Positions 1 to 64,000 of a DNA stretch of 64,000 nt are shown piece after piece. Each line of letters opens with the position of its first letter. Within the stretch, counting starts at the first letter, position 1. The DNA lies in contig CALXMV010000003.1 in the NCBI GenBank assembly GCA_944389565.1, forward strand, positions 15,416-79,415. The letters run 5' to 3'. Source of the DNA: an uncultured Kiritimatiellota bacterium (lineage in GTDB: Bacteria > Verrucomicrobiota > Kiritimatiellia > RFP12 > DVOR01). Both the position numbers and the translations under genes were made by a program. The notes under the pieces were generated by a model. That model made no database searches. It was not told the origin of the DNA and saw only the letters and a list, made by a program, of their open reading frames with translations.

Positions 1-867
1 AAGCTCAATCCCTCCCACCTCGTGATGATTATCCCCTCGCGTTGGTTCGCCGGCGGCAAGGGCCTCAACGACTTCCGCGCGGCAATGTTGCATGACAGGC
101 ATATCTCAGAACTACACGACTTCATGGATGCCAATGCTTGCTTTGGCAACGGCGTAGAAATCAAGGGCGGAGTGTGTTACTTCCACATCGATAAGGATCA
201 TGACGCCCCCTGCCACATTGTTACACATGACGGTTCCAAGGTTGTTTCCGAAGGTTCCCGCTTCTTGCTTGAACCTGGCGTGGATACCTTCATTCGTCAC
301 CAACTTGGTGTCGAAATCTACAGAAAGGTTAAAGCACGGGGAGAGAAATCTTTTGAGACGTTGGTCAGTGCCCGTAAACCATTTGGGTTTGATACAACTG
401 TGACTGGGGAAACGTCTCCTTTCCCAAAGTCAATCACGCTTTATCGCAATGGCGGAACCGCCTCTGTCAAACCAGAAGAAGTACCGAAGGGACGAGAATG
501 GATCCCTCTATGGAAACTGTATATTTCTAAAGCATATGGTGCTGGCGAAATCTTTCCTCATCAAATACTTGGTGTGCCATTACTTGGAGAACCTAATAGT
601 TGTTGCTCCGAAACATACATCGTGATAGGACCATTCAAAGATAAGCGGACAGCCTTGAATGTCAGGAGCTATGTCGCAACACGCTTCTTCCGTTTCATGG
701 TATTCCTAAAGAAAATCACCCAAGACGCCACAGCGCGCGTTTACCAACTTGTCCCGATGCAGGATTTTAGCAAGCCATGGACGGATGAGGAGCTGTACGC
801 GAAGTATGGGCTGACGGACGAGGAGATCGCGTTCATCGAGAGCATGGTGAAGCCGATGGAGGCGTGA
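1..867 (+). CDS. Eco57I-like (type IIG-related) restriction-modification methyltransferase, C-terminal part (5' truncated by window edge)
   Basis: Frame open from base 1 (KLNPSHLVMIIPSRWFAGGKGL...VEIKGGVCYF...ETYIVIGPF...VPMQDFSKPWTDEELYAKYGL), typical of Eco57I-domain MTases; directly upstream of a GIY-YIG/helicase gene. Confidence 0.8.
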   Translation, partial: KLNPSHLVMIIPSRWFAGGKGLNDFRAAMLHDRHISELHDFMDANACFGNGVEIKGGVCYFHIDKDHDAPCHIVTHDGSKVVSEGSRFLLEPGVDTFIRHQLGVEIYRKVKARGEKSFETLVSARKPFGFDTTVTGETSPFPKSITLYRNGGTASVKPEEVPKGREWIPLWKLYISKAYGAGEIFPHQILGVPLLGEPNSCCSETYIVIGPFKDKRTALNVRSYVATRFFRFMVFLKKITQDATARVYQLVPMQDFSKPWTDEELYAKYGLTDEEIAFIESMVKPMEA

Positions 868-868
868 G

Positions 869-3703
869 ATGGCGGGCTTTGTGCTTGAGGGGAGGGCCGC
901 GGTGCGGCCGATGATTTATGCGTATCGGCTGAAGGCGGAGGGTTACGGGGATCTGCTGAAGGTGGGGTACACGGAGCGTGACGTGGAGACGCGCGTGCGG
1001 GAGCAGGTGGCGAACATCAAGTTGCCGTTCGCCATCCATGAGATCGTCCTGCAAGAGTCGGCGATGCGTCGGGATGGGTCGAGCTTCGACGACCACGCGG
1101 TGCATCGTCTGCTGAAGCGACACGGGGTGCAACGGCCGGATGGGGAGTGGTTCCGCTGCGGGAAGGAGGAGGTGCTGGCGGCGATCGTGGCCGTGCGCAA
1201 CCGTCAGGATTACCAGGCGGCGCGGACGCGGGATTTCGCGATGCGCCCGGAGCAGGAGGCGGCCGTGCGGCTGACGGCGGATTATTTCCGGCGGAAGGCG
1301 CAGGAGGAGCCGGGGACGAAGCCGCGGTTCCTCTGGAACGCGAAGATGCGCTTCGGGAAGACCTTCGCGGCGTATGAACTGGCCAAAGAGATGGGGTTCC
1401 AGCGGATTCTGATCCTGACCTTCAAGCCGGCAGTGGTGAGCGCGTGGGAGGAAGATTGCCGCACGCACGTGGATTTCGCGGGGTGGCAGTTCATCCGGCG
1501 GCAGGACGACCCCGCGGCGCCGGACCTCGAGGCGCAGTATCTGGCGACGGACGGGCGGCGGCCGATCGTCTGCTTCGGCTCCTTCCAGGATTTCCTGGGG
1601 CTGAATGCGCAGGGCGGCATCAAGGAGCAGCACAGGTGGGTGCGCGAGGAGCGGTGGGATCTCGTGATCTTCGACGAGTACCACTACGGCGCGTGGCGGG
1701 AGAAGGCGAAGGACCTTTTCGCGAAGGAGGACGAGGAGGGCGAGGTGGAGGCGGCCGAGGCGGCGGACGCGAAGCCCACGGGCGCGGCGCGGCTCTCCGA
1801 GGAGGATCTGCCCATCCAGGCGGAGCGCTATCTCTATCTCTCGGGGACGCCCTTCCGGTCGTTGGCGAGCGGGGAGTTCATCGAGGAGCAGGTGTATGGG
1901 TGGACCTACGCGGACGAGCAGCGGGCGAAGGCGGCGTGGCGGGGGCCAGGGCCGAACCCTTACGCGGCGTTGCCGCAGATGGTGATGCTGACCTACCGCC
2001 TGCCGGAGGCCATCCGCAAGGTGGCGGAGGCGGGGGAGTTCGACGAGTTCGACCTCAATGTCTTCTTCTCGACCACGCGGGGGGCGGACGGGCGGCCATG
2101 CTTCGTCTATGAGGAGCACGTGCAGCAGTGGCTGGACTACCTGCGCGGGCGTCACCTGCCGACGGCGGTGGAGGGGCTGAAGACCCACGAGCCCGTGGCG
2201 CAGCCCTTCGCGAAGGGTGCGCTGGCCGACGCGCTCCGGCACTCGGTGTGGTTCCTGCCGAGCGTGGCGGCGTGCGAGGCGATGGACGCGCTCCTGCGCG
2301 CGCGGCGGAACACCTGGTGGCACGACTTCGGGGTGATCGTGTGCGCGGGCAAGCATGTGGGCATGGGGGCGGAGGCGTTGGGCGCGGTGGAGGAAAAGAT
2401 GGCCGACCCGATGGCCTCGAAGACCATCACGCTGACCTGCGGCAAACTCACCACGGGCGTGACGGTGCGGCCGTGGGGCGGCATCCTCATGCTCCGAAAC
2501 CTGAAGAGCCCGGAGACCTACTTCCAGGCGGCCTTCCGCGTGCAGAGCCCCTGGACCACGCGCGACGCGCAGGGGGGCGAGGTCGTTATCAAGCGGCAGT
2601 GCTACGTGCTGGACTTCGCGCCGAACCGCGCCCTGCGCCAGGTGGCGGAGTACAGCGGGAAGCTGAGCATCGACGCGGCGCTGCCGGTGACGGACGAGGA
2701 GCGTGTGGCGGCTTTCATCCGTTTCCTCCCCATCCTCTACTCCGACGGCGGGCGCCTCACCCCCATCGACGCCACGCAGGTGCTGGAGCTTGCCTTCACC
2801 GGCGACGCGGCCACGCTCCTGGCCCGCCGTTGGCAGAGCGCCCTGCTCGTGAACGTGGACAACGAGACCCTCAAGCGCCTGCTGGGCAACCCCGCGGCCT
2901 TCGACGCCGTGATGAAGATCGTCGCCGACCGCAACCTCGGGCGCGACACGCTCGAAACCATCGTCAACCGCACCGACGCCATCAAAAAGGCCAGGAAGGA
3001 CGGCAAGGAGAAGACGCCCAAGGAGCGCAGCCTGCAGACCGCAGAGGAAAAGGAGCTGAAGAACAAACGCAAACAGGTGCAGGAGAAACTCATCAAGTTC
3101 GCCGCGCGCATCCCCGTCTTCATGTATCTGACGGACGACCGTGAGCACACGCTCCGCGAGGTCATCGAGCAGGTGGAGACGGCGCTTTTCGAGCGGGTGA
3201 CGGGGCTGACGTTGGAGGACTTCAGGCTACTCGTCGCCCTGCGCCTCTTCAACGACGCGCTGATGAACATGGCCGTGCTGAACTTCAAGCGTTACGAGGA
3301 CGCCAGCCTCTCCTACGCCGGTATCGACCGCCATGCCGGCGAGACCCGCGTCGGCGCCTGGGATACGCAGGTGCCACACCCGAACCCTAAGGGGTTCGGC
3401 CGAGAGTCGGGAGGGTTTGGGGCGAGAGTCGGGAGGGCGTCAAGGCCGTTGGCGATGCGCAAGGCTCTTCCGCGCTTCCCACTTTCCACGGGCACCATTG
3501 CCCAAACTCTCGGCGATGCCGCCGGCAACGGGGAAATATGGTATAATTTTCGGGATTTTCGCGATTTCTGTTTGAGGAACCGGTCATGGAAGAGAAGTAT
3601 CCGTTTCACGCGATCGAGCCCAAGTGGCAACGTTTCTGGGATGAGCATGGCACGTTCGCGTGCGACACGCACGACGACAGCAAGCCGAAGTTCTACTGCC
3701 TGA
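869..3703 (+). CDS. Restriction endonuclease subunit: N-terminal GIY-YIG (T5orf172-like) nuclease plus SF2 ResIII helicase; family-like sequence ends near 3375, then reads through a repeat
   Basis: IYAY...LLKVGYT...R...GEWF nuclease motif; Walker [30 protein letters not shown] helicase motifs; last ~110 aa translate repeat/intergenic DNA and overlap leuS. Confidence 0.8.
3382..3440 (+). repeat. 22-bp-period G-rich repeat cluster, copy 1
   Basis: gaaccctaaggggttcggccga / gagtcgggagggtttggggcga / gagtcgggaggg; same units at 18463, 26649, 38058. Confidence 0.75.
3539..3547 (+). promoter_or_regulatory. Extended -10 promoter element for leuS
   Basis: TGGTATAAT 38 nt upstream of the leuS ATG; the TGnTA(T/C)A(A/C)T-like motif recurs before many genes in the window. 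Confidence 0.6.
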
Positions 3704-6093
3704 CGATGTTCCCCTACCCCAGCGGCCATATGCACGTGGGGCACGGGCGCAATTACATCATGGGCGACGTGATCACGCGCTACAAGAAGATGACGGGCTT
3801 CAACGTCCTCTCGCCGATGGGCTGGGACAGCTTCGGGCTGCCGGCGGAAAACGCGGCGAAAAAGTTCCACGTCCACCCGCACAAGTGGACGATCGAGAAC
3901 ATCCGCGAGATGAAGCGCCAGGTGCGCAGCTGGGGCGTGGGCTACGATTGGGACCGCGAGATCGCCACCTGCCACCCCGACTATTACAAGTGGACGCAGT
4001 GGGTCTTCCTGCAGGCCTACAAGCTCGGCGTGGCCTACCAAAAGGAGGCCCCCGTCAATTGGTGCCCGCTCTGCACGAACCTGGCCAACGAGGAGGTCAC
4101 CGCCGACGGGCATTGCGTGCGTTGCGGCCGCCCCGTCGAGAAGAAAAACCTCAAGCAGTGGTTCTTCCGCATCACCCAATACGCCGACCGCCTCCTCAAA
4201 GACCTCGACCTCCTCGAAGGCTGGCCCGAGAAGGTCCGCCAAATGCAGGCCAACTGGATCGGCAAATCCCAGGGCGCCAAGGTGACCTTCAAGGTCACGG
4301 AGACGGGCGACGACTGCCCCGTCTACACCACCCGCCCCGACACCATCTTCGGCGTCACCTTCATGGCCATCTCGCCGGATCACCCCCTGCTCAAAAAACT
4401 GCTCCCCGGCTCGCCGCGCGAGGCCGAGGTCAAGGCCTTCTGCGAACGCCTCGCCAACATCCCCGCCGCCGAGCGCTACTCCGACGCGCTGGCGAAGGAA
4501 GGCGTCTTCACCGGCTTCCACGTCACCAACCCCTACAACGGCGACCGCGACATCGCGCTCTGGGTCACCAACTACGTCGTCGCCGACTCCGGCACCGGCA
4601 TCGTCATGGCCGTGCCCACCCACGACCAGCGTGACTGGGACTTCGCCACCAAATACGGCATCCCCAAGAAAATCGTCATCCAGAACCCCGAAGGCTCCCT
4701 CTCCCTCGACACGATGACCGCCGCCTACGTCGACGACGGCACCCTCGTGAACAGCGGCCCCTTCGACGGCCAGCCCAACCGCGACGCCATCAAGGCCATC
4801 ACCCAACACGGCGTCGAACGCGGCTTCGCCGAATTCACCACCAACTTCCGCATCCGCGACTGGAACGTCGCCCGCCAACGCTACTGGGGCGCCCCCATCC
4901 CCATCGTCCACTGCCCCCACTGCGGCGCCGTCCCCGTCCCCGAGGACCAGCTCCCCGTCCGCCTCCCCGACGACGTCGACTTCAAGAGCGACCAAGGCAA
5001 CCCCCTCGCCCGCCACGAAGGCTTCATCAACACCACCTGCCCCAAATGCGGCGCCCCCGCCAAGCGCGAGACCGACACCCTCGCCCAATGGCTCTGCTCC
5101 TGCTGGTACTTCCTCCGCTACATCGACGCCCGCAACGACAAGGCCCCCTTCGACAAAGCCCTCGTCGACAAATGGATGCCCGTCGACCAATACATCGGCG
5201 GCGTCGAGCACGCCGTCCTCCACCTCCTCTACTCCCGCTTCGTCGTCAAAATCCTCAACGACGCCGGCGCCCTCGACTGCGTCGAGCCCTTCAAGGCCCT
5301 CTTCACCCAAGGCATGATCTGCAAGCGCGACGACCAAGGCGTCCTCAAAAAGATGTCCAAATCCGTCGGCAACGTCGTCTCCCCCGACGAGCTCATCGAA
5401 GCCTACGGCGCCGACACCGTCCGCCTCTACACCCTCTTCATCGGGCCCCCCGAGCTCGACGCCGAATGGCAGGACACCGCCATCCAAGGCCCCTACCGCT
5501 TCCTCTGCCGCCTCTGGAAAAAGGCCTACGACGCCAAAGCCATCGTGCCCGAGCACGACACCCCCGTCAACGGCGACGCCCTCACCCCGCCCCAACGCGA
5601 CCTCTGGCGCAAACTCCACCAAACCCTCCAAGGCGTCACCGACTCCATCGAGCATGGCTTCCGCTTCAACACCGCCATCGCCCAGCTCATGGAACTCATG
5701 AACACCTTGGACAAGGCGAAAATCGACGCTGACTCCACCCCCGCCGCCAAAGCGCTCCTGCGTGAGACCATCCTCACCCTTGCCCGCATGATGGCCCCCA
5801 TCACCCCTCACGTCGCCGAGGAAATCTGGGCCGAGTTCGGCAATCCGCCCTCCGTCATGGATGCCGGCTGGCCCACCGTCAACCCCGAGGCGCTCAAAGA
5901 GAAGACCATTCAGATCATCCTCCAGGTCAATGGCAAGATGCGCGGCAAGCTCACGCTCCCCGCGGATCTCGACCGCGCCGCGCTCGAGGCCGCGGCACGG
6001 GAGGCTCCCGAAGTCAAAAAGCACACCGCCGGGCTCTCCGTCGCCAAAGTCATCGTGGTCCCCGGCAAATTGGTCAATATCGTCGCCAAGTAA
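3586..6093 (+). CDS. leuS: Leucine--tRNA ligase
   Basis: [13 protein letters not shown] (HIGH-like), [28 protein letters not shown] editing motif, KMSKS. Confidence 0.97.
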
Positions 6094-6117
6094 CCGCGTA
6101 CCGACACGACAGGGCGC

Positions 6118-6160
6118 ACGCGAAGCCCCCGCTCCCGCGGGGGCTTCGCGTATGTTTTCT
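6118..6160 (+). terminator. Probable intrinsic terminator after leuS
   Basis: acgcgaagcccccgc-tccc-gcgggggcttcgcgt stem followed by atgttttctt. Confidence 0.65.
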
Positions 6161-6321
6161 TGCCAGGCATTATGGGCATAAGCGCGGCAGGCCAAGCGTA
6201 TGGTGCCGCCCCCGTGCCGTCGCGTGCCGAGCCGGGAAACGCAGGGCTGTATTCCATGACGCACCCAAGCCCTCCCACGTCTTTGCGCTTGGGTGGCGAG
6301 GCCATGGCTGTGTTATACTGA

Positions 6322-9468
<3,147 letters not shown>

Positions 9469-9499
9469 GCCCACAACCGATCCGCGCGGAAAACATCCC

Positions 9500-11797
9500 A
9501 TGCATCGCCTATCCGCCCTGATTTGCGCCGCCGCGCTGGCGTTCTCCGCCAGCGCGGCCGAGACCTTCGAGGTCGGGAAAGGCGCCTTCCTGCTCAACGG
9601 CAAACCCTTCGTCATCAAGGCCGCGGAGGTCCATTACCCACGCATTCCAGAGGCTTACTGGGAACACCGGATCCAGATGTGCAAGGCCTTGGGCATGAAC
9701 ACGCTCTGCCTCTACGTCTTCTAGAACTTCCACGAGCGCACGCCCGGCGACTTCGGTTTCTCCGGCAACGCCGATGTGGCCGAGTTCTGCCGCCTGGCCC
9801 AAAAACACGGGCTCTACGTCATCGTCCGGCCCGGCCCCTACGTCTGCGCCGAATGGGAGATGGGCGGGCTACCGTGGTGGCTTCTCAAGAAGGAAGACAT
9901 CCGCCTCCGCTCCAACGACCCCTACTACCTTGAGCGCGTGGGCCTCTTCCTCAAGCGCCTCGGGCAAGAGCTCGCCCCCCTCCAGCTCGCCCGCGGCGGC
10001 AACATCATCATGGTGCAGGTGGAAAACGAATACGGCGCCTACGCCACCGACAAGGCCCATGTCGCCAAAATCCGCGACCTCGTCCGCGAGGCCGGCTTCA
10101 CCGACGTCCCCCTTTTCCAATGCGACTGGAGCAGCACCTTCCAGCGCAACGGCCTGGACGATCTGCTCTGGACCATCAATTTCGGCACGGGCGCGGACAT
10201 CGACAGCCAGTTCAAAGCCCTCAAGGCCGCCCGTCCCGACAGCCCGCTCATGTGCAGCGAGTTTTGGAGCGGGTGGTTCGACCACTGGGGACGCCGCCAC
10301 GAGACCCGGGACGCCGACGCCATGGTGCGCGGCATCCGCGACATGCTCGAGCGCGGCATCTCCTTCAGCCTTTACATGGCCCACGGCGGCACCACCTTCG
10401 GCTGGTGGGGCGGCGCCAACAACCCCGCCTACTCCGCCATGTGTTCCTCCTACGATTACGACGCGCCGATCGACGAGGCCGGCCACGCCACACCCAAGTT
10501 CGACAAACTCCGAGCCCTCCTCCAAACGTACGCCGAAAGCCCCCTCCCCGAGCCGCCCGCCCCGCCGCCGGTCGTCACCGTGCCCGCCTTCACGCTCGAT
10601 CGTGCCGTCTCCCTCTTCGACACGCTCCCCAAGCCCAAGACGTCCGAGGCCATCCGTCCCATGGAGGCCTTCGACCAAGGCTGGGGGGCCATCCTCTACG
10701 CCACCCGCCTCCCCCGCGCCGCCAAGAAGGGCGAGACCCTCACCATCGACGAAACCCACGACTGGGCCCAGGTCTTCGCCGACGGCCGTCTCCTTGCCCG
10801 CCTCGACCGCCGCGAAAAAGCGTTCGCCCTCACCCTCCCCGCCGACCTTCCCGCCGGCACAAGACTCGAGATCCTCGTCGAGGCGATGGGGCGCGTGAAC
10901 TTCGGCGGCTCCATCCACGACCGCAAGGGCATCACCCGCCAAGTCCGCCTCGGCGAGGACGTCCTCACCGGCTGGCAGGTCTTCAGCCTCCCGCCCGGGC
11001 ACGCCTTCGCCGCCGCCAAGGCCGCCAAGCCCGGCACACACCCTGCCGGCCCCGCCTATTGGGTCGGCGACTTCACGCTCACGACGGTCGGCGACACCTT
11101 CCTGGATCTCCGCGACTGGGGCAAGGGCATGGTTTGGGTCAATGGCCACGCGCTCGGCCGTTTCTGGGAGATCGGCCCCCAGCAGACCCTCTTCCTCCCC
11201 GGCTGCTGGCTCCGGAAGGGGCGTAACGAGGTTATCGTCCTCGACCTCAAAGGCCCCCGATCCCCCACCCTTCGCGGGCTGGACAGACCGATTCTCGACC
11301 AACTGCGCGGGAACCTCTCCGACACCCACCGCAAACCCGGCCAAGACCTCGACCTCTCCGCCGAAACGCCCGTGGCCGAGGCCACCCTCAAGGCGGGCGG
11401 CGGCTGGCAGACCCTCGCCTTCCCCACCCCCGCCACCGGCCGTTATCTGTGCGTCGAGATCCGGTCCGTCTGGCGGGAAGGGCCCGCCGCCGTCGCCGAG
11501 GTCGACCTGCTCGGCCCCGACGGCAAGCCCCTGCCTCGCGAGGAATGGCGGGCGCTTTACGCCGATTCCGAGGAGACCCGCTCCGCCAACGCCACCGCCG
11601 ACAAGGTCTACGACCTCCAGGAATCGACCTTCTGGCAAACCGCCCCCGAGGCGAAAGCCCCCCACGCGATCGTCCTGGATCTCGGCGCCGCCCTCCAAGT
11701 CACCGGCCTGCGGATTCTCCCCCGCGCCGAGAAAGGCGCCCCCGGGCAACCCAAGGCGTGCCGCGTCTTCCTCAAAAACGCCCCCTTCCGCCTCTGA
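9500..11797 (+). pseudogene. Beta-galactosidase GH35 with C-terminal F5/8-type (CBM32-like) domain, interrupted by one in-frame TAG at 9722-9724
   Basis: Signal peptide, AAEVHYPRIP, YVF*NFHE (family YVFWN), RPGPYVCAEWEMGGLPWW, QVENEYG, SEFWSGWFDHWG; ORFs 9404..9724 and 9776..11797 are in the same frame. Confidence 0.85.
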
Positions 11798-11809
11798 GCG
11801 CCCATCGCC

Positions 11810-13093
11810 TCACGGGAAGGCGAGCGGGCACGACTCGCACAGGATGCACGGATTGGCGCAGAAATCGGCATGGATCTGGAGAAGCCCCTGTTGGCGAAGC
11901 CCGTCCTTGGGAAGATGGGCGAGCCGACCGGTGAGCCTGAACCACGCGGCACGCATGGGCGCGGAGAGATCCTCGCCGGGCAGGTCGCGCAGGCGCGCGG
12001 GGTCAAGGGTGCCGATGGCGAGGCGGTAGGGGGTGAAGAGATTGGTGACGACGGCATGGGCACGGTTGGCGCCGATGGGCGCGCCTCGGAGGCCAAGCGG
12101 CTCGCAGAGCCGTTTGGAGGCTTGGATGAGCGCGCGGGGGAGTTCGCCAAGGGGGCATTCCAGGAGCGCGGCGAGGTCGTGCAGGATGCCGATGGCGCCG
12201 GCGAGGCGGCGGCGTGGGTGATTCTGGGGGCGCATGGCGCGGAAGTCCCACGCGTAGGGCTCGGTGGCGGGGGGGAGGCCGGTGCGCCACCAGAGGTCCC
12301 AGAGGTCACGGCGGTCCTCGCGCAGGAGGCCGCCGATGCCGGCGAGGGCGGCGTAGCGTTGCAGGGAGGGGAAGGGGGAGACGACGGCGAAGGGGACGTC
12401 GTGGGCGAGTCTGCGGAAGGGGGCGGCGTTGCGGCGATAGCCCATCGTGGCGAGAAGCGCCTCGTAGAAAGCCTGGAGGGGGTCTCCATCGCCCAAGGCC
12501 TGCGCGAAGAGGCGGGTCTTGGCAAGGAGCCGATAGTGGCCGGCGGCGGCGAGGAGACGGTCGCGGGCGACGGGGTCGGCACCCAAGCGGCCATGGCAGG
12601 GACGTTCGGGGGCGGTGGCGGCGGGGTCGAGCGCGGCGAAATCAATGGCGCCGGCGGCCTCGGCAAAGGGACGGAGTGCGAGCGTGGGGACGCCGCGCGG
12701 AAGGGTCTTGGCGGGAGGATCCGGGCTCCAGGCGACGTGCAGGATCAGGCCGGCATAGGCAGGGTCGCCGGCATGGCGATGGGCGTCCCAGTCGGCGGGG
12801 CGGAGATGGAGCTCGACGTCGCCCCGGCGGGGGATCTCGCCGAACAGGATGAGCGCGTCGCGGAAGTCAGGCCCCTCGACGGCGTTCCAATGGCCGGGAT
12901 CGAGCACCCGCAGGGGCGTCCCGTCCGGCAGGGCGAGCGGGAGGTCGCGCACGGCGGCGCTCTGCCAATAGGCCTGCAGGCGCCGTTCGCGGCTGGGCTC
13001 CGCCTCGCGCAACGTGAGGGAGTCCGCGCCGCGAAGAAGCCGGGCGTACGGCTCGGCCAACGCGGCGAGGGCATCGAGCGCGGAGGCGGCCAT
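11810..13093 (-). CDS. DUF2851 family protein
   Basis: LQAYW...VLDPGHWNAVEGPDFRDALI...GDVELH...WDAHRHAGDPAY...ILHV, RPQNHPRRRL, QGLLQI...C..C..C; ATG overlaps the corA stop (TGATG). Confidence 0.8.
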   Translation of the reverse strand: MAASALDALAALAEPYARLLRGADSLTLREAEPSRERRLQAYWQSAAVRDLPLALPDGTPLRVLDPGHWNAVEGPDFRDALILFGEIPRRGDVELHLRPADWDAHRHAGDPAYAGLILHVAWSPDPPAKTLPRGVPTLALRPFAEAAGAIDFAALDPAATAPERPCHGRLGADPVARDRLLAAAGHYRLLAKTRLFAQALGDGDPLQAFYEALLATMGYRRNAAPFRRLAHDVPFAVVSPFPSLQRYAALAGIGGLLREDRRDLWDLWWRTGLPPATEPYAWDFRAMRPQNHPRRRLAGAIGILHDLAALLECPLGELPRALIQASKRLCEPLGLRGAPIGANRAHAVVTNLFTPYRLAIGTLDPARLRDLPGEDLSAPMRAAWFRLTGRLAHLPKDGLRQQGLLQIHADFCANPCILCESCPLAFP

Positions 13094-14031
13094 CAGAAAA
13101 AGCGCCTGCGGGAGAAGAAGATGACGGTGACGGCCACCAACAGGAGGGCGATGGCCACGATGGCGCAAAAGCCGAAAGGCCCGCTCTTGGAGAAGGGCAG
13201 CCACGTGTTCATGCCGAAGACGGAGGCCAAGAGCATGGGCACGGTGAGGACGATCGTCATGGAGGTGAGGAACTTCATGACGTTGTTGAGGTTGTTGCTG
13301 ATGATGGAGGCGAAGGCGTCCAGCGTGCCGGTGAGGATGTTGCTGTGGATCGAGGCCATCTCCAGCGCCTGCTGATACTCGACGCGCACATCCTCCAGCA
13401 CGTCCAGGTCGTCCTCGTCGATGTCCAGCTGGCGCGTGGTCCGGATCCGCGACAACAGGATGTCATCCGCCTTGAGCGAGGTGGTGAAGTAGACGAGCGA
13501 CTTCTCGATGTTGAGCAACCGCATGAGGCCCTCGTTGGAGATGGACTCATGGAGCTCCTGCTCCACCATGTCGGCGCGTTGGCGGATGTCGCGCAGATAG
13601 CGCAGATAGAGGATCGCCGCGTGCCACAGCAGATGGAAGGTGAAGCGGAACTTCTGTTCCGGCGGGCAGACCCTGCGGATCTGATCCAGGAACGACGCCG
13701 CGATGGGCGTGGGCCGGTTGCAGACGGTGATGACGGCGTTGGACGTGTGCACCACGCCCAACGGCAACGTGTTGAACGGATGCAGATTCTCGTTCGGCTC
13801 GTGATACGGCACATGCACCACGATCAGCACCGTGCCATCGTCGTCCACGTCCAAACGCGGCCGCTCGTCGCGGTCCAACGGGTCGGAGAGGAACTCCCGC
13901 GACACCCCCGTCAGCGTCTGCACCCGCAGGATCTCCTCGGAGGAGGGATCCGCCAGATTGATCCAGCACGGGCCGTCCGGCGTGACGACCTCGCGCAGGC
14001 TCCCGTTCACCCACTGATAGATGGAAAGCAT
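13093..14031 (-). CDS. corA: CorA family Mg2+/Co2+ transporter
   Basis: WINLADP, DPLDRDERPR, ASIISNNLNNVMKFLT, FGMN motif, two C-terminal TM helices. Confidence 0.9.
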   Translation of the reverse strand: MLSIYQWVNGSLREVVTPDGPCWINLADPSSEEILRVQTLTGVSREFLSDPLDRDERPRLDVDDDGTVLIVVHVPYHEPNENLHPFNTLPLGVVHTSNAVITVCNRPTPIAASFLDQIRRVCPPEQKFRFTFHLLWHAAILYLRYLRDIRQRADMVEQELHESISNEGLMRLLNIEKSLVYFTTSLKADDILLSRIRTTRQLDIDEDDLDVLEDVRVEYQQALEMASIHSNILTGTLDAFASIISNNLNNVMKFLTSMTIVLTVPMLLASVFGMNTWLPFSKSGPFGFCAIVAIALLLVAVTVIFFSRRRFF

Positions 14032-14032
14032 C

Positions 14033-14818
14033 TCACCGCCCTCCGCCCAGCCCGCCGAAACGGCGCACCAAAGCCAGCTCATAATCCTTCGGCTTCCGCC
14101 GCGAAACGAAAGAATACCCCTTGAAGACCCAGAACCGCCGCAACCTCAGCAACCCCATGAACAGCCGCGCCCGACCCGGCGGGAACCCATCCGCAGGCTC
14201 CGCGAAATCCCCCGTCCCCACATCGTAATAAAAGCGGTAATAATGCTTGTACACCGACGAGAGATCCGAGAGGCACAGCAACCGCCGCACCCACCGCGGG
14301 AACCACCCCCACATCCGCACCCCGGACTGGAAATCGATCAACGCCGGCCGGTCCCCCGGCAACACCATCACGTTCTTCGCGTTGCGCGTGTCCAGATGCG
14401 CCACCCCCCGCCGATGCATCGCGCACACCAACCGCTCCAAATCCCGGAAGAAACGCCCCGGCAACCGCCGCACCGCCGCCCGATCACCCCGGATCTCGGC
14501 CTCCAGGTTCGCCTGGTTCAGATCCCCCAGCGACACCCCCGGCAACAACTCCATCCCGAACGCGAACGCGTCCACCCGGAACACCCGCTGCGGGATTCCC
14601 CCCAGCCCCTCCAGCCGCCTCATCAGCCGGTACTCATGCCCGACCATCCACCGCCCCCACGTCCACCGGATCCACCACGGGCTCTTCCGGAAATCCTTCA
14701 CCGCGAACGCCCCATCCGCCGTCTCCACCCGCCAGACACGCGCGTTCCCCGCCCGCCCCTTGCTCAGGCAGACCGCCGCGCCATCCTCCCAATCCGCTCG
14801 CGTGATTCTCATCGTCAT
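14033..14818 (-). CDS. RIO1/Kdo-kinase-like phosphotransferase
   Basis: AVKDF, HEYRLMRRL, MHRRGVAHLDTRNAKNVMV, ALIDFQ kinase-like motifs. Confidence 0.7.
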   Translation of the reverse strand: MTMRITRADWEDGAAVCLSKGRAGNARVWRVETADGAFAVKDFRKSPWWIRWTWGRWMVGHEYRLMRRLEGLGGIPQRVFRVDAFAFGMELLPGVSLGDLNQANLEAEIRGDRAAVRRLPGRFFRDLERLVCAMHRRGVAHLDTRNAKNVMVLPGDRPALIDFQSGVRMWGWFPRWVRRLLCLSDLSSVYKHYYRFYYDVGTGDFAEPADGFPPGRARLFMGLLRLRRFWVFKGYSFVSRRKPKDYELALVRRFGGLGGGR

Positions 14819-14871
14819 CTCCAGTCGTGCCCCCTAGGATACCACAACCCCGCGCAAAAACCAAATCACCC

Positions 14872-14900
14872 TCGACAGCCCCCCGCCACTTTGCTATAAT
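14872..14900 (+). promoter_or_regulatory. Sigma70-type promoter of rpsU
   Basis: TCGACA-17 bp-TATAAT with TG extension; AGGAGG RBS follows. Confidence 0.7.
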
Positions 14901-14935
14901 CCCCCGCAATTCACGACGAAAGGAGGTGAGCAAAC

Positions 14936-15133
14936 ATGATCATGGTCCGTCTGAAAAAGGGCGAATCCGTCGAGCGCGGCCTCAAGCGCCTGAAAAAGAT
15001 CCTCGACAAGGAAGGTCTCATCAAGCAGCTTCGCGCCACCCGTTACTACGAGAAGCCCTGCGAGAAGGCCCGCCGCAAATCCGCGCGTGCTCGCATCCGC
15101 GCCCGCTCCCGCACGGCGATGGCGCAGTTCTGA
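14936..15133 (+). CDS. rpsU: 30S ribosomal protein S21
   Basis: VRLKKGESVERGLKRLKK...RYYEKPCEKARRK. Confidence 0.92.
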   Translation: MIMVRLKKGESVERGLKRLKKILDKEGLIKQLRATRYYEKPCEKARRKSARARIRARSRTAMAQF

Positions 15134-15155
15134 GCCATCCCCTTTCGCCTCTGGC

Positions 15156-15182
15156 AAAAGCCCCGCGCCGCGGGGCTTTTTT
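15156..15182. terminator. Bidirectional intrinsic terminator
   Basis: aaaagccccgcg-c-cgcggggctttttt between convergent genes. Confidence 0.8.
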
Positions 15183-15781
15183 CATCTCCCCCGCACGCTC
15201 AGATACCGCCCGACCTCCTCCAGAAGCGCGATCTTGCTCACGAGATTCAGGTTGGCGTAAATATAAAACCAACGCCCATCCTCCTTGCAACGCTTCATGT
15301 TCAGCCTCACCGCGGAAGGCACCCGCCACTCGACATCCACGAAAAGTTGCCCGTAACTGGCGCACCCCATGATCGAATGCGCCCGACAAATGGCATAAAC
15401 CCTGCGCAACCCAACCTGCTTGACCAGCCAAACCATCTGCTCCACCTGATTCCACGACGGATTGGCCGTGAATCCGCCAAGCCGCAAAGGCAGAGGCGGC
15501 AAAGGAGGGGGAGGTGGTGGAGGATTGTCGCCCCCTTGATCGCTTGTCCCCTCATCGATTGGATCTTTCCCCTTGTTACCTTGAAGTTTGTCAAACTTCT
15601 CCGCGAACTCCCTGGCCTTCAGGGCGACCTCCACAAGCCACTGATGACACTGAGACAGTGTCTGCGCGCGCGATTCCTCCCCCCTCAATGTGGCACTCCC
15701 AATATCAAGCGCCAATTGCCCGAGCTCAGGCGTGATTTCATCTTTCAGCCGTTCCAGAAACGCTTCGATAGACATGGCCAC
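15182..15781 (-). CDS. Hypothetical protein (coiled N-terminus, Pro linker, possible SeqA-like C-terminal domain)
   Basis: 199-aa ORF with AGGAG RBS, lower GC than its neighbours. Confidence 0.6.
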   Translation of the reverse strand: MAMSIEAFLERLKDEITPELGQLALDIGSATLRGEESRAQTLSQCHQWLVEVALKAREFAEKFDKLQGNKGKDPIDEGTSDQGGDNPPPPPPPLPPLPLRLGGFTANPSWNQVEQMVWLVKQVGLRRVYAICRAHSIMGCASYGQLFVDVEWRVPSAVRLNMKRCKEDGRWFYIYANLNLVSKIALLEEVGRYLSVRGR

Positions 15782-15926
15782 TCACTCCTAACTTTGAGTC
15801 AAACCAACTTTTAATCAAGCGTATCAAACCAAAGAGAGACTGTAAAGCCCCCTCGGCAAAAGCCGTTGCGTGACAAGCCTCGCGAACAGCATCCCACAGG
15901 GTTCGCGAAGGCCACGGCGACACAAG

Positions 15927-15956
15927 AAAAGCCTCCGCGCGGAGGCGCGGAGGCTT
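15927..15956 (-). terminator. Terminator downstream of tRNA-His
   Basis: aagcctccgcgc-ggag-gcgcggaggctt stem; T-run on the minus strand. Confidence 0.75.
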
Positions 15957-15961
15957 GAAAT

Positions 15962-16038
15962 TGGGGCGAAAGACGGGGCACGATCCCGCGACAACCAGAT
16001 CCACAATCTGGGGCTCTACCAACTGAGCTACTTTCGCC
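15962..16038 (-). tRNA. tRNA-His (GTG) with G-1 and encoded CCA
   Basis: G-GCGAAAG-TA-GCTC..GAGC-C-CCAGA-TTGTGGA-TCTGG-TTGTC-GCGGG-ATCGTGC-CCCGT-CTTTCGC-C-CCA cloverleaf. Confidence 0.93.
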
Positions 16039-16050
16039 AAAACGCCGCAT

Positions 16051-16080
16051 AATATAGCACAACCTTCGCCGTTGCGTCAA
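16051..16080 (-). promoter_or_regulatory. tRNA promoter
   Basis: TTGACG-18 bp-TATATT on the minus strand just upstream of tRNA-His. Confidence 0.65.
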
Positions 16081-16219
16081 GAAGGAAAATCTCTTGAATC
16101 GTCCACAATGTAATTGCGCAGGTGCGAAAAGGAAAAACAGGAGGAAGGAAGGTGGGCAGGCAAAGGCCGAGACGAAGCAGGTGGAGGGTACGCCCCCTAG
16201 GGGGGCGCAACGCGGGCCT

Positions 16220-18083
16220 TCTTTCTTCTTCCTTTCCCTGACCCGTTATATTGTGCAACTTGGCATTGATGTTGTCTTTGACATTGCGCTTGATTTCCTC
16301 AAGGTCTTTTTGTACAGTGTCGGTGTCGGCCCCGGGTTCGCCTCGGGCGTTGCGGATCAGGGGTGAGCCTTCACCGGCAACAGACATCTGTCCCCCCGGG
16401 GCGACTTCCCACATCGTCGTCGTGACGGTGCCCAGCATTCCCTCGTCCCAGTAGTCGGAGTCGAAGACGGTGAAGCCGGCGTGTTCGGAGCCGTGGTAGA
16501 CGACGAGTGGCTCGCCGTTCGCGTCCAGCACCTTGCTGGCGTTGGCCGGGGCGTTCTCCCAGTCGCCGAACCACGCCTTGAAGGCGGGGGGTCGCACGAG
16601 GAGCCAAAGGCGGCGGGTGAGGCGCGTGGGCTTGCCGTTGGACGCGCCTTCATCCACGCGTCCGTCCCTTGGTACTTGCGCCGCACCTCATCCATCTCCC
16701 GCTTCGCGCGCTCGCGTTCCGCAGGATCGGCGCCCACGCTCATCGTCGCCGAAGATTGGGGCTTGTTTTTCTTCAGCCAGTTTGCTACCTTTTCATCAAC
16801 GAACGGGGCATTTTCATCGCCACTAGGTTCTTTCCCTAGCACGGTTATGACATCCCCGTTCGTGTCGTATACGGACACCTGGCTGAAGATTCCCGAGTGA
16901 ATTTCATTACGAGATGTATCTCCGTTTCCAGGCTGTTCCGTCACTGTCAGGCGAACATAGTACTCCTTCCCATCGCGAATCACCTTGTTGATGTAATGGT
17001 GATAAGAAATATATTCACGGTGTTTCTTATGATTGGGAATATCCTCTTCCTTTTCTGAAAACAAGTGTTTCCCCGTTCGATACAACACGCCAAGCAACGG
17101 AAGGACGAACTCCGCTCGCTCGCCCGTGCGCGTCAGGAACTTCCCCGCGCTCGCCGCCGGGAACCGCGCCACGCGCCCGTCGTCTGCGTTCCGGACATCC
17201 CCGAACGCGCGGAACGCCGCCTTCAGTGTTGCCTTGTCCGTGATGGGTTCCACGCCATCCGCGCTCATCGTCGGCATCCGCATGAGCTCATCGTACGCCA
17301 CGCTCATCATGGCGCTCGTGCCGCCCTCGCGTGCACGCTCCTCAAGATCGCGGGACAGCGCGTCGTCCGCATCCTCCTCGAACCGCTTCCGCTGTTTCGC
17401 CGCACGCTCAACGGCTTTCTTCGTCATGCGCTGCCCCTGCGTCACGGTCACGGAGCCGTCTTTGGAAACGGCGACGATGTCGTATCCCGAGGAGATGAGC
17501 GACAGAATGGCCGCACGGCCGGCATCCGAGGGAACGATGGCGAACGGCTCGTTGTTTTGCATGTAGCGCATACCTACGCCGGCCGCCTGCGCCAGCAACG
17601 ACGCGCTATCGCCTGTCGCGGCCATCATCACCCCTGTGTCCGAGATCACGACAGCATCCGCAGGAAGCCCTTTGACGCGCTTGAGCGCCCTCGAGGCGCC
17701 ACGTGCGAACGGAATCACCCCCGTGTCCGAAATCGCGACCTTCCCAAAGTCCCCGACTTTCTCAAGCGGCTTACGGTACATTCGCGCATCGGGCGACAGC
17801 TCGGCCAGCGCAAGCGGGCTCGGCGCCTTGCTCCCGTCTGTCAGTGGGACGTCTGCAGGCTCGCCGACCGACACCTCTGGAGTATTGTCGGCGTCATCCT
17901 GTGCTTCCTCCGCAAGCTCCGCCTCGGCCTGACGCGCGAAAGCGTCGGCCGCCTCCTCGTCCGTCATCTCCTGCGGCTCATGCGGCTCCAGCTCTTGTTG
18001 CGTTTGAGCTTGTTCTTCCTGACGCGCTTGCTCCGCCGGCTCGGGAACGGGCTCTCGCGGCTCGCGTGCCTGCGCTTCTTCTT
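16220..18083 (-). pseudogene. Internal fragment of a phage/plasmid large polyvalent protein (LPD3-like domain plus start of an ART-like domain), frameshifted near 16642
   Basis: VRNADDGRVARF...YHHYINKV...YYVRLTVTE; KYQGTDAWMKA/NGKPTRL...WLLVRPPAFKAWFGDWE...SKVLDANGEPLVVYHGS split over two frames; no genuine start. Confidence 0.7.
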
Positions 18084-18428
18084 TGCGCCGGGGTGAACGT
18101 GGCCACGGGGGTGGGTTTCGCATGGGGCTTCGCGTGTTTTCTGCAGACGAACGTGGCCTTCGTGGCGGGCTACGCGCTCAGCCACGCGCTCTCCTATCTG
18201 CTCAACGCCGCGCTCACCTTCCGCGCCCGCCTGACGCCCGCTGGCTACGGCCGCTACGTCATCGCCTACATCCCCAACTTCCTCATCCAGAACGTGTTGG
18301 TCGCGGCGCTGCACAACGCCTAGGGCGTGCCGCCCTTCTGGGCCTTCCTGGCCTCCGCGCTCCTGGCCATCCCCATCACCTTCCTGGCGTTGGTCTTCTA
18401 TGCCTTCGTCAGGCTGTCACGTGGGTGA
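18084..18428 (+). pseudogene. GtrA-family membrane protein, N-terminally truncated, with in-frame TAG at 18321-18323
   Basis: CAGVNVATG...NVAFVAGYALSHALSYLLNAALTF...YIPNFLIQN...LHNA*GVPPFWAFLASALLAIPITFL. Confidence 0.7.
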
Positions 18429-18462
18429 CGCCCACCCCGCAGAGGGCGGTTCGCCCGAGGCG

Positions 18463-18550
18463 ACCCCTTAGGGGGCTGACCCGAAAGTCGGGAGGGTCCG
18501 GGGCAAAACCCTTAAGGGTCCGGGGTGGGAATCGGGAGGGTTTGGGGTGT
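18463..18550 (+). repeat. 22-bp-period G-rich repeat cluster, copy 2
   Basis: accccttagggggctgacccga / aagtcgggagggtccggggcaa / aacccttaagggtccggggtgg / gaatcgggagggtttggggtgt. Confidence 0.8.
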
Positions 18551-18659
18551 GCGCACGGCGGGACGCGGGGCGGGAGGGGGCCCTGCAACGCGCGAGGCAG
18601 GGTCGGCGTTTTTTGGTATACTGGGCGCACGAAACCTTGTTGGGAAAAGGAACCGAGAC

Positions 18660-21600
18660 ATGAAGCATGCGTTGTTTGCCGTGATGGCGGCGATGGCGGC
18701 GGCGGCCTCCGCGGTCACGCCGGGGAAGGTGCTCAAGATGGTGCCGCAGAGCGGCACGTCGAAGAGTTTCGACATGGTGACCGAGAACGGGATCACCGTG
18801 CGGGTGCGCTTCTATTCGCCGCAGGTCTTCCGGATCCTCGCCGCGCCGCAGAAGTCGGAGCCCGTGCTGGACCGGAAGGGTAACCCGGTGAAGGACGAGA
18901 AGGGGGAGGTCAAGACCTATATCTCGGCCGATTACGCCGACCCGAAGAACGACCCGGAGAAGGCGCAGATCCTGGTGGGCGTGCCGGAGGACAACTCGCG
19001 CGTCGTCTTCGCGGACGACCGGGAGGGGGGGCGCTACACCTTCTCCACCACCCTGCTGACGCTGGCGGTGGACAAGGCCGACTGCCGCTTCACGCTGACG
19101 GACCGCCTCACCGGCAAGGTCATCTGGCGCGAGGCCAAGCCGCTTGACCTGGACCCCGAGAAGGGCACCACGCAGACCCTCGCCACGAACGCGGACGAAT
19201 GCTTCTACGGCGGCGGCCAGCAGAACGGCTTTTTCGCCCACAAGGGCCGCAAGATCGACATCCGCGCCGACGGCAATTGGAACGAGGGCGGCCACCCGAA
19301 CCCCGCGCCGTTCTATCAGACGAACACCGGCTACGGCGTGCTCCGCCACACCTTCGCCACGGGCGTCTACGACTTCTCGGGCGCCGACGAGATCCGCACC
19401 ACGCACGCGGAGAACCGGTTCGACGCCTTCTATTTCGTGGGGGGCGACTTCGCCGGCAACCTGAACCTCTACACGAAGTTCACCGGGCGGCCGAACCTCA
19501 TCCCGCGCTGGGGACTCCAACTCGGCGACGCCGACGCCTACATCACGCGCGACAAGGAGACGCGCGAGCCCGCCCAGAACGACGACGGCTCCTACAAGGA
19601 GGTCACGCCCGTCGACGCCGTGCGCGTGGCGAAGGCCTACCGCGAGCACGACATGCCCGGCGGCTGGCTGCTCGTGAACGACGGTTACGGGTGCGACCAC
19701 ATGCAGCTGGGCTACGTGGCCGACATGCTCGCCGACCTCGGCTTCCACACGGGGCTCTGGACGGAGGGCGCGCTCAACCGCATCCGCTGGGAGGTCGGCC
19801 ACGCGGGCAGCCGCGTGCAGAAGATCGACGTGGCCTGGTCGGGCCCCGCCTACCAGCACGCCCTGGAGTGCAACAAGGTCGCCGCCGAAGGCATCGAGCA
19901 CAACGCCGACGCGCGCGCCTTCGTCTGGACCGTCCAGGGCTGGGCCGGCACGCAGCGTTACGGCATCTGCTGGACGGGCGACCAGTCGGGCTCGTGGGAT
20001 CTCATCCGCTATCACATCCCCACCCTCACCGGCTCCTCGATGAGCGGCCAGGCCTATGCCACCACCGACGTCGACGGCATCTTCGGCGGCAGTAACGAGA
20101 CCTACACCCGCGATCTCCAGTGGAAGTGCTGGACCACCGCCATCTATGCCATGAACGGCTGGGCCTCCCTGAACAAGAGCCCGTGGAGCTATCCCGAGCC
20201 CTACCGCTCGCTCAACCGCGCCGCGCTCCTGCACAAGAACCGCATCGTCCCCTTCGTCTATTCCTACATGCGCCACGCCTGGGACACCGGCGCGCCGATC
20301 GTCCGCCCGCTCGTCTACAACTTCCCCGACGACCGCACGACCTGGGGCGACGCCGCGAAATACCAGTTCATGCTCGGCGAGGAGGTGCTCGTCGCCCCCG
20401 TCTACACCTCCATGAAGCTCAACCGCGGCTGGCGCAAGAACATCTACCTGCCCGAAGGCACGTGGTATGACTACAACGACGGCCGCCGCGTCACCGGCCC
20501 CGCCACGATCGCGGCCTACCCCATCACCTTGGAGACCCTGCCCGTCTTCGTCCGCGCCGGCTCCATCATCCCGATGTACCCCGAGATGCTCGTCCTCGGC
20601 GACAAACCCTTCGACCCCGTGACCTTCGACGTCTACCCCGATTTCTTCGAGGGCAAGCCCGCCACCTTCCGCCTCTACGAGGACGACGGCGAGACCCAGG
20701 CCTTCCGGAAGTTCGACGCCTACACCACCCAGGACGTCGCCGTCCAGGTGCGCGACAACGCCGACCACGGCCTCATCCAGGTCGAGCTCGGCGCCATCCA
20801 GGGCAACGGCTACGAGGGCATGCCCGAGGCCCGCGCCTACGAGTTCCTCATCCACTGCCCCGTCAGGCCCAAATCCGTCGCCTTCCTCAACGACGACCTC
20901 ACCGTCGGCCAGGAGATCCTCGCCCTCGACGGCGAGCACGCCGCCACGGCCTACGCGAACGCCCGCCAAGCCTGGATCTACGACCCCGCCGAGAAGAACG
21001 GCCTCCTGCGCGTGAAGCTCGCCCGCACCCCCGCCTCCGAGGCCCGCGCCTTCGTCGTCTACACCGAGCCCTTCGCCTCCATCCAGGTGACCGTCTCCTA
21101 CCCCGTGCCCGAGGTCACCGACCAGCTCGACAAGTCCCAGTTCACCCTCACGGTCAACTCCCAGGCCGGAGACGCCCACATCCGCAACGCCTTCGACGGC
21201 ACCGACGAGACCATGTGGCACTCCTACTGGCGCGACGACAAGAGGCAACCCACCGACTTCCCCTACGTCATCGACATCGACATGCACGGCCTCTACGCCG
21301 TCAACACCGTCACCTACCTCCCCCGCGCCAACCTCGGCAACGGCGTCATCAAGGGCTACAAGGTCGAGCTCGCCCGCTTCCCCGGCAAGTACCGGACCGT
21401 CGCAGAGGGTGAGTTCGCCAAGTTCGACAAGGTCGAGACCCGCGCCATCACCTTCCCCGCCACCTGGGCCCGCCACGTCCGCATCACCTTCACCTCCGCC
21501 CAGAACGGCAAGCACTTCGGCTCCGCCGCCGAGATCGACATCCTCCAGGACCTCAAGGCCAAGCCCCTCCCCGACGAGACCAAGCCCATCGGCACCGCCA

Positions 21601-21950
21601 CCCTCTCCGTCGACGGCACCGACTACCCCGCCTGCCGCCAGGACACCGTCGGCGCCGACTGGACGATCGACCTCGACGGCACCTGGGAGCGCCTCAAAGG
21701 CCACGCCGGGATGCTCACCGGGAACGCCAACGCCGGCAACGTCACCTTCCGCGTCACCGCCGACGGCAAGCAGATCTTCTCCCGCGACGGCATGAAGCCC
21801 GGCGACGTCAAGCAACTCATCGACGTCGAGATCCCCGCCGGCGCCAAGCAGCTCCGCTTCACCCTCACCGGCGAAAGCGGCTCCGCCCCCACCGACACCG
21901 GCGTCTGGACCGACCTCCGGCTCTTCCGCGCCGGCTCCGCGCAGGAGTGA
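18660..21950 (+). CDS. GH31 glycoside hydrolase, probable alpha-N-acetylgalactosaminidase (Nag31-like), with CBM32-like and NPCBM-like domains
   Basis: Signal peptide; [47 protein letters not shown]; AFDG...TMWHS discoidin; TGGTATACT promoter at ~18614. Confidence 0.85.
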
Positions 21951-21976
21951 GGCCAGCGGCGACCGACAAAACAAAA

Positions 21977-22007
21977 AAAGCCCCCGGCGACCGCCGGGGG
22001 CTTTCTT
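21977..22007 (+). terminator. Intrinsic terminator
   Basis: aaagcccccggcg-ac-cgccgggggctttctt. Confidence 0.8.
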
Positions 22008-22038
22008 GTTTGTTATACTGTGGGGGAAAGGGCTGATT

Positions 22039-22731
22039 ATGCGCCAGGTAGAGATTATCCGCAAGTTCACGAAGCACGCGCCGGGCTCGGTGCTGATGAA
22101 GCAGGGCGACACGTGGGTGCTGTGCACCGCGAGCGTCGAGGAGAAGGTGCCGCCGTTCCTCAAAGGGACGGGCCGGGGATGGGTGACGGCGGAGTACGCG
22201 ATGCTCCCCTCCTCCACGCTGACACGCAAGGACCGCGACATCAAGAAGCTCAGGCAGGACGGGCGGGGCGTGGAGATCGGGCGACTGATCGGGCGGGCAC
22301 TCCGCGCCAGCATCGACCTGGGGCGCCTCGGGGAGCGGACGATCACCATCGATTGCGACGTCTTGCAGGCGGACGGCGGCACGCGCTGCGCCTCGATCAC
22401 CGGCGGGATGGTGGCGCTGGAGGACGCGATCGCGGCCTTGCTCGCCGAGGGACGCCTGGAGGCCTCACCCATCGTGCGGCGGGTGGCGGCGATCAGCGTG
22501 GGCATCTGCGGGGGCGTGCCGACGCTCGACCTCGATTACGCGCACGACTCGACGGCGGACGTGGACCTGAACGTGGTGATGACCAGCGACGGCCGTTTCG
22601 TGGAACTCCAGGGGACGGCCGAGCACGAACCCTTCGACGACACCCAGCTCGACACCCTCCGGGCCTTGGCCAAAGAGGGTTGCGCGGCGCTCTTCCGCGC
22701 GCAGGAGACGGCATTGAGGGGGCAGGCATGA
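22039..22731 (+). CDS. rph: Ribonuclease PH
   Basis: [54 protein letters not shown]. Confidence 0.95.
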
Positions 22732-23906
22732 AAACCGTGCGGCTGAAGGCGCGGCGCGAGCGTTCCGTGCTCCTGCGCCACCCCTGGATCTTCTCGGGCG
22801 CGGTCGAGGCGGTGGAGGGCGACCCCGCGCCGGGCGAGACCGTGCGGGTGGCGGATGCCGGGAACGCCACGCTCGGCCAGGGAGCCTGGTCTCCGGCCTC
22901 GCAGATCCGCGTGCGGCTGTGGGCCTTCGGCGAGACGCGGGCGGACGAGGCGTTCCTCCGCGAGGCGGTGTGGCGGGCGCTGGCCGTGCGGCAGGGGATG
23001 GCCGAGCGTTTCGACACCGACGCGTTGCGCCTGATCAACGCCGAGGCCGACGGTCTGCCCGGCGTGACGGTGGATCGCTACGGCGACACGTTGGTGGGGC
23101 AATTCGCCACCGCCGGCGCGGAACGCAACAAGGCATCGCTCGTCGACGCGCTGATGGCGCTCACGGGGGCACGCTCCTTCTATGAGCGGAGCGACGTGGA
23201 CGGCCGCGCGCGCGAGGGCCTCGAGCCCGCCGTCGGGACGCTAGCCGGCGCGGAGCCCCCCGAGCGGATCGTCATCCATGAGGGCCCCGTGCGCTATGAG
23301 GTGGACGTTCGCGGCGGGCACAAGACCGGCTTTTACCTGGATCAGCGCGACAACCGGCGCATCGTGGCCGAATGCGCCAAGGGACGCACCGTGCTCAACA
23401 CCTTTTGCTACACGGGCGGCTTCGGCGTGGCGGCGCAGGCCGCCGGCGCGGCCGCGGTGACGCACGTGGACCTCTCCGCGCCGGCGCTCGCGCAGGCCCG
23501 GCGCAACATCGCGCTCAACGGGCTGCCTGAGGCCGAGCTCATCCAGGAAAACGTCTTCCAGGCGTTGCGCGGCTTCCGCGACAGAGGGCGTTCCTTCGGG
23601 CTCGTGGTGCTCGACCCGCCGAAGTTCGCCGAAACCAAGGCGCAGACCGAGAAAGCGTTGCGCGGGTACAAGGACATCAACCTGCTGGGGCTCAAATTGG
23701 TGGAGCCGGGCGGCTTGCTCGCCACCTTCTCCTGCTCCGGCGCGATCGACCCGGCGACCTTCCGCATGATGCTCGCCGGCGCGGCGCGCGACGCCAAGCG
23801 GCGCGTGCGCATCCTCCGTGCGCTCCGGCAGGCGCCCGACCACGTCGAGTCCCTCGATTTCCCCGAAGGGTTCTACCTCAAGGGGTTCCTTTGCCATGTG
23901 GAGTGA
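22728..23906 (+). CDS. rlmI: RlmI-like SAM-dependent 23S rRNA m5C1962 methyltransferase
   Basis: [11 protein letters not shown] domain, [52 protein letters not shown]. Confidence 0.88.
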
Positions 23907-23913
23907 GCGCGTC

Positions 23914-25293
23914 ATGAGACTGAAAGCCTTCAAGACCTACGACATCCGCGGTGTCTATGGGCAGGACATCACCGAGGCGCTGGCCTACAAAATCGGCCGA
24001 TGCCTGCCGACCGTCCTCGACGCCGGCATCTTCGGCGTCGGGCGCGACGCGCGGCTCTCCTCGCGCGCGTTGGCCGAGGCCCTCACGCGCGGCCTGCTCG
24101 AAGCCGGCGCCTCGGTCGGGCACCTGGGGCTCTGCACGACCCCGATGACCTATTTCTTCAACGCCATCAACCATGACCCCACGAAGCCACGCATCGCCAC
24201 GGTGATGGTGACCGCCTCGCACAACCCGCCGGAGTACAACGGTTTCAAGGTCTCGAAGCCGGGCGCGCTCCCCTGCGGCTACGACCAAGGGCTGCGCGAG
24301 GTCGAGCGCATGATCCTGGCGGACGCGATTCCCCCCGCCGCCCCCCACGGCGGCGACGAGCATCACGCGTGGGACAAGAAGCGCTACGTGGACTGGATGC
24401 GCCAGCGCAAGCCCGACCTCTCCGGCCTCCGCTTCGCGATCGATTGCTCCGACGGCGCCACCGGTATCCTGGCCGCCGATCTCTTCGGCGAGGCCGAGGC
24501 GGTGCTCAACGCCACCCCGAACGGCGCCTTCCCGCATCATGGCCCCGACCCGCTCCAAGCCGAAAACCGCGCGCGGCTCGCCCAAGCCGTCCGCGACGGC
24601 GGGCTCGACCTCGGGGTGATGTTCGACGGCGACGGCGACCGCGTGGTCTTCGTGGACGCCTCCGGGGCCTTCGTCCCGCCGGACGCGCTCCTTCCCCTGT
24701 TGGCCGAGGACCTGCGCGCCCTCTCGCCCGAGGCAGAGCCCGTGGTGGTGCACGACGTGCGCACCTCGCGCGGCACGATCGAGGCCCTGCGCGAGCGCGG
24801 CTTCAAGCCGCGCATGGTCAAGGTCGGCGCCGCCTTCGCCAAGACCGCCCTCCGCGAGGCCGGCGGGCTCTGCGGCGGCGAGGTCGCCGGCCACTACTAT
24901 TTCCGCGCCTTCCATTGGAACGACAGCGGCATCCTGGCCGCCCTCCGCGTGTTGGGCATCGCCGCGCGCGCCAAACGCGCGGGGAGGACGTTGGCCGATT
25001 TGCTGAAGCCCATCACGGGGCGTTACGTCTCCTCCGGCGAGATCAACCTGCCGGGCGTGGAGGACCGCCCCGCGGCCGTCGCCCGCGTGGAGGCGGCCGT
25101 CCGCGCGCTCATGGGCCCGCCGGAGCAGGCCATCGACTACGACGGCGTGCGGCTCGACTGGGCGGACGCCTGGCTCGGCGCGCGCCCCTCGAACACCGAG
25201 CCCGTGCTGCGCCTCGCCGCCGAGGCGCGCGACGCGGCCACGCTCGAACGTCTCCTCGCCGTGGCCAAGGAGGCCGCCCGCGCCCACGCATGA
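23914..25293 (+). CDS. Phosphomannomutase/phosphoglucomutase
   Basis: FKTYDIRG, TASHNPPEYNG, FDGDGDR, GGEVAGHYYF, RPSNTEP. Confidence 0.92.
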   Translation: MRLKAFKTYDIRGVYGQDITEALAYKIGRCLPTVLDAGIFGVGRDARLSSRALAEALTRGLLEAGASVGHLGLCTTPMTYFFNAINHDPTKPRIATVMVTASHNPPEYNGFKVSKPGALPCGYDQGLREVERMILADAIPPAAPHGGDEHHAWDKKRYVDWMRQRKPDLSGLRFAIDCSDGATGILAADLFGEAEAVLNATPNGAFPHHGPDPLQAENRARLAQAVRDGGLDLGVMFDGDGDRVVFVDASGAFVPPDALLPLLAEDLRALSPEAEPVVVHDVRTSRGTIEALRERGFKPRMVKVGAAFAKTALREAGGLCGGEVAGHYYFRAFHWNDSGILAALRVLGIAARAKRAGRTLADLLKPITGRYVSSGEINLPGVEDRPAAVARVEAAVRALMGPPEQAIDYDGVRLDWADAWLGARPSNTEPVLRLAAEARDAATLERLLAVAKEAARAHA

Positions 25294-26657
25294 AAATCGC
25301 CCTCTGCTATCCGCCGATCCCCTCGCCCAAGGGCACGCCGCTGCTGAGCCAGAACCGCCAGTTCCAATGGTTCAGCCGCCCCACGGCCATCTATCCCGTC
25401 GTCCCGGCCTCGGCCGCGACGCTCCTCCGCGCCCATGGGCACGAGGTCCTGTGGCTGGACGGCATCGCCCGCGGAATGACGCCCGAGGCCTTCTGGCGCG
25501 ACCTGGAGGCTTGGCGCCCGGACGCCGTCTTCGTCGAGACCAAGACCCCGGTCGTGCGCTTCCATTGGCGGTGGGTCGCCGAGCTCAAGCGGCGGCTCCC
25601 CGGTTGCCTCGCCGTGATGGCGGGCGACCACGTCAGCGCCCTGCCTGACGAGACCCTCGCCAACGCCCCCGTCGACGCCGTCCTGCGTGGCGGCGACTAC
25701 GACTTCGCGTTGCTCGACTGGGCCGAGGGCCGCGCCACGCCCACACCCGTCGACCTGGCCGCGCTCCCGCAGATCGACCGCGCCCTCACCCGTTGGCGCG
25801 ATTACGCCTTCCGCAACGGCAACTTCGCCCGCACGCCCGGCGCGTACGTCATGTCCGCCCGAGACTGTTGGCATGGCCGGTGCGCGTTCTGCTCCTGGGC
25901 CGCGCTCTACCCCACCTACCGCGTCCGCCCCGTGGGGCAGGTGCTCGACGAACTCGGCCATTTGGCCGACCTCGGCGCCCGCGAGGTGATGGACGACGCC
26001 GGCAGCCAGCCCACCGGCGCCTGGCTCCGGGCGTTCTGCGAGGGCCTTCTCGCACGCGGCCTCCACAAACGTCTGCGCATCGATTGCAACCAGCGCTTCG
26101 GCGCGCTCGGCGCCGAAGACTACCGGCTCATGCGCCGCGCCGGTTACCGCATGGTGCTCTTCGGTGTGGAATCCGCGAACCAAGAGACGCTCGACCGCCT
26201 CGGCAAAAGCCTCACCCTGGAGCAGATCCGCGAGGGCGCGCGCCTGGCCTCCGAGGCAGGGCTGGACGTCCATGTCACCCTCATGTTCGGCTATCCGTGG
26301 GAGACCTACGCCGACGCCCGCCGTACCGCGACGCTCGGCCGCGAATTGCTTCGGCGCGGCCACGCGGCCTCCCTGCAGGCCACCTGGCTCGTCCCCTACC
26401 CCGGGACGCCCCTCTTCCGCGAACTCCGGGCCTCCGGCCAACTCCTCACCGAGGATTGGGACGCCTACGACATGCGCGGGCCCGTCATGCGCTCCCCGCT
26501 CACCGAGGCCGAGATCCGGGGGCTCATCGCCTGGGCCTACCGCGGCCACCTCCAGCCGCGCCCGATCCTCCGCGCGCTCACCCGCCCCGCCTTCGTCCCC
26601 AAGGCCGCCCGTGCGCTCTTCTCCCACCTTCGCGATTTCCGCGCCCCGACCCCTTAA
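25290..26657 (+). CDS. B12-binding-domain radical SAM protein
   Basis: N-terminal cobalamin-binding-like region, RDCWHGRCAFC, FGVESANQETL, MFGYPWET, PYPGTPLF. Confidence 0.85.
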   Translation: MKIALCYPPIPSPKGTPLLSQNRQFQWFSRPTAIYPVVPASAATLLRAHGHEVLWLDGIARGMTPEAFWRDLEAWRPDAVFVETKTPVVRFHWRWVAELKRRLPGCLAVMAGDHVSALPDETLANAPVDAVLRGGDYDFALLDWAEGRATPTPVDLAALPQIDRALTRWRDYAFRNGNFARTPGAYVMSARDCWHGRCAFCSWAALYPTYRVRPVGQVLDELGHLADLGAREVMDDAGSQPTGAWLRAFCEGLLARGLHKRLRIDCNQRFGALGAEDYRLMRRAGYRMVLFGVESANQETLDRLGKSLTLEQIREGARLASEAGLDVHVTLMFGYPWETYADARRTATLGRELLRRGHAASLQATWLVPYPGTPLFRELRASGQLLTEDWDAYDMRGPVMRSPLTEAEIRGLIAWAYRGHLQPRPILRALTRPAFVPKAARALFSHLRDFRAPTP

Positions 26658-26714
26658 GGGTTTGGGGCGAAAGTCGGGAGGGTTTGAGGGCAGACCCTTA
26701 AGGGTTTGGGGTCA
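26649..26714 (+). repeat. 22-bp-period G-rich repeat cluster, copy 3
   Basis: accccttaagggtttggggcga / aagtcgggagggtttgagggca / gacccttaagggtttggggtca; contains the TAA of the upstream gene. Confidence 0.8.
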
Positions 26715-27158
26715 GAGGGTGCGGCGGTAGGCCTCGTAGGCGGCGATGGAGACGGCGTTGGCGAGGTTGATGGAGCGGGCGTGCGGGCCGGGCATGGGGA
26801 TGCGGGCGAGACGGTCGGCGTAGCGCGCGTAATAGGGCGGGGGCAGACCGGAGGATTCCGAGCCGAAGACAAGCGCCCCATCGGGGTCGAGCGGGGTGTC
26901 GTAGAGGGAGCGGGTGGCCTTGGTGGAGAGGAAGCAGAGACCGCCGGGGCGGCGGTCGGCCAGGAAGTCCCCGAAGTCGTCGTAGAGCGTGAGGTCGAGG
27001 TGCTCCCAGTAATCGAGGCCGGCGCGGCGGATGTGGCGTTCGTCAAGGGCGAAGCCGAGCGGGCGAATCAGGACGAGCGGCCAGCCGAGGCCGACGCAGA
27101 GGCGGCCGATGGCACCGGTGTTGTGCGGGATCTCCGGATGCAGGAGGACGATGGTCAT
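26712..27158 (-). CDS. trmL: tRNA (cytidine/uridine-34-2'-O)-methyltransferase
   Basis: PEIPHNTGAIGRLC, RRAGLDYW, FGSESSGLP, RSINLANAV. Confidence 0.92.
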   Translation of the reverse strand: MTIVLLHPEIPHNTGAIGRLCVGLGWPLVLIRPLGFALDERHIRRAGLDYWEHLDLTLYDDFGDFLADRRPGGLCFLSTKATRSLYDTPLDPDGALVFGSESSGLPPPYYARYADRLARIPMPGPHARSINLANAVSIAAYEAYRRTL

Positions 27159-27163
27159 GGCGG

Positions 27164-29071
27164 TCAGTCCTCGCCGAGTGCCTTGTCCAGGAAGCGCCCG
27201 ACGAAGGTGGTGATCTTCCACGCGGGGTTGGCGATGGGGCCGGAGACGTTCACGCGCCAGAGGAATCGGTTGACGGGGACGGTGGCCCAGCGCGTGAGCG
27301 TGCCCATGACGGAATCGCGCTTGAAGTTCCCGGCGGTGACCTGCGCGGCGAGCGCGTCGGCGGGGAGGTCGTAGCGGGCGGGGCCCTCGATGGCGAGGAG
27401 GTCGCCGTCGAGCCGGAAATCGGGGATGTCGAAGACGCCCGCGTCGGCGGTGCCGACCAAACGCGCGACGGAGGAATCGGTGATGGCGGAGACGCCGGGG
27501 ATGTGCTCGGCGAGGAGGTTCGTAAGGCCGGCGAAAAGCGGCAGACGGAAGAGATTGCCGGAGAGGGTGACGTCGTACTCGGCATGGATGGATTCCGGGA
27601 AGGTCTCATCCGTCCGCGCCCGGAGGTCGATGAACCCGGTGGCCACGCTGTTGGTGAGCGAGTCGAGGCCGAAGGGCGTGAGCAGGTCGCCCAGCGAGGC
27701 CTCATCGAGCCGCACGGCCGCAGAGCAATCGGCATAATCGCCGGAGGCGGAGATGGCGAAGGAGACCTCGCCGGAGACCTTGCCGCCTTGGGGAAGGGTG
27801 GCGCGCAGTCCGCGCAGGGCGAAGACGCCATTGGTCATGGCGAGCGTGGCGGAGGCGGAGGCGAGGGGGACGGGGCCGACGGTGCACCCCGCGGGCGCCT
27901 CGACGTAACCCTGGAAGTTGACGGACGCGGGGGTCGTCTCGGCGTACAGGGGGAGGGAGCCGGCGAGGGTGAGGAAGGGCGGTGCGGCACAGGCGAGGGC
28001 GGGGATCGCCTCGGTGACGGAGGGGGCGTCGATGATGCGGAAACATTCCGCCGGGCTGAGTGCCTTGCTCTCGACACGAAAGACGAAGCGGTCGGAGGGG
28101 ATGTGGAAGCGCAGGGCCGCGATGGCCGCGATGTCACCGCCGCGGCGGATGACCAGAGGGGCGATATCGGTGACGCTGTCCCACATGCCAGAGGTGCGGA
28201 TGGTGCATTGCGCCTCGTCGAAGGGGACGCCCAGGTACGTGCCGCCCTCGGCGGAGACTAGGTCGATGCGCAGGTCAAAGAGGTCACGGGCGGGGTCGAA
28301 GCCCACGGTGAACGCGCAGTCGCCCCATGCCGGGGCTTTGAGGGCGAAGTTGTTGGAGTATTCCTCGATGATGGGGAAGTCGATGGCGCGCCAGAGACCG
28401 TTGAGGCGGGTCTGCATGAGAAAGCCCCGGATGGTGGCGGAGACCTTGGCGTCGTGGATATCGACGACGACGTCGGCGTCGATGTGCTGGCGGGCGTCGC
28501 CCTCGACCTCGGCCCGGAGATTGCGGAAGCGCAACGTACCCCCCTCGCCGGTCAGATTGCCCGTGAGGCGCAACGCCTTGATCTCCAGGATGTCGGGGCG
28601 GTTGAGGGTGAGGCGGACGTTCCGGAACTGCGGGACGGGCACGCCGGAGAGATCCGGGAAGGGTTTCTCCTCGCCGCCCGCATCCGCAGACGGCGTTTCC
28701 TCCTCCCCGTACTCGATCTGGGCGACGTAGAGGTCATCGACCGTGGCGTCGCGGAGGCGTTCGGCGAACGGCCCCCCGCCCATGAGGCGTAGCCCGAAGG
28801 CGCCCCGCGAGAAGCTGCCGAGCACCTTCCCGCCGGGATCGCGGAAGGCGACTTCCATGAGCACAAGCCCCCCGCCGGGGCGGAAGGCCACGCGTTCGAC
28901 GGTCAGGCGGCCGAAATCCGCCGGGATCGCGTCGTCCACAAACCCTTGGAGCCAGGCTCCGGGGATGCCATAGGCCGCAGCGCAAAGGGCGAGGATGGCG
29001 AGCACGGCCAGAAAGCCCACCAACCACAGGAGGGCGTGAAGACCTTGGAGCAACGGCCGCAGGAGCGCCAT
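27164..29071 (-). CDS. AsmA-like C-terminal domain protein
   Basis: N-terminal TM anchor, beta-rich body, LFRLPLFAGL...NVSGPIANPAW C-terminus. Confidence 0.65.
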   Translation of the reverse strand: MALLRPLLQGLHALLWLVGFLAVLAILALCAAAYGIPGAWLQGFVDDAIPADFGRLTVERVAFRPGGGLVLMEVAFRDPGGKVLGSFSRGAFGLRLMGGGPFAERLRDATVDDLYVAQIEYGEEETPSADAGGEEKPFPDLSGVPVPQFRNVRLTLNRPDILEIKALRLTGNLTGEGGTLRFRNLRAEVEGDARQHIDADVVVDIHDAKVSATIRGFLMQTRLNGLWRAIDFPIIEEYSNNFALKAPAWGDCAFTVGFDPARDLFDLRIDLVSAEGGTYLGVPFDEAQCTIRTSGMWDSVTDIAPLVIRRGGDIAAIAALRFHIPSDRFVFRVESKALSPAECFRIIDAPSVTEAIPALACAAPPFLTLAGSLPLYAETTPASVNFQGYVEAPAGCTVGPVPLASASATLAMTNGVFALRGLRATLPQGGKVSGEVSFAISASGDYADCSAAVRLDEASLGDLLTPFGLDSLTNSVATGFIDLRARTDETFPESIHAEYDVTLSGNLFRLPLFAGLTNLLAEHIPGVSAITDSSVARLVGTADAGVFDIPDFRLDGDLLAIEGPARYDLPADALAAQVTAGNFKRDSVMGTLTRWATVPVNRFLWRVNVSGPIANPAWKITTFVGRFLDKALGED

Positions 29072-29086
29072 GACGGGGAGTCTGGC

Positions 29087-29728
29087 TCAGCGCGTCGGCG
29101 CGGCGGCCTTCGCGGGCGCGGCCTCGGCAGGTTTGGGTTCGGGGGGGAGAGGCCCCTCGCCGACAAGGATGGAGGCCTTGAGCGGGGAACGGCCGTCCGT
29201 GGCGGCGCGGACGGTGAGCGTCCAACGCGGCGGCGTCCCCTCGGCGCGGACGATCTCGGCCTTGGGGTCGGCGGCGATGACGTACCAGTCGCCGGCGTCG
29301 GCGACGAGCGCGGGGCGCCCGGCCCAGGCCTTGACGGAGCAGGGGGGGAGGGGCGCGGCCTTGAGAAGATCGAAGACAAGCCGCGTCCGGGGCAGGACGC
29401 CGGTGGGGGTGGCGGTGACGGTGAAGGCCTGGACGGGGCGGGGCTCTGCGGCAGTCTGGGGCTTCTGGGAGAGGGTGAGGAGGGTCTTGACCCACCCGCT
29501 GGGATGCTCGGCGCCATCCATCTCGGCGATGAGCAAACCGTCGCGCTCATGGACGCGCACGGGGGCGGAGTCCCACCTGGCGCGGCTCATGGCGGCCCAA
29601 GATTTGCCGGTGGCCTGCTCGGTGAGCGTGGGCGCCAGGCAGGCCTCGGCGACGGCGGCGGGGAGTTCGGCGCGCACGGCCGCGGCGACGGGCAGCGCGG
29701 TGAGTAGAAGAAACGCACGGGCATTCAT
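29087..29728 (-). CDS. Hypothetical secreted protein
   Basis: Signal-peptide-like MNARAFLLLTALPVAAAVRA; GGAGG RBS; operon position. Confidence 0.6.
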   Translation of the reverse strand: MNARAFLLLTALPVAAAVRAELPAAVAEACLAPTLTEQATGKSWAAMSRARWDSAPVRVHERDGLLIAEMDGAEHPSGWVKTLLTLSQKPQTAAEPRPVQAFTVTATPTGVLPRTRLVFDLLKAAPLPPCSVKAWAGRPALVADAGDWYVIAADPKAEIVRAEGTPPRWTLTVRAATDGRSPLKASILVGEGPLPPEPKPAEAAPAKAAAPTR

Positions 29729-29733
29729 GGGTC

Positions 29734-30604
<871 letters not shown>

Positions 30605-30615
<11 letters not shown>

Positions 30616-32428
30616 CGCCTTCCTTTCCGGGCGTCGCCGCCTTGTCGCGGGTCAGCCGCATGATGACGCCGCCCGCGCCGAGGTTCCTGAGCCCCAGGAG
30701 CACGAGCAACTTGCCGATCAGGCTCTCCGAGTGGCAGCTCAGCAGGGTGGCCTTGAGGCCGAACTTGCGGCTGAAATCGTAGAAGTCCTTGAGCGTGCAG
30801 TTGTGGATGTTGGGCGTGTCGAACCAGTCGTAGGGGAAGGACTTGGTGCGCGGCATCCGCCCCAGGAAAAAGAGTTGCGCGCGCATCCCCAGGTAACCAA
30901 AGTTCGGGAAGGCGATCAACGCCCAGTCCGACACCCGCAGGAGGCGCTCCATCATCAGGTCCGGGCGGTTGAGCACCTGGATGGTGTGCGAGATGATGGA
31001 GACGTCGAAGAGGTGGTCGGGGATGTACTTCAGCTCGGTGTCGATGTTGGCCATGAGGACGTTCACGCCGGCGTGGAGCGCCTCGATGACGCGCTCTAGG
31101 TCGCGCTCCAGGCCGATGCACCACGCGTGGCGCGTCAGGGCCACCTGCTTCAGGAGCGTCCCGTCGCCGCACCCGAGGTCCAGCACCCGAGCCCCCTCCG
31201 GCACCTGCCTCACGAAATCCCCGAAAAACTCGGCCTTGCGCGGGTCGAGCGTCGAGGGGTCGCGCACGTCCGTCGCCGTGAGGAAGGAGCGGATGACGGC
31301 CTTGAGTTCGTCGATCTGCGCGAGGAAGGCGTCGTGGCCCATCGGCGCGCGGAGATGGCAATACGAGATGTCCTTGCGCTCGTTGAGGCAGGCGCCCACG
31401 AGCCGCCCGGCCTGCTCGCGCGTGAAGAGCCAGTCGCCGCTCAGGCTCACGAGCAGGAGCTTGGACTGGATCTGGCGGACGGCGGCCTCCAGCGAGCCGA
31501 AGGTCTCCTCCGGGTCGTAGGCGTCCAGCGCGTGCGTGATGTAAAGGTAACTGTTCGCGTCGAACCGCCGCACGAACTTCTGCCCTTGGTATTCCAGATA
31601 GGACTCGATCTGGTAATAGGTCCTGAAGTCCCGGCGCATCCGCGCATGGAAATCCTGGTCGCCCTCCACCCAGTCCTTGCGCTTGTCCCGGCCGAACTTC
31701 TCGTCCATGCCCTGCTGGGAGAGGTAGGTGATGTGCGCCAGGCGCCGCGCGTTGGCCAGCCCAGAGACGGGCCGCGCGCCGCCGTAATACTCGCCGTGCC
31801 GCCAATTGGGATCCTGGATGATGGCCTGCCGCGCCACGATGTCAAAGGCCAGTGCCTGCGTGTTCAACCGCGCGGCCGTCGCCACCAGCACGCACCGCGC
31901 CATGTCCCGCGGGTAACGGATGGCCCATTCCAAGGCCAGCACGCCCCCGAAGCTGCCGCCCACCACCGCCGCGATCCGCCGGAAACCCAGCTGCCGCAGA
32001 AGCGCCCGCTGCACCATCACGATGTCGCCCATCGTGATCTCCGGGAAGGCCGAGGCGTAAGGCTTGCCCGTCTCCGGATTGACCGAGCCCGGGCCGGTCG
32101 TCCCCGAGCAACCGCCCAGGATGTTCGCGCAGACCACGCAGAAGCGCTCCGTGTCGATCCCCGCGCCGGGGCCGATCATCCCCTCCCACCAACCGCTCGG
32201 CTTATCCACGCCGGGACGCTCCCCGGGGCGGTAGCCCACCACGTGCGCGTCACCCGTCAGCGCGTGGCAGATGAAGACGACGTTCGCGCCCGATGGCTCG
32301 GGCGGCACGCCCACCATCTCATAACGCACCGTCACCTCCGGCAACGTGCCGCCGCGCTCGAAGCGCCACCCGCCCTCCGGCGGGTCCAAACGCACGTCAT
32401 GCGCCTCCACTATGCCAATCGCGCTCAA
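30605..32428 (-). CDS. metX: Homoserine O-acyltransferase MetX fused to a MetW-like methyltransferase domain
   Basis: CHALTGDAH, ANILGGCSGTTGP, GGSFGG, RRFDANSY, GHDAFL; then VLDLGCGDG...AFPNFGY...GRMPRTKSFPYDWFDTPNIH (MetW). Confidence 0.9.
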
Positions 32429-32468
32429 TCCGATATCCTCTCCTTAGGTTCGCAAGTATACCACATTT

Positions 32469-33632
32469 TCACCCACGCGCCCGCACGACCGGGAAACCCA
32501 ACGCCCGGAGCTTGGGTGCCACGGTCGCGGGGGGCCGGATCAGGCGCACCTTCGTGGCGGGGAAGAGCCGGCGATGCGGGTAGTCGCGGCGGAGCGCGTC
32601 GAAACGGGCCCGGCGCGTCGCCGGATCGTCGGAATAGGCGGCGCGGAAACGGGCGGTGTCGCCCTCGATGTCGCACGCGGCGCGCACGGCCCGGCGCAGG
32701 ATCTGCGCGTCCGTGAGCCCGGCGCAATCGATCGTCAGCGTGGGGGTGGGTGCCGGGGGCAGGCGCGGCGACGGGCCGGGCTCCACGCCCAGGAAGTCGC
32801 ACGCCTCGTGGTAGACGGCGAGCGTGCCGTTGGCGCGGCCCTCGAAGGCGTGCCCGGCGACGTGCGGCGTGGCCAGCGCCGCCACGGCGGCCAGCTCGGC
32901 GGGATAGTCCGGCTCGCCCTCCCAGCAATCGATGGCGGCGTCGGCGAGCAACCCCGCGCCGACCATCGTGGCCACGAGCGCGTCGTCGCAGATCGGCCCG
33001 CGGGCGAAATTGAGAAGCGTGGCGCCGGGCTTGACGCGCCGAACCGCCGCCCCCGCGAAAAGGCCGCGCGTGCGGTAGGGGCCGTCCTCGTTGAGCGGCG
33101 TGTGCAGGGTGATGACGTCCGCCTCCTCCAGCACGCGCGCGAAAGGCACGAAGTCGCGGGCGCACCAATCGCCGTCATCCTGCCGCGGCGGGTCGCAGCA
33201 GAGCGTCCGCATCCCGAGCGCCTCCTCCGCGAAACGCTTGACGATGGAGCCCACGTGCCCCACCCCGACGATGCCGAGCGTGGCGCCGGCCCAATCGCGT
33301 CCCTGCCGCTCGCCCAACGCCAGGAGCGCGGCGACGACGTAATCCGCCACGCTCTCCGCGTTGCACCCCGGCGCGGTCGCCACGCGGATTCCCAACGCGC
33401 GGAGCGCAGCGAAGTCGATATGGTCCGTGCCGGCGACGCCGCTGCCGACGAAGCGCACGGGCGTGCCCTCGAGCAGGTCGCGGGTGAGCCGGCAGGTGGA
33501 GCGGACGAAGAGCAGGTCGCACCCGGCGAGGTCGGCGCGGGTCAGCGTGCGGCCATCGACGGCGCGGGCGCGGCCGAGGCGCGGGAAAAGCCGCGCCCCC
33601 AGCGTCATGTTGCGGTCATACAGGATGTTCAC
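32469..33632 (-). CDS. pdxB: 4-phosphoerythronate dehydrogenase
   Basis: LFVRS, GTDHID, APGCNAESVADYV, GIVGVGHVG, CDPPR, LHTPL, DCWEGEP, TPHVAG, LRRDYPHRR; GTG start overlaps the hslO stop. Confidence 0.88.
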   Translation of the reverse strand: MNILYDRNMTLGARLFPRLGRARAVDGRTLTRADLAGCDLLFVRSTCRLTRDLLEGTPVRFVGSGVAGTDHIDFAALRALGIRVATAPGCNAESVADYVVAALLALGERQGRDWAGATLGIVGVGHVGSIVKRFAEEALGMRTLCCDPPRQDDGDWCARDFVPFARVLEEADVITLHTPLNEDGPYRTRGLFAGAAVRRVKPGATLLNFARGPICDDALVATMVGAGLLADAAIDCWEGEPDYPAELAAVAALATPHVAGHAFEGRANGTLAVYHEACDFLGVEPGPSPRLPPAPTPTLTIDCAGLTDAQILRRAVRAACDIEGDTARFRAAYSDDPATRRARFDALRRDYPHRRLFPATKVRLIRPPATVAPKLRALGFPVVRARG

Positions 33633-34534
33633 GACAAGTCCTTGAGTTGCGCGGGGGTGATGGTGTAGCACTTGCCGCACATATGGCAATAGATGTCGAT
33701 CGGGCGGTTCTCGGCGATCATGGCGAGGCGTTCGGCGCGCGGCAGGCCGCGGAGCATGGCGACCACCTTGTCCGCGGTGCAGTCGCAACGAAAGCGCACG
33801 GGCCACTGCTCGAGCTCCTCCGGCTCGCCCAGCCCGAGCAGCCGTCCCAACGCGGCTAGGTCGGCGCCCGCGTCGAGCGCGTCCTGCACGGTCCCGCTGT
33901 CGAAGGCGGCGTTCAGGCGGCCAAGCGCCTCCGTCGCGTCGGCGCCGAACGCATGGCGGCAGCGCAACGCGTGCGCGCACTCCACGTAGCCCAGTTTGCT
34001 CGCGGCGGAGATCTGCGCGATGGATTCCGTGGCGTCATCCCCGAGCCCCCATGCGTCGAAACACGCCTCGAAGATGTCGGTCACGGTGAGATGGTCCTTG
34101 AAGGAGACTTCGCCGGGCAGGAAGGCCATATGGTGTTCGCCATGCCAGATATCGAGGGCGTAACGCGCGACACGCCCCAGCGCGCGGTCGAAAAGGTCGT
34201 CGCACGGGGCGTCGGAGTCGTCGAGCTCCGGGAGCACCTTGCGCAGGGTGTAGCCGCGGATCGAGAAGTCCCCCCGGCATTCCATGACGACCCCCTGGAT
34301 CTGCCCCTCGGGGAACTCGACGCGCAGCACCGCCCGCTCCCCCTCCTCCTGGACATCCTCGGCCAAGAGCGCCATCCCGCCCACGAACTCGGCCTGCACA
34401 AGCCCCGCGATGGGGCCGCACAGATGATTCCGCTCCAACGCGCGGGCGGTGTCGGTGACGTTGGCCAGGACCAAGGTCGCCTGCGCCTCCGGGAACCGCG
34501 CCCGGCACACACGGTCAAGCGACGACACGTTCAT
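33629..34534 (-). CDS. hslO: Hsp33 family redox chaperone
   Basis: HLCGPIA, IRGY, C-terminal RFRCDC...YCHMCGKCY zinc motif. Confidence 0.8.
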   Translation of the reverse strand: MNVSSLDRVCRARFPEAQATLVLANVTDTARALERNHLCGPIAGLVQAEFVGGMALLAEDVQEEGERAVLRVEFPEGQIQGVVMECRGDFSIRGYTLRKVLPELDDSDAPCDDLFDRALGRVARYALDIWHGEHHMAFLPGEVSFKDHLTVTDIFEACFDAWGLGDDATESIAQISAASKLGYVECAHALRCRHAFGADATEALGRLNAAFDSGTVQDALDAGADLAALGRLLGLGEPEELEQWPVRFRCDCTADKVVAMLRGLPRAERLAMIAENRPIDIYCHMCGKCYTITPAQLKDLS

Positions 34535-35568
34535 GCGTAAACCTCCTCGGCCCATTCGTACGGTTCGCTGTAGGCGCGGCCGAAGAGCGTCTCCAGCATG
34601 AAGCGCAGGACGCGTTCCCCGCCGAAGCGCGCGTGATAGGCCGCCCGGCCCGCCGCGGCGACGGCACGGCGGGCCTCGTCGTGCGCCTGGTACCAGCGCA
34701 GACGCTCCACCAAGTCGGGCACGTCATGGAAAAAGAGCGCCTCGCGCTCCGAGAAAAAGCGCTGCATCTGGTCGCCGTCGTACACCGCCGTGAGGATGCC
34801 CGACCCCATCAGATGGGCGATCCGGTCGGAGGAGTACCACTTCATCCCGAAGTAACGGTTGATGTTCAGCCCCATCTTCGCGCCCGCCAGGAGCGTGTCG
34901 TAGGCCGCGCCGCCGACGACCGGTGGCCGCCCGCCCATCCCCACCAGCGCGAAGCGCAGATCCGTCCGCGCCAAGGCCTCCGTCAGCCTTCGGACGAACT
35001 CCAGCCGCGGGTCGCCCGGGCGCGGCTGCCCGGCGTAGAAGAGGTCGCACGCGAAGTCGCCCGCCGGGCGCGCGCTGTTGTCGAGCGTCTCCAACGCGGG
35101 GTCCGAGGGGTTGGGCATGTAGGCCACCACGTTCCGGCCCGTGAGGAAGGGGCGGAGGCGCTCGGCGCCGGCGGTGGTCGCGAAGAGCGCGTCGCAGCTC
35201 GCCATCCGCTCGCGCATCTGCGCCTGCGGGTGGGCGTCGCACATCGGGTCGACGTTGAAATGCGCGATGCGCACCCCCGGGACCGCCTCGCGGATGGCGT
35301 CGAGGGTCGCGTTGCGGATGAAGTCGCAATGGCCCAGTAGCACCGCGTCGGGGCGGAAGTTGCGGGCTGTCTCCAGCAACGCGCCGTTCACGCGCCATTC
35401 GCCCAAGGCCCGGATGCCGAAGCCCATGTAACGGGCCAGGTCGCGGTCGGAGAACTCGCACAGGCGGTGGTTCCCGCGCACGGCCCCGCACGCCAACGCC
35501 CGGCCCGGCCCCATGCGGAGCCGCCCGTAGCGCCGGATCAACAGATTGTCCACCAGAAGCACACGCAT
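34531..35568 (-). CDS. Glycosyltransferase (CgeB/Glyco_trans_1_2-like)
   Basis: ARNFRPDAVLLGH, AKMGLNINR...YSSDRIAHLMGSG, DEARRAVAAAGR. Confidence 0.78.
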   Translation of the reverse strand: MRVLLVDNLLIRRYGRLRMGPGRALACGAVRGNHRLCEFSDRDLARYMGFGIRALGEWRVNGALLETARNFRPDAVLLGHCDFIRNATLDAIREAVPGVRIAHFNVDPMCDAHPQAQMRERMASCDALFATTAGAERLRPFLTGRNVVAYMPNPSDPALETLDNSARPAGDFACDLFYAGQPRPGDPRLEFVRRLTEALARTDLRFALVGMGGRPPVVGGAAYDTLLAGAKMGLNINRYFGMKWYSSDRIAHLMGSGILTAVYDGDQMQRFFSEREALFFHDVPDLVERLRWYQAHDEARRAVAAAGRAAYHARFGGERVLRFMLETLFGRAYSEPYEWAEEVYA

Positions 35569-35581
35569 CGCGCCCTCCTTC

Positions 35582-36583
35582 TCACCCCACCTCGCCCAGC
35601 CTGGCCGCCGCCCCCGGCACGTGCCCGGGCCGGACGGTCAGATTGGCCAACAACACCTCCGCCCGCGCGGGAACCGACCAGTCGCGCCCCGTGGCGAGCG
35701 CCGCGCGGCCGATCGCCGGCGCGGGCCGCTCCCCCGCGCCGAGCGCACGCCCGAGCACGGGGATCCCCTCGCGCGAGAAGGCCACCCAGCTCCCGCCCGT
35801 CGCGTTGAGCGGCCCCCGCCACAACGCGGGATGCCGCCGGAAGAAATCGATCTCCGCCCCCGGCGCGTCCACCGCGCACGCATAGGCCACCGGGCGCCCC
35901 CGCACATACGCCCCCATGTCGAAGAAGCCCCGCCCCGCCTGTTCGCGGAAGGCGTCGCACGGATCCACGCCATAAAGGTTCGCCCCGTTCCAGATGCCGT
36001 GCTGCGGGTCGATCAGCGGGTAATGCACGTTCATCACCACCCCGATCTCGAAGTGCAGGTGCGCCCGCGCCAAAGGGAAGTCCGGCGTGTGCCCCATCAC
36101 CCCCAGCGGCGTGCCCGCCGCCGCCCGCGCCCCCGCGCGAAGCCCCCGCGCCGTGCGCCGCAGGTGCGCGTAGAGCGTGTAGACCGTGCCGAAGCCCGCC
36201 ACCGCGTGCGTCAGCACCACGTAGTTCCCGTAAAGCGAGGGATTGTCCGCGTGCCGGTTCACATACGCCACCACGCCGTCGGCCGCCGCGCGCACCACGT
36301 CCGTCGGCGACTCGTCTCGCCGCCACGGCTGCGCCGGCGCGATGTCGATTCCCTCATGGAAACGCGGCGAACCGTCCGCGAAGCGCCGCACGTTCCCGAA
36401 CATCCCGCTCTCGGGGCGGCCCGTCCCCGTGTCCATGAAGACCCCCTCCCGGCGCGAGCCGTCCAACACCCGCTGCCCGTCCGTCGGCGGCCGCAACGCC
36501 AACCCGCGCGGAGACGGCGCCCCGCCCGCGCGGAACGCCATCGCCCCGCCCAGAAGCCCCAGAAAAGCACGTCTCCGCAACAT
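35582..36583 (-). CDS. M23 family metallopeptidase with Tat signal
   Basis: MLRRRAFL Tat motif; HEGID, YGNYVVLTH, YAHL, HLHFEI; TGGTATACT promoter at ~36590. Confidence 0.85.
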   Translation of the reverse strand: MLRRRAFLGLLGGAMAFRAGGAPSPRGLALRPPTDGQRVLDGSRREGVFMDTGTGRPESGMFGNVRRFADGSPRFHEGIDIAPAQPWRRDESPTDVVRAAADGVVAYVNRHADNPSLYGNYVVLTHAVAGFGTVYTLYAHLRRTARGLRAGARAAAGTPLGVMGHTPDFPLARAHLHFEIGVVMNVHYPLIDPQHGIWNGANLYGVDPCDAFREQAGRGFFDMGAYVRGRPVAYACAVDAPGAEIDFFRRHPALWRGPLNATGGSWVAFSREGIPVLGRALGAGERPAPAIGRAALATGRDWSVPARAEVLLANLTVRPGHVPGAAARLGEVG

Positions 36584-36603
36584 GGCGCAAGTATACCACA
36601 ATT

Positions 36604-37452
36604 TCACGCGCGCGTTCCCGCCCCCCACCCCTCTCGGCGAAGCGCGGCGACGGTCTCGGCGACGTCATGGACGCGGACGACGGCGGCGCCGAGGGCGACG
36701 GCGCGGCGGGCGGCGGCGACGCTCGCGGGGCCACGCGCGGCCGCGTCAAGCCCCGGCGCGAGGAACCTTTTGCGCGAGGCGCCGATCAGCACGGGGAAGG
36801 CGGCGGCGAGGCGCCCCGTCGCCTCCAGGAGCCGCCAGGAGTCGGCGTGCGTCTTGGCGAAGCCGAGCCCCGGGTCCCAGACGATCTGACGGGGGTCAGC
36901 GCCGGCCGCCGCCAACCGTGCCGTGGCCTCCCGCAGAGCCGCCTCCACCTCGCCCACCACGTCCGCGTAATCCGTCAGCCCGTCCATCGTGGCGGGGTCG
37001 CCGCGGCTGTGCATGAGCACGTAGCCGGCGCCCGTCGAGGCGATGGCGCGGGCCATCCCGGGGTCGGGCGCACACCCGTCCACGTCGTTCACGATGTCCG
37101 CCCCGACGGCGAGCGCCGCGCGCGCGGTCGCCGCGTGGCGGGTGTCCACGGAGAGGAGGATGCCCGGCAACGCCTCGCGCAGGGCGGCGAGGACGGGCAC
37201 GACGCGCGCGATTTCCGCCGCCGCGTCCACGGGCTCGGCGCCGGGGCGCGTCGATTCGCCGCCCACGTCCAGGATGGCGGCGCCCGCCCGCGCCAGACGG
37301 ACACCCCGCGCCACCGCCGCATCCGTGCCGGGCGTGCGGGCGGCGGCGTGGAAGGAGTCGGGCGTCACGTTCACGATGCCCATCACGAGGGGGGCGCCGA
37401 GCGGCACGTCGCGGCCACGGCAACGCCAGATTTCCAGAGGGTGCCTATCCAT
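36604..37452 (-). CDS. folP: Dihydropteroate synthase
   Basis: MGIVNVTPDSF, DVGGESTRPG, SVDT, DPGLGFAK, GASRKRF, VRVHDV. Confidence 0.95.
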   Translation of the reverse strand: MDRHPLEIWRCRGRDVPLGAPLVMGIVNVTPDSFHAAARTPGTDAAVARGVRLARAGAAILDVGGESTRPGAEPVDAAAEIARVVPVLAALREALPGILLSVDTRHAATARAALAVGADIVNDVDGCAPDPGMARAIASTGAGYVLMHSRGDPATMDGLTDYADVVGEVEAALREATARLAAAGADPRQIVWDPGLGFAKTHADSWRLLEATGRLAAAFPVLIGASRKRFLAPGLDAAARGPASVAAARRAVALGAAVVRVHDVAETVAALRREGWGAGTRA

Positions 37453-37557
37453 GCGCACATTGTAACACACCCCCCGTGCGCGCGACCAGCCGCACGCCCG
37501 CGCCATGTGATATACTGGTGGCGTCTCGGAGGCCACCGCAAGGAAAGGAGCGTTGCC

Positions 37558-38058
37558 ATGAAAGGGAAATGGATTGCCGCATTGTTGGTCGGGGGGCTGT
37601 GCGCGACGGCGTTCGCGGCGCCGCCGCCCGGAGGGCACCGTCTGCCGCCGGGGCGCGCGTCGAAGCCGATGCCGCCGCCCCCGCCGCCGCACCGGCCGAG
37701 GTTCCACGCACGCCCGGCCTGGGGCTGGGGCGTGAACGTGAGCCCGTGGGGCGGCTCCTTCTCGTTCGGGACGCGCGTGGGGCGGCATGGGGCCTTCGGC
37801 TTCTCCGTGCCGTTGGCGCCGCCGCCCGTGGTGGAGCGCACCGTCATCGTCCAGGCTCCGGAACGGGAGACCGTCATCATCCAGGCGGAACCCCAGGAGG
37901 CGAAGGCCAAGGCCGACGACTCGACCGCCCGCGACCCGGGCATCCTCCCGGCCTACGCGCCCTCGGGCAAAACCTGGGTGGATGGCTACTGGAAGGTCGA
38001 GCGCGACCTGGATGGAAACGAGATCTCGCGCTCGTGGGTGCCCGGCCATTGGGAGTGA
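37558..38058 (+). CDS. Pro-rich secreted protein with C-terminal WxxGxW repeats
   Basis: Signal peptide, poly-Pro stretches, TWVDGYW...SWVPGHW; AGGAG RBS and TGATATACT promoter. Confidence 0.7.
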   Translation: MKGKWIAALLVGGLCATAFAAPPPGGHRLPPGRASKPMPPPPPPHRPRFHARPAWGWGVNVSPWGGSFSFGTRVGRHGAFGFSVPLAPPPVVERTVIVQAPERETVIIQAEPQEAKAKADDSTARDPGILPAYAPSGKTWVDGYWKVERDLDGNEISRSWVPGHWE

Positions 38059-38140
38059 ACCCCTTAGGGTTTCGGGCCCAACCCCTTAGGGTTTCGGGTC
38101 AGACCCTCTAGGGTTTGGGGGCGAACCCCTTAGGGTTTCG
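38058..38140 (+). repeat. 22-bp-period G-rich repeat cluster, copy 4
   Basis: aaccccttagggtttcgggccc / aaccccttagggtttcgggtca / gaccctctagggtttgggggcg / aaccccttagggtttcg. Confidence 0.85.
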
Positions 38141-38180
38141 CCGCGAAAGAATCCGTTTTCGGGACTGAAAAGAGGTGGTC

Positions 38181-40322
38181 ATGCGCAAAGGGTTGGTTGC
38201 GGTCGTCGCGGCGTTTGCCGCATGGTTCGGTGTCGCCGCCGGGGTCGAGATGGAGGCGACCGTCTCGCACGCGGGGGCGACGGTCGCCGCCTCGCCCACG
38301 CAGGCGGTCTTCTTCCCGGCGCAGCTGTCATGGGCCGAGTGGCGGCCCTCGCCACTCTGGGTCACGCCGCCCAAGCCCTTCGCCAAGGGCGTGCCCGAGG
38401 GCTGGAAGGGGCTGACGGTGCGGTTCGGCGAGGTCGATTGCCGGCCGCAGGCGACGATCCGCGTGCCCGAGGGCACCGATCTCTACGGCACGGGCGAGGT
38501 CCTCGGCCCGCTCCGCCGCAACGGCACGGACATCACGCTCTGGAACACGGACAACTACGGTTACCGCAGTTACGACCCGCGCCGCCTCTACCAGAGCCAT
38601 CCGTGGGTGCTCGGCGTGCGCCCCGACGGCACCGCCTTCGGCGTCATCGCCGACAGCACCTACCGCGGTCGCCTGGAACTCACCGACGACCTCATCCGCT
38701 TCACCTTCGACGGCGGCCCCTTCCCCGTCCTCATCCTGGAGGCCCCCACCCCGCAGGACGCCCTCCGCCAGTTGGCCGCGCTCACCGGCACCTCGCCCCT
38801 CCCGCCCCTCTGGGCCCTGGGCTACCAGCAAAGCCGCTGGGGCTACAAGGACGCCGCCGCCTGCCTGAGCATCGCCAAGACCATGCGCGAGCGCGACATC
38901 CCGTGCGACGTGATGTGGATGGACATCGATTACATGCGCGGCCACCGCGTCTTCACCTTCGACCCCAAGGGCCACCCCGACCCCAAGGGCTACATGGCCG
39001 CCCTCCACGACCTCGGCTTCAAGGGCGTCTGGATGATCGACCCCGCCCTCAAGCACGAGCCCAACGCCGGCTACGAGGCCTACGACGAGGCCGACCGCCT
39101 CGGCCTCTGGGTCAAACGCGCCGACGGCAAGACCGACTACGTGGGCAACGTCTGGCCCGGCCCCTGCAAGTTCCCCGACTTCCTGCGGGCGGACGTCCGC
39201 GAGTGGTGGGCCGAGCGCAACCGCCGCTTCGTCGCCGAAAACGCCATCGACGGCCTCTGGAACGACATGAACGAGCCCGCCGTCTTCGGAGGACTGGGCC
39301 ACACGATGCCCGCCGACAACCTGCACGGCGGCCATGCCCCCGGCGATTTTCCCCCCGGCTCACACCTGCGCTACCACAACATCTATGGCCTGCTCATGAT
39401 CCAGGCCACGCGCGACGGCCTCCTCCGCGCCCATCCCGACCGCCGTCCCTTCGTCCTCACCCGCGCCAACTTCCTCGGCGGCCACCGCTACGGTTACACC
39501 TGGACGGGCGACAACCTCTCCACCGACGCCCATATGCGCCTCTCCGTGCCGATGTCCCTCAGCCTCTCCCTCTCCGGCCAGCCCTTCAGCGGCCCCGACC
39601 TCGGCGGCTTCGGCAACCACTGCACCCCCGAGCTGATGCGCCAGTGGGTCGGCTTCGGCGCCTTCTTCCCCTTCTGCCGCAACCACGCCGCGCACGGCAC
39701 CCGCAGTCAGGAGCCTTGGGCCCTCGGCGCCGACGCCGAGGCCGTCTTCCGCACCGCCATCCGCCGCCGCTACGCGCTCATGCCCTATCTCTACACCGCC
39801 CTGCGCGCCACCTGCGCGGACGGCTCGCCCTTCATGGCCCCCGTCTTCTTCGCCGACCCCAAGGATCCCACCCTCCGCCGCGAGGAACAGGCCTTCATGC
39901 TCGGCGAGGACCTCATCGTCGTCCCCACCTTCGCCAAAGCCCCCGCCCTCCCCAAGGGGGATTGGCGCGTGGCGCGCGTCCTCCGGGGCGACGCCTCCGA
40001 GGCCGCGCCCGACCACGCCCGCCTGCTCGTCCGCCCCGGCGCCGCGATCCCCACCGTCAAACCCGCCCGGAACACGGCCGATCTGGACCTCGCCGACCTC
40101 CGCCTCTTGGCCAACCCAGGCCCCGACGGCGTCGCCGTCGCCACGCTCTACGAGGACGCCGGGGACGGCTTCGGCCACGAGAGGGGCGATTTCCGCCTCA
40201 CCCGCTTCACCATCACCTTCCCGAAAGACGGTGGCGAGCCCGCCATCGCCGCCGAGCATCTCGCCGGGAACCGCCCCACGGCCTGCAGGCGCGTCACCGC
40301 CGTCGACCTGCGCCAACCCTGA
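38181..40322 (+). CDS. GH31 alpha-glucosidase-like hydrolase
   Basis: LYQSHPW, PPLWALGYQQSRW, WMDIDYM, GLWNDMNEP, WTGDN, GPDLGGF. Confidence 0.9.
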   Translation: MRKGLVAVVAAFAAWFGVAAGVEMEATVSHAGATVAASPTQAVFFPAQLSWAEWRPSPLWVTPPKPFAKGVPEGWKGLTVRFGEVDCRPQATIRVPEGTDLYGTGEVLGPLRRNGTDITLWNTDNYGYRSYDPRRLYQSHPWVLGVRPDGTAFGVIADSTYRGRLELTDDLIRFTFDGGPFPVLILEAPTPQDALRQLAALTGTSPLPPLWALGYQQSRWGYKDAAACLSIAKTMRERDIPCDVMWMDIDYMRGHRVFTFDPKGHPDPKGYMAALHDLGFKGVWMIDPALKHEPNAGYEAYDEADRLGLWVKRADGKTDYVGNVWPGPCKFPDFLRADVREWWAERNRRFVAENAIDGLWNDMNEPAVFGGLGHTMPADNLHGGHAPGDFPPGSHLRYHNIYGLLMIQATRDGLLRAHPDRRPFVLTRANFLGGHRYGYTWTGDNLSTDAHMRLSVPMSLSLSLSGQPFSGPDLGGFGNHCTPELMRQWVGFGAFFPFCRNHAAHGTRSQEPWALGADAEAVFRTAIRRRYALMPYLYTALRATCADGSPFMAPVFFADPKDPTLRREEQAFMLGEDLIVVPTFAKAPALPKGDWRVARVLRGDASEAAPDHARLLVRPGAAIPTVKPARNTADLDLADLRLLANPGPDGVAVATLYEDAGDGFGHERGDFRLTRFTITFPKDGGEPAIAAEHLAGNRPTACRRVTAVDLRQP

Positions 40323-40329
40323 TTCGCGC

Positions 40330-42561
40330 TCAGGCGAGAAAAACGGCGTCGATGTCCACGAGCGTCCGAACCGCCGGCGTGACGCGCGTCTCCAAGGGGA
40401 ACGCCTCGTCGCACGCGGCGACAAGCGCCTTGGAGGTGGGGGCCTTGAGCAGGATCTGCCACCGCCAGAGATCCTCCTTGCGCTCCAAAGGCGCGGGCAT
40501 GGGCGGCAGACGCTCGACGCCCGGCATGGCGGCGAGCCGTCGGTCGGCGGCCTCCGCGGCACGTTGCACGGCGGCCGCGTCGCCCCCCGTGAAGGTCACG
40601 CAGGCCAAGCGGCGGAAGGGCGGGAGCCCCGCGGCCTCGCGCTCGGCGAGCTCGTCGGCGGCGAACCGTTCGTAATCGCAGGCGCAGGCGGTGCGGATGG
40701 CCGGATGGTCGGGTTGCAGGGTCTGCACGATGACCTCGCCGGGGATCGCGCCGCGGCCGGCGCGGCCGGAGACCTGCGCGATGAGCTGGAAGGTGCGCTC
40801 GGCGGCGCGGAAGTCGTAGGGCACGTTGAGCGAGCGGTCGGCGGCGAGGATGCCCACGAGGGTGACGTTCGGGAAGTCAAGCCCCTTGGCGATCATCTGC
40901 GTGCCCAGGAGGATGTCGGCCTCCTTGGCGCGAAAGGCGGCGAGGAGCTCGTCGTGGCTGTGGCGGCGCCCAGTGCTGTCGGCGTCCATGCGGATGACGC
41001 GCGCCTGGGGCAGGATCTTGGCGAGGACGGCCTCCACGCGCTGGGTGCCGAAGCCAAGCGGCTTGAAGATCGGCGCGCCGCAGGCGGGGCACCGATCGGG
41101 CGGCCGGCGCCACCACCCGCAGAGATGGCACCGCAGGGTGTCGTCCTTCGCGTGGTAGGTGAGCCGCGCCGAGCAATGCGGGCAGGCGACGGGCGCGCCG
41201 CATTGGGCGCATTGGTAGGTGGTGGCGTAGCCGCGTCGGTTCAGGAAAAGGATGGCCTGCTCGCCGCGTTCCAGCCGCGTGCGGAGCGCCGCGAGCAACG
41301 GCTCGCTGAAGAGCGGCACGCCCTCGCCGGGGCGCGCGGCCTCGCGCAGGTCGATGCACGCGACGGAGGGCAGTCGCGCCCCGCCCACGCGCTCGGGCAG
41401 CCGCGCCAGCCGATACTTGCCCAAGACGGTGGCGTTGCGCCAGCTCTCCAGCGAGGGCGTGGCGGAGCCCAGCACGCACCGCGCCCCCTCGATATGCGCC
41501 CGCATGACGGCCACGTCTCGCGCGGAGTAACGCGGCGACTCATCCTGCTTGTACCCGCCGTCGTGCTCCTCGTCCACGATGATCAGCCCCAGCCGGCGGA
41601 CGGGCGCGAAGACGGCCGAGCGCGGCCCGACGACGACCCGCGCCTCGCCCCTGCGGATGCGATGCCACTCATCATGCCGCTCGCCATCGCCCAAGGCCGA
41701 ATGCAGCACGGCGACGGCCCCCCCGAAGCGCGCGGCGAAGCGATTCACGGTCTGCGGGGTGAGGGCGATCTCCGGCACCAGCACGATCGCGTCGCGCCCC
41801 TCCTCCAGGGTCGCGGCGATGGCCTGCATGTAGATCTCCGTCTTGCCCGAGCCGGTGACGCCGAAGAGCAACGTGGGCCGGTCGGCCCCGAGGATGACCC
41901 GGAGCGCCTCGGCCTGCGCGGGCGTGAGCGGCATGGGCCGGGTGGGCAGGATCCGCCGCCCGGCAAGCGGGTTGCGCGGCGCCTCGCGCTTCTCGCACCG
42001 CACATACCCCAGCGCCGCGAGCCTACGGAGCGTGGCGGGCGTGGTGGAGAACTCCTCGCAAAGCCGCGCCAAAAGCCCGCCGTCGACACGGACAAGATCC
42101 TCGTAAAGCGCCTTCTGACGTTTGGAGAGCGGCGGCAGATGCGGGGGCGGCGGCAGGATGGGCGTGACGACGAAACGCTCGCGCGCCCCGCACCCTCCCT
42201 CGCGCACCGGCGCCGGCAACGCGCTCCGCAAGGCCAGCGTGAAACCCACCGAATAATATCCCGCCAGCCACCGCAGCAACCTCAGCGTCCCTTCCGAGAA
42301 ATACGGCAGCGGATCCTCCACGGCCAAAAGCGCCCTGACCCCCGGCACCGGCGTGGCGACGCCGAAAAGATCGGGCTCCCCCACGCGCCCCGCTTTGGGC
42401 ACGTAAGGGCACCGCTCGCTCAGCGCCACCACATACCCCCGATGGCAGACCCGCCGCCACGGCGCCGTGACCCGCTGCCCCACCCGCACCTCCATCCCCT
42501 CCGGGACGGCATACGTGAACAGGCGGTTCGGCACTTTCTCGATGGCGACCTGGGCGTACAT
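40330..42561 (-). CDS. priA: Primosomal protein N'
   Basis: GVTGSGKTEIY, LVPEIALTPQ, DEEHD, YKQ, CxxC zinc cluster, GTQMIAKGLDFP, QVSGRAGR. Confidence 0.95.
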   Translation of the reverse strand: MYAQVAIEKVPNRLFTYAVPEGMEVRVGQRVTAPWRRVCHRGYVVALSERCPYVPKAGRVGEPDLFGVATPVPGVRALLAVEDPLPYFSEGTLRLLRWLAGYYSVGFTLALRSALPAPVREGGCGARERFVVTPILPPPPHLPPLSKRQKALYEDLVRVDGGLLARLCEEFSTTPATLRRLAALGYVRCEKREAPRNPLAGRRILPTRPMPLTPAQAEALRVILGADRPTLLFGVTGSGKTEIYMQAIAATLEEGRDAIVLVPEIALTPQTVNRFAARFGGAVAVLHSALGDGERHDEWHRIRRGEARVVVGPRSAVFAPVRRLGLIIVDEEHDGGYKQDESPRYSARDVAVMRAHIEGARCVLGSATPSLESWRNATVLGKYRLARLPERVGGARLPSVACIDLREAARPGEGVPLFSEPLLAALRTRLERGEQAILFLNRRGYATTYQCAQCGAPVACPHCSARLTYHAKDDTLRCHLCGWWRRPPDRCPACGAPIFKPLGFGTQRVEAVLAKILPQARVIRMDADSTGRRHSHDELLAAFRAKEADILLGTQMIAKGLDFPNVTLVGILAADRSLNVPYDFRAAERTFQLIAQVSGRAGRGAIPGEVIVQTLQPDHPAIRTACACDYERFAADELAEREAAGLPPFRRLACVTFTGGDAAAVQRAAEAADRRLAAMPGVERLPPMPAPLERKEDLWRWQILLKAPTSKALVAACDEAFPLETRVTPAVRTLVDIDAVFLA

Positions 42562-42568
42562 GACGGCC

Positions 42569-43363
42569 TCAGTAACGGTCAAGCTCGTCAAAGGCCGGAA
42601 GCGGCAGATGGGCGTCCGGCGTGCCCTCAGGCACGGCATCGACCCACAGCTCGCCGAAAAGCGTCGCCTGCGTCACCGTCACATGGCGCAGGCGGAGCAA
42701 CTCCAGGAGGGCGACGAACGTGACGATGATCTCCCCCTTCGGCGCATCCTGCGGGAAAAGCGACCCGAAGCGCACATGGCGCTCCGCCGCCACACGCCCC
42801 AGCAGCCCCTGCATCTTCTCGGGCACGGACCACCGTTGCATCTTCAGATGGCCGAACGAGACCGTCTCCCCCGCACGCGCCAAGACCGCCCGGAACGCCT
42901 CCAGCAACTTGTCGAGCCCGATATCCCCCAACCGCGCCCCCTCCGCCTCCGGCACCTGCGGCGCCCCCCCCCACGGGAACGTCTCGCCGCGCAACGCCTC
43001 CCGCACGGCCAAGAGCGCCGCCGCCTCCTTGCACCGCTTATAGGCGATGAGCTGCCGCACCAGGTCGAGCCGCGGGTCGGGCGCGTCATCCTCCTCCGCT
43101 TCCTCCCCGCGAGCCTCCCGCGGCAGAAGCGTGCGGCTCTTGATGAGCATCAGCGTCGCGGCCATGACGGCAAACTCACCCGCCTGCGCGATGTCCGGCG
43201 GGCCGAACCGATCCAGGAAGGCCAGATACTGCGCGGTGATCCGCTCGATGGGGATGTCGTGGATGTCCACCTCCTCCTTGCGGATCAGATGCAAAAGCAG
43301 GTCAAGCGGCCCCTCGAACGCGTCGAGCGAGACCTTGTAATCCTCGAAAAGCGCGTCTTCCAT
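42569..43363 (-). CDS. scpA: Segregation and condensation protein A
   Basis: FEGPLDLLLHLI, ITAQYL, MAATLMLIKSRTLLP, IIVTFVALLEL. Confidence 0.92.
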   Translation of the reverse strand: MEDALFEDYKVSLDAFEGPLDLLLHLIRKEEVDIHDIPIERITAQYLAFLDRFGPPDIAQAGEFAVMAATLMLIKSRTLLPREARGEEAEEDDAPDPRLDLVRQLIAYKRCKEAAALLAVREALRGETFPWGGAPQVPEAEGARLGDIGLDKLLEAFRAVLARAGETVSFGHLKMQRWSVPEKMQGLLGRVAAERHVRFGSLFPQDAPKGEIIVTFVALLELLRLRHVTVTQATLFGELWVDAVPEGTPDAHLPLPAFDELDRY

Positions 43364-43374
43364 CGCCCGGGCGA

Positions 43375-44340
43375 TCAGTCCAGACCCACGGCGAGACGGG
43401 CGGCTTCGAGCGTCCTGCGCGCCGCGGCGCGCGCCTTCGCCGCGCCCGCGCGCAGGATATCCTCCACCTCGTCGGGATGCGCGGCCAAATGCTCGCGCCG
43501 CTCCCGGAAAGGCCCGAGCGTGCGCTGGTAAATCTCGAACAGCGCCTTCTTGGCATGGCCATAGCCATAACCGCCACGCAGATAATTCCCGCGCATCTCC
43601 TCCTGCTCCGCCTCGCTGGCGAAAAGCTTGTACAGCGCGAAGACCCGGCACGCATCCGGATCCTTCGGCGCCTCCAACGGCGTCGAGTCGGTGGCGATGC
43701 GCATGATCTTCGCCTTGACGGCCTTGGGCTCGTCGAAAAGCCCGATCGTGTTGCCGTAACTCTTCGACATCTTCTGCCCGTCCAGCCCGGGGATCACCGC
43801 CACACGCTCGGAGATGAGCGGCTCCGGAAGCTTGAAGACCTCCGCGCCGAACGTCTGGTTGAACTTCGCGGCGATGTCGCGCGTCACCTCCACATGCTGC
43901 TTCTGATCGCGCCCCACCGGCACCACGTCGCTCTGATACGCCAAGATGTCCGCCGCCATCAGCACCGGATACGCGAAAAGCCCATGGCTCGCCGGCAACC
44001 CCCGCGCCAACTTGTCCTTGTACGAATGGCATCGCTCCAAAAGCCCCATCGGCGTCACCACGCTCAGCATCCACGCCAGCTCGTGCACTTCCGGCACGTC
44101 CGCCTGCCGGAACAGGCACGCCCGCGCCGGATCCAACCCGCACGCCAGGAAATCCAGCGCCACATCCCGCGTCGCCGCACGCAACGCCGCCGCGTCATGC
44201 ACCGTCGTCAACGCGTGATACTGCGCCACGAAGACGAACACCTCGCCCGTCCCCTGCCTGTCGATGATCGGCTTCATCGCCCCGAAATAATTGCCCCAAT
44301 GCAACTGACCCGACGGCTGCACGCCCGTGAGAATACGCAT
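43375..44340 (-). CDS. trpS: Tryptophan--tRNA ligase
   Basis: TGVQPSGQLHWGNYFGA, YPVLMAADIL, VPVGRDQKQH, KMSKS. Confidence 0.96.
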   Translation of the reverse strand: MRILTGVQPSGQLHWGNYFGAMKPIIDRQGTGEVFVFVAQYHALTTVHDAAALRAATRDVALDFLACGLDPARACLFRQADVPEVHELAWMLSVVTPMGLLERCHSYKDKLARGLPASHGLFAYPVLMAADILAYQSDVVPVGRDQKQHVEVTRDIAAKFNQTFGAEVFKLPEPLISERVAVIPGLDGQKMSKSYGNTIGLFDEPKAVKAKIMRIATDSTPLEAPKDPDACRVFALYKLFASEAEQEEMRGNYLRGGYGYGHAKKALFEIYQRTLGPFRERREHLAAHPDEVEDILRAGAAKARAAARRTLEAARLAVGLD

Positions 44341-44693
44341 GTCAAAACTCCTTCTTTCCCGCTATTGTAGCATATCCCACCCCCACCCGCTCTCACCAAA
44401 ATGCCCCTCACATGCCTCCGGGATGCCCGACACACCCCCTCATCCCCCCAACATCTCAGCAAGACACCACAGAAGAAGAAGGCACCAACCGAAAACATAA
44501 CATGAGAAAATCCAAACCCGAGCACACGAAATGACCGCCGCCAGATCAGCGAAAATCCGTTTTGCCAACCATATTCCCCATGGCCACGCTCGGCAACGGC
44601 ACAAAGCAAGCACAGACAAACGCCATGTTCGAAAGCTTGTGGCTCAACGCCTCAGGGATACGCTGCATCATCAACCTCCCACTCCGTCACCCA

Positions 44694-46019
44694 TCACCGT
44701 TCGCGCACGACGAAACGTAATTTGCCCCTGTCATGCGGAAGCTCCGCGACTGGCTCAAAAACCACCGGAACCTCGTCATTGAGCTGCCGCGACAGCCGCG
44801 CCCGAATCTCGTCCACCCGCCGACGTGCATCCTCCGACTCCTGCGCCGGGACGTAAGCCACCGTGATGGAAGCATCCCTGTGCTGCGTCACGCGGAAACC
44901 ACGCACCAAATCCGGATCGTTGTCGAAAAGCGTCGTGAGGAACTCACCGTTCACCACGAGCCCGGAAGGCAAGACGAACGATTCCGACTCACGCCCCTTG
45001 ATCGAATCGATGAGCGGCAACGAGCGTCCGCACGCGCACGGCTTCCCCAACCAACGCCCTCGGTCGCCGTTCTCGTACCGGATGAGCGGAAAGACGAAAT
45101 CCTCCAGATTGGTCAGCAACGCCCGGCCATATTCCCCCACGGGCACAGGCCGATTGTCCCCATCCACGAACTCGATGGCCACATGCTCCACATTCACGTG
45201 CAACCCATCCTCCTCCGGGCACTGCTGCGCGACCCAACGAATCTCGCACGACCCGTACTGGTCGCAGACCGGCGCACGGAATGCCCGCTTCAGCAGGGCC
45301 CGTTGCACCGGTGAGAGCGGTGCCGACGTCACCCACACGCACCGCGGCGCCCACACTTCGAGACCACGATCCAAAACGAACTGCGCCAACTGCGTGACCG
45401 CCCCCACATACCCCTGCAACAAGGCCGGCCTCGCCTGATCGTAACGCGCCAGAAACGCCCCCATCGAGCGCTCATCCATGAAACTCGCGTCCAGCTTCAA
45501 ATGACGCGTCGGCCACCACATCGCCGCGTTCTTCAGGCGAGCCAAACGCGATGCCACCGGCACACGCCACACATACGCATGATCGTCCCACGGACGGATC
45601 CCGAACCAGGACTGCAACCGCCAACTGTAAATCGCCTCCGGGACACGCCCGTCATATCCCGTCTTCGTCGGGGTCCCCGTCGAGCCTCCCGTCGTCGAGA
45701 CCCGCCGGAACCTTCTCAATGCCGGGTTCGTCATCTCCTCGAAATGCTCCCGGATCTCCGCCTTCGTCACGATCGGCAATTTCTCGAACCACCCCTCCTG
45801 CCCCATATCCCCAAGCCCAAACCCCGCCTCCCCGTAAAACTTCTTGTAGAACGGCACCTGCGTCACCGCCGCCGTGACAAGCCGGCGCTTCGCGGCCTCC
45901 TGTTCGCGCAACAACGCCTCCGGCGGCCGCCGCTCATTGCCCACCAAGACGCCAAAACGCTTCCACGCCCCAGGCATCGCCAAGACGCACTTCGCACGAA
46001 ACAACATCGACCGTGACAT
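44694..46019 (-). CDS. Phenylacetate--CoA ligase family (CapK-like) adenylate-forming protein
   Basis: LPIVTK, STTGGSTGTP, DQYGSCE, FPLIRYENGD, IKGRE, RGKLRFV. Confidence 0.85.
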   Translation of the reverse strand: MSRSMLFRAKCVLAMPGAWKRFGVLVGNERRPPEALLREQEAAKRRLVTAAVTQVPFYKKFYGEAGFGLGDMGQEGWFEKLPIVTKAEIREHFEEMTNPALRRFRRVSTTGGSTGTPTKTGYDGRVPEAIYSWRLQSWFGIRPWDDHAYVWRVPVASRLARLKNAAMWWPTRHLKLDASFMDERSMGAFLARYDQARPALLQGYVGAVTQLAQFVLDRGLEVWAPRCVWVTSAPLSPVQRALLKRAFRAPVCDQYGSCEIRWVAQQCPEEDGLHVNVEHVAIEFVDGDNRPVPVGEYGRALLTNLEDFVFPLIRYENGDRGRWLGKPCACGRSLPLIDSIKGRESESFVLPSGLVVNGEFLTTLFDNDPDLVRGFRVTQHRDASITVAYVPAQESEDARRRVDEIRARLSRQLNDEVPVVFEPVAELPHDRGKLRFVVRER

Positions 46020-46025
46020 AATCCG

Positions 46026-47210
46026 TTACCCTCTCGGGGAGAAAACCCCTGACGTGCTCCCACCCCGCAACACTTTTTTGGTCATCTTGCGCAGGACAAT
46101 CACAATCGCCCTGCACCAATCACCGAGCGTGAACCCCATCCGTCCCCGATATGGCCATGCTTGCAATGCGTATTCATTCCGCTGAATCAGACCACGCAAA
46201 AGCTCCGCGAGATACTCCCCACGATGCGATTTCACGTAATCGACATCGAACGTCGCGGCGAACCGTCCCAATGCCTCATCCCCACCGACCGCCAACAGCT
46301 CAAGAACCGTCCGCATACACTTCGGGCAATCCCACGTGCCGTTGCGCGTCCCTTCCGCATGACCATTCCAACACACGTCCAAATGCCGCTGCGCCAAAGG
46401 GAAATCCACCAGCGCCCGGACCTTGTCAAGCCGTGTCCCCATCCCATCGGCGATAACCTTCAGGCCATGCACGGAGCAGACCTGCGTCAACAACAAATCA
46501 TAGTGCGCCACGTCAATCGTCTGAACCGGCGACAAAAACATCTCATTCACCGAATAGCCTGTCGCGAGATAATACCGAGCGAAGAGACCACGCAGACAAT
46601 ACACGGCGAACAGATTGGCGAGCGTCGAATGATTTTCGAAGACAAGCCCAGGGGCGGAGGCCCCGTCATAATTCGTATCCCCAACAATCAACGCGACCGA
46701 GGCCTCTTGCGCCACCTCCCGCGCATGCTCCACCAACTCATCGAACAAGGCACGCTTGTCCTTCGCGGCCGTCCCACCATGGCAATTGTTGATGACCACG
46801 TGCGTCACCTCGTGCCGATGCATGTACATCGTGTACATCGAGTCAACCCCACACGTGATGCTACAACCTACCCCCCCCCCGCACCCATCCGATGCGATTC
46901 GTTCCGCGGAGATACGGAGCGGCTCCATCGAGGGGTTTGCCGCGCACATCGTGGGCGAGAAAACCTCCGTCAGATTCTGGATCAGATCCTCCGAACACGG
47001 CGCCTCGCTCACGACCTCATGTCGGCCGATGATGACCTCCTTCAGCAACCCGATTACCCACGGGTCACCGTAATCCGCGCAAAGATATTGCCCAAACCGC
47101 TCCTCGACCTCATACCACAGCGGATAGACCTTCCCGTCCACGTCAATGTCCGCGGACACCCGTGCCTTCCCCTCACGATGGGAAATCGTCGGCTTACGAA
47201 TCGTGATCAT
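46026..47210 (-). CDS. Conserved glycan-locus hypothetical protein (PP-loop-like motif)
   Basis: ITCGVDSMYT, GTRLDKV, HLDVCW...DCPKCMRT. Confidence 0.65.
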   Translation of the reverse strand: MITIRKPTISHREGKARVSADIDVDGKVYPLWYEVEERFGQYLCADYGDPWVIGLLKEVIIGRHEVVSEAPCSEDLIQNLTEVFSPTMCAANPSMEPLRISAERIASDGCGGGVGCSITCGVDSMYTMYMHRHEVTHVVINNCHGGTAAKDKRALFDELVEHAREVAQEASVALIVGDTNYDGASAPGLVFENHSTLANLFAVYCLRGLFARYYLATGYSVNEMFLSPVQTIDVAHYDLLLTQVCSVHGLKVIADGMGTRLDKVRALVDFPLAQRHLDVCWNGHAEGTRNGTWDCPKCMRTVLELLAVGGDEALGRFAATFDVDYVKSHRGEYLAELLRGLIQRNEYALQAWPYRGRMGFTLGDWCRAIVIVLRKMTKKVLRGGSTSGVFSPRG

Positions 47211-47219
47211 AATACGCTC

Positions 47220-48575
47220 TCAATCCGCGATAACATCACTAATGATATACTTGATCTTACCTCGATTATGCGGGATAAAATCCTTGTACTCCACAGTAAG
47301 TGGCAACGATCCAAGCTGACGTTGCAAATTGGCTGCAACCGTTGCAATGGCTTTCTCCGCATCCGGGTAAGCGTGGTTCATAACAACAGATAATGTCACC
47401 GATTTGTCCTGATGTTGATGAATCTGGAAATTGTGGATGGCATTCAAGCAATCATCGAATGCCGTCGCCCAACATTCGCCAGCGATTTTACCATGTTCCA
47501 AATAAATGAAATCAAACGACCGTCCATGCACGGCATCCATCAACGGAAAGGGACGCCCACACGCACAACGTCCAGGCAACAACCGTCCTCGATCTCCGAG
47601 TCTATAGCGAATGATCGGGAAAACACGATCCATGCAATCCGTCACCAAAATATCCCCCACCTCGCCAACCGGCAAGGGAGTTCCAAACTCATCAACGAAC
47701 TCCAAATGCCGATAGTCACTGTGGATATGCAGGGCCGGGCTACTTATTTCTGCCAAATGTCGGCATTGATTTGCCATCGGATGCGCCTCCGTCGCCACAT
47801 AGTTGTCAAAAACCAAACACCCAAAAGCACGCACGATATCCGCACGAACCGTGCTCGACAACGGGGCCGCGGTCGTAAAAACAGCATCCGGCGCTGGCAA
47901 TTTAATCCCCTGTTGCAAACAATAAACCGCCAATTGATGGATACCACCAACATAGGAGGAAATCCGACGCGGTTTATAATGGCGCCATTGTCTTATGAAA
48001 CGCTCGATCTTTTCCTCTGACATATCCCCTGCATCCAACATAATGTTAGTGGCAGGGAAATTCGCCAAGAAATGTCGAAACCGCGTCTTCCATGTGGCAT
48101 GATGCGTGCGCATGATGGTCGCGGAATTCCCACCTACCGGGACTCCCGTCCATGTCCCCGCCCGCCAATTCATGACGACAGAACTGAACCCATCATCCTT
48201 CAACACCTTTGATGGCTCACCCGTGGATCCTCCCGTAGTATATAGTTTGTACGTGGACTGCGGATGAGCGACTTTAATCGTTTCAAAATTATACCGTAAC
48301 GCCTCGCGGGTCAACATCGGGACCTTCGCCCAATCTTCTTCCGTCTTGACATCGCCAGGCTCCAACCCCGCGGCTTTGTAGAGAGCATGATAATACGGGG
48401 ACTCCTCATATGCGAACTTCAACAAATCCAACCGTAGCCGAAAGTTGAATTCTGCGAGAGCCTCGGGGGAGAGCCGTTCGTTAGCCATCGACTGCCGAAA
48501 CTGTTTCCACCATTGCGGCTTGGCCAAGCGACACCGTATCTCACGCCATTTCTCAGCAAATTTGTCTGTTTTCAT
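47220..48575 (-). CDS. Second phenylacetate--CoA ligase family (CapK-like) protein
   Basis: SPYY, VPMLTR, TTGGSTGEP, FPIIRYRLGD, VHGRS, RGKIKYI. Confidence 0.85.
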   Translation of the reverse strand: MKTDKFAEKWREIRCRLAKPQWWKQFRQSMANERLSPEALAEFNFRLRLDLLKFAYEESPYYHALYKAAGLEPGDVKTEEDWAKVPMLTREALRYNFETIKVAHPQSTYKLYTTGGSTGEPSKVLKDDGFSSVVMNWRAGTWTGVPVGGNSATIMRTHHATWKTRFRHFLANFPATNIMLDAGDMSEEKIERFIRQWRHYKPRRISSYVGGIHQLAVYCLQQGIKLPAPDAVFTTAAPLSSTVRADIVRAFGCLVFDNYVATEAHPMANQCRHLAEISSPALHIHSDYRHLEFVDEFGTPLPVGEVGDILVTDCMDRVFPIIRYRLGDRGRLLPGRCACGRPFPLMDAVHGRSFDFIYLEHGKIAGECWATAFDDCLNAIHNFQIHQHQDKSVTLSVVMNHAYPDAEKAIATVAANLQRQLGSLPLTVEYKDFIPHNRGKIKYIISDVIAD

Positions 48576-48586
48576 AATTCATCCTC

Positions 48587-49792
48587 TCAATGAATTGGCA
48601 TCGTTCTCAGAAGCAAACACGCGAGATCTTTCGCTTTGCCCGTCATGAATGAACGGCGCACACCAAGCCGTACCCCCATCGCTTCCGCAAGCAGGTCACG
48701 ATGACTTTCGCATTGCACGTAATTGTACTGCACTAAGGGATAATTCGATTTTTCCGTTCCACGAAAGAACGCCCAGAGCGTGCGCATCGTATGATAAAGT
48801 CGCTTAAGCCAATCCCGCAAAGACGGACGATGGCCGTCCACCGGATAAAAGCCAAGGTTATGCTCATACAATGAATGGTATAAATCAATAGCGACAGTCT
48901 GCCACGCGCCTCGATAACATGCCTCGTCGTCCAAAACATCCTGCAACGCGGCAAGATATGCGTCCGCGACCTCAGAGCGTTCAATCTTGTCAATCCGAAC
49001 TCCGCCCCCCTCTTCCACAATTCGAACAGGCACGACCTCGCTGAGCAAACTGCCGTCCGATGCGAAAGAGAGATGAACGGTCAAAGACCAAAGCGTATTG
49101 GCGGACTTTCCCCATCTCGCGGGATCTACAAGGAAATTCCCCAACCCATAATAAATCCGCCCATGCTTATAAGTTTCCCATCCCTGCGGAACATGTGCGT
49201 GATGCCCATGAACGACATCCGCCCCCGAATCAATCAAGGCTCGATACCACGCCCGCGCTTCCGGCGTTGGGATGGGGGACATCTCCACCGCGGCATGCAC
49301 CGAAACGATTACGGCATCCACACGCTTTCTCAGCTCACGAATGGCGTCAAACATCCATGCCCCCAAGGGGGCAATACCTGGCACGCCATCATCTGCCATC
49401 CCAAATTGGTGTTCGGCACACGCAAGAATTCCGATGCAACGCCCGGCCTCTTCCACGATGATGGGGGCACACGCACGTTTGGTCTCATCCCCCGCCCCAA
49501 CGACAGGGATGCCACGTGCGCCGCATCGCACCAAAGTCTCCTTCAACCCCTCCACGCCAAAATCCATCATGTGATTATTGGCCAAACAGAAAATCCAACG
49601 GGGGCCCTCCGCCACAAAACCATTCCACACGCGTGGGCCGGCTTTGCGTGGTGGCTCAGGGCAAGACCACTTGGCACGCTCCCCGATCCAAGGCCCCTCC
49701 AAATTACCCAACACCCACTCTCCGCCATTGAGCCAGGCGGGCAGAATCACATGATTTGTGAAACCGACATGGTCTCCCACCAAAAACATCAC
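48587..49792 (-). CDS. CapA/PgsA-family metallophosphoesterase-like protein
   Basis: VGD, GNLE, LANNHMMDFG, VSVH, GADVVHGHHAHVPQG, YGLGNF. Confidence 0.85.
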   Translation of the reverse strand: MMFLVGDHVGFTNHVILPAWLNGGEWVLGNLEGPWIGERAKWSCPEPPRKAGPRVWNGFVAEGPRWIFCLANNHMMDFGVEGLKETLVRCGARGIPVVGAGDETKRACAPIIVEEAGRCIGILACAEHQFGMADDGVPGIAPLGAWMFDAIRELRKRVDAVIVSVHAAVEMSPIPTPEARAWYRALIDSGADVVHGHHAHVPQGWETYKHGRIYYGLGNFLVDPARWGKSANTLWSLTVHLSFASDGSLLSEVVPVRIVEEGGGVRIDKIERSEVADAYLAALQDVLDDEACYRGAWQTVAIDLYHSLYEHNLGFYPVDGHRPSLRDWLKRLYHTMRTLWAFFRGTEKSNYPLVQYNYVQCESHRDLLAEAMGVRLGVRRSFMTGKAKDLACLLLRTMPIH

Positions 49793-50826
49793 ACCCCTCC
49801 CAGACGTTTAGACAAATCCAGAACCCGCTCCGCAAAAACCGCCCGACCGAATTTCGACGCACAAGCCACGGAAGCACGCTGGGCCTGGTCAAAGCGTAGG
49901 CTGTCCCATCCCATCAATGTCCGCATGGCATTCGCAATCGAACCGACACGCATAGGATTGAAGGATAAACCATTCGCCTTTGTCAGGAAATCCGGCGAAG
50001 CCCCAATCCGGTCACTCAAAAGCAAGGCACATCCAGAGAGCGCAGCCTCATGCACCACGACCCCCCAATGCTCCTCACGGCTAGCCAAGACAAAAGCCTT
50101 CGCGGCCTGATATTTTTCGGACAGCTCGACCGGTTGCAGGAAATCATTCACCACGATTCTTGGATGACACGGGATCCGATTCCGCAAAGGGCCTCTGCCA
50201 CAAAACTCCAATGTCCACGTCGGATACTCATCGGCCACGCGAAGAAAGGCCTCTGCAACTGCCAACACATTTTTGCGCTCGTTCAATTGCCCTACGCATA
50301 AAATAACATTCCTGCGCTCCCCCATTGGCTTTCGACAGCCAAATGTCGTGTCATCCCCTGAGTAAAACCCCTTCACGATGCGTTCTTTCGGCACGCCAAA
50401 GAAACGCAACAGACGCGTCCCACTTGCCCCTGGCACAAAAAACGCGTCAAACATTCCACGTTGCATCAATCGAAAACGCGCTGCCCGTGCCACATTCCTC
50501 CATGTCAACTCCCAATTGTTGTCCACGCAACACACCACAGGGCGCCCTGCCTTCCGGGCCTCCCTGCAAAACCTATTGAAAATTGGCTCATTCCAACCCG
50601 ACGTGAAAACAACTCCATATTTCGTCCCACATAAATCCTCCAACGTACATGTCTCTGAGGGCTTAACCCAGACAATCCGCCCGCCGAACATATTCTCAAT
50701 CCCCTCATAGGGGAATGAAGACCTGATTGCAACAATCGTCACGGCCGCATATCGCTTCCGTAACGCCTCCAACGCCTGTACCCCATATGCCGTCAGACCA
50801 TTCCAGAAAAAAAGAATCTCGCGCAT
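49789..50826 (-). CDS. Glycosyltransferase family 4
   Basis: CVGQLNERKN, FVLASREEHWGVVVHEAALSG. Confidence 0.87.
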   Translation of the reverse strand: MREILFFWNGLTAYGVQALEALRKRYAAVTIVAIRSSFPYEGIENMFGGRIVWVKPSETCTLEDLCGTKYGVVFTSGWNEPIFNRFCREARKAGRPVVCCVDNNWELTWRNVARAARFRLMQRGMFDAFFVPGASGTRLLRFFGVPKERIVKGFYSGDDTTFGCRKPMGERRNVILCVGQLNERKNVLAVAEAFLRVADEYPTWTLEFCGRGPLRNRIPCHPRIVVNDFLQPVELSEKYQAAKAFVLASREEHWGVVVHEAALSGCALLLSDRIGASPDFLTKANGLSFNPMRVGSIANAMRTLMGWDSLRFDQAQRASVACASKFGRAVFAERVLDLSKRLGGV

Positions 50827-50861
50827 TTCACACCTCAATCAATTACTCCCCTACTCCCCAT

Positions 50862-51623
50862 TCATCCACGCCTCTTGGAAGTTCTAAAATGCCTGACAAA
50901 GCACGCCGCCACAACGAAAAGCGAATCCAATGCCTTCCCTGTCCCACGACATACCACATAGATAATCCGTTTCAGAAAAGTCCTATGTTCCTGAGGAACT
51001 TCAATTCCCGTAGTTCCAATGTCTGAGAGGAATTGAGTACAATTTTGCGTGCAACACCGCGGGTGTGCGTGATAAAGTGCCAAAATGTGCATACTGACCC
51101 ATCGCCCCCAAAAATCACACGGAACTTTCAAAGGCAGATTTGCTTTTAACAACGCAATCGCCGCCGTACGGGTCAAAACATATCCTTCTGTCCTGATATC
51201 CGATTGCGTCGGATAGATTCCCTGTGCGCGTTCCACGTTCTTCCCAGTATGATTGGAGAGCAAGACCACCTGCGGCTCTCCGGGGCGCACCCATGCCTCC
51301 ACACGCCGTAGCTGATCGGGGAACGCGTCTTCCAAGAGCACGTCGTCCTCCAAGACGCATGCCATCGGAATCCGCTCCTCCACCATGCGTCGATAAATGG
51401 CGTAGTGCGACAACGCGCATCCGATTTCGCCATCACGGATGGTGCGCCCAACCGCGCACCACCACCGAAAACGATTCACGGCGCGTCGCTTTTCCTCCTC
51501 GGGCAAGGCCTTGCCGTAGACTGCGGGGAAGCGCTCGTATTCCACGCCGAGGCGTTTCAGCTGGGCATCCGCGGCCGCAAGCCGATCCGGGTTTTTGTCG
51601 AGATTGATCAGGAAGACTTTCAT
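50862..51623 (-). CDS. Glycosyltransferase family 25
   Basis: VFLINLDKNPDR, ERFPAVYG, GEIGCALSH, VLEDD. Confidence 0.88.
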   Translation of the reverse strand: MKVFLINLDKNPDRLAAADAQLKRLGVEYERFPAVYGKALPEEEKRRAVNRFRWWCAVGRTIRDGEIGCALSHYAIYRRMVEERIPMACVLEDDVLLEDAFPDQLRRVEAWVRPGEPQVVLLSNHTGKNVERAQGIYPTQSDIRTEGYVLTRTAAIALLKANLPLKVPCDFWGRWVSMHILALYHAHPRCCTQNCTQFLSDIGTTGIEVPQEHRTFLKRIIYVVCRGTGKALDSLFVVAACFVRHFRTSKRRG

Positions 51624-52645
51624 GAGCGACCTATCCCCAAAACTTCACGTATGGCAAGATCCGAGCAATCATGGGCGAGCTGGAGCTGACGCCAATGCGG
51701 CGTGATGCCTTTATAACCGCGCATCTGGCAGATTAGGCAAAGCACCCGCCACAGCAAGGGGACATGAAGGAATGCGTAGAGCAGACGTTTCCCCCAGAGC
51801 ACGCGCCATCCGAGGCAACGATGATAGGATTCTCCCCGCTTGCGCCAGACATAGGTGTCCGCGAAGGCGTGCCACAGACGGAATCGGCCGGAGGCGACCT
51901 CCCCGTATTTGCGCACCCATGGATTGCCGCACACGTAGTGCACCACGGGGCGTTCGGCAAGTTTTTCGTCGGTCAGGAAAATCTGCAGGCGGTCGAACTT
52001 CTGTGGGGCAAAGGCCTTGTGTCCATGGAAGACGACATTCATGGCCGTCTGGTCCGGGAGCGCGACGTCCGGATAATCCTTGAAGAACTGCTGAATCCGC
52101 TCGGGGATTTTGTCTTCACGGCATTTCTTGAAATTGAAAAGCATGACCCCGGAATTGAAATACTCCGAGTCCGGGATTGTCACCCCGCACCGCCGCGCGG
52201 CCCACTCGCACTCCCCCCGCCGGCAACGTTCGGATTCCTCTTGGACGACCACCGCGTAGGCATTTGCGTCACGATAGGAGAAATGCTCCTCGACGGAGGC
52301 CAGATAGAGCACGTCGCAATCCAAATAGAGGCACCAATCCACATCCTTCAGGATATACGGGAAGAAGCACCGCACACTGGCCATGCGCGACCCGGCCCAG
52401 TAAGGCAGCCCGGCGAGGATGGTCTCATCGCACACGTGCTGCTCCACGACCCCATTCGGGTGAAGTCGTGACAGGACCTCCCTCGCCTCCTCCATCGTCT
52501 CTTGGCGGACATCCTCCGTGAACACATGAAAATGCAAAGGCGTCTCCCGCCGTGCGAAAGCCGCCACCCCGGCCAACGCCACGAGAGCCCCTGGCATATA
52601 CCTCTCATTCGCCGCGACCGCTACGTGAAAAGTCTCTTGCGCCAT
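51620..52645 (-). CDS. Glycosyltransferase family 8
   Basis: LYLDCD, YFNSGVMLFN, PDQTAMN, VVHY..GNPW. Confidence 0.88.
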   Translation of the reverse strand: MAQETFHVAVAANERYMPGALVALAGVAAFARRETPLHFHVFTEDVRQETMEEAREVLSRLHPNGVVEQHVCDETILAGLPYWAGSRMASVRCFFPYILKDVDWCLYLDCDVLYLASVEEHFSYRDANAYAVVVQEESERCRRGECEWAARRCGVTIPDSEYFNSGVMLFNFKKCREDKIPERIQQFFKDYPDVALPDQTAMNVVFHGHKAFAPQKFDRLQIFLTDEKLAERPVVHYVCGNPWVRKYGEVASGRFRLWHAFADTYVWRKRGESYHRCLGWRVLWGKRLLYAFLHVPLLWRVLCLICQMRGYKGITPHWRQLQLAHDCSDLAIREVLGIGRS

Positions 52646-53630
52646 TATTTTTGCTCCTCGACCACGCCTTCAGGCGGACACACCGCCCAACGAACCATTG
52701 GCTGACAGTATACCAAGGCGTCGCCCAAAAAAGCAAGGCCGTTGTGCGGAATGCGATGGTCGTGCCATGTGTCCCCCAAGCCATGCGCAAAAGCGCCCAC
52801 CTCCACCGGCGATACCACGCCACCCGCGTCTGCCGGTCAGACAAACGCGCCATCCACCCCATCTGGCCCAGTGCCAAAACCTTCTCGCAATTGCGCAAGA
52901 CGTCCCGTGCGACCGGTCGTGCCCCAGAAACGTACAGGCCAAGAATCGCGCTCCAAGCACCCCATTCGCTTTGCAACCGCGCCACCGAGACAGACGATGT
53001 CGTGGCGGAGCCTTCCCGTCGCCGATACCAATAAAGCGGTATCTCCGCCAAAACAACCCGCCGTGCACGACAAAACCACATCGTCATGAACAGCACATCC
53101 TCGGAATGCGTGAACGGGCGAAACCGGATTGCTCCCCCTCGCGGCATCCGATAGGCGAATTCCCAAAAGCTGTGCCGAGCCAACGCCAATGAGATCCCAT
53201 CCTCGGCATTGATGACACGCACGCCCCCAAGACGAGGAATCGTCTTCCCCACGTCCTCCCATGTCTCTCCCATCCGAAAGGCGATCATGTCCGCGTCCGG
53301 GCACCGAGCGTCCAACTCCCGGATCGTCGCCAACCACGTAGGCGCAACCGCATCGTCGCCATCGAGAAAAAGCAACCACCGTCCCCGAACACGCCCCAAC
53401 GCCCGATTTCTGGCGGCCGCCACCCCCGCATTTCGTTGATGGATGACATGGAAGCGCCCATCCCCCCGCACCGCCTCGTCCAAATAACCTCCCCCGCCAT
53501 CCGCGCTCCCATCATCCACGCACCAACACTCCCACAGGTCATAAGTTTGCCGTGCCACGGACCGCAACGCCTCATGGATGTACGCCCGAACCATGTACAC
53601 GGGGACGACAATCGAAAAATCAGGGGGCAT
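52605..53630 (-). CDS. Glycosyltransferase family 2 (first gene of the leftward operon)
   Basis: FSIVVPVY, CVDDGS, HQRNAGVAAARN, FLDGDD; AAGGAG/GGAG RBS directly outside cassette 1. Confidence 0.87.
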   Translation of the reverse strand: MPPDFSIVVPVYMVRAYIHEALRSVARQTYDLWECWCVDDGSADGGGGYLDEAVRGDGRFHVIHQRNAGVAAARNRALGRVRGRWLLFLDGDDAVAPTWLATIRELDARCPDADMIAFRMGETWEDVGKTIPRLGGVRVINAEDGISLALARHSFWEFAYRMPRGGAIRFRPFTHSEDVLFMTMWFCRARRVVLAEIPLYWYRRREGSATTSSVSVARLQSEWGAWSAILGLYVSGARPVARDVLRNCEKVLALGQMGWMARLSDRQTRVAWYRRWRWALLRMAWGTHGTTIAFRTTALLFWATPWYTVSQWFVGRCVRLKAWSRSKNNGARDFSRSGRGE

Positions 53631-53651
53631 AGCTTCTCCGAGACTCCTTTG

Positions 53652-53752
53652 GGCGTTTAGACGGACGTTTAAACGCACTACCCCGGGAATCGGATTTGCT
53701 ATACTTTGTGCGTTTGTTTTCACCCGTGCGTTTAAACGTCCGTTTAAACGCC
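53652..53752 (+). promoter_or_regulatory. Putative invertible promoter cassette 1 (core GA/TC), promoter currently facing right
   Basis: 27-bp inverted repeats 53652-53678 / 53726-53752 (1 mismatch) enclosing TGCTATACT at 53697-53705. Confidence 0.8.
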
Positions 53753-53781
53753 GCACCTGCGTCACAGAAAGGGCGTCAGCC

Positions 53782-54936
53782 ATGTCGAGCCAATCTTTGC
53801 GGATTCCTCCCGCGGAGGAACTGATTTCCACGATTCTTCAGGTACGGGAGTGCCTGCGCACGGCTGACCCGGAAGACGTTGGGGCCCCTCGTGACTTTCC
53901 CATCCCCGATCCGCCCAAGGCGCCACCGCTCGTCAGCGTCGAGGTTTTGGTCTATAACCAAGCCCGTACCCTGCGCCATTGCGTCGAGAGCATTGTGGCA
54001 CAAAAGACCGACTTCCCATTTGAGATCATCATCGGCAACGATTGCAGCACCGACGATTCATTGGACGTGGCCCGCGCCCTACAACGTGAGCATCCTGACA
54101 AAATCCGCATTCTTTCCACGCGCCGGAACGTCGGGCTCAACCGTAACGCTCGGAATGTCCGCCGCGCCATGCGCGGGACGTTCGCGGCATTTTGCGAGGG
54201 GGACGACTGGTGGCTCACCGAGACACGCCTGCAAGGACAGGTCGACCTCCTTCGCGCGCACCCGGAAGTCTCGCTCGTGCATGGATACACGCGGTTCTAC
54301 GACGAAGCCTCGGGGGCGCTCACGGAGAACGCCTTGCGATTCCGCCTGCCACCGAACCGCTTCGCGAGAATCCTTGATGAGACCTATCGTGTCGAGACCG
54401 CCGGGGTTGTCTGCCGTGTGAGGGATCTCTTGCGGATCTACGACGAGTGCCCGCATCTCATCGACGCGCGTTTCCGCATGCTCGACACGCAACTCTTCTG
54501 CCTGCTTGCCTCATGGGGTGATGTCGTCTGCCTTCCCCACCCCGTTTCGGTCCGCCGCTATTCGGGCCATTCGCTAAGCCGCAACGGGGATCTCGCCAAG
54601 AGTCTGACCTACCACGACAACGCCTTCGCCATGATGCTCACGCTCTGCGACCATTTCCGCCAAGGCCCAAGGGCACGGGCACGTATCGCCAACCACTATC
54701 TGTCGAGCGCCTACCAAGCGCTATGCAAGGTCTTCACAAGGCGCGAGGCCTCTCACGTCCTCCGTACGCTCTATCCAGAGTTCAAATTGAGAATTGGGTT
54801 ATTGCGGCTTTTTCCGGAACCGCGTAACCGCCTGCTCCGAAAGCTCTTCTATCATTTTCTCTTTCCGGTCGCCAAATACAGGCATAGTTTCAAGAGTGAG
54901 CCCGTGCCCACCACACGCGTAGCTTTTGGCGGTTGA
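53782..54936 (+). CDS. Glycosyltransferase family 2
   Basis: LVSVEVLVYNQ, QKTDFPFEIIIGNDCSTD, AFCEGDDWW...LQGQVDLL. Confidence 0.87.
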   Translation: MSSQSLRIPPAEELISTILQVRECLRTADPEDVGAPRDFPIPDPPKAPPLVSVEVLVYNQARTLRHCVESIVAQKTDFPFEIIIGNDCSTDDSLDVARALQREHPDKIRILSTRRNVGLNRNARNVRRAMRGTFAAFCEGDDWWLTETRLQGQVDLLRAHPEVSLVHGYTRFYDEASGALTENALRFRLPPNRFARILDETYRVETAGVVCRVRDLLRIYDECPHLIDARFRMLDTQLFCLLASWGDVVCLPHPVSVRRYSGHSLSRNGDLAKSLTYHDNAFAMMLTLCDHFRQGPRARARIANHYLSSAYQALCKVFTRREASHVLRTLYPEFKLRIGLLRLFPEPRNRLLRKLFYHFLFPVAKYRHSFKSEPVPTTRVAFGG

Positions 54937-55921
54937 TTCGCCGTTTGACCCAATAAGGCATCACACACAGAATCCAGGCCACCCACGGCCGCCGGAAACG
55001 CGTCAGCACCCGTAACGCCATGCGTTGCCACGGGGAGAACGTTGCGTCGATATGCGCAATCGCGTCCAATGCCACCAACCAGCGTCTCCATAAGGCCTCA
55101 CGACGGACCTGGCCCATAATCTCCGATGCGATGCGCTCCACCACGCCACCATACAGCATTCGCACGAACGATGCGTCCCGCGCCAGCGGCGTGCCCATAA
55201 TCGCGACGAACGCGGCCTCGCCAAACGCGATTCCGTCCGCGACACGCTTCTCCGTAACGGCACTTCGCATCGCCGAGCCTTGACGCAAGCGTAACCCATA
55301 CGGCTTCCACGCCTGAATCGCCGCCACGCGCATCCGGACGATGGCCCGTATCAAAAACAGCAAATCCTCCCCGTATCTCAGCGTGACGTCAAAACGCAAC
55401 CCATCAAGCAACCCACGGCGGTAAGCCACCTCACAGAATGCTCCATACATGGCACGATGATCCGCCGGAGCGCCATCCGCGCCAAGTGTCACAAAGCGTT
55501 GCCCAAGCGGGACCGGACAAGACGGGAAACACACACCATGCTCATCCCCCACGGTCGCCCGAAAAAGAACGGCATCCAAATCCCGCGGGGCGGTCTCGAT
55601 CGTCCGCGCGACCTCCCGCAACAGATGCGGATGAAAGAGGTCATCCCCGTCCAAGAAAAGCACCCACTCGCCACGTATCCGCGCCAACGCCCGATTCCGT
55701 GCCGCCGAGACGCCCCGATTGGGTTGGTGAACAGCCCGAAAACGCGCATCCGCACGCACGGCAGAATCCACGATTTCGTCCAACCCATCCCCGCTCCCAT
55801 CATCGACGCAAACGCACTCCCAACGGAATTCCGATTGCGCCAAAACCGAGGCCAAACACTCTTGAAGATACGCGCGCACACGGTAACAGGGGACAACGAT
55901 CGAAAACATTCGCCGAGACAC
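54890..55921 (-). CDS. Glycosyltransferase family 2
   Basis: FSIVVPCY, CVDDGS, HQPNRGVSAARN, FLDGDD, YGEDLLF; GGAGG RBS. Confidence 0.87.
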   Translation of the reverse strand: MSRRMFSIVVPCYRVRAYLQECLASVLAQSEFRWECVCVDDGSGDGLDEIVDSAVRADARFRAVHQPNRGVSAARNRALARIRGEWVLFLDGDDLFHPHLLREVARTIETAPRDLDAVLFRATVGDEHGVCFPSCPVPLGQRFVTLGADGAPADHRAMYGAFCEVAYRRGLLDGLRFDVTLRYGEDLLFLIRAIVRMRVAAIQAWKPYGLRLRQGSAMRSAVTEKRVADGIAFGEAAFVAIMGTPLARDASFVRMLYGGVVERIASEIMGQVRREALWRRWLVALDAIAHIDATFSPWQRMALRVLTRFRRPWVAWILCVMPYWVKRRINRQKLRVWWARAHS

Positions 55922-55935
55922 GAATCAACCCTCCG

Positions 55936-56044
55936 ATGGTGCGTTTAAACGACCGTCTAAACGCATCAGTGAAACGATGACGAGAAGTATAGCAAAACCG
56001 TGTGACGGGGGTAGTGCGTTTAGACGGTCGTTTAAACGCACCAT
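55936..56044 (-). promoter_or_regulatory. Putative invertible promoter cassette 2 (core AC/GT), promoter currently facing left
   Basis: Perfect 30-bp inverted repeats 55936-55965 / 56015-56044 enclosing TGCTATACT on the minus strand at 55986-55994. Confidence 0.82.
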
Positions 56045-56070
56045 TTGTTTGTATCGCTGTCTGCAAGCCA

Positions 56071-57063
56071 ATGATTTACGATTGTTTCACCTTCTTCAAC
56101 GAACTCGACTTGCTCGAAATCCGCCTGAACATTCTCAAGGACGTCGTGGATCGCTTCATCGTCGTGGAGGCGACACAGACTCATCAAGGGGCGCCCAAGC
56201 CCCTCTTGCTTCAGGAAAACATCGCCCGTTTCGCACCGTTCAAAGGCAAACTCATTCACGTCATCGCCGACAATCCACCCTCCTCATCAGGTGCGCCGCG
56301 TGACGCGAATGGCAACAACTGGGTGATCGAGAATTGGCAACGTGCCAAAATCGACGAAGCATTGCAAAATTGTCAGGACGATGATGTCATCATCGTCTCG
56401 GATCTCGATGAGATTCCACGACCGGAGGCCATCCTGCGCAACCACCCCCGTCCCGGCATCACGACCCTCTGCGTGGACAACTACAATTTCTTCCTCGACT
56501 TCCGAAGTTCCGAGCCGCCCTTCCCCGTCATCAAAATGGTGCGCTACGATTATTATCGGGACGTACTCCCGCGATTGCCCTTCCCTGAGAACCAAAAATT
56601 CCGTTTTTTGCCTTGTTACTGGGGAACCTCAAACCCAAACAAACTCCGTGCCATGGACGGGAATCGCCTCATCCCCCACGGAGGCTGGCACTTTTCCTAT
56701 CTGGGTGGTCTTGAGCGCGTCCTGAAAAAACGCCAATCCATCGTCGAGCAACAGTACAATGACGCGGAGACGACCACGGCGCAATGGGTGTCACGGCGGA
56801 TCCGACAAGGTCGCGACATCTATCGCCGCGGGTATCTTTTCTATCCCACGGCACGCTCCCTACCGAACTTCTTGCGCCGTAACCGGAAACGCTACGACCA
56901 TCTCTTCTGGCACCCCTCCGCCCCTTGGGAGAGATCGCTCCTCACGATGCGTTTCATGCTGTTACGTCTCTGCAATCACGCTGTCCGATTTGGGCGACGC
57001 ACCAAACTTCTCACCCCGTTTGAACGACTCATCCCCATCATAAAGCGACTGATTACCCGATGA
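56071..57063 (+). CDS. Glycosyltransferase family 17 (beta-1,4-GlcNAc-transferase-like)
   Basis: MIYDCFTFFNELDLLEIRL, FIVVEA..THQG.PKPL, ENWQR, IIVSDLDEIP, GGWHFSYLGG. Confidence 0.85.
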   Translation: MIYDCFTFFNELDLLEIRLNILKDVVDRFIVVEATQTHQGAPKPLLLQENIARFAPFKGKLIHVIADNPPSSSGAPRDANGNNWVIENWQRAKIDEALQNCQDDDVIIVSDLDEIPRPEAILRNHPRPGITTLCVDNYNFFLDFRSSEPPFPVIKMVRYDYYRDVLPRLPFPENQKFRFLPCYWGTSNPNKLRAMDGNRLIPHGGWHFSYLGGLERVLKKRQSIVEQQYNDAETTTAQWVSRRIRQGRDIYRRGYLFYPTARSLPNFLRRNRKRYDHLFWHPSAPWERSLLTMRFMLLRLCNHAVRFGRRTKLLTPFERLIPIIKRLITR

Positions 57064-57067
57064 AACC

Positions 57068-58252
57068 TCAATCCCTCAAAGAAAGGTTCTCGCGGAGCCA
57101 AGAGAGGGATGAGGCGCGAGCGGCGGAGAGGGCGGGAAGATCGTAGGTGATTGGGGCGGCAAGGGATGCAAGGGCGGAGAGGAGGTCGGGGGCGATGAGG
57201 GGACCTGAAGTATAACGGGCGGCGAATTCCTCGATGCGAGCGAACATCCCTTGGCGAGCGGTTGTGTCGGGACGGAGGATACGGACGTTTTTACCAAAGA
57301 TGGAAGCAAACATCAACGCGTGGAAGGAGTCGGACACAATCCAGTCGGCTTGGGCGAAATCTTGGAGGAACTCGCGTGGGCCTGCATCATTTCGGACGCG
57401 AACGGAAGAGAACCCAGTACGCAGACGGAACCAGAGGTGCTTCATCAAAGGACGAGGAGCCAAGCGGACGGCGTAGGCACCGTCACGTAGGACGTGGATG
57501 TCGCAATCGTTCCGCTTGGCGAATGCTTCGAGCAAGGGCCAGACGCGTTTGAGATCGACGGAGAGGAAATAACAGACGAGACGTCTGCGCCTCGGGGGAG
57601 AAGGGGGTGTCCGTCCAAATGCGAGCATACGCCAAGCATCAGCGGGGACAAGTTGGGTGGGATCGAGCACATGGGTGGCTTTGGCGCCGACGGAGGCCGC
57701 GAGGGTTACCCCCTCGGCTTCGCGGACGGAAATCGCGGCGAATCGGCGCAGGCCCTCGCGGAAACGCACGACCCAGTCGAGTGGGATAGCGCGTATCCCG
57801 AAACTGGCAGCGTAAGCGATGGCATGTAACCCTTGCGGCGCACCTTCGAGGAGATAGACGCTGGGGTCACCCCAGTCGCCACAGTGCCATACTTGATCGC
57901 TCCCGATGACAAGACCGTCCAAGCCTAGGTCTTTCCCCGCCACGTCCGGCCATTCATGAAAGTGGTAAGGCGTGAGACGCATGGTCTCACGCACGAAGCG
58001 CATGGTGCGCCAATGGCGAACGGTTCGTGCCCATTGGCCGCACCCGAAGCACGCGTGGATCAGAAACGAGCCCCACGCTTTGAGGGACATTCGCGCAAAA
58101 GGCCCGCGTAGCGTGACGTTACGCGAATCAATCCAACGGTCAACCACAGAGACATCGTGCCCCAACATACGCAAGGCCTGTTGCCCAGCCCAAGCCTGTA
58201 ACACGCCTCCATAATTCAACTGGGAATGGGTGGTCAGTACACCAACTCTCAT
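57068..58252 (-). CDS. Polysaccharide pyruvyl transferase family protein
   Basis: NYGGVLQAWA, IGSDQVW, AYAASFG, ISVRE, VLDPT, VSDSFHALMFASIF. Confidence 0.88.
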   Translation of the reverse strand: MRVGVLTTHSQLNYGGVLQAWAGQQALRMLGHDVSVVDRWIDSRNVTLRGPFARMSLKAWGSFLIHACFGCGQWARTVRHWRTMRFVRETMRLTPYHFHEWPDVAGKDLGLDGLVIGSDQVWHCGDWGDPSVYLLEGAPQGLHAIAYAASFGIRAIPLDWVVRFREGLRRFAAISVREAEGVTLAASVGAKATHVLDPTQLVPADAWRMLAFGRTPPSPPRRRRLVCYFLSVDLKRVWPLLEAFAKRNDCDIHVLRDGAYAVRLAPRPLMKHLWFRLRTGFSSVRVRNDAGPREFLQDFAQADWIVSDSFHALMFASIFGKNVRILRPDTTARQGMFARIEEFAARYTSGPLIAPDLLSALASLAAPITYDLPALSAARASSLSWLRENLSLRD

Positions 58253-58320
58253 GCCGCGACCCTCCATTGTACGCACGGTGAAAACGTCAGAATGGCAATA
58301 CGCATCGCAAAAACCAAGTG

Positions 58321-58423
58321 CGGCGTTTAAACGTACGTCTAAACGCCCCACCCTTCGCGGACGGATTTGCTATACTTTACGCACTGTTTTCACCCGTGCG
58401 TTTAGACGTACGTTTAAACGCCG
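58321..58423 (+). promoter_or_regulatory. Putative invertible promoter cassette 3 (core TA), promoter currently facing right
   Basis: Perfect 26-bp inverted repeats 58321-58346 / 58398-58423 enclosing TGCTATACT at 58368-58376. Confidence 0.82.
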
Positions 58424-58435
58424 GGGAAAGGGAGG

Positions 58436-59998
58436 ATGATGACGGAGAATCGGCGGATATTCTGGAATGTGGTGGCGACTTACGGGCGGTCGTTGTTCAC
58501 GATGGGGTGCGGGCTTTTCACGAGCCGTTGGGTGTTGATGACATTGGGGGAGGTGGATTATGGGCTCTATGGGGTGGTGGGTGGGCTGACGGTGTGCATC
58601 GGCTTCCTGAACGGGTTGCTCTCGAACGCGGTGGGGCGGTTTTACGCATTCTCGGTGGGGCAGGCGCGGGTGGCGGGGACGCAGGGCGAAGGCTTGGAGG
58701 TGTGCCGGCAATGGTTCAACAGCGCGTTGGCGATCCATTGCGTGGTGCCATTGGCCTTGATGGCGGTGGGGTACCCCATCGGGGAGCACGCGGTGAGGGC
58801 GTGGCTGACAATCCCGCCGGAACGCGTGGAGGCATGCGTGTGGGTCTTCCGGATTGTGTGCGTGACAAGTCTGGTGGGGATGATGAGCGTGCCGTTCCGC
58901 GCGATGTACGAGGCAAAGCAATATATCGCGGAGTTGACGATTTACAGTTTCGTGACGGCGACGTTGAATGTGTGCGTGCTTTATTACATGGTGTCGCACC
59001 CGGGGGATTGGCTGACACGGTATGCGCTGTGGACGGCGGTGTTGGCCATCGCGCCGATGGTGATCATCGCGGTGAGGGCGGTGTTCATCTTCCCGGAATT
59101 GCGGTTTCGACCGGCGTATCTGTGGGATTGGCGACGGACACGGGCGCTCGTGTATTTCGCGGGCGCGGAGTTCTTCGGATGCCTGGGGGTGCTCTTGCGG
59201 GGACAGGGGGTGATGATCGTGGTGAACAAGTATTTCGGCCCGGCGACGAACGCGGCGATGACGGTGGCGACGTCGGTGAGCAACCACTGCAACACGCTGA
59301 ACGCGTGCCTGCAGGGGGCGTTTTTGCCGGCGATCACGAACGCGTGCGGCGCGCGCGATTATGGGCGGATGCTCGCGCTCACCTACCGCACGTGCACGAT
59401 CGGCTCGCTCTTGGTGCTGCTTTTCGCGTTGCCGTTGGCGTTGGAAATCGACGAGGTGCTGCGGTTATGGCTGAAGCATCCGCCGGAATATGCCGCAGGG
59501 CTGAGTCTCCTCATGTTGGCGACGCTGGTGGTCGATCGCTTGGGGCGCGGGAGTATGCTCGCGCTGAATGCGAACGGCAAGGTGATGGCGTACCAGTTGG
59601 TTTCGGGGACACTTTTGATCCTGACCTTCCCGGCAGCGTGGCTCTTCGTGGCGCTTGGGTTCGGGGTGTATTCAATCGGGTGGGCGTTCGTGATTTTCAT
59701 CGCGGCGCACATCCTGAGCGCGATCTGGTTCGCGCGGAAACTTGTGCGCTTCTCGTTTCGCCACTGGGTCAGGAGCACGGTGTTGCCGATCGCCATGCTG
59801 ACGGCGATTTGCGGCGCGGCGGGGACGTTGCCGAGACTGTGGATGGAGCCGTCTCTGTGGCGCGTGGCGATGACGACGCTGTGTTGCGAGGCGATTTTAT
59901 TGCCGCTGGCGTGGGGCTTGGTGCTCACTCCCGAGGAACGCGCGTTCGTGCGTGAGAAACTCCGCCAAGCATTGGGACGCTTGGCGAAAAAGGAATGA
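58436..59998 (+). CDS. Wzx/MATE-like oligosaccharide flippase
   Basis: NRRIFWN...TSRWVLMTLGEVDYGLYGVVGG; many TM segments; GGAGG RBS. Confidence 0.85.
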   Translation: MMTENRRIFWNVVATYGRSLFTMGCGLFTSRWVLMTLGEVDYGLYGVVGGLTVCIGFLNGLLSNAVGRFYAFSVGQARVAGTQGEGLEVCRQWFNSALAIHCVVPLALMAVGYPIGEHAVRAWLTIPPERVEACVWVFRIVCVTSLVGMMSVPFRAMYEAKQYIAELTIYSFVTATLNVCVLYYMVSHPGDWLTRYALWTAVLAIAPMVIIAVRAVFIFPELRFRPAYLWDWRRTRALVYFAGAEFFGCLGVLLRGQGVMIVVNKYFGPATNAAMTVATSVSNHCNTLNACLQGAFLPAITNACGARDYGRMLALTYRTCTIGSLLVLLFALPLALEIDEVLRLWLKHPPEYAAGLSLLMLATLVVDRLGRGSMLALNANGKVMAYQLVSGTLLILTFPAAWLFVALGFGVYSIGWAFVIFIAAHILSAIWFARKLVRFSFRHWVRSTVLPIAMLTAICGAAGTLPRLWMEPSLWRVAMTTLCCEAILLPLAWGLVLTPEERAFVREKLRQALGRLAKKE

Positions 59999-60001
59999 AT
60001 G

Positions 60002-61039
60002 TCAGCGGATGTTGGCGTGGGCGAGGCGGGCACGGAGCCAGCGCACCGAGACGTCGAGGGCGACTCGCTGGGATGCGGGGAGCTGGGGGAAGGAGAGGAA
60101 ACCATGGAGCGCGCCGGTGACGAGGAAACGGGCGTCCTCGGCGCGGCCAAGGGTGGCGAGACGTTCGTGGAGGAGGCGGGATTGGCCGGCGAGGAGGTCG
60201 CATTCGGCGGCGACGGTGAGGATGGGGGGGAGGGTGCGCAGGGAGGCATCGCCGGCCAGAAGGGGTGAGGCGATGGGGTTGGAGCGGGCGGTGGCGGCAT
60301 CCACGTAAACGCGGGCGAAGGCCTCGGTGAGGGAAGCGGTGAGGAGGATGACATCCTGGTAGGCACGGTATTCGGGGGTGCCGTCCGGATAAAGGGCGAG
60401 GACGGGGTAATAGAGGATGAGGCCGTCGGCGACGCCCGGGGCGACAAGGGCGGCGACAATCGCGAGGTTGCCGCCGGCGGAGTCGCCGGAGATGAAGAGG
60501 GGACGATCGGCGAAACGGGCACGGAGTGCCTTGACGTGGTCGCTCACCACGCGGGGGGCGACGGGGAAGGCATTCTCCGGGGCGAGGGGGTAGTCGAGCG
60601 ACCAGACCTCGACGGCGGCCTTCTCGGCGAGCGCGGCGCAGAAGGCCTCGTTCGTGCGGGGGCCGCCGACGGCCCATCCGCCGCCATGGAGGTAAACGAG
60701 CGTGGCCTTGGGTTTGCCAGCGGGGGCATAGACGGCCCAAGGTCCCTCCTCGCGGAGGGTGACCTTGCCTTTGTGCGCGGCGTTGAAGGCGGTGGCGTCG
60801 CCCTGCGGGCCGGCGACGGCCTCGCGCCAAGCGGTGAGGGCGGCGGTGTCGCCGGCGCGGGCGGCATGGAGCGCATCCACGTGCGCTTGGTCCGCGGCGC
60901 GGCGGGGTTCGTAATAGGCCACGAGGGCCGCGCTCTCGTCCGAGAAGGGCGCACGCTCAGCGGCGCATCCCGCGCCGAGCATCACCAGGATCGCCAAGGC
61001 GCCGATTGCGCCAAACCGTAACACGTTGCCTTTTGCCAT
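60002..61039 (-). CDS. Alpha/beta hydrolase (HSL-family esterase), probable lipoprotein
   Basis: LGAGC lipobox-like, YLHGGGW, LDYPLAPE, GDSAGGNL, AAECD, HGF. Confidence 0.87.
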   Translation of the reverse strand: MAKGNVLRFGAIGALAILVMLGAGCAAERAPFSDESAALVAYYEPRRAADQAHVDALHAARAGDTAALTAWREAVAGPQGDATAFNAAHKGKVTLREEGPWAVYAPAGKPKATLVYLHGGGWAVGGPRTNEAFCAALAEKAAVEVWSLDYPLAPENAFPVAPRVVSDHVKALRARFADRPLFISGDSAGGNLAIVAALVAPGVADGLILYYPVLALYPDGTPEYRAYQDVILLTASLTEAFARVYVDAATARSNPIASPLLAGDASLRTLPPILTVAAECDLLAGQSRLLHERLATLGRAEDARFLVTGALHGFLSFPQLPASQRVALDVSVRWLRARLAHANIR

Positions 61040-61162
61040 CGCCGAGACTCCTTGGAAACACGCAGACGGCATCTCGCGCCTGCGTGTCTTTATTTTACAT
61101 CATTTCGACCCGCCGGTGACGAATTATTTTCGCGCCGACGCGACCTCGCGGAAGGGGGTGGG

Positions 61163-62683
61163 TCACGAGTCGACGAAGAGCTCGGCGGTGGCGAAGAGGG
61201 GGTCGTTGGTGGCGCGGATGCCGAGGCGGCGGAGGCCGGCCTCGTCGCCGGGGGTGAGCATGTGGGAGAGGTGCATCTCGCAGTCGCGCAGGTCGGCGAG
61301 GCATTCGAGGGCGGCCTTGGCGGCGGGGTCGGTGGCGGCGCAGATGGCGAGGGAGACGAGGGTCTCGTCGAGGTTGAGGGAGCCGTATTTGCCTTTGAGG
61401 ATGCCCTGTTTCATGTGGGTGACGGAGGCGATGGTGGCGGGGGCGAGGAGGTGGCGGTCCTGTGGGATGCGGGCGAGGCGCTTGACGGCGTTGAGGACGG
61501 TGGCGGCGGCGGCGTGGAGGTGTGGGGAGTTCTTGCCTTGGACGATGGAGCCGTCGGGCAGTTCGAGTGCCGCGCCGCAGGCGACGCCTTCGAGGGTGTG
61601 GGTGAGGGAGGCGTCGTGGGCGGCTTGGCGGGCGGGGACGACGACGGGGCGGTCCTCGGGGGCGAGCCGGAGCTGGTGCATGAGGCGCTCGACGATCTCG
61701 ACGGGGTGTTTGTCGGCGGAGCCTTTGGCGACGGCGTCGGAGAGGTGGCGGAAGTAGCGGCGGATGACCTCCTGGCGGGCGGCGTCCTGGCAGGCGTCGT
61801 CGTCGACGATGCCGGCGGAGATGCGGTTGACGCCCATGTCGGTGGGGCTTTTGTAGGGGCATTGGCCGGAGGCGTCGAGGCGGGTCCAGATCTCGCGGAG
61901 GATGGGGAAGGCGTCGACGTCGCGGTTGTAATTGACGGCGATTTTGCCGTAGGCCTCGAGGTGGAAGGGGTCGATCATGTTGATGTCGCCGAGGTCGGCG
62001 GTGGCGGCCTCGTAGGCGAGATTGACCGGGTGCTTGAGGGGGAGGTCCCAGACGGGGAAGGTCTCAAACTTGGCGTAGCCGGCGGGGCGGCCGGCCATGC
62101 GGTCGTGGTAGAGCATGGTGAGACAGGTGGCGAGCTTGCCGGAGCCGGGGCCGGGGCCGGTGACGACGACGATGGGGCGGGTGGTCTCGACGTAGGCGTT
62201 GGCGCCGTAGCCCTGGGGGGAGACGACAAGGTCGAGGTTGGAGGGGTAGCCGGGGACGGCGCGATGGAGCGTGACGGTGATGCCGCGGGTCTCAAGTTTG
62301 TTGCGGAACAGGAGCGCGGCGGGCTGACCGTCGAAACGGGTGATGACCACGGCGCAGACGTGGATGCCCCAGGCGCGGAGGGAGTCGATGAGCTTGAGGG
62401 CGTCGTCGTCGTAGGAGATGCCGAAGTCCGCGCGCATTTTCTTGCGCTCGATGTCCTCGGCGTAGACGCAGAGGATGATCTCGGCCTTGTCGCCGAGGGA
62501 GCGGAGGAGGCGGAGTTTGGCGTTGGGGTCGTAACCGGGGAGGACGCGGGCGGCGTGATAGTCGAACATCAGTTTGCCGCCGAATTCGAGGTAGAGTTTG
62601 TTGCCGAAGGCTTCCGCGCGCTGCATGAGGCCCTCGGCCTGCTGGCGCAGGTAGGCCTCGTTGTCGAATCCGATTTTCCTCAT
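61163..62683 (-). CDS. DUF1846 (UPF0371) family protein
   Basis: KIGFDN, KLYLEFGGKL, GPGPGSGKLATCL, GYAKFETFPVW, YKSPTDMGVN. Confidence 0.9.
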   Translation of the reverse strand: MRKIGFDNEAYLRQQAEGLMQRAEAFGNKLYLEFGGKLMFDYHAARVLPGYDPNAKLRLLRSLGDKAEIILCVYAEDIERKKMRADFGISYDDDALKLIDSLRAWGIHVCAVVITRFDGQPAALLFRNKLETRGITVTLHRAVPGYPSNLDLVVSPQGYGANAYVETTRPIVVVTGPGPGSGKLATCLTMLYHDRMAGRPAGYAKFETFPVWDLPLKHPVNLAYEAATADLGDINMIDPFHLEAYGKIAVNYNRDVDAFPILREIWTRLDASGQCPYKSPTDMGVNRISAGIVDDDACQDAARQEVIRRYFRHLSDAVAKGSADKHPVEIVERLMHQLRLAPEDRPVVVPARQAAHDASLTHTLEGVACGAALELPDGSIVQGKNSPHLHAAAATVLNAVKRLARIPQDRHLLAPATIASVTHMKQGILKGKYGSLNLDETLVSLAICAATDPAAKAALECLADLRDCEMHLSHMLTPGDEAGLRRLGIRATNDPLFATAELFVDS

Positions 62684-62824
62684 GGGGTCACTCCGTGATG
62701 GCGACCCGACGGGGTCGCAACGGGATGCCATTTTAGCAAAAAGCGTGCCGCGCGGGAAAGGAAATCGCGCCGGCCGCGATCCTGTGGGCGGGTGAGAGGC
62801 GGTCGCGGCGGTGCCCCAAGGGAA

Positions 62825-63205
62825 TCAGCGGCGGAGGTGCTCGCGTTCCCAGGCGAGGCAGCGGCGGTCGTAATCGGCGATTTTGCCGTCGAGCTTGGCG
62901 AGGGTCTCTTGGAGGGTGTGCAGGCGTTCGGCGAGTCTGGTGCGTTCGCGGGCCAAAATCTCCTTGCGCTCGCGGAGCGTGGAGTCGCCCTTCCGGACAA
63001 GGCTGACGTAGCGGGAGAGTGCGCCGATGGGCAGCCCGGCGGCGCGCATGCATTGGGCGAAGCGGATCCAATCGAGGTCTTGCTCGGAGTAGTCGCGGAT
63101 GCCGCTGGGGGTGCGGCGGATGGGCGGCAGCAGCCCCTCGCGTTCGTAGTAGCGGAGCGTGTCGGCGGAGATGGCACACAGTTTGCAGACTTCGGCGATG
63201 GTCAT
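62825..63205 (-). CDS. MerR family transcriptional regulator (AdhR/NmlR-like)
   Basis: MTIAEV...DTLRYYEREGLLP...SGIRDYSE.DLDWI.FAQCMR. Confidence 0.9.
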   Translation of the reverse strand: MTIAEVCKLCAISADTLRYYEREGLLPPIRRTPSGIRDYSEQDLDWIRFAQCMRAAGLPIGALSRYVSLVRKGDSTLRERKEILARERTRLAERLHTLQETLAKLDGKIADYDRRCLAWEREHLRR

Positions 63206-63242
63206 GGCGGCGTTCCCTTGCGTTCATCATTGTTTCGGCCGC

Positions 63243-63273
63243 ACTATAACATCTGGCGTGCGCTCCAAGTCAA
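63243..63273 (-). promoter_or_regulatory. MerR-type promoter/operator
   Basis: TTGACT-19 bp-TATAGT with imperfect dyad TGGAGCGCACGCCA in the spacer. Confidence 0.75.
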
Positions 63274-63307
63274 GCCTTTTCGCGGGAAACTTTGGTAGAA
63301 TGGGCGC

Positions 63308-64000
63308 ATGAAGACCGAGACGAGGGGCCCAGTGCCCGAATTGCTTGCGCCGGCGGGTTCCTTCGAGGCCGCGCTGGCGGCCTTCGCCTACGGGGCGGAT
63401 GCCGTCTATCTGGGGTTGAGCCGCTTCTCCGCGCGGGCGGACGCGGCGAACTTCTCCGAGGAGGCGTTGCGGCAGGTCGTCGCCTACGCCCGGAACCAGG
63501 CGCGGCCGCGCAAGATCTACGTGACGCTCAACACGCTGCTCGAGAGCCACGAGTTGCCGGCGCTGCGCGACGATCTGGCGCTCTTGGAGGCGCTTGGGGC
63601 GGATGGGGCGATTGTGCAGGATCTGGGGCTCGCGGCGATGATCCGGCGCGACTTCCCACGTCTGCCGCTCCATGCCTCGACGCAGTTGGCGTGCACGTCG
63701 GCGGCGGGGGCGCGGGCGTTGCGGGAGCTGGGCTTCGTGCGCGTGGTGACGGCGCGGGAGCTGGGGCTGCGCGAGGCGGCGGAGATCGGGCGGGAGGCGG
63801 GGGTCGAGATCGAGGTCTTCGTGCACGGCGCGCTGTGCTACAGCCTGAGCGGGCTCTGCCTCTTCTCCTCGCTCACCACGGGGCGCAGCGGGAACCGCGG
63901 GCGGTGCGCCTATTGCTGCAGGCAACCCTTCCGCCCCGAGGGCGGGGAGCCCTGCCATCCCTTCTCCATGCGCGACCTGGCGTTGCTCGACGCCGCGGCG
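63308..64000 (+). CDS. U32 peptidase family protein (RlhA/TrhP-like), 3' truncated by window edge
   Basis: ELLAPAGS, GADAVYLG, FSARA, IVQDLG, LHASTQ, EVFVHGALCYSLSGLC, RSGNRGRCAYCCR; not in the ORF track because it runs off the end. Confidence 0.88.
   Translation, partial: MKTETRGPVPELLAPAGSFEAALAAFAYGADAVYLGLSRFSARADAANFSEEALRQVVAYARNQARPRKIYVTLNTLLESHELPALRDDLALLEALGADGAIVQDLGLAAMIRRDFPRLPLHASTQLACTSAAGARALRELGFVRVVTARELGLREAAEIGREAGVEIEVFVHGALCYSLSGLCLFSSLTTGRSGNRGRCAYCCRQPFRPEGGEPCHPFSMRDLALLDAAA

What the first reader, a model, noticed from the sequence alone, without database searches (positions are those of the whole stretch)
53652..58423. Bank of three miniature promoter invertons, each toggling between two divergent glycan genes
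Seen: three ~100-bp cassettes (53652-53752, 55936-56044, 58321-58423), each bounded by 26-30 bp inverted repeats (consensus gcgttta(a/g)acg-NN-cgt(t/c)taaacgc). The cores are exactly 75 bp apart in all three. Each encloses one TGCTATACT extended -10, the promoter type used before leuS, rpsU and others here. Two face right and one faces left, as expected if they flip. Each sits between two divergent genes that start just outside the repeats: 8-gene operon vs GT2; GT2 vs GT17; pyruvyl transferase vs flippase. Established: invertible promoters phase-vary capsule loci (e.g. Bacteroides fragilis Mpi), mostly as ON/OFF switches. Inference: these are either/or switches giving up to 2^3 = 8 surface-glycan states from a shared recombinase encoded elsewhere.
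Basis: partly seen in the sequence, partly recalled or inferred. Interest (0 to 1): 0.93.

Follow-up and report, generated by a model that had tools for sequence, protein, structure and literature searches.

The report
Miniature two-way invertible promoter switches
Three 100-bp DNA cassettes in a gut bacterium's sugar-coat gene cluster are tiny flip-switches, each holding one promoter that can point at either of two neighbouring glycan genes, and they are unusually small for switches of this kind.

Summary
All 12 CGTYTARACG half-sites in the window fall in three cassettes (0.09 expected by chance). Each cassette has two 24-bp palindromic sites (11-2-11) whose centres are exactly 75 bp apart. 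One TTGCTATACT promoter sits at the midpoint, between divergent glycan genes.

The inverton reading is largely supported.
- **Cassette 3:** an independent metagenome contig carries its 51-bp interior flipped, and a second run shows the contig breaks expected when both orientations co-exist.
- **Cassette 2:** the orthologous GT2|GT17 locus of a sister species holds its promoter the other way round.
- **Cassette 1:** seen only in the reference orientation.

The same site type bounds a coding-sequence shufflon on another contig. The genome encodes two Mpi-family serine invertases. The only tyrosine recombinases found best match XerC/XerD (below cut-off), and no IS110/Piv type was found.

A covariance model found a fourth cassette 3 kb from one Mpi gene, and about ten more in 7 of 27 sister species. 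All 7 of those species carry Mpi. In these cassettes the arm sequences have diverged but stay complementary, and the spacing is 73-77 bp.

Still inferred: that Mpi is the enzyme, that expression is either/or, and that cassette 1 flips.

Verdict: a new, miniature, two-way variant of Mpi-type invertible promoters.

The parts
53653..53751 (.). Cassette 1: left site 53653-53676 (central GA) and right site 53728-53751 (central TC), centres 75 bp apart; the promoter currently faces right
   Evidence: (I7); crossed in the reference orientation by contigs of X3, X5 and X14
53696..53705 (+). TTGCTATACT extended -10 promoter of cassette 1; the hexamer centre lies 0.5 nt from the cassette midpoint
   Evidence: the motif class has 78 genome copies, 43 of them outside crude gene calls; the position is my arithmetic
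55941..56039 (.). Cassette 2: sites 55941-55964 (central AC) and 56016-56039 (central GT); the perfect repeat extends to 55936-56044; the promoter currently faces left
   Evidence: (I3); the orthologous cassette in G007 faces the other gene
55986..55995 (-). TTGCTATACT promoter of cassette 2
58323..58421 (.). Cassette 3: sites 58323-58346 and 58398-58421 (both central TA); the promoter faces right in the reference
   Evidence: I8; interior 58347-58397 is inverted in X14 contig record 4, and X3 shows a mixture-type break pattern
58367..58376 (+). TTGCTATACT promoter of cassette 3
52605..53630 (-). Gene A, a GT2 glycosyltransferase and first gene of the leftward cluster; its start lies 22 bp from cassette 1
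   Evidence: PF00535, 6.4e-28
52707..52716 (-). Internal promoter-like TTGGTATACT, 62 nt upstream of the GT8 gene start (52645)
   Evidence: motif match only
53782..54936 (+). Gene B, a GT2 glycosyltransferase
   Evidence: PF00535, 5.3e-21
54890..55909 (-). Gene C, a GT2 glycosyltransferase
   Evidence: 59% identical to the G007 orthologue
56071..57063 (+). Gene D, a GT17-family glycosyltransferase
   Evidence: 65% identical to the G007 orthologue
57068..58267 (-). Gene E, a polysaccharide pyruvyl transferase
   Evidence: 59% identical to the G001 orthologue; replaced by 1122 other letters in X14
58436..59998 (+). Gene F, a 520-aa protein with only a weak MatE match; possibly a MOP-type flippase
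   Evidence: E 0.0037, below cut-off

Best explanation
Each cassette is a miniature invertible promoter (inverton).

**Architecture.** Two full crossover sites stand in inverted orientation, with their 2-bp centres 75 bp apart. Each site is a pair of 11-bp half-sites around a 2-bp core. An extended -10 promoter sits at the midpoint.

**Proposed mechanism.** A trans-acting Mpi-family serine invertase most likely binds both sites as dimers. It synapses them across a very tight loop, cuts at the central dinucleotides and rotates, flipping the 75-bp segment. Two paralogues are encoded elsewhere in the genome.

**Proposed consequence.** The start codons of both divergent neighbours lie 12-53 bp outside the repeats, and no other promoter-like motif was found there. 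The single promoter should therefore drive either the left or the right gene:
- Cassette 1: GT2 or GT2.
- Cassette 2: GT2 or GT17.
- Cassette 3: pyruvyl transferase or a MATE-like membrane protein.

This would give up to 8 combinations of glycan-modifying enzymes.

**Status of each step.**
- Shown: the anatomy, the flip of cassette 3, both states of the cassette 2 lineage, the candidate recombinases, and conservation of the design in sister species.
- Inferred: that Mpi is the enzyme, that crossover occurs at the central 2 bp, that expression is either/or, and that cassette 1 flips.
For: **Site statistics.**
- 12 of 12 half-sites in the window lie in the cassettes, against 0.09 expected.
- Genome-wide, full sites occur only here and at three places on contig C41.

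**Direct inversion.**
- X14 record 4 (2655 nt, depth 57.5) reads 58398-58678 on the - strand, 58347-58397 on the + strand and 58266-58346 on the - strand. The joints are marked 'opposite strands' and are ambiguous over the 26-nt repeat.
- X4 record 21 and X5 record 25 cross the same cassette in the reference orientation.
- X3 contigs end at 58350, span 58321-58423 (103 nt) and restart at 58398. That is the graph expected if both orientations are present when the repeat (26 nt) is shorter than k-1.

**Same site type in a shufflon.** C41 sites at 5642, 6320 and 12009 (central GG/CC) sit in 93-nt coding repeats just after a signal peptide. Alternative gene bodies, each followed by a PEP-CTERM gene, lie beyond them.

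**Recombinases.**
- Two proteins pass the NCBIfam equivalog 'master DNA invertase Mpi family': 314.7 and 277.5 bits against a cut-off of 272.
- The only two tyrosine recombinases found best match XerC/XerD.
- No IS110/Piv type was found.

**Family of cassettes.**
- Model R1 found a fourth cassette at C6:36002-36114, 3 kb from one Mpi gene.
- Model R2 found cassettes in 7 of 27 other species of the genus, and in 0 of 113 genomes of other genera in the order at E<=0.001.
- All 7 of those species carry Mpi. None of the 9 genus genomes without an Mpi match has a cassette.

**Arm and spacing conservation.**
- Across 7 cassettes, arm complementarity is kept through sequence change: 88.7% paired against 72.7% when shuffled. 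12 of 24 pairs changed on both sides, and 0 of 500 shuffles reached the observed value.
- The central dinucleotides are complementary in 7 of 7.
- Spacing is 73-77 bp in 12 cassettes measured by script: 75 x5, 74 x1, 73 x5, 77 x1. A 13th, G008, is 73 by hand.

**Orthologous switch in the opposite state.** In G007 the promoter points to GT17; here it points to GT2. The flanking proteins are 59% and 65% identical over their full length.

**Promoter class.** TTGNTATAMT occurs 78 times in the genome. 43 copies lie outside crude gene calls that cover 84% of the DNA, and 25 lie within 200 nt upstream of a same-strand gene.
Against: - Cassette 1 was seen only in the reference orientation, in 3 of 3 runs that resolve it: X3, X5 and X14.
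- Cassette 2 cannot be oriented from k=31 contigs, because its perfect repeat is 30 nt. Neither the contigs that cross it (X3, X4) nor those that break at it (X5, X14) say anything.
- All run data are assembled contigs, not reads. The X14 strain is about 2% diverged, so its flip could be a fixed difference. The X3 mixture is my inference from break points at 4-6x depth.
- The fourth cassette and its orthologues in G001 and G006 all face the same way.
- No RNA run holds the locus, so either/or expression is untested. The reverse strand of the -10 region could carry weak divergent activity.
- No link between Mpi and these sites has been demonstrated. The full palindromic site is not enriched in five Bacteroidales genomes that carry Mpi relatives.
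- A 75-bp loop is physically demanding for a serine-recombinase synapse.
Confidence: 0.8

Rival explanations
1. The cassettes are real invertons, but a different agent flips them. Candidates are a recombinase missing from the 95%-complete assembly, the Xer pair, or host recombination or replication slippage between the repeats. Mpi would then be unrelated.
For: No experiment ties Mpi to the sites. The assembly has 72 contigs and is 95% complete. The Mpi genes are not next to the window cassettes. A search in five Bacteroidales genomes with Mpi relatives found no enrichment of the palindromic site.
Against: - The 11-2-11 architecture, with a variable but always matched central dinucleotide, is what serine recombinases use.
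- Mpi genes are the only dedicated invertase candidates found.
- Within the genus, cassettes were found only in genomes with Mpi: 7 of 18 with it against 0 of 9 without. The genomes are phylogenetically non-independent.
- One Mpi gene lies 3 kb from cassette 4.
Confidence: 0.12
2. The cassettes are copies of a MITE-like mobile promoter element with terminal inverted repeats. They inserted in one or the other orientation and are now essentially fixed. The orientation differences between strains and species would then be rare historical events, not programmed switching.
For: The roughly 100-bp units are homologous along their whole length, at 84% mean column identity, and occur in 4 copies. Cassette 1 and the cassette 4 lineage show one orientation only.
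Against: - In X14 only the interior between the repeats is inverted, while both flanks stay collinear.
- The X3 break pattern and the G010 contig ends sharing the 77-nt cassette suggest mixtures within samples.
- No target-site duplications are visible at the ends (read by eye).
- Cassettes occupy orthologous positions in several species, with diverged but still complementary arms.
- The same sites bound a coding shufflon.
Confidence: 0.05
3. The palindromes are paired operators for a dimeric repressor that loops 75 bp of DNA over the promoter. No recombination would be involved.
For: The sites are perfect palindromes on both sides of a promoter, at a fixed spacing of about 7 helical turns.
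Against: - An observed inversion is bounded by the sites.
- The same sites lie inside coding repeats of a shufflon, where an operator makes no sense.
- The left and right sites keep inverted-repeat identity even at asymmetric positions and at the central dinucleotide. Independent operators would not need that.
Confidence: 0.03

Closest known systems
Mpi-controlled invertible promoters of Bacteroides fragilis capsule loci
   Same: - A small Mpi-family serine invertase is encoded away from most of its targets.
- Several promoter-bearing segments, flanked by inverted repeats, sit in surface-glycan loci.
- The outcome is combinatorial surface variation. [quoted passage not shown] Passages in bioRxiv 2022.10.31.514637 report 55 of 128 promoter states observed and orientations locked when mpi is deleted.
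   Different: - The invertible unit here is 75 bp between crossover centres, with 47-51 bp between the repeats. From recall, the Bacteroides units are roughly 170-230 bp.
- Both ends are full palindromic sites.
- The promoter sits at the midpoint between two divergent single genes, giving either/or logic instead of ON/OFF of one long operon.
- The promoter is a sigma-70 extended -10, not the Bacteroides -7/-33 type.
- The host is a 68% GC organism. The closest named record for its Mpi is an uncultured Lentisphaeraceae bacterium.
Hin/Gin-type serine invertase switches (Salmonella hin/hix, phage Mu gin/gix)
   Same: The crossover site is built from two inverted half-sites around a 2-bp core (recalled). 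The half-sites are A/T-rich and end in C/G next to the core. The enzyme is a small serine recombinase with a C-terminal HTH.
   Different: - The Hin/Gin segments are about 1-3 kb and carry the recombinase gene and a Fis-bound enhancer (recalled).
- Here there is no room for an enhancer, the recombinase acts in trans, and several independent switches exist.
Other studied promoter invertons (C. difficile flagellar switch, E. coli fimS)
   Same: A short promoter or regulatory segment between imperfect inverted repeats is flipped by a site-specific recombinase.
   Different: - The flagellar switch is 154 bp with 21-bp repeats and uses the tyrosine recombinase RecV (passage seen in PMC5914908).
- fimS is 314 bp (recalled).
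- Both are ON/OFF for one operon.
Either/or promoter inversion in Campylobacter fetus sap (recalled, not checked in a paper here)
   Same: A single promoter on an invertible segment lies between two oppositely oriented genes, so that one or the other is expressed.
   Different: That segment is several kb and is reported to depend on homologous recombination. It is not a 75-bp site-specific switch.

Membership tests
Mpi-type master-invertase inverton system | The genome encodes an Mpi-family serine recombinase | tested here: met
   Two proteins score 314.7 and 277.5 bits against the NF009949 cut-off of 272. Both carry PF00239 plus a C-terminal HTH.
Mpi-type master-invertase inverton system | Several dispersed promoter segments are flanked by related inverted repeats | tested here: met
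   Four cassettes lie on two contigs, plus three related sites on C41.
Mpi-type master-invertase inverton system | The segments are found in both orientations | tested here: met
   Cassette 3 is flipped in X14, with mixture-type breaks in X3. The cassette 2 lineage is in the opposite state in G007. Cassette 1 is not shown to flip.
Mpi-type master-invertase inverton system | Inversion depends on the Mpi protein | not testable with these tools
   Only co-occurrence is available. In the genus, cassettes occur in 7 of 18 Mpi-positive genomes and 0 of 9 Mpi-negative ones.
Mpi-type master-invertase inverton system | The repeats share the consensus of the B. fragilis Mpi sites | tested here: inconclusive
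   I could only recall that consensus. Two paper searches found nothing, and the original paper is not held. Paired-pattern searches in five Bacteroidales genomes gave 0 hits. None of those genomes is B. fragilis.
Hin/Gin invertase switch | The crossover site has two inverted half-sites around a 2-bp core that is identical in both partners | tested here: met
   The sites are 11-2-11 palindromes. The central dinucleotides are complementary between left and right in 7 of 7 cassettes.
Hin/Gin invertase switch | The recombinase gene and enhancer lie inside or next to the invertible segment | tested here: not met
   No recombinase gene lies beside the cassettes: the flanking genes are glycan enzymes, and both serine recombinases found in the genome are on contigs C5 and C6. 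The segment is 75 bp. The nearest Mpi gene is 3 kb from cassette 4.
MITE-like mobile element | Terminal inverted repeats together with target-site duplications | tested here: not met
   Terminal repeats are present, but no duplicated flank is seen at any of the three ends (by eye).
Paired operators with repression loop | The sites stay in place and the segment never inverts | tested here: not met
   The X14 contig shows the segment inverted.

The most novel reading that the evidence does not exclude
These may be among the smallest natural site-specific inversion switches, with a constrained geometry of 73-77 bp.

**Implied synapse.** The geometry implies a synapse unlike the classical invertasome. 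Two Mpi dimers would be joined by about 50 bp of DNA bent through at least 180 degrees, perhaps with an HU-like helper. The RNA polymerase footprint would cover the whole switch, so transcription and flipping would compete.

**Insulation between switches.** The different central dinucleotides (GA, AC, TA in the bank; GG in the shufflon) may act as an address code that stops recombination between neighbouring switches.

**Exchangeable arms.** The arms behave as exchangeable slots for alternative glycan-modifying genes. The arm genes differ between strains and species at the same switch.
Probability: 0.35. Interest if true: 0.85.

Novelty: new variant of a known kind. Interest (0 to 1): 0.75.

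Why it matters
Phase-variable capsule promoters are a textbook feature of gut Bacteroides. This locus shows the same enzyme family used in a different phylum-level background, in a much more compact two-way form. One 75-bp unit chooses between two enzymes instead of turning one operon on or off.

If confirmed, four things follow:
- It sets a new lower bound for recombinase-mediated DNA looping in vivo.
- It gives a natural, very small, orthogonally addressable genetic toggle that synthetic biology could use.
- It shows that inverton surveys may miss elements this short. I could not check PhaseFinder-type catalogues because supplements are closed.
- It points to fine-grained glycan editing (alternative glycosyl and pyruvyl transferases) as a phase-variable trait in an uncultured chicken-gut lineage.

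Tried and rejected

**Recalled Mpi consensus.** I recalled a 10-letter consensus for B. fragilis Mpi repeats and tried to verify it.
- Two full-text searches found 0 papers.
- The original PNAS paper is not held.
- Paired patterns in five Bacteroidales genomes gave 0 hits.

I therefore make no claim of site similarity to B. fragilis.

**Site searches in relatives and collections.**
- The 14-nt palindromic core is not enriched in those five genomes: 1 hit against 0-6 control hits per genome.
- The exact site was not found in 60 relatives with up to 1 mismatch.
- As a 75-bp pair it was not found in 100 relatives with up to 2 mismatches.
- It was not found in genome contigs.
- One lone, unrelated hit turned up in metagenome contigs (L019).

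**Near the Mpi genes.** The repeat scan found only background high-GC repeats. The fourth cassette was found later with the model.

**Promoter scan.** A classical -35/-10 scan finds no promoter in the cassettes. The promoter call rests on the extended -10 motif class.

**Weak model hits.** G052, G024, G007:C19:26795 and G028 are promoter-only matches, not cassettes. The G031 hit (E 0.034) was not inspected. G007b and G010c have one degenerate arm.

**Contig evidence I do not use.** Breaks at cassette 2 in X5 and X14, contigs crossing cassette 2 in X3 and X4, and the uncovered stretch 53613-53665 in X4 are uninformative.

**Literature on size and logic.** Searches for either/or or minimal-size invertons and passages read turned up no description of a sub-100-bp or two-way inverton. 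These were keyword searches of an open-access library, and supplements were closed, so this is not proof of absence.

Full report
**Observation.** Reading the three places shows the same design each time. There is a 24-bp site GCGTTTARACG-NN-CGTYTAAACGC, then about 50 bp containing TTGCTATACT, then the reverse complement of the first site.
- CGTYTARACG occurs 12 times in the 64-kb window, against 0.09 expected, and all 12 copies are in the cassettes.
- The repeat finder reports arms of 27 nt (96% complementary), 30 nt (100%) and 26 nt (100%), with a start-to-start spacing of 75 in all three.
- The three cassettes align over their full length at 84% mean column identity. Cassette 2 aligns as its reverse complement.
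- The left and right sites are inverted repeats of each other even at the asymmetric positions (A/G in the half-site) and at the central dinucleotide: GA/TC, AC/GT and TA/TA.

**Genes.** Pfam confirms three divergent pairs whose start codons lie 12-53 bp outside the repeats (distances are my arithmetic):
- GT2 (52605-53630, -) | GT2 (53782-54936, +).
- GT2 (54890-55909, -) | GT17 (56071-57063, +).
- Pyruvyl transferase (57068-58267, -) | a 520-aa protein with only a weak MatE hit (58436-59998, +).

The leftward cluster continues with GT8, GT25, GT4, a PGA_cap-like gene and others. A second promoter-like TTGGTATACT lies at 52707-52716(-), 62 nt before the GT8 start. The downstream seven genes therefore probably do not depend on cassette 1.

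**Promoter.**
- TTGCTATACT with up to 1 mismatch occurs 7 times in the window, against 0.27 expected. One copy lies 35 nt upstream of rpsU.
- Genome-wide, TTGNTATAMT occurs 78 times. 43 copies lie outside my crude gene calls, which cover 84% of the DNA. 25 lie within 200 nt upstream of a same-strand gene. From base composition I estimate about 2 by chance; that figure is my own arithmetic.
- The -10 hexamer centre lies 0.5-1.5 nt from the midpoint between the two site centres in all three cassettes (arithmetic). A flip would therefore reverse the promoter's direction almost in place.
- A classical -35/-10 scan finds nothing else in the cassettes.

**Is it recombination?** The genome is 2.26 Mb, 68% GC, in 72 contigs and about 95% complete. 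Apart from the six sites here, it holds the full site only on contig C41, at 5642, 6320 and 12009, all with central GG/CC. There the sites sit inside 93-nt coding repeats (1 mismatch), directly after the signal peptide of a 248-aa ORF. Two further promoterless gene bodies lie in opposite or like orientation, each followed by a PEP-CTERM gene. That is shufflon anatomy. It is hard to reconcile with an operator reading of the site.

**Public runs.** Fourteen runs from 6 studies hold the stretch. The top four are labelled chicken gut metagenome, and none is RNA. I laid X3, X4, X5 and X14; all are Logan contigs. Records of exactly 31 nt suggest k=31.
- *Cassette 3 (26-nt repeat).* X14 record 4 (depth 57.5) has 58347-58397 on the strand opposite to both flanks. 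X4 record 21 and X5 record 25 cross it in the reference orientation. In X3, all of whose contigs are at least 99% like the window, record 11 stops at 58350. Record 12 is exactly 58321-58423, and record 13 restarts at 58398 with 4 unaligned letters. That is what a graph holding both orientations gives (my inference).
- *Cassette 1.* It is crossed in the reference orientation in X3, X5 and X14.
- *Cassette 2.* Its 30-nt perfect repeat equals k-1, so its orientation cannot be read from these contigs either way.
- *Other X14 differences.* X14 also carries 1122 other letters in place of 57136-58266 (gene E), and one extra T after 53716 inside cassette 1 (all).

**Recombinases.**
- PF00239 finds two genes, at C6:39030-39653 and C5:74838-75431.
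- Both pass the NCBIfam equivalog for Mpi-family master invertases.
- They are 61% identical to each other and differ most in the C-terminal HTH.
- The two PF00589 hits best match XerC/XerD.
- No IS110/Piv-type gene was found.
- Mpi relatives at 61-71% identity occur across Bacteroidales, Clostridia, Treponema, Akkermansia and others. The best named hit (88%) is an uncultured Lentisphaeraceae bacterium.
- Mpi is found in 18 of 27 other species of the genus.

**A family of mini-invertons.** The exact site is not found in relatives or in the genome collection.
- A covariance model with the two sites paired (R1) found a fourth cassette in this genome at C6:36002-36114, 3 kb from an Mpi gene. It lies between a pyruvyl-transferase-like gene and an ORF whose N-terminus I judged WcaF-like by eye (neither was scanned with Pfam). 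Its spacing is 75 bp and its inner half-sites are degenerate.
- R1 also found orthologous cassettes in G001, G006 and G003.
- Across these 7 cassettes, 12 of 24 arm pairs changed on both sides while staying complementary. 88.7% of cells pair, against 72.7% when shuffled, and 0 of 500 shuffles reach that.
- The rebuilt model R2 found cassettes in G001 (2), G003, G006 (3), G007, G008, G010 and G017. That is 7 of 27 genus members. None was found in 113 genomes of other genera of the order at E<=0.001.
- Spacing is 75 (x5), 77, 74 and 73 (x5) in 12 cassettes by script. G008 is 73 by hand.
- In G010 two contig ends share the same 77-nt cassette, which looks like an assembly break of the kind a mixed orientation causes (inference).
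- All 7 of those species have Mpi, and none of the 9 Mpi-less genus genomes has a cassette. This is a weak association, because related genomes are not independent.
- The relatives' cassettes also lie between divergent glycan genes: GT2|GT17, and pyruvyl transferase | pyruvyl transferase.

**Orthology and state.**
- The G007 cassette lies between orthologues of genes C and D (59% and 65% identity over full length). Its promoter points to GT17, whereas here it points to GT2. The cassette 2 lineage therefore exists in both states.
- The G001 and G006 cassettes next to orthologues of gene E (59% and 81%) correspond to cassette 3. They have a different gene on the other arm.
- Arm genes are thus exchanged between species, as in strain X14.

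**Mechanism.**
- The 11-2-11 site resembles, from recall, the crossover sites of Hin/Gin-type serine invertases. So does a central dinucleotide that varies between switches but always matches within one. I infer cleavage at the central 2 bp and subunit rotation.
- Non-identical central dinucleotides (GA, AC, TA) would block productive recombination between neighbouring cassettes. This is an inference.
- With 12 bp of each site bound, about 51 bp must bend through roughly 180 degrees. The narrow 73-77 bp range fits such a constraint.
- After a flip, the transcript crosses the downstream palindrome. At cassette 2's right side, this palindrome plus a T-rich tail scores as terminator-like, so the two states need not be equally strong.

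**Comparison and novelty.** The system works like the Mpi invertible promoters of B. fragilis. Passages seen describe one serine invertase, many promoters and combinatorial states. It meets the tested membership features, except that recombinase dependence and site consensus could not be tested. It differs in three ways:
- Size: 75 bp here, against 154 bp for the C. difficile flagellar switch (passage), and larger for Bacteroides and fimS (recalled).
- Full palindromic sites at both ends.
- Two-way logic between single genes.

My keyword searches and passages showed no description of such a form.

**Verdict.** The locus is a new variant of a known kind.

Noticed in passing
L001 (G000 contig C41) 4986-12030: A shufflon-like locus. 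A promoter-plus-signal-peptide segment (5664-6319) is bounded by inverted sites of the same type (central GG/CC) inside 93-nt coding repeats. A third copy lies at about 11930-12030. Three alternative gene bodies (about 200-250 aa, no Pfam hit) are each followed by a PEP-CTERM protein gene.
   Followed up: partly
L002 4003-4115 (G000 C6:36002-36114): A fourth mini-inverton lies 3 kb from an Mpi gene, between a pyruvyl-transferase-like gene and a WcaF-like gene (both named by eye, not Pfam-scanned). The start codon of one of these lies inside the left site. Its inner half-sites are degenerate, so the switch may be locked.
   Followed up: partly
window 57136-58266 and 53716: In run X14 the pyruvyl transferase gene is replaced by 1122 other letters. 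Cassette 1 also has one extra T, which makes its spacing 76 bp.
   Followed up: no
G000 C16:31447-31603, 33966-34136, 42076-42246; C63:2511-2677; C2:46393-47044, 49147-50516; C16:40399-40587: Two other families of short segments have inverted arms made of heptamer tandem repeats, (TGGTAAA)x4 and (GTGAATC)x3-4. The arms flank GC-rich, hairpin-rich interiors of about 105-130 bp or longer. No promoter motif was seen, and their nature is unknown.
   Followed up: partly
window cassettes, about 10-20 nt downstream of the -10 (e.g. 53715-53727, 58385-58397): A block TTGTTT(T)CAC is conserved in most cassettes of this genome and of sister species (alignment A3). It may be a 5'-UTR signal or an accessory-protein site.
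   Followed up: no
window 56014-56051: The right site of cassette 2 plus a T-rich tail scores as an intrinsic-terminator-like hairpin for rightward transcription. It could weaken expression of GT17 after a flip.
   Followed up: no
genome-wide (e.g. window 22010-22019 before the ORF at 22020): Many TTGNTATAMT motifs end only 7-10 nt before a start codon, which suggests frequent leaderless mRNAs in this organism.
   Followed up: no
L114 1-77 and L119 (G010 C16 start, C19 end): Two contigs of a sister species end in the same 77-nt cassette. This is an assembly break of the kind expected at a mixed-orientation inverton.
   Followed up: partly

Follow-up and report, generated by a model that had tools for sequence, protein, structure and literature searches.

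In gut bacteria, invertible promoters under the control of master invertases are a main source of surface variation. The segments inverted by Mpi (FinA) in Bacteroides fragilis are about 170-230 bp long. Hin and Gin act on segments of 1-3 kb which hold the invertase gene together with a Fis-bound enhancer, and their sites have one core. Rci and the shufflon enzymes of Bacteroides are tyrosine recombinases. A single Mpi enzyme is reported to control 13 regions, seven of them PS promoters, and the same source names the Bacteroides shufflon enzyme Tsr0667 as a tyrosine recombinase (PMC4747536). In the experiments described for Hin, a single base-pair change in one hix core prevented ligation in the recombinant orientation (PMC4817059), and engineered orthogonal att pairs of Bxb1 and phiC31 with an altered central dinucleotide are described as allowing one enzyme to join same-dinucleotide partners only (PMC10661055, PMC5062993). 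Our literature search found no paper tying invertons to crossover dinucleotides, and no treatment of how many switches under a single enzyme can remain independent while the DNA between them is neither deleted nor scrambled.

Here we analyzed a 64,000-nucleotide stretch of contig 3 from the genome of an uncultured bacterium, referred to in its entirety as the window. Three of its cassettes are probably unusually small invertible promoters of the Mpi type, each toggling either/or between two divergent polysaccharide-modification genes, and as such they would be Mpi-type invertons in a new form that combines very small size, either/or output and pair-specific cores. As is characteristic of Mpi-family invertons, the promoter-bearing segments lie between inverted repeats and adjoin surface-polysaccharide genes, and the candidate enzyme genes stand apart from most of the targets. 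The differences from Mpi (FinA) are that the invertible segment is 75 bp as against the B. fragilis range, that the toggle is between two divergent single genes rather than one operon switched on or off, that the promoter is of the extended -10 type and not of the Bacteroides -7/-33 type, that the sites are near-perfect dyads with pair-specific cores, and that the host is a high-GC uncultured chicken-gut bacterium, for which the closest named record carries the label Lentisphaeraceae.

With Hin/hix and Gin/gix the locus shares a small serine invertase as candidate enzyme and sites of ~26 bp in which a pair of inverted arms surrounds a 2-bp crossover core; in Hin, a core mismatch blocks ligation of recombinants (PMC4817059). 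In contrast to these systems, the 75-bp segment contains only a promoter and has no room for an enhancer, the two Resolvase-domain genes found in the genome lie on contigs 5 and 6 and not on contig 3, the enzyme would thus be encoded elsewhere, and several cores occur in one genome. The engineered att pairs embody the same principle as the pair-specific cores, but they are laboratory constructs of unidirectional integrases, whereas the present switches are natural, reversible, clustered in one locus and, as we infer, orthogonal. A further system, on contig 41 of the same genome, resembles shufflons (R64 Rci, Min of p15B, Bacteroides SusC/D) in having an expression site and promoterless alternative copies; it differs in that crossover would occur within the signal-peptide coding region (..LN-A/V-PL..), in sharing its site family with the promoter toggles, and in that its enzyme is likely a serine invertase rather than a tyrosine recombinase.

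Recombination sites and crossover cores

Six 24-bp sites of the form GCGTTTARACG-NN-CGTYTAAACGC, arranged as three inverted pairs, were found in the window at exactly the positions and with exactly the cores given in the original prediction; the pattern GCGTTTARACGNNCGTYTAAACGC matched the window six times, compared to 0.00 matches expected from 100 shuffles. Cassette 1 (GA/TC) consists of a left site at 53653..53676 (GCGTTTAGACG-GA-CGTTTAAACGC, core GA at 53664-65) and a right site at 53728..53751 (GCGTTTAAACG-TC-CGTTTAAACGC, core TC at 53739-40). The sites of cassette 2 (AC/GT) are located at 55941..55964 (core AC at 55952-53, within a 30-nt inverted repeat of 100%) and 56016..56039 (core GT at 56027-28), and those of cassette 3 (TA/TA) at 58323..58346 (core TA at 58334-35, palindromic) and 58398..58421 (core TA at 58409-10). 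The core-to-core distance is 75 bp in all three window cassettes, as had been proposed; as a conserved spacing the value held less strictly, one strain having 76 bp and relatives ranging over 73-77 bp.

Across the 12 half-sites, 10 of the 11 arm positions are invariant and the remaining one is A or G, while both core columns hold three different letters among the six sites. The pairs of cassettes 1, 2 and 3 fit an inverted repeat at 26, 28 and 27 of 30 positions, versus 22, 24 and 23 for a direct repeat, and a repeat search returned inverted arms of 27 nt (96%), 30 nt (100%) and 26 nt (100%). The serine-invertase geometry that had been claimed for these sites, two inverted arms around a 2-bp core, is supported by these data. 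Because the half-site CGTTTAAACG is a palindrome in its own right, site polarity can come only from the core, the A/G position and the flanks, and in cassette 3, where the TA core is palindromic as well, it cannot come from the core.

Promoters and flanking genes

Each site pair encloses the extended -10 promoter TGCTATACT, the usual promoter of the genus, which likewise precedes start codons at fixed sites of this genome; in the window cassettes the -10 centre is 0.5-1.5 bp off the cassette centre. All three cassettes are flanked by divergent glycosyltransferase, pyruvyl-transferase or membrane-protein genes. The inner segment of cassette 1 (53677..53727) carries the plus-strand promoter TGC-TATACT (hexamer at 53700-53705, its centre 0.5 bp off the cassette centre), which points towards a plus-strand family 2 glycosyltransferase gene (53782..54936); if flipped, it would serve a minus-strand gene of the same family (52605..53630) that heads a series of glycosyltransferase genes on that strand (GT8, GT25, GT1, PGA_cap). 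In cassette 2 (inner segment 55965..56015) the promoter is on the minus strand (AGTATA, 55986-55991) and directed towards a minus-strand family 2 glycosyltransferase gene (54890..55909), and inversion would instead serve a plus-strand family 17 glycosyltransferase gene (56071..57063). Cassette 3 (inner segment 58347..58397) carries a plus-strand promoter (TATACT, 58371-58376) which in the window orientation serves the plus-strand gene of a 520-aa membrane protein (58436..59998), and when flipped it would serve a minus-strand polysaccharide pyruvyl transferase gene (57068..58252). The membrane protein gave a weak, below cut-off match to MatE/MOP and may be a flippase.

Partner cores in other systems and species

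A fourth cassette, located on contig 6, has the same site family, promoter and 75-bp spacing, with core GA/TC. Its arms are deviant, comprising GCATTTAAACG and an A/T-rich arm which resembles the arms of relatives G006 and G007, and since its inner arms are not mutual inverted repeats this cassette may be dead. The contig-41 shufflon has sites of the same family inside a signal-peptide coding region, with distances of 0.7 and 5.7 kb between sites. A single expression site is accompanied there by several alternative copies of the gene that lack a promoter; judging from this arrangement, gene copies would be swapped by inversions between sites of one shared core.

The original prediction called for cores that co-vary within pairs at other loci, and partner cores agreed in 12 of the 12 systems compared in five species. 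These systems comprise the three window cassettes, the contig-6 cassette and the 3-site shufflon in the window genome (G000); a TC/GA/GA triple, a TA/TA pair, an AC/GT pair across two contig ends and a 4-site CC shufflon in G006; a GA/TC pair in G007; and 2-site TC shufflons in G014 and G003. The shufflon core was CC at every site in G000 and G006 and TC at every site in G014 and G003; as read from these sequences, it has changed at all partner sites together. The sites therefore have ~26-bp geometry, inverted arms and partner-matched 2-bp cores, and, in line with the serine-recombinase mechanism, partners need matching cores. The earlier claim that identical cores are needed for religation is backed by the core-mismatch block reported for Hin (PMC4817059). 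Given that partner cores must match, cassettes whose cores differ should be mutually insulated.

It is conceivable, and we put it forward tentatively, that a single Mpi-family invertase runs an addressable multi-bit glycan memory, in which the cores are selected, evolvable addresses that keep toggles and shufflon orthogonal, addresses change by conversion across partner sites, and a polymerase or nucleoid protein at the central promoter supplies a nucleosome-like bend. The same switches and enzyme could also operate with core differences that are a neutral by-product, partners being kept alike (e.g., by conversion) and independence coming from the 75-bp geometry or other controls, an explanation which we consider unlikely but for which several observations speak. 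The distinct cores of the window cassettes are what chance gives: three random cores are all distinct at P=0.70 and four at P=0.47, and the GA/TC address is used twice in the genome, in cassette 1 and in the contig-6 cassette. Orthologous cassettes carry different cores across species, the family 17 glycosyltransferase gene being behind AC/GT here and its G007 ortholog behind a 73-bp cassette with core GA/TC, and an acetyltransferase cassette having TC/GA here versus TA/TA in G006, which indicates turnover rather than conserved addresses; the non-promoter inner sequences of cassettes are already scrambled. Whatever its origin, however, a mismatched core blocks religation by the chemistry of this enzyme family, at least as described for Hin (PMC4817059), and the CC core of the shufflon occurs in no promoter cassette of G000 or G006. 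Moreover, the shufflon has sites at distances of 0.7 and 5.7 kb that evidently act as partners, which means that partnership is not set by distance alone.

Candidate recombinases

Two serine invertases of the Mpi family were identified in the genome with NF009949, an NCBIfam equivalog model with a cut-off of 272 bits, scoring 314.7 bits for the 208-aa protein on contig 6 and 277.5 bits for the 198-aa protein on contig 5, and this passing of the Mpi equivalog model is a further likeness to the B. fragilis system; the cut-off was also passed in 16 of 24 genomes of the same genus. Both paralogs contain the Pfam Resolvase domain (E 6.6e-35 and 1.7e-33), which places the Resolvase-domain genes on contigs 5 and 6. 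The contig-6 paralog has the build of a small serine recombinase (N-terminal catalytic domain with the active serine plus C-terminal helix-turn-helix), and its best matches among solved structures are those of Gin invertase (4m6f and 3uj3), to which residues 1-191 align full length; its catalytic-serine motif reads YIRVSTDKQ versus YVRVSTNDQ in Gin, and the RLGRS motif is kept. It is located 3 kb from the fourth cassette and shares 61-88% identity with homologs from Bacteroidales and further gut lineages, the listed Bacteroides and Prevotella homologs being at 66-69%. An Mpi-family enzyme is accordingly named here as the candidate for inverting the window sites. An inverted-repeat scan around Mpi homolog loci in many phyla found no such cassette beside them, and among relatives the distribution of paralog types versus site types points the sites to no single paralog.

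The two invertases could share the work, each recognizing different arms, with independence arising mainly from arms and enzymes. Such a division would fit the 61% identity between the paralogs, their strongest divergence in the C-terminal helix-turn-helix part, the two groups they form among relatives, and the deviant arms of the contig-6 cassette; nevertheless, we judge it rather improbable, as the six window sites and three shufflon sites belong to one half-site family, so that at least those nine would meet the same enzyme, and G006 (93% complete) has a single Mpi match yet carries both promoter cassettes and a shufflon. Far less probable still is a tyrosine recombinase acting on 8-bp arms around an 8-bp overlap region (ACG-NN-CGT), with the dinucleotide behaving like a lox spacer variant. 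The central NN does lie within a stretch fit for a 6-8 bp overlap region, and tyrosine recombinases need overlap homology too, but the 95%-complete genome holds only two genes with the Phage_integrase domain, neither in the window, the one inspected being XerC/D-like; no dedicated tyrosine invertase was found in it, whereas the Mpi family is represented, with one gene lying 3 kb from a cassette.

Natural inversion of cassette 3

The segment 58347-58397 of cassette 3 was found inverted between collinear flanks on a contig (depth 57.5) from an independent metagenome, X13. This flip is a between-strain difference, the strains being ~98% alike, and was read from assembled contigs; the inversion joint is ambiguous over the 26-bp repeat, and as the repeats are perfect at the centre, the flipped contig does not map the crossover point. 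In the X13 strain, 1122 other letters replace the pyruvyl transferase gene (57068..58252). This inversion contradicts the notion that the palindromes are operators of a looping repressor with no flipping, which we dismiss even though every site is a dyad, the half-sites are themselves palindromic and the two sites lie ~7 helical turns apart around a promoter, since the pairs are also closer to inverted than direct repeats with complementary cores, and the same sites occur within the coding sequence of a shufflon with promoterless gene copies.

In the contigs of four runs, cassettes 1 and 2 occurred only in the window orientation, and the contigs over 52500-55964 and 56016-60000 were collinear with the window; among the low-depth runs, X3 had no contig piece near 58351-58397 and X4 none at 53323-53665. 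Recombination between different cassettes, named in advance as an outcome that would speak against insulation, left no joints in the contigs of the four runs, a result that speaks weakly for insulation, as contigs drop rare variants. A separate 109-nt unitig at cassette 2 (X5, X13) was considered as a sign of flipping and rejected, because the perfect 30-bp inverted repeat breaks the k=31 graph there anyway.

Proposed mechanism

We propose that an Mpi-family small serine invertase, whose gene lies elsewhere in the genome, binds each 24-26 bp site as a dimer and that both sites of one cassette then synapse. Staggered 2-bp cuts would be made at the central dinucleotide, one half would be rotated by 180 degrees and the ends religated, flipping the 75-bp segment centred on the extended -10 promoter. 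Religation needs complementary overhangs, which would explain why both sites of a cassette carry the same core in inverted sense. The GA, AC and TA sites of different cassettes could synapse but would not yield recombinants, so that the three switches, 2.2 kb apart, would act as independent bits and could specify 8 glycosyltransferase combinations.

A length of 75 bp is far under the DNA persistence length. With a natural flip seen, the locus lowers the working size for switches of serine invertases to this value, which raises the physical question of how the synapse forms; the original prediction had suggested a DNA-bending cofactor. The segment is no longer than an RNA polymerase footprint, and a bend from a promoter-bound protein would, if true, couple flipping to promoter occupancy. 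The locus is a natural test case, as it combines identical arms with different cores in switches only 2.2 kb from one another, and the shufflon core changes jointly between species; if confirmed, it would provide a compact, reversible and multiplexable switch for synthetic biology, and it suggests as a rule for inverton surveys that the core be read besides the repeat.

Distribution of sites and promoter in relatives

Site arms vary between species: a search of 24 other species in the genus never returned the exact site, and 16 genomes from other genera of the order gave one lone two-mismatch match. No enrichment over control was observed for the palindromic 12-mer of the shared inner motif in B. 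xylanisolvens, B. ndongoniae, Prevotella denticola, Alloprevotella tannerae and an Akkermansia MAG, nor for a 10-nt version of the B. fragilis site consensus in B. xylanisolvens. A metagenome pattern scan returned 40 contigs with one site each and no site pairs, and these were set aside as unrelated low-GC DNA with tandem CGTTTAAACG-type repeats. Among 20 further promoter matches from G020, G004 and G007, 18 of them scorable, flanking repeats never exceeded 15/26, compared to 20-25 of 26 for true cassettes on the same measure, and 29 promoter loci from other genomes gave no further cassette. In relatives, the promoter itself, TGCTATACT, preceded tRNA-like sequences as well as start codons, and its 16-mer was present in each of 27 other genomes from the genus, against controls near 0.

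Recombination Sites and Promoters of the Three Cassettes

The 24-bp dyad GCGTTTARACG-NN-CGTYTAAACGC occurred six times and no more in the window, with a chance expectation of 0.00 (100 shuffles), and its copies bounded three promoter cassettes in the polysaccharide locus: 53653-76 and 53728-51 with cores (central dinucleotides) GA/TC in cassette 1, 55941-64 and 56016-39 with cores AC/GT in cassette 2, and 58323-46 and 58398-421 with cores TA/TA in cassette 3. When the sequence was re-examined, the six sites, their arrangement in three pairs and the identity of their cores were all as originally predicted. The core-to-core distance was exactly 75 bp in all three cassettes. Comparison of the 12 half-sites showed 10 of the 11 arm positions to be invariant and the other to be either A or G; both core positions showed three different letters. 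As inverted repeats the three pairs matched at 26, 28, and 27 of 30 positions, which is better than their fit as direct repeats (22, 24, and 23 of 30); in cassette 2 the inverted repeat comprised 30 perfect bases. Because the half-site CGTTTAAACG is a palindrome in itself, the polarity of a site can come only from its core, its A/G position and its flanks.

The 51 bp between paired sites hold TTTGCTATACTT, an extended -10 promoter (TGn-TATAcT). This motif was also found at fixed sites upstream of start codons in the same genome (G000) and precedes tRNA-like sequences and start codons in relatives. All 27 other genomes of the genus contained it, with a reversed control pattern almost absent. 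A TTGC-type -35 was often visible at the fixed promoters of relatives; no -35 was found in the three cassettes. In each cassette the -10 hexamer lay 0.5-1.5 bp from the center of the 75-bp segment, a centered position from which a flip would place it at the same spot on the opposite strand. As it stands in the window, the promoter is directed along the + strand in cassettes 1 and 3 and along the - strand in cassette 2.

A divergent gene pair surrounds every cassette (3/3). Cassette 1 is flanked by two GT2 genes (52605-53630, - strand, and 53782-54936, + strand), cassette 2 by a GT2 gene (54890-55909, -) and a GT17 gene (56071-57063, +), and cassette 3 by a pyruvyl transferase gene (57068-58252, -) and a gene for a 520-aa membrane protein that matches MatE weakly (58436-59998, +). 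The four genes between cassettes are single convergent units, so each switch would pick one of two genes, and the three switches together would give eight combinations. The polysaccharide locus (46001-60000) has a GC content of 0.54-0.60, vs. 0.65-0.74 across most of the remaining window, which fits a horizontally exchanged island.

Orientation of the Cassettes in Metagenomes

The window stretch was present in chicken-gut and other metagenome runs, and orientation was checked in the Logan contigs of four runs, none of which is the likely source of the assembly. In run X13, from another study, a 2655-nt contig (depth 57.5) carried 58347-58397 reversed relative to both flanks (58266-58346 and 58398-678), with a joint that was ambiguous over exactly the 26-bp repeat; this contig holds cassette 3 in its other orientation. 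In the same contig 1122 other letters replace 57136-58266, nearly the whole pyruvyl-transferase gene, leaving its 3' end and the cassette beside it in place. The pyruvyl-transferase slot of this strain is occupied by a different gene, at which the cassette 3 promoter is aimed, and the genes between cassettes look like exchangeable slots.

Cassette 1 had the orientation of the window in runs X3, X5, and X13, with one extra T in X13 that lengthens it to 76 bp. Cassette 2 was spanned by a single contig, from X3, in the orientation of the window; the contigs of X5 and X13 break at its perfect 30-bp repeat, and these breaks were ruled out as evidence of flipping since a k=31 graph breaks there regardless. 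No joints between different cassettes were listed in the Logan contigs of the four runs, and long contigs were collinear with the window, although such absence is weak evidence because contigs drop rare variants. Among strains ~98% alike, cassettes 1 and 2 (sites and cores) and the left site of cassette 3 had no listed differences; the contig pieces that contain the right site of cassette 3 and its inner segment had two and one other letters, respectively, at unlisted places, and the cassette flanks varied.

Candidate Invertases

The G000 assembly (2.26 Mb, 72 contigs, 95% complete) contained two Resolvase-domain genes, one on contig 6 (208 aa) and one on contig 5 (198 aa), and both, at 314.7 and 277.5 bits, exceeded the cut-off of 272 in the NCBIfam equivalog model of the master DNA invertase Mpi family. 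The two paralogs share 61% identity, and their DNA-binding C-terminal parts are the most divergent. Of the two, the contig-6 paralog was searched, and it matched Gin invertase structures end to end, catalytic serine motif included. Only two tyrosine recombinase genes were present, and the one inspected resembles XerC/D. Of 24 other species in the genus, 16 had Mpi-family genes above the cut-off, and these genes form two groups corresponding to the two G000 paralogs.

Gut bacteria from many phyla carried homologs of the contig-6 paralog (61-88% identical); among named records, an uncultured Lentisphaeraceae bacterium was nearest. These homologs (loci L042-L121) came from animal-gut MAGs labeled Bacteroidales, Clostridia, Treponema, Fibrobacter, Akkermansia, Endomicrobia, and others. 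Such a broad range of taxa hints at wide horizontal spread, with the proviso that MAG labels may err.

Further Sites in This Genome and in Relatives

A fourth cassette lies on contig 6 of G000 (36009-36108), 3 kb from the Mpi paralog and flanked by genes for a hexapeptide acetyltransferase and a pyruvyl transferase. It shares the promoter 16-mer and the 75-bp spacing of the window cassettes, and its core is TC/GA. Its outer arms pair well as inverted repeats and its inner arms fail to pair, so this cassette may, to judge from its arms, be locked or decaying; one inner arm is similar to the A/T-rich arms of the related species G006 and G007. The remaining three G000 sites of the dyad family are all on contig 41 (5642-12030), with core GG/CC, and lie within coding sequence where a signal peptide ends (..LLNAPLNAA..), which puts the crossover in the part that encodes the signal peptide. 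The three sites are 0.7 and 5.7 kb apart and alternate in orientation. One copy, the expression copy, has a start codon and signal peptide before its site; the other two sites stand at the beginning of alternative copies, without promoters, of a secreted protein of ~220-250 aa and no known family, each followed by a PEP-CTERM protein gene. This arrangement is that of a shufflon with one core common to all three partners. The shufflon is conserved across the genus, its core being CC in some species and TC in others.

Relatives have other arms but keep the inner motif (T)AAA(C/G)G-NN-C(G/C)TTT(A) and the layout. In G007 a 73-bp cassette with core GA/TC precedes the GT17 ortholog, whose G000 counterpart has AC/GT; in G006 a 77-bp cassette with TA/TA precedes the ortholog of the contig-6 acetyltransferase, whose G000 counterpart has TC/GA. 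G006 also has a 73-bp TC/GA cassette with a third GA site 1.1 kb off, an AC site at the end of one contig with its GT partner at the start of a second, and a shufflon of four sites, all CC. In the species G014 and G003 both shufflon sites seen were TC, so that the codon reads GTC (Val) instead of GCC (Ala).

The G006 triple lies on contig 16 (L216; sites 1954, 2027, and 3049, cores TC, GA, and GA, one core), where the first site could pair at 73 bp, flipping the promoter, or at 1095 bp, flipping promoter and gene, and it would thus constitute a nested switch. A same-type promoter on G007 contig 19 (L201, 6814-6870) has a degenerate site on one side only and may be what is left of a cassette that became fixed in a single orientation. 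In the species G009 and in G003, 20-27-nt inverted repeats of GACAGC/GACAGT-type units, 82-109 bp apart, lie immediately upstream of the Mpi gene, and repeats of this kind also occur at a second place in the fetched stretch of G009 and in that of G014 (L020 2168-2308; L021 2160-2299; L195 17044-17201; L194 17139-17277). They are a different repeat family from the cassette sites.

Core Matching and Possible Insulation Between Switches

The original prediction proposed tabulating core pairs in this genome and its relatives, and the expected co-variation within partners was borne out: partner cores matched in 12 of 12 systems (five in G000, four in G006, and one each in G007, G014, and G003). Between species, all partner sites of the shufflon switched core in concert. 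This is the pattern to be expected if the core is the crossover overlap. The chemistry of the family is established: serine recombinases make a 2-bp staggered cut at the site center, and altering one core base pair in one hix site prevents ligation in the recombinant orientation (PMC4817059); engineered integrase site pairs are reported to rely on the same core-matching principle (PMC10661055; PMC5062993). As the genome encodes Mpi-family enzymes and the cores co-vary, it is likely that recombinants between cassettes with different cores cannot form. If so, the single genes between cassettes would be protected from deletion or inversion.

The mechanism is well grounded, and the distinct cores may or may not have been selected for insulation. 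With ten core classes, the chance of all-distinct cores is 70% for three random cores and 47% for four, and the GA/TC class occurs twice in G000 (cassette 1 and the contig-6 cassette). That orthologous cassettes differ in core between species implies core turnover. In phage P1, Iida and Hiestand-Nauer (1986) reportedly observed "localized conversion" at mismatched cix cores, which provides a possible way for a new core to reach partner sites. Since TA is palindromic, the core of cassette 3 cannot set polarity and another factor must favor inversion over excision, perhaps the geometry of the very short loop. We found no literature linking invertons with crossover dinucleotides.

The spacing was 75 bp in the four G000 cassettes and was relaxed beyond them, to 76 bp in one strain and 73-77 bp in relatives, about seven helical turns. 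Well-studied invertons generally measure 150 bp or more. An Akkermansia example is described with ~157 bp between 17-bp repeats (PMC11892184). We estimate that the 51 bp between bound sites must take on a curvature close to that of nucleosomal DNA. In length the cassette does not exceed an RNA polymerase footprint, with the -10 central, and we infer that polymerase and invertase must compete or cooperate on it.

Comparison with Known Systems

The segment here is without an invertase gene and has no space for an enhancer, and the cassettes are therefore not strict Hin/Gin-type switches. Judged by the enzyme, they are grouped with the Mpi regulon of Bacteroides fragilis, described as one serine invertase with 13 regions (PMC4747536), and they work like it. 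What sets them apart is invertible-segment size, promoter type, host lineage and an either/or choice between single divergent genes. Here, in addition, several pair-specific cores coexist on otherwise identical sites, and a coding-region shufflon uses the same site family.
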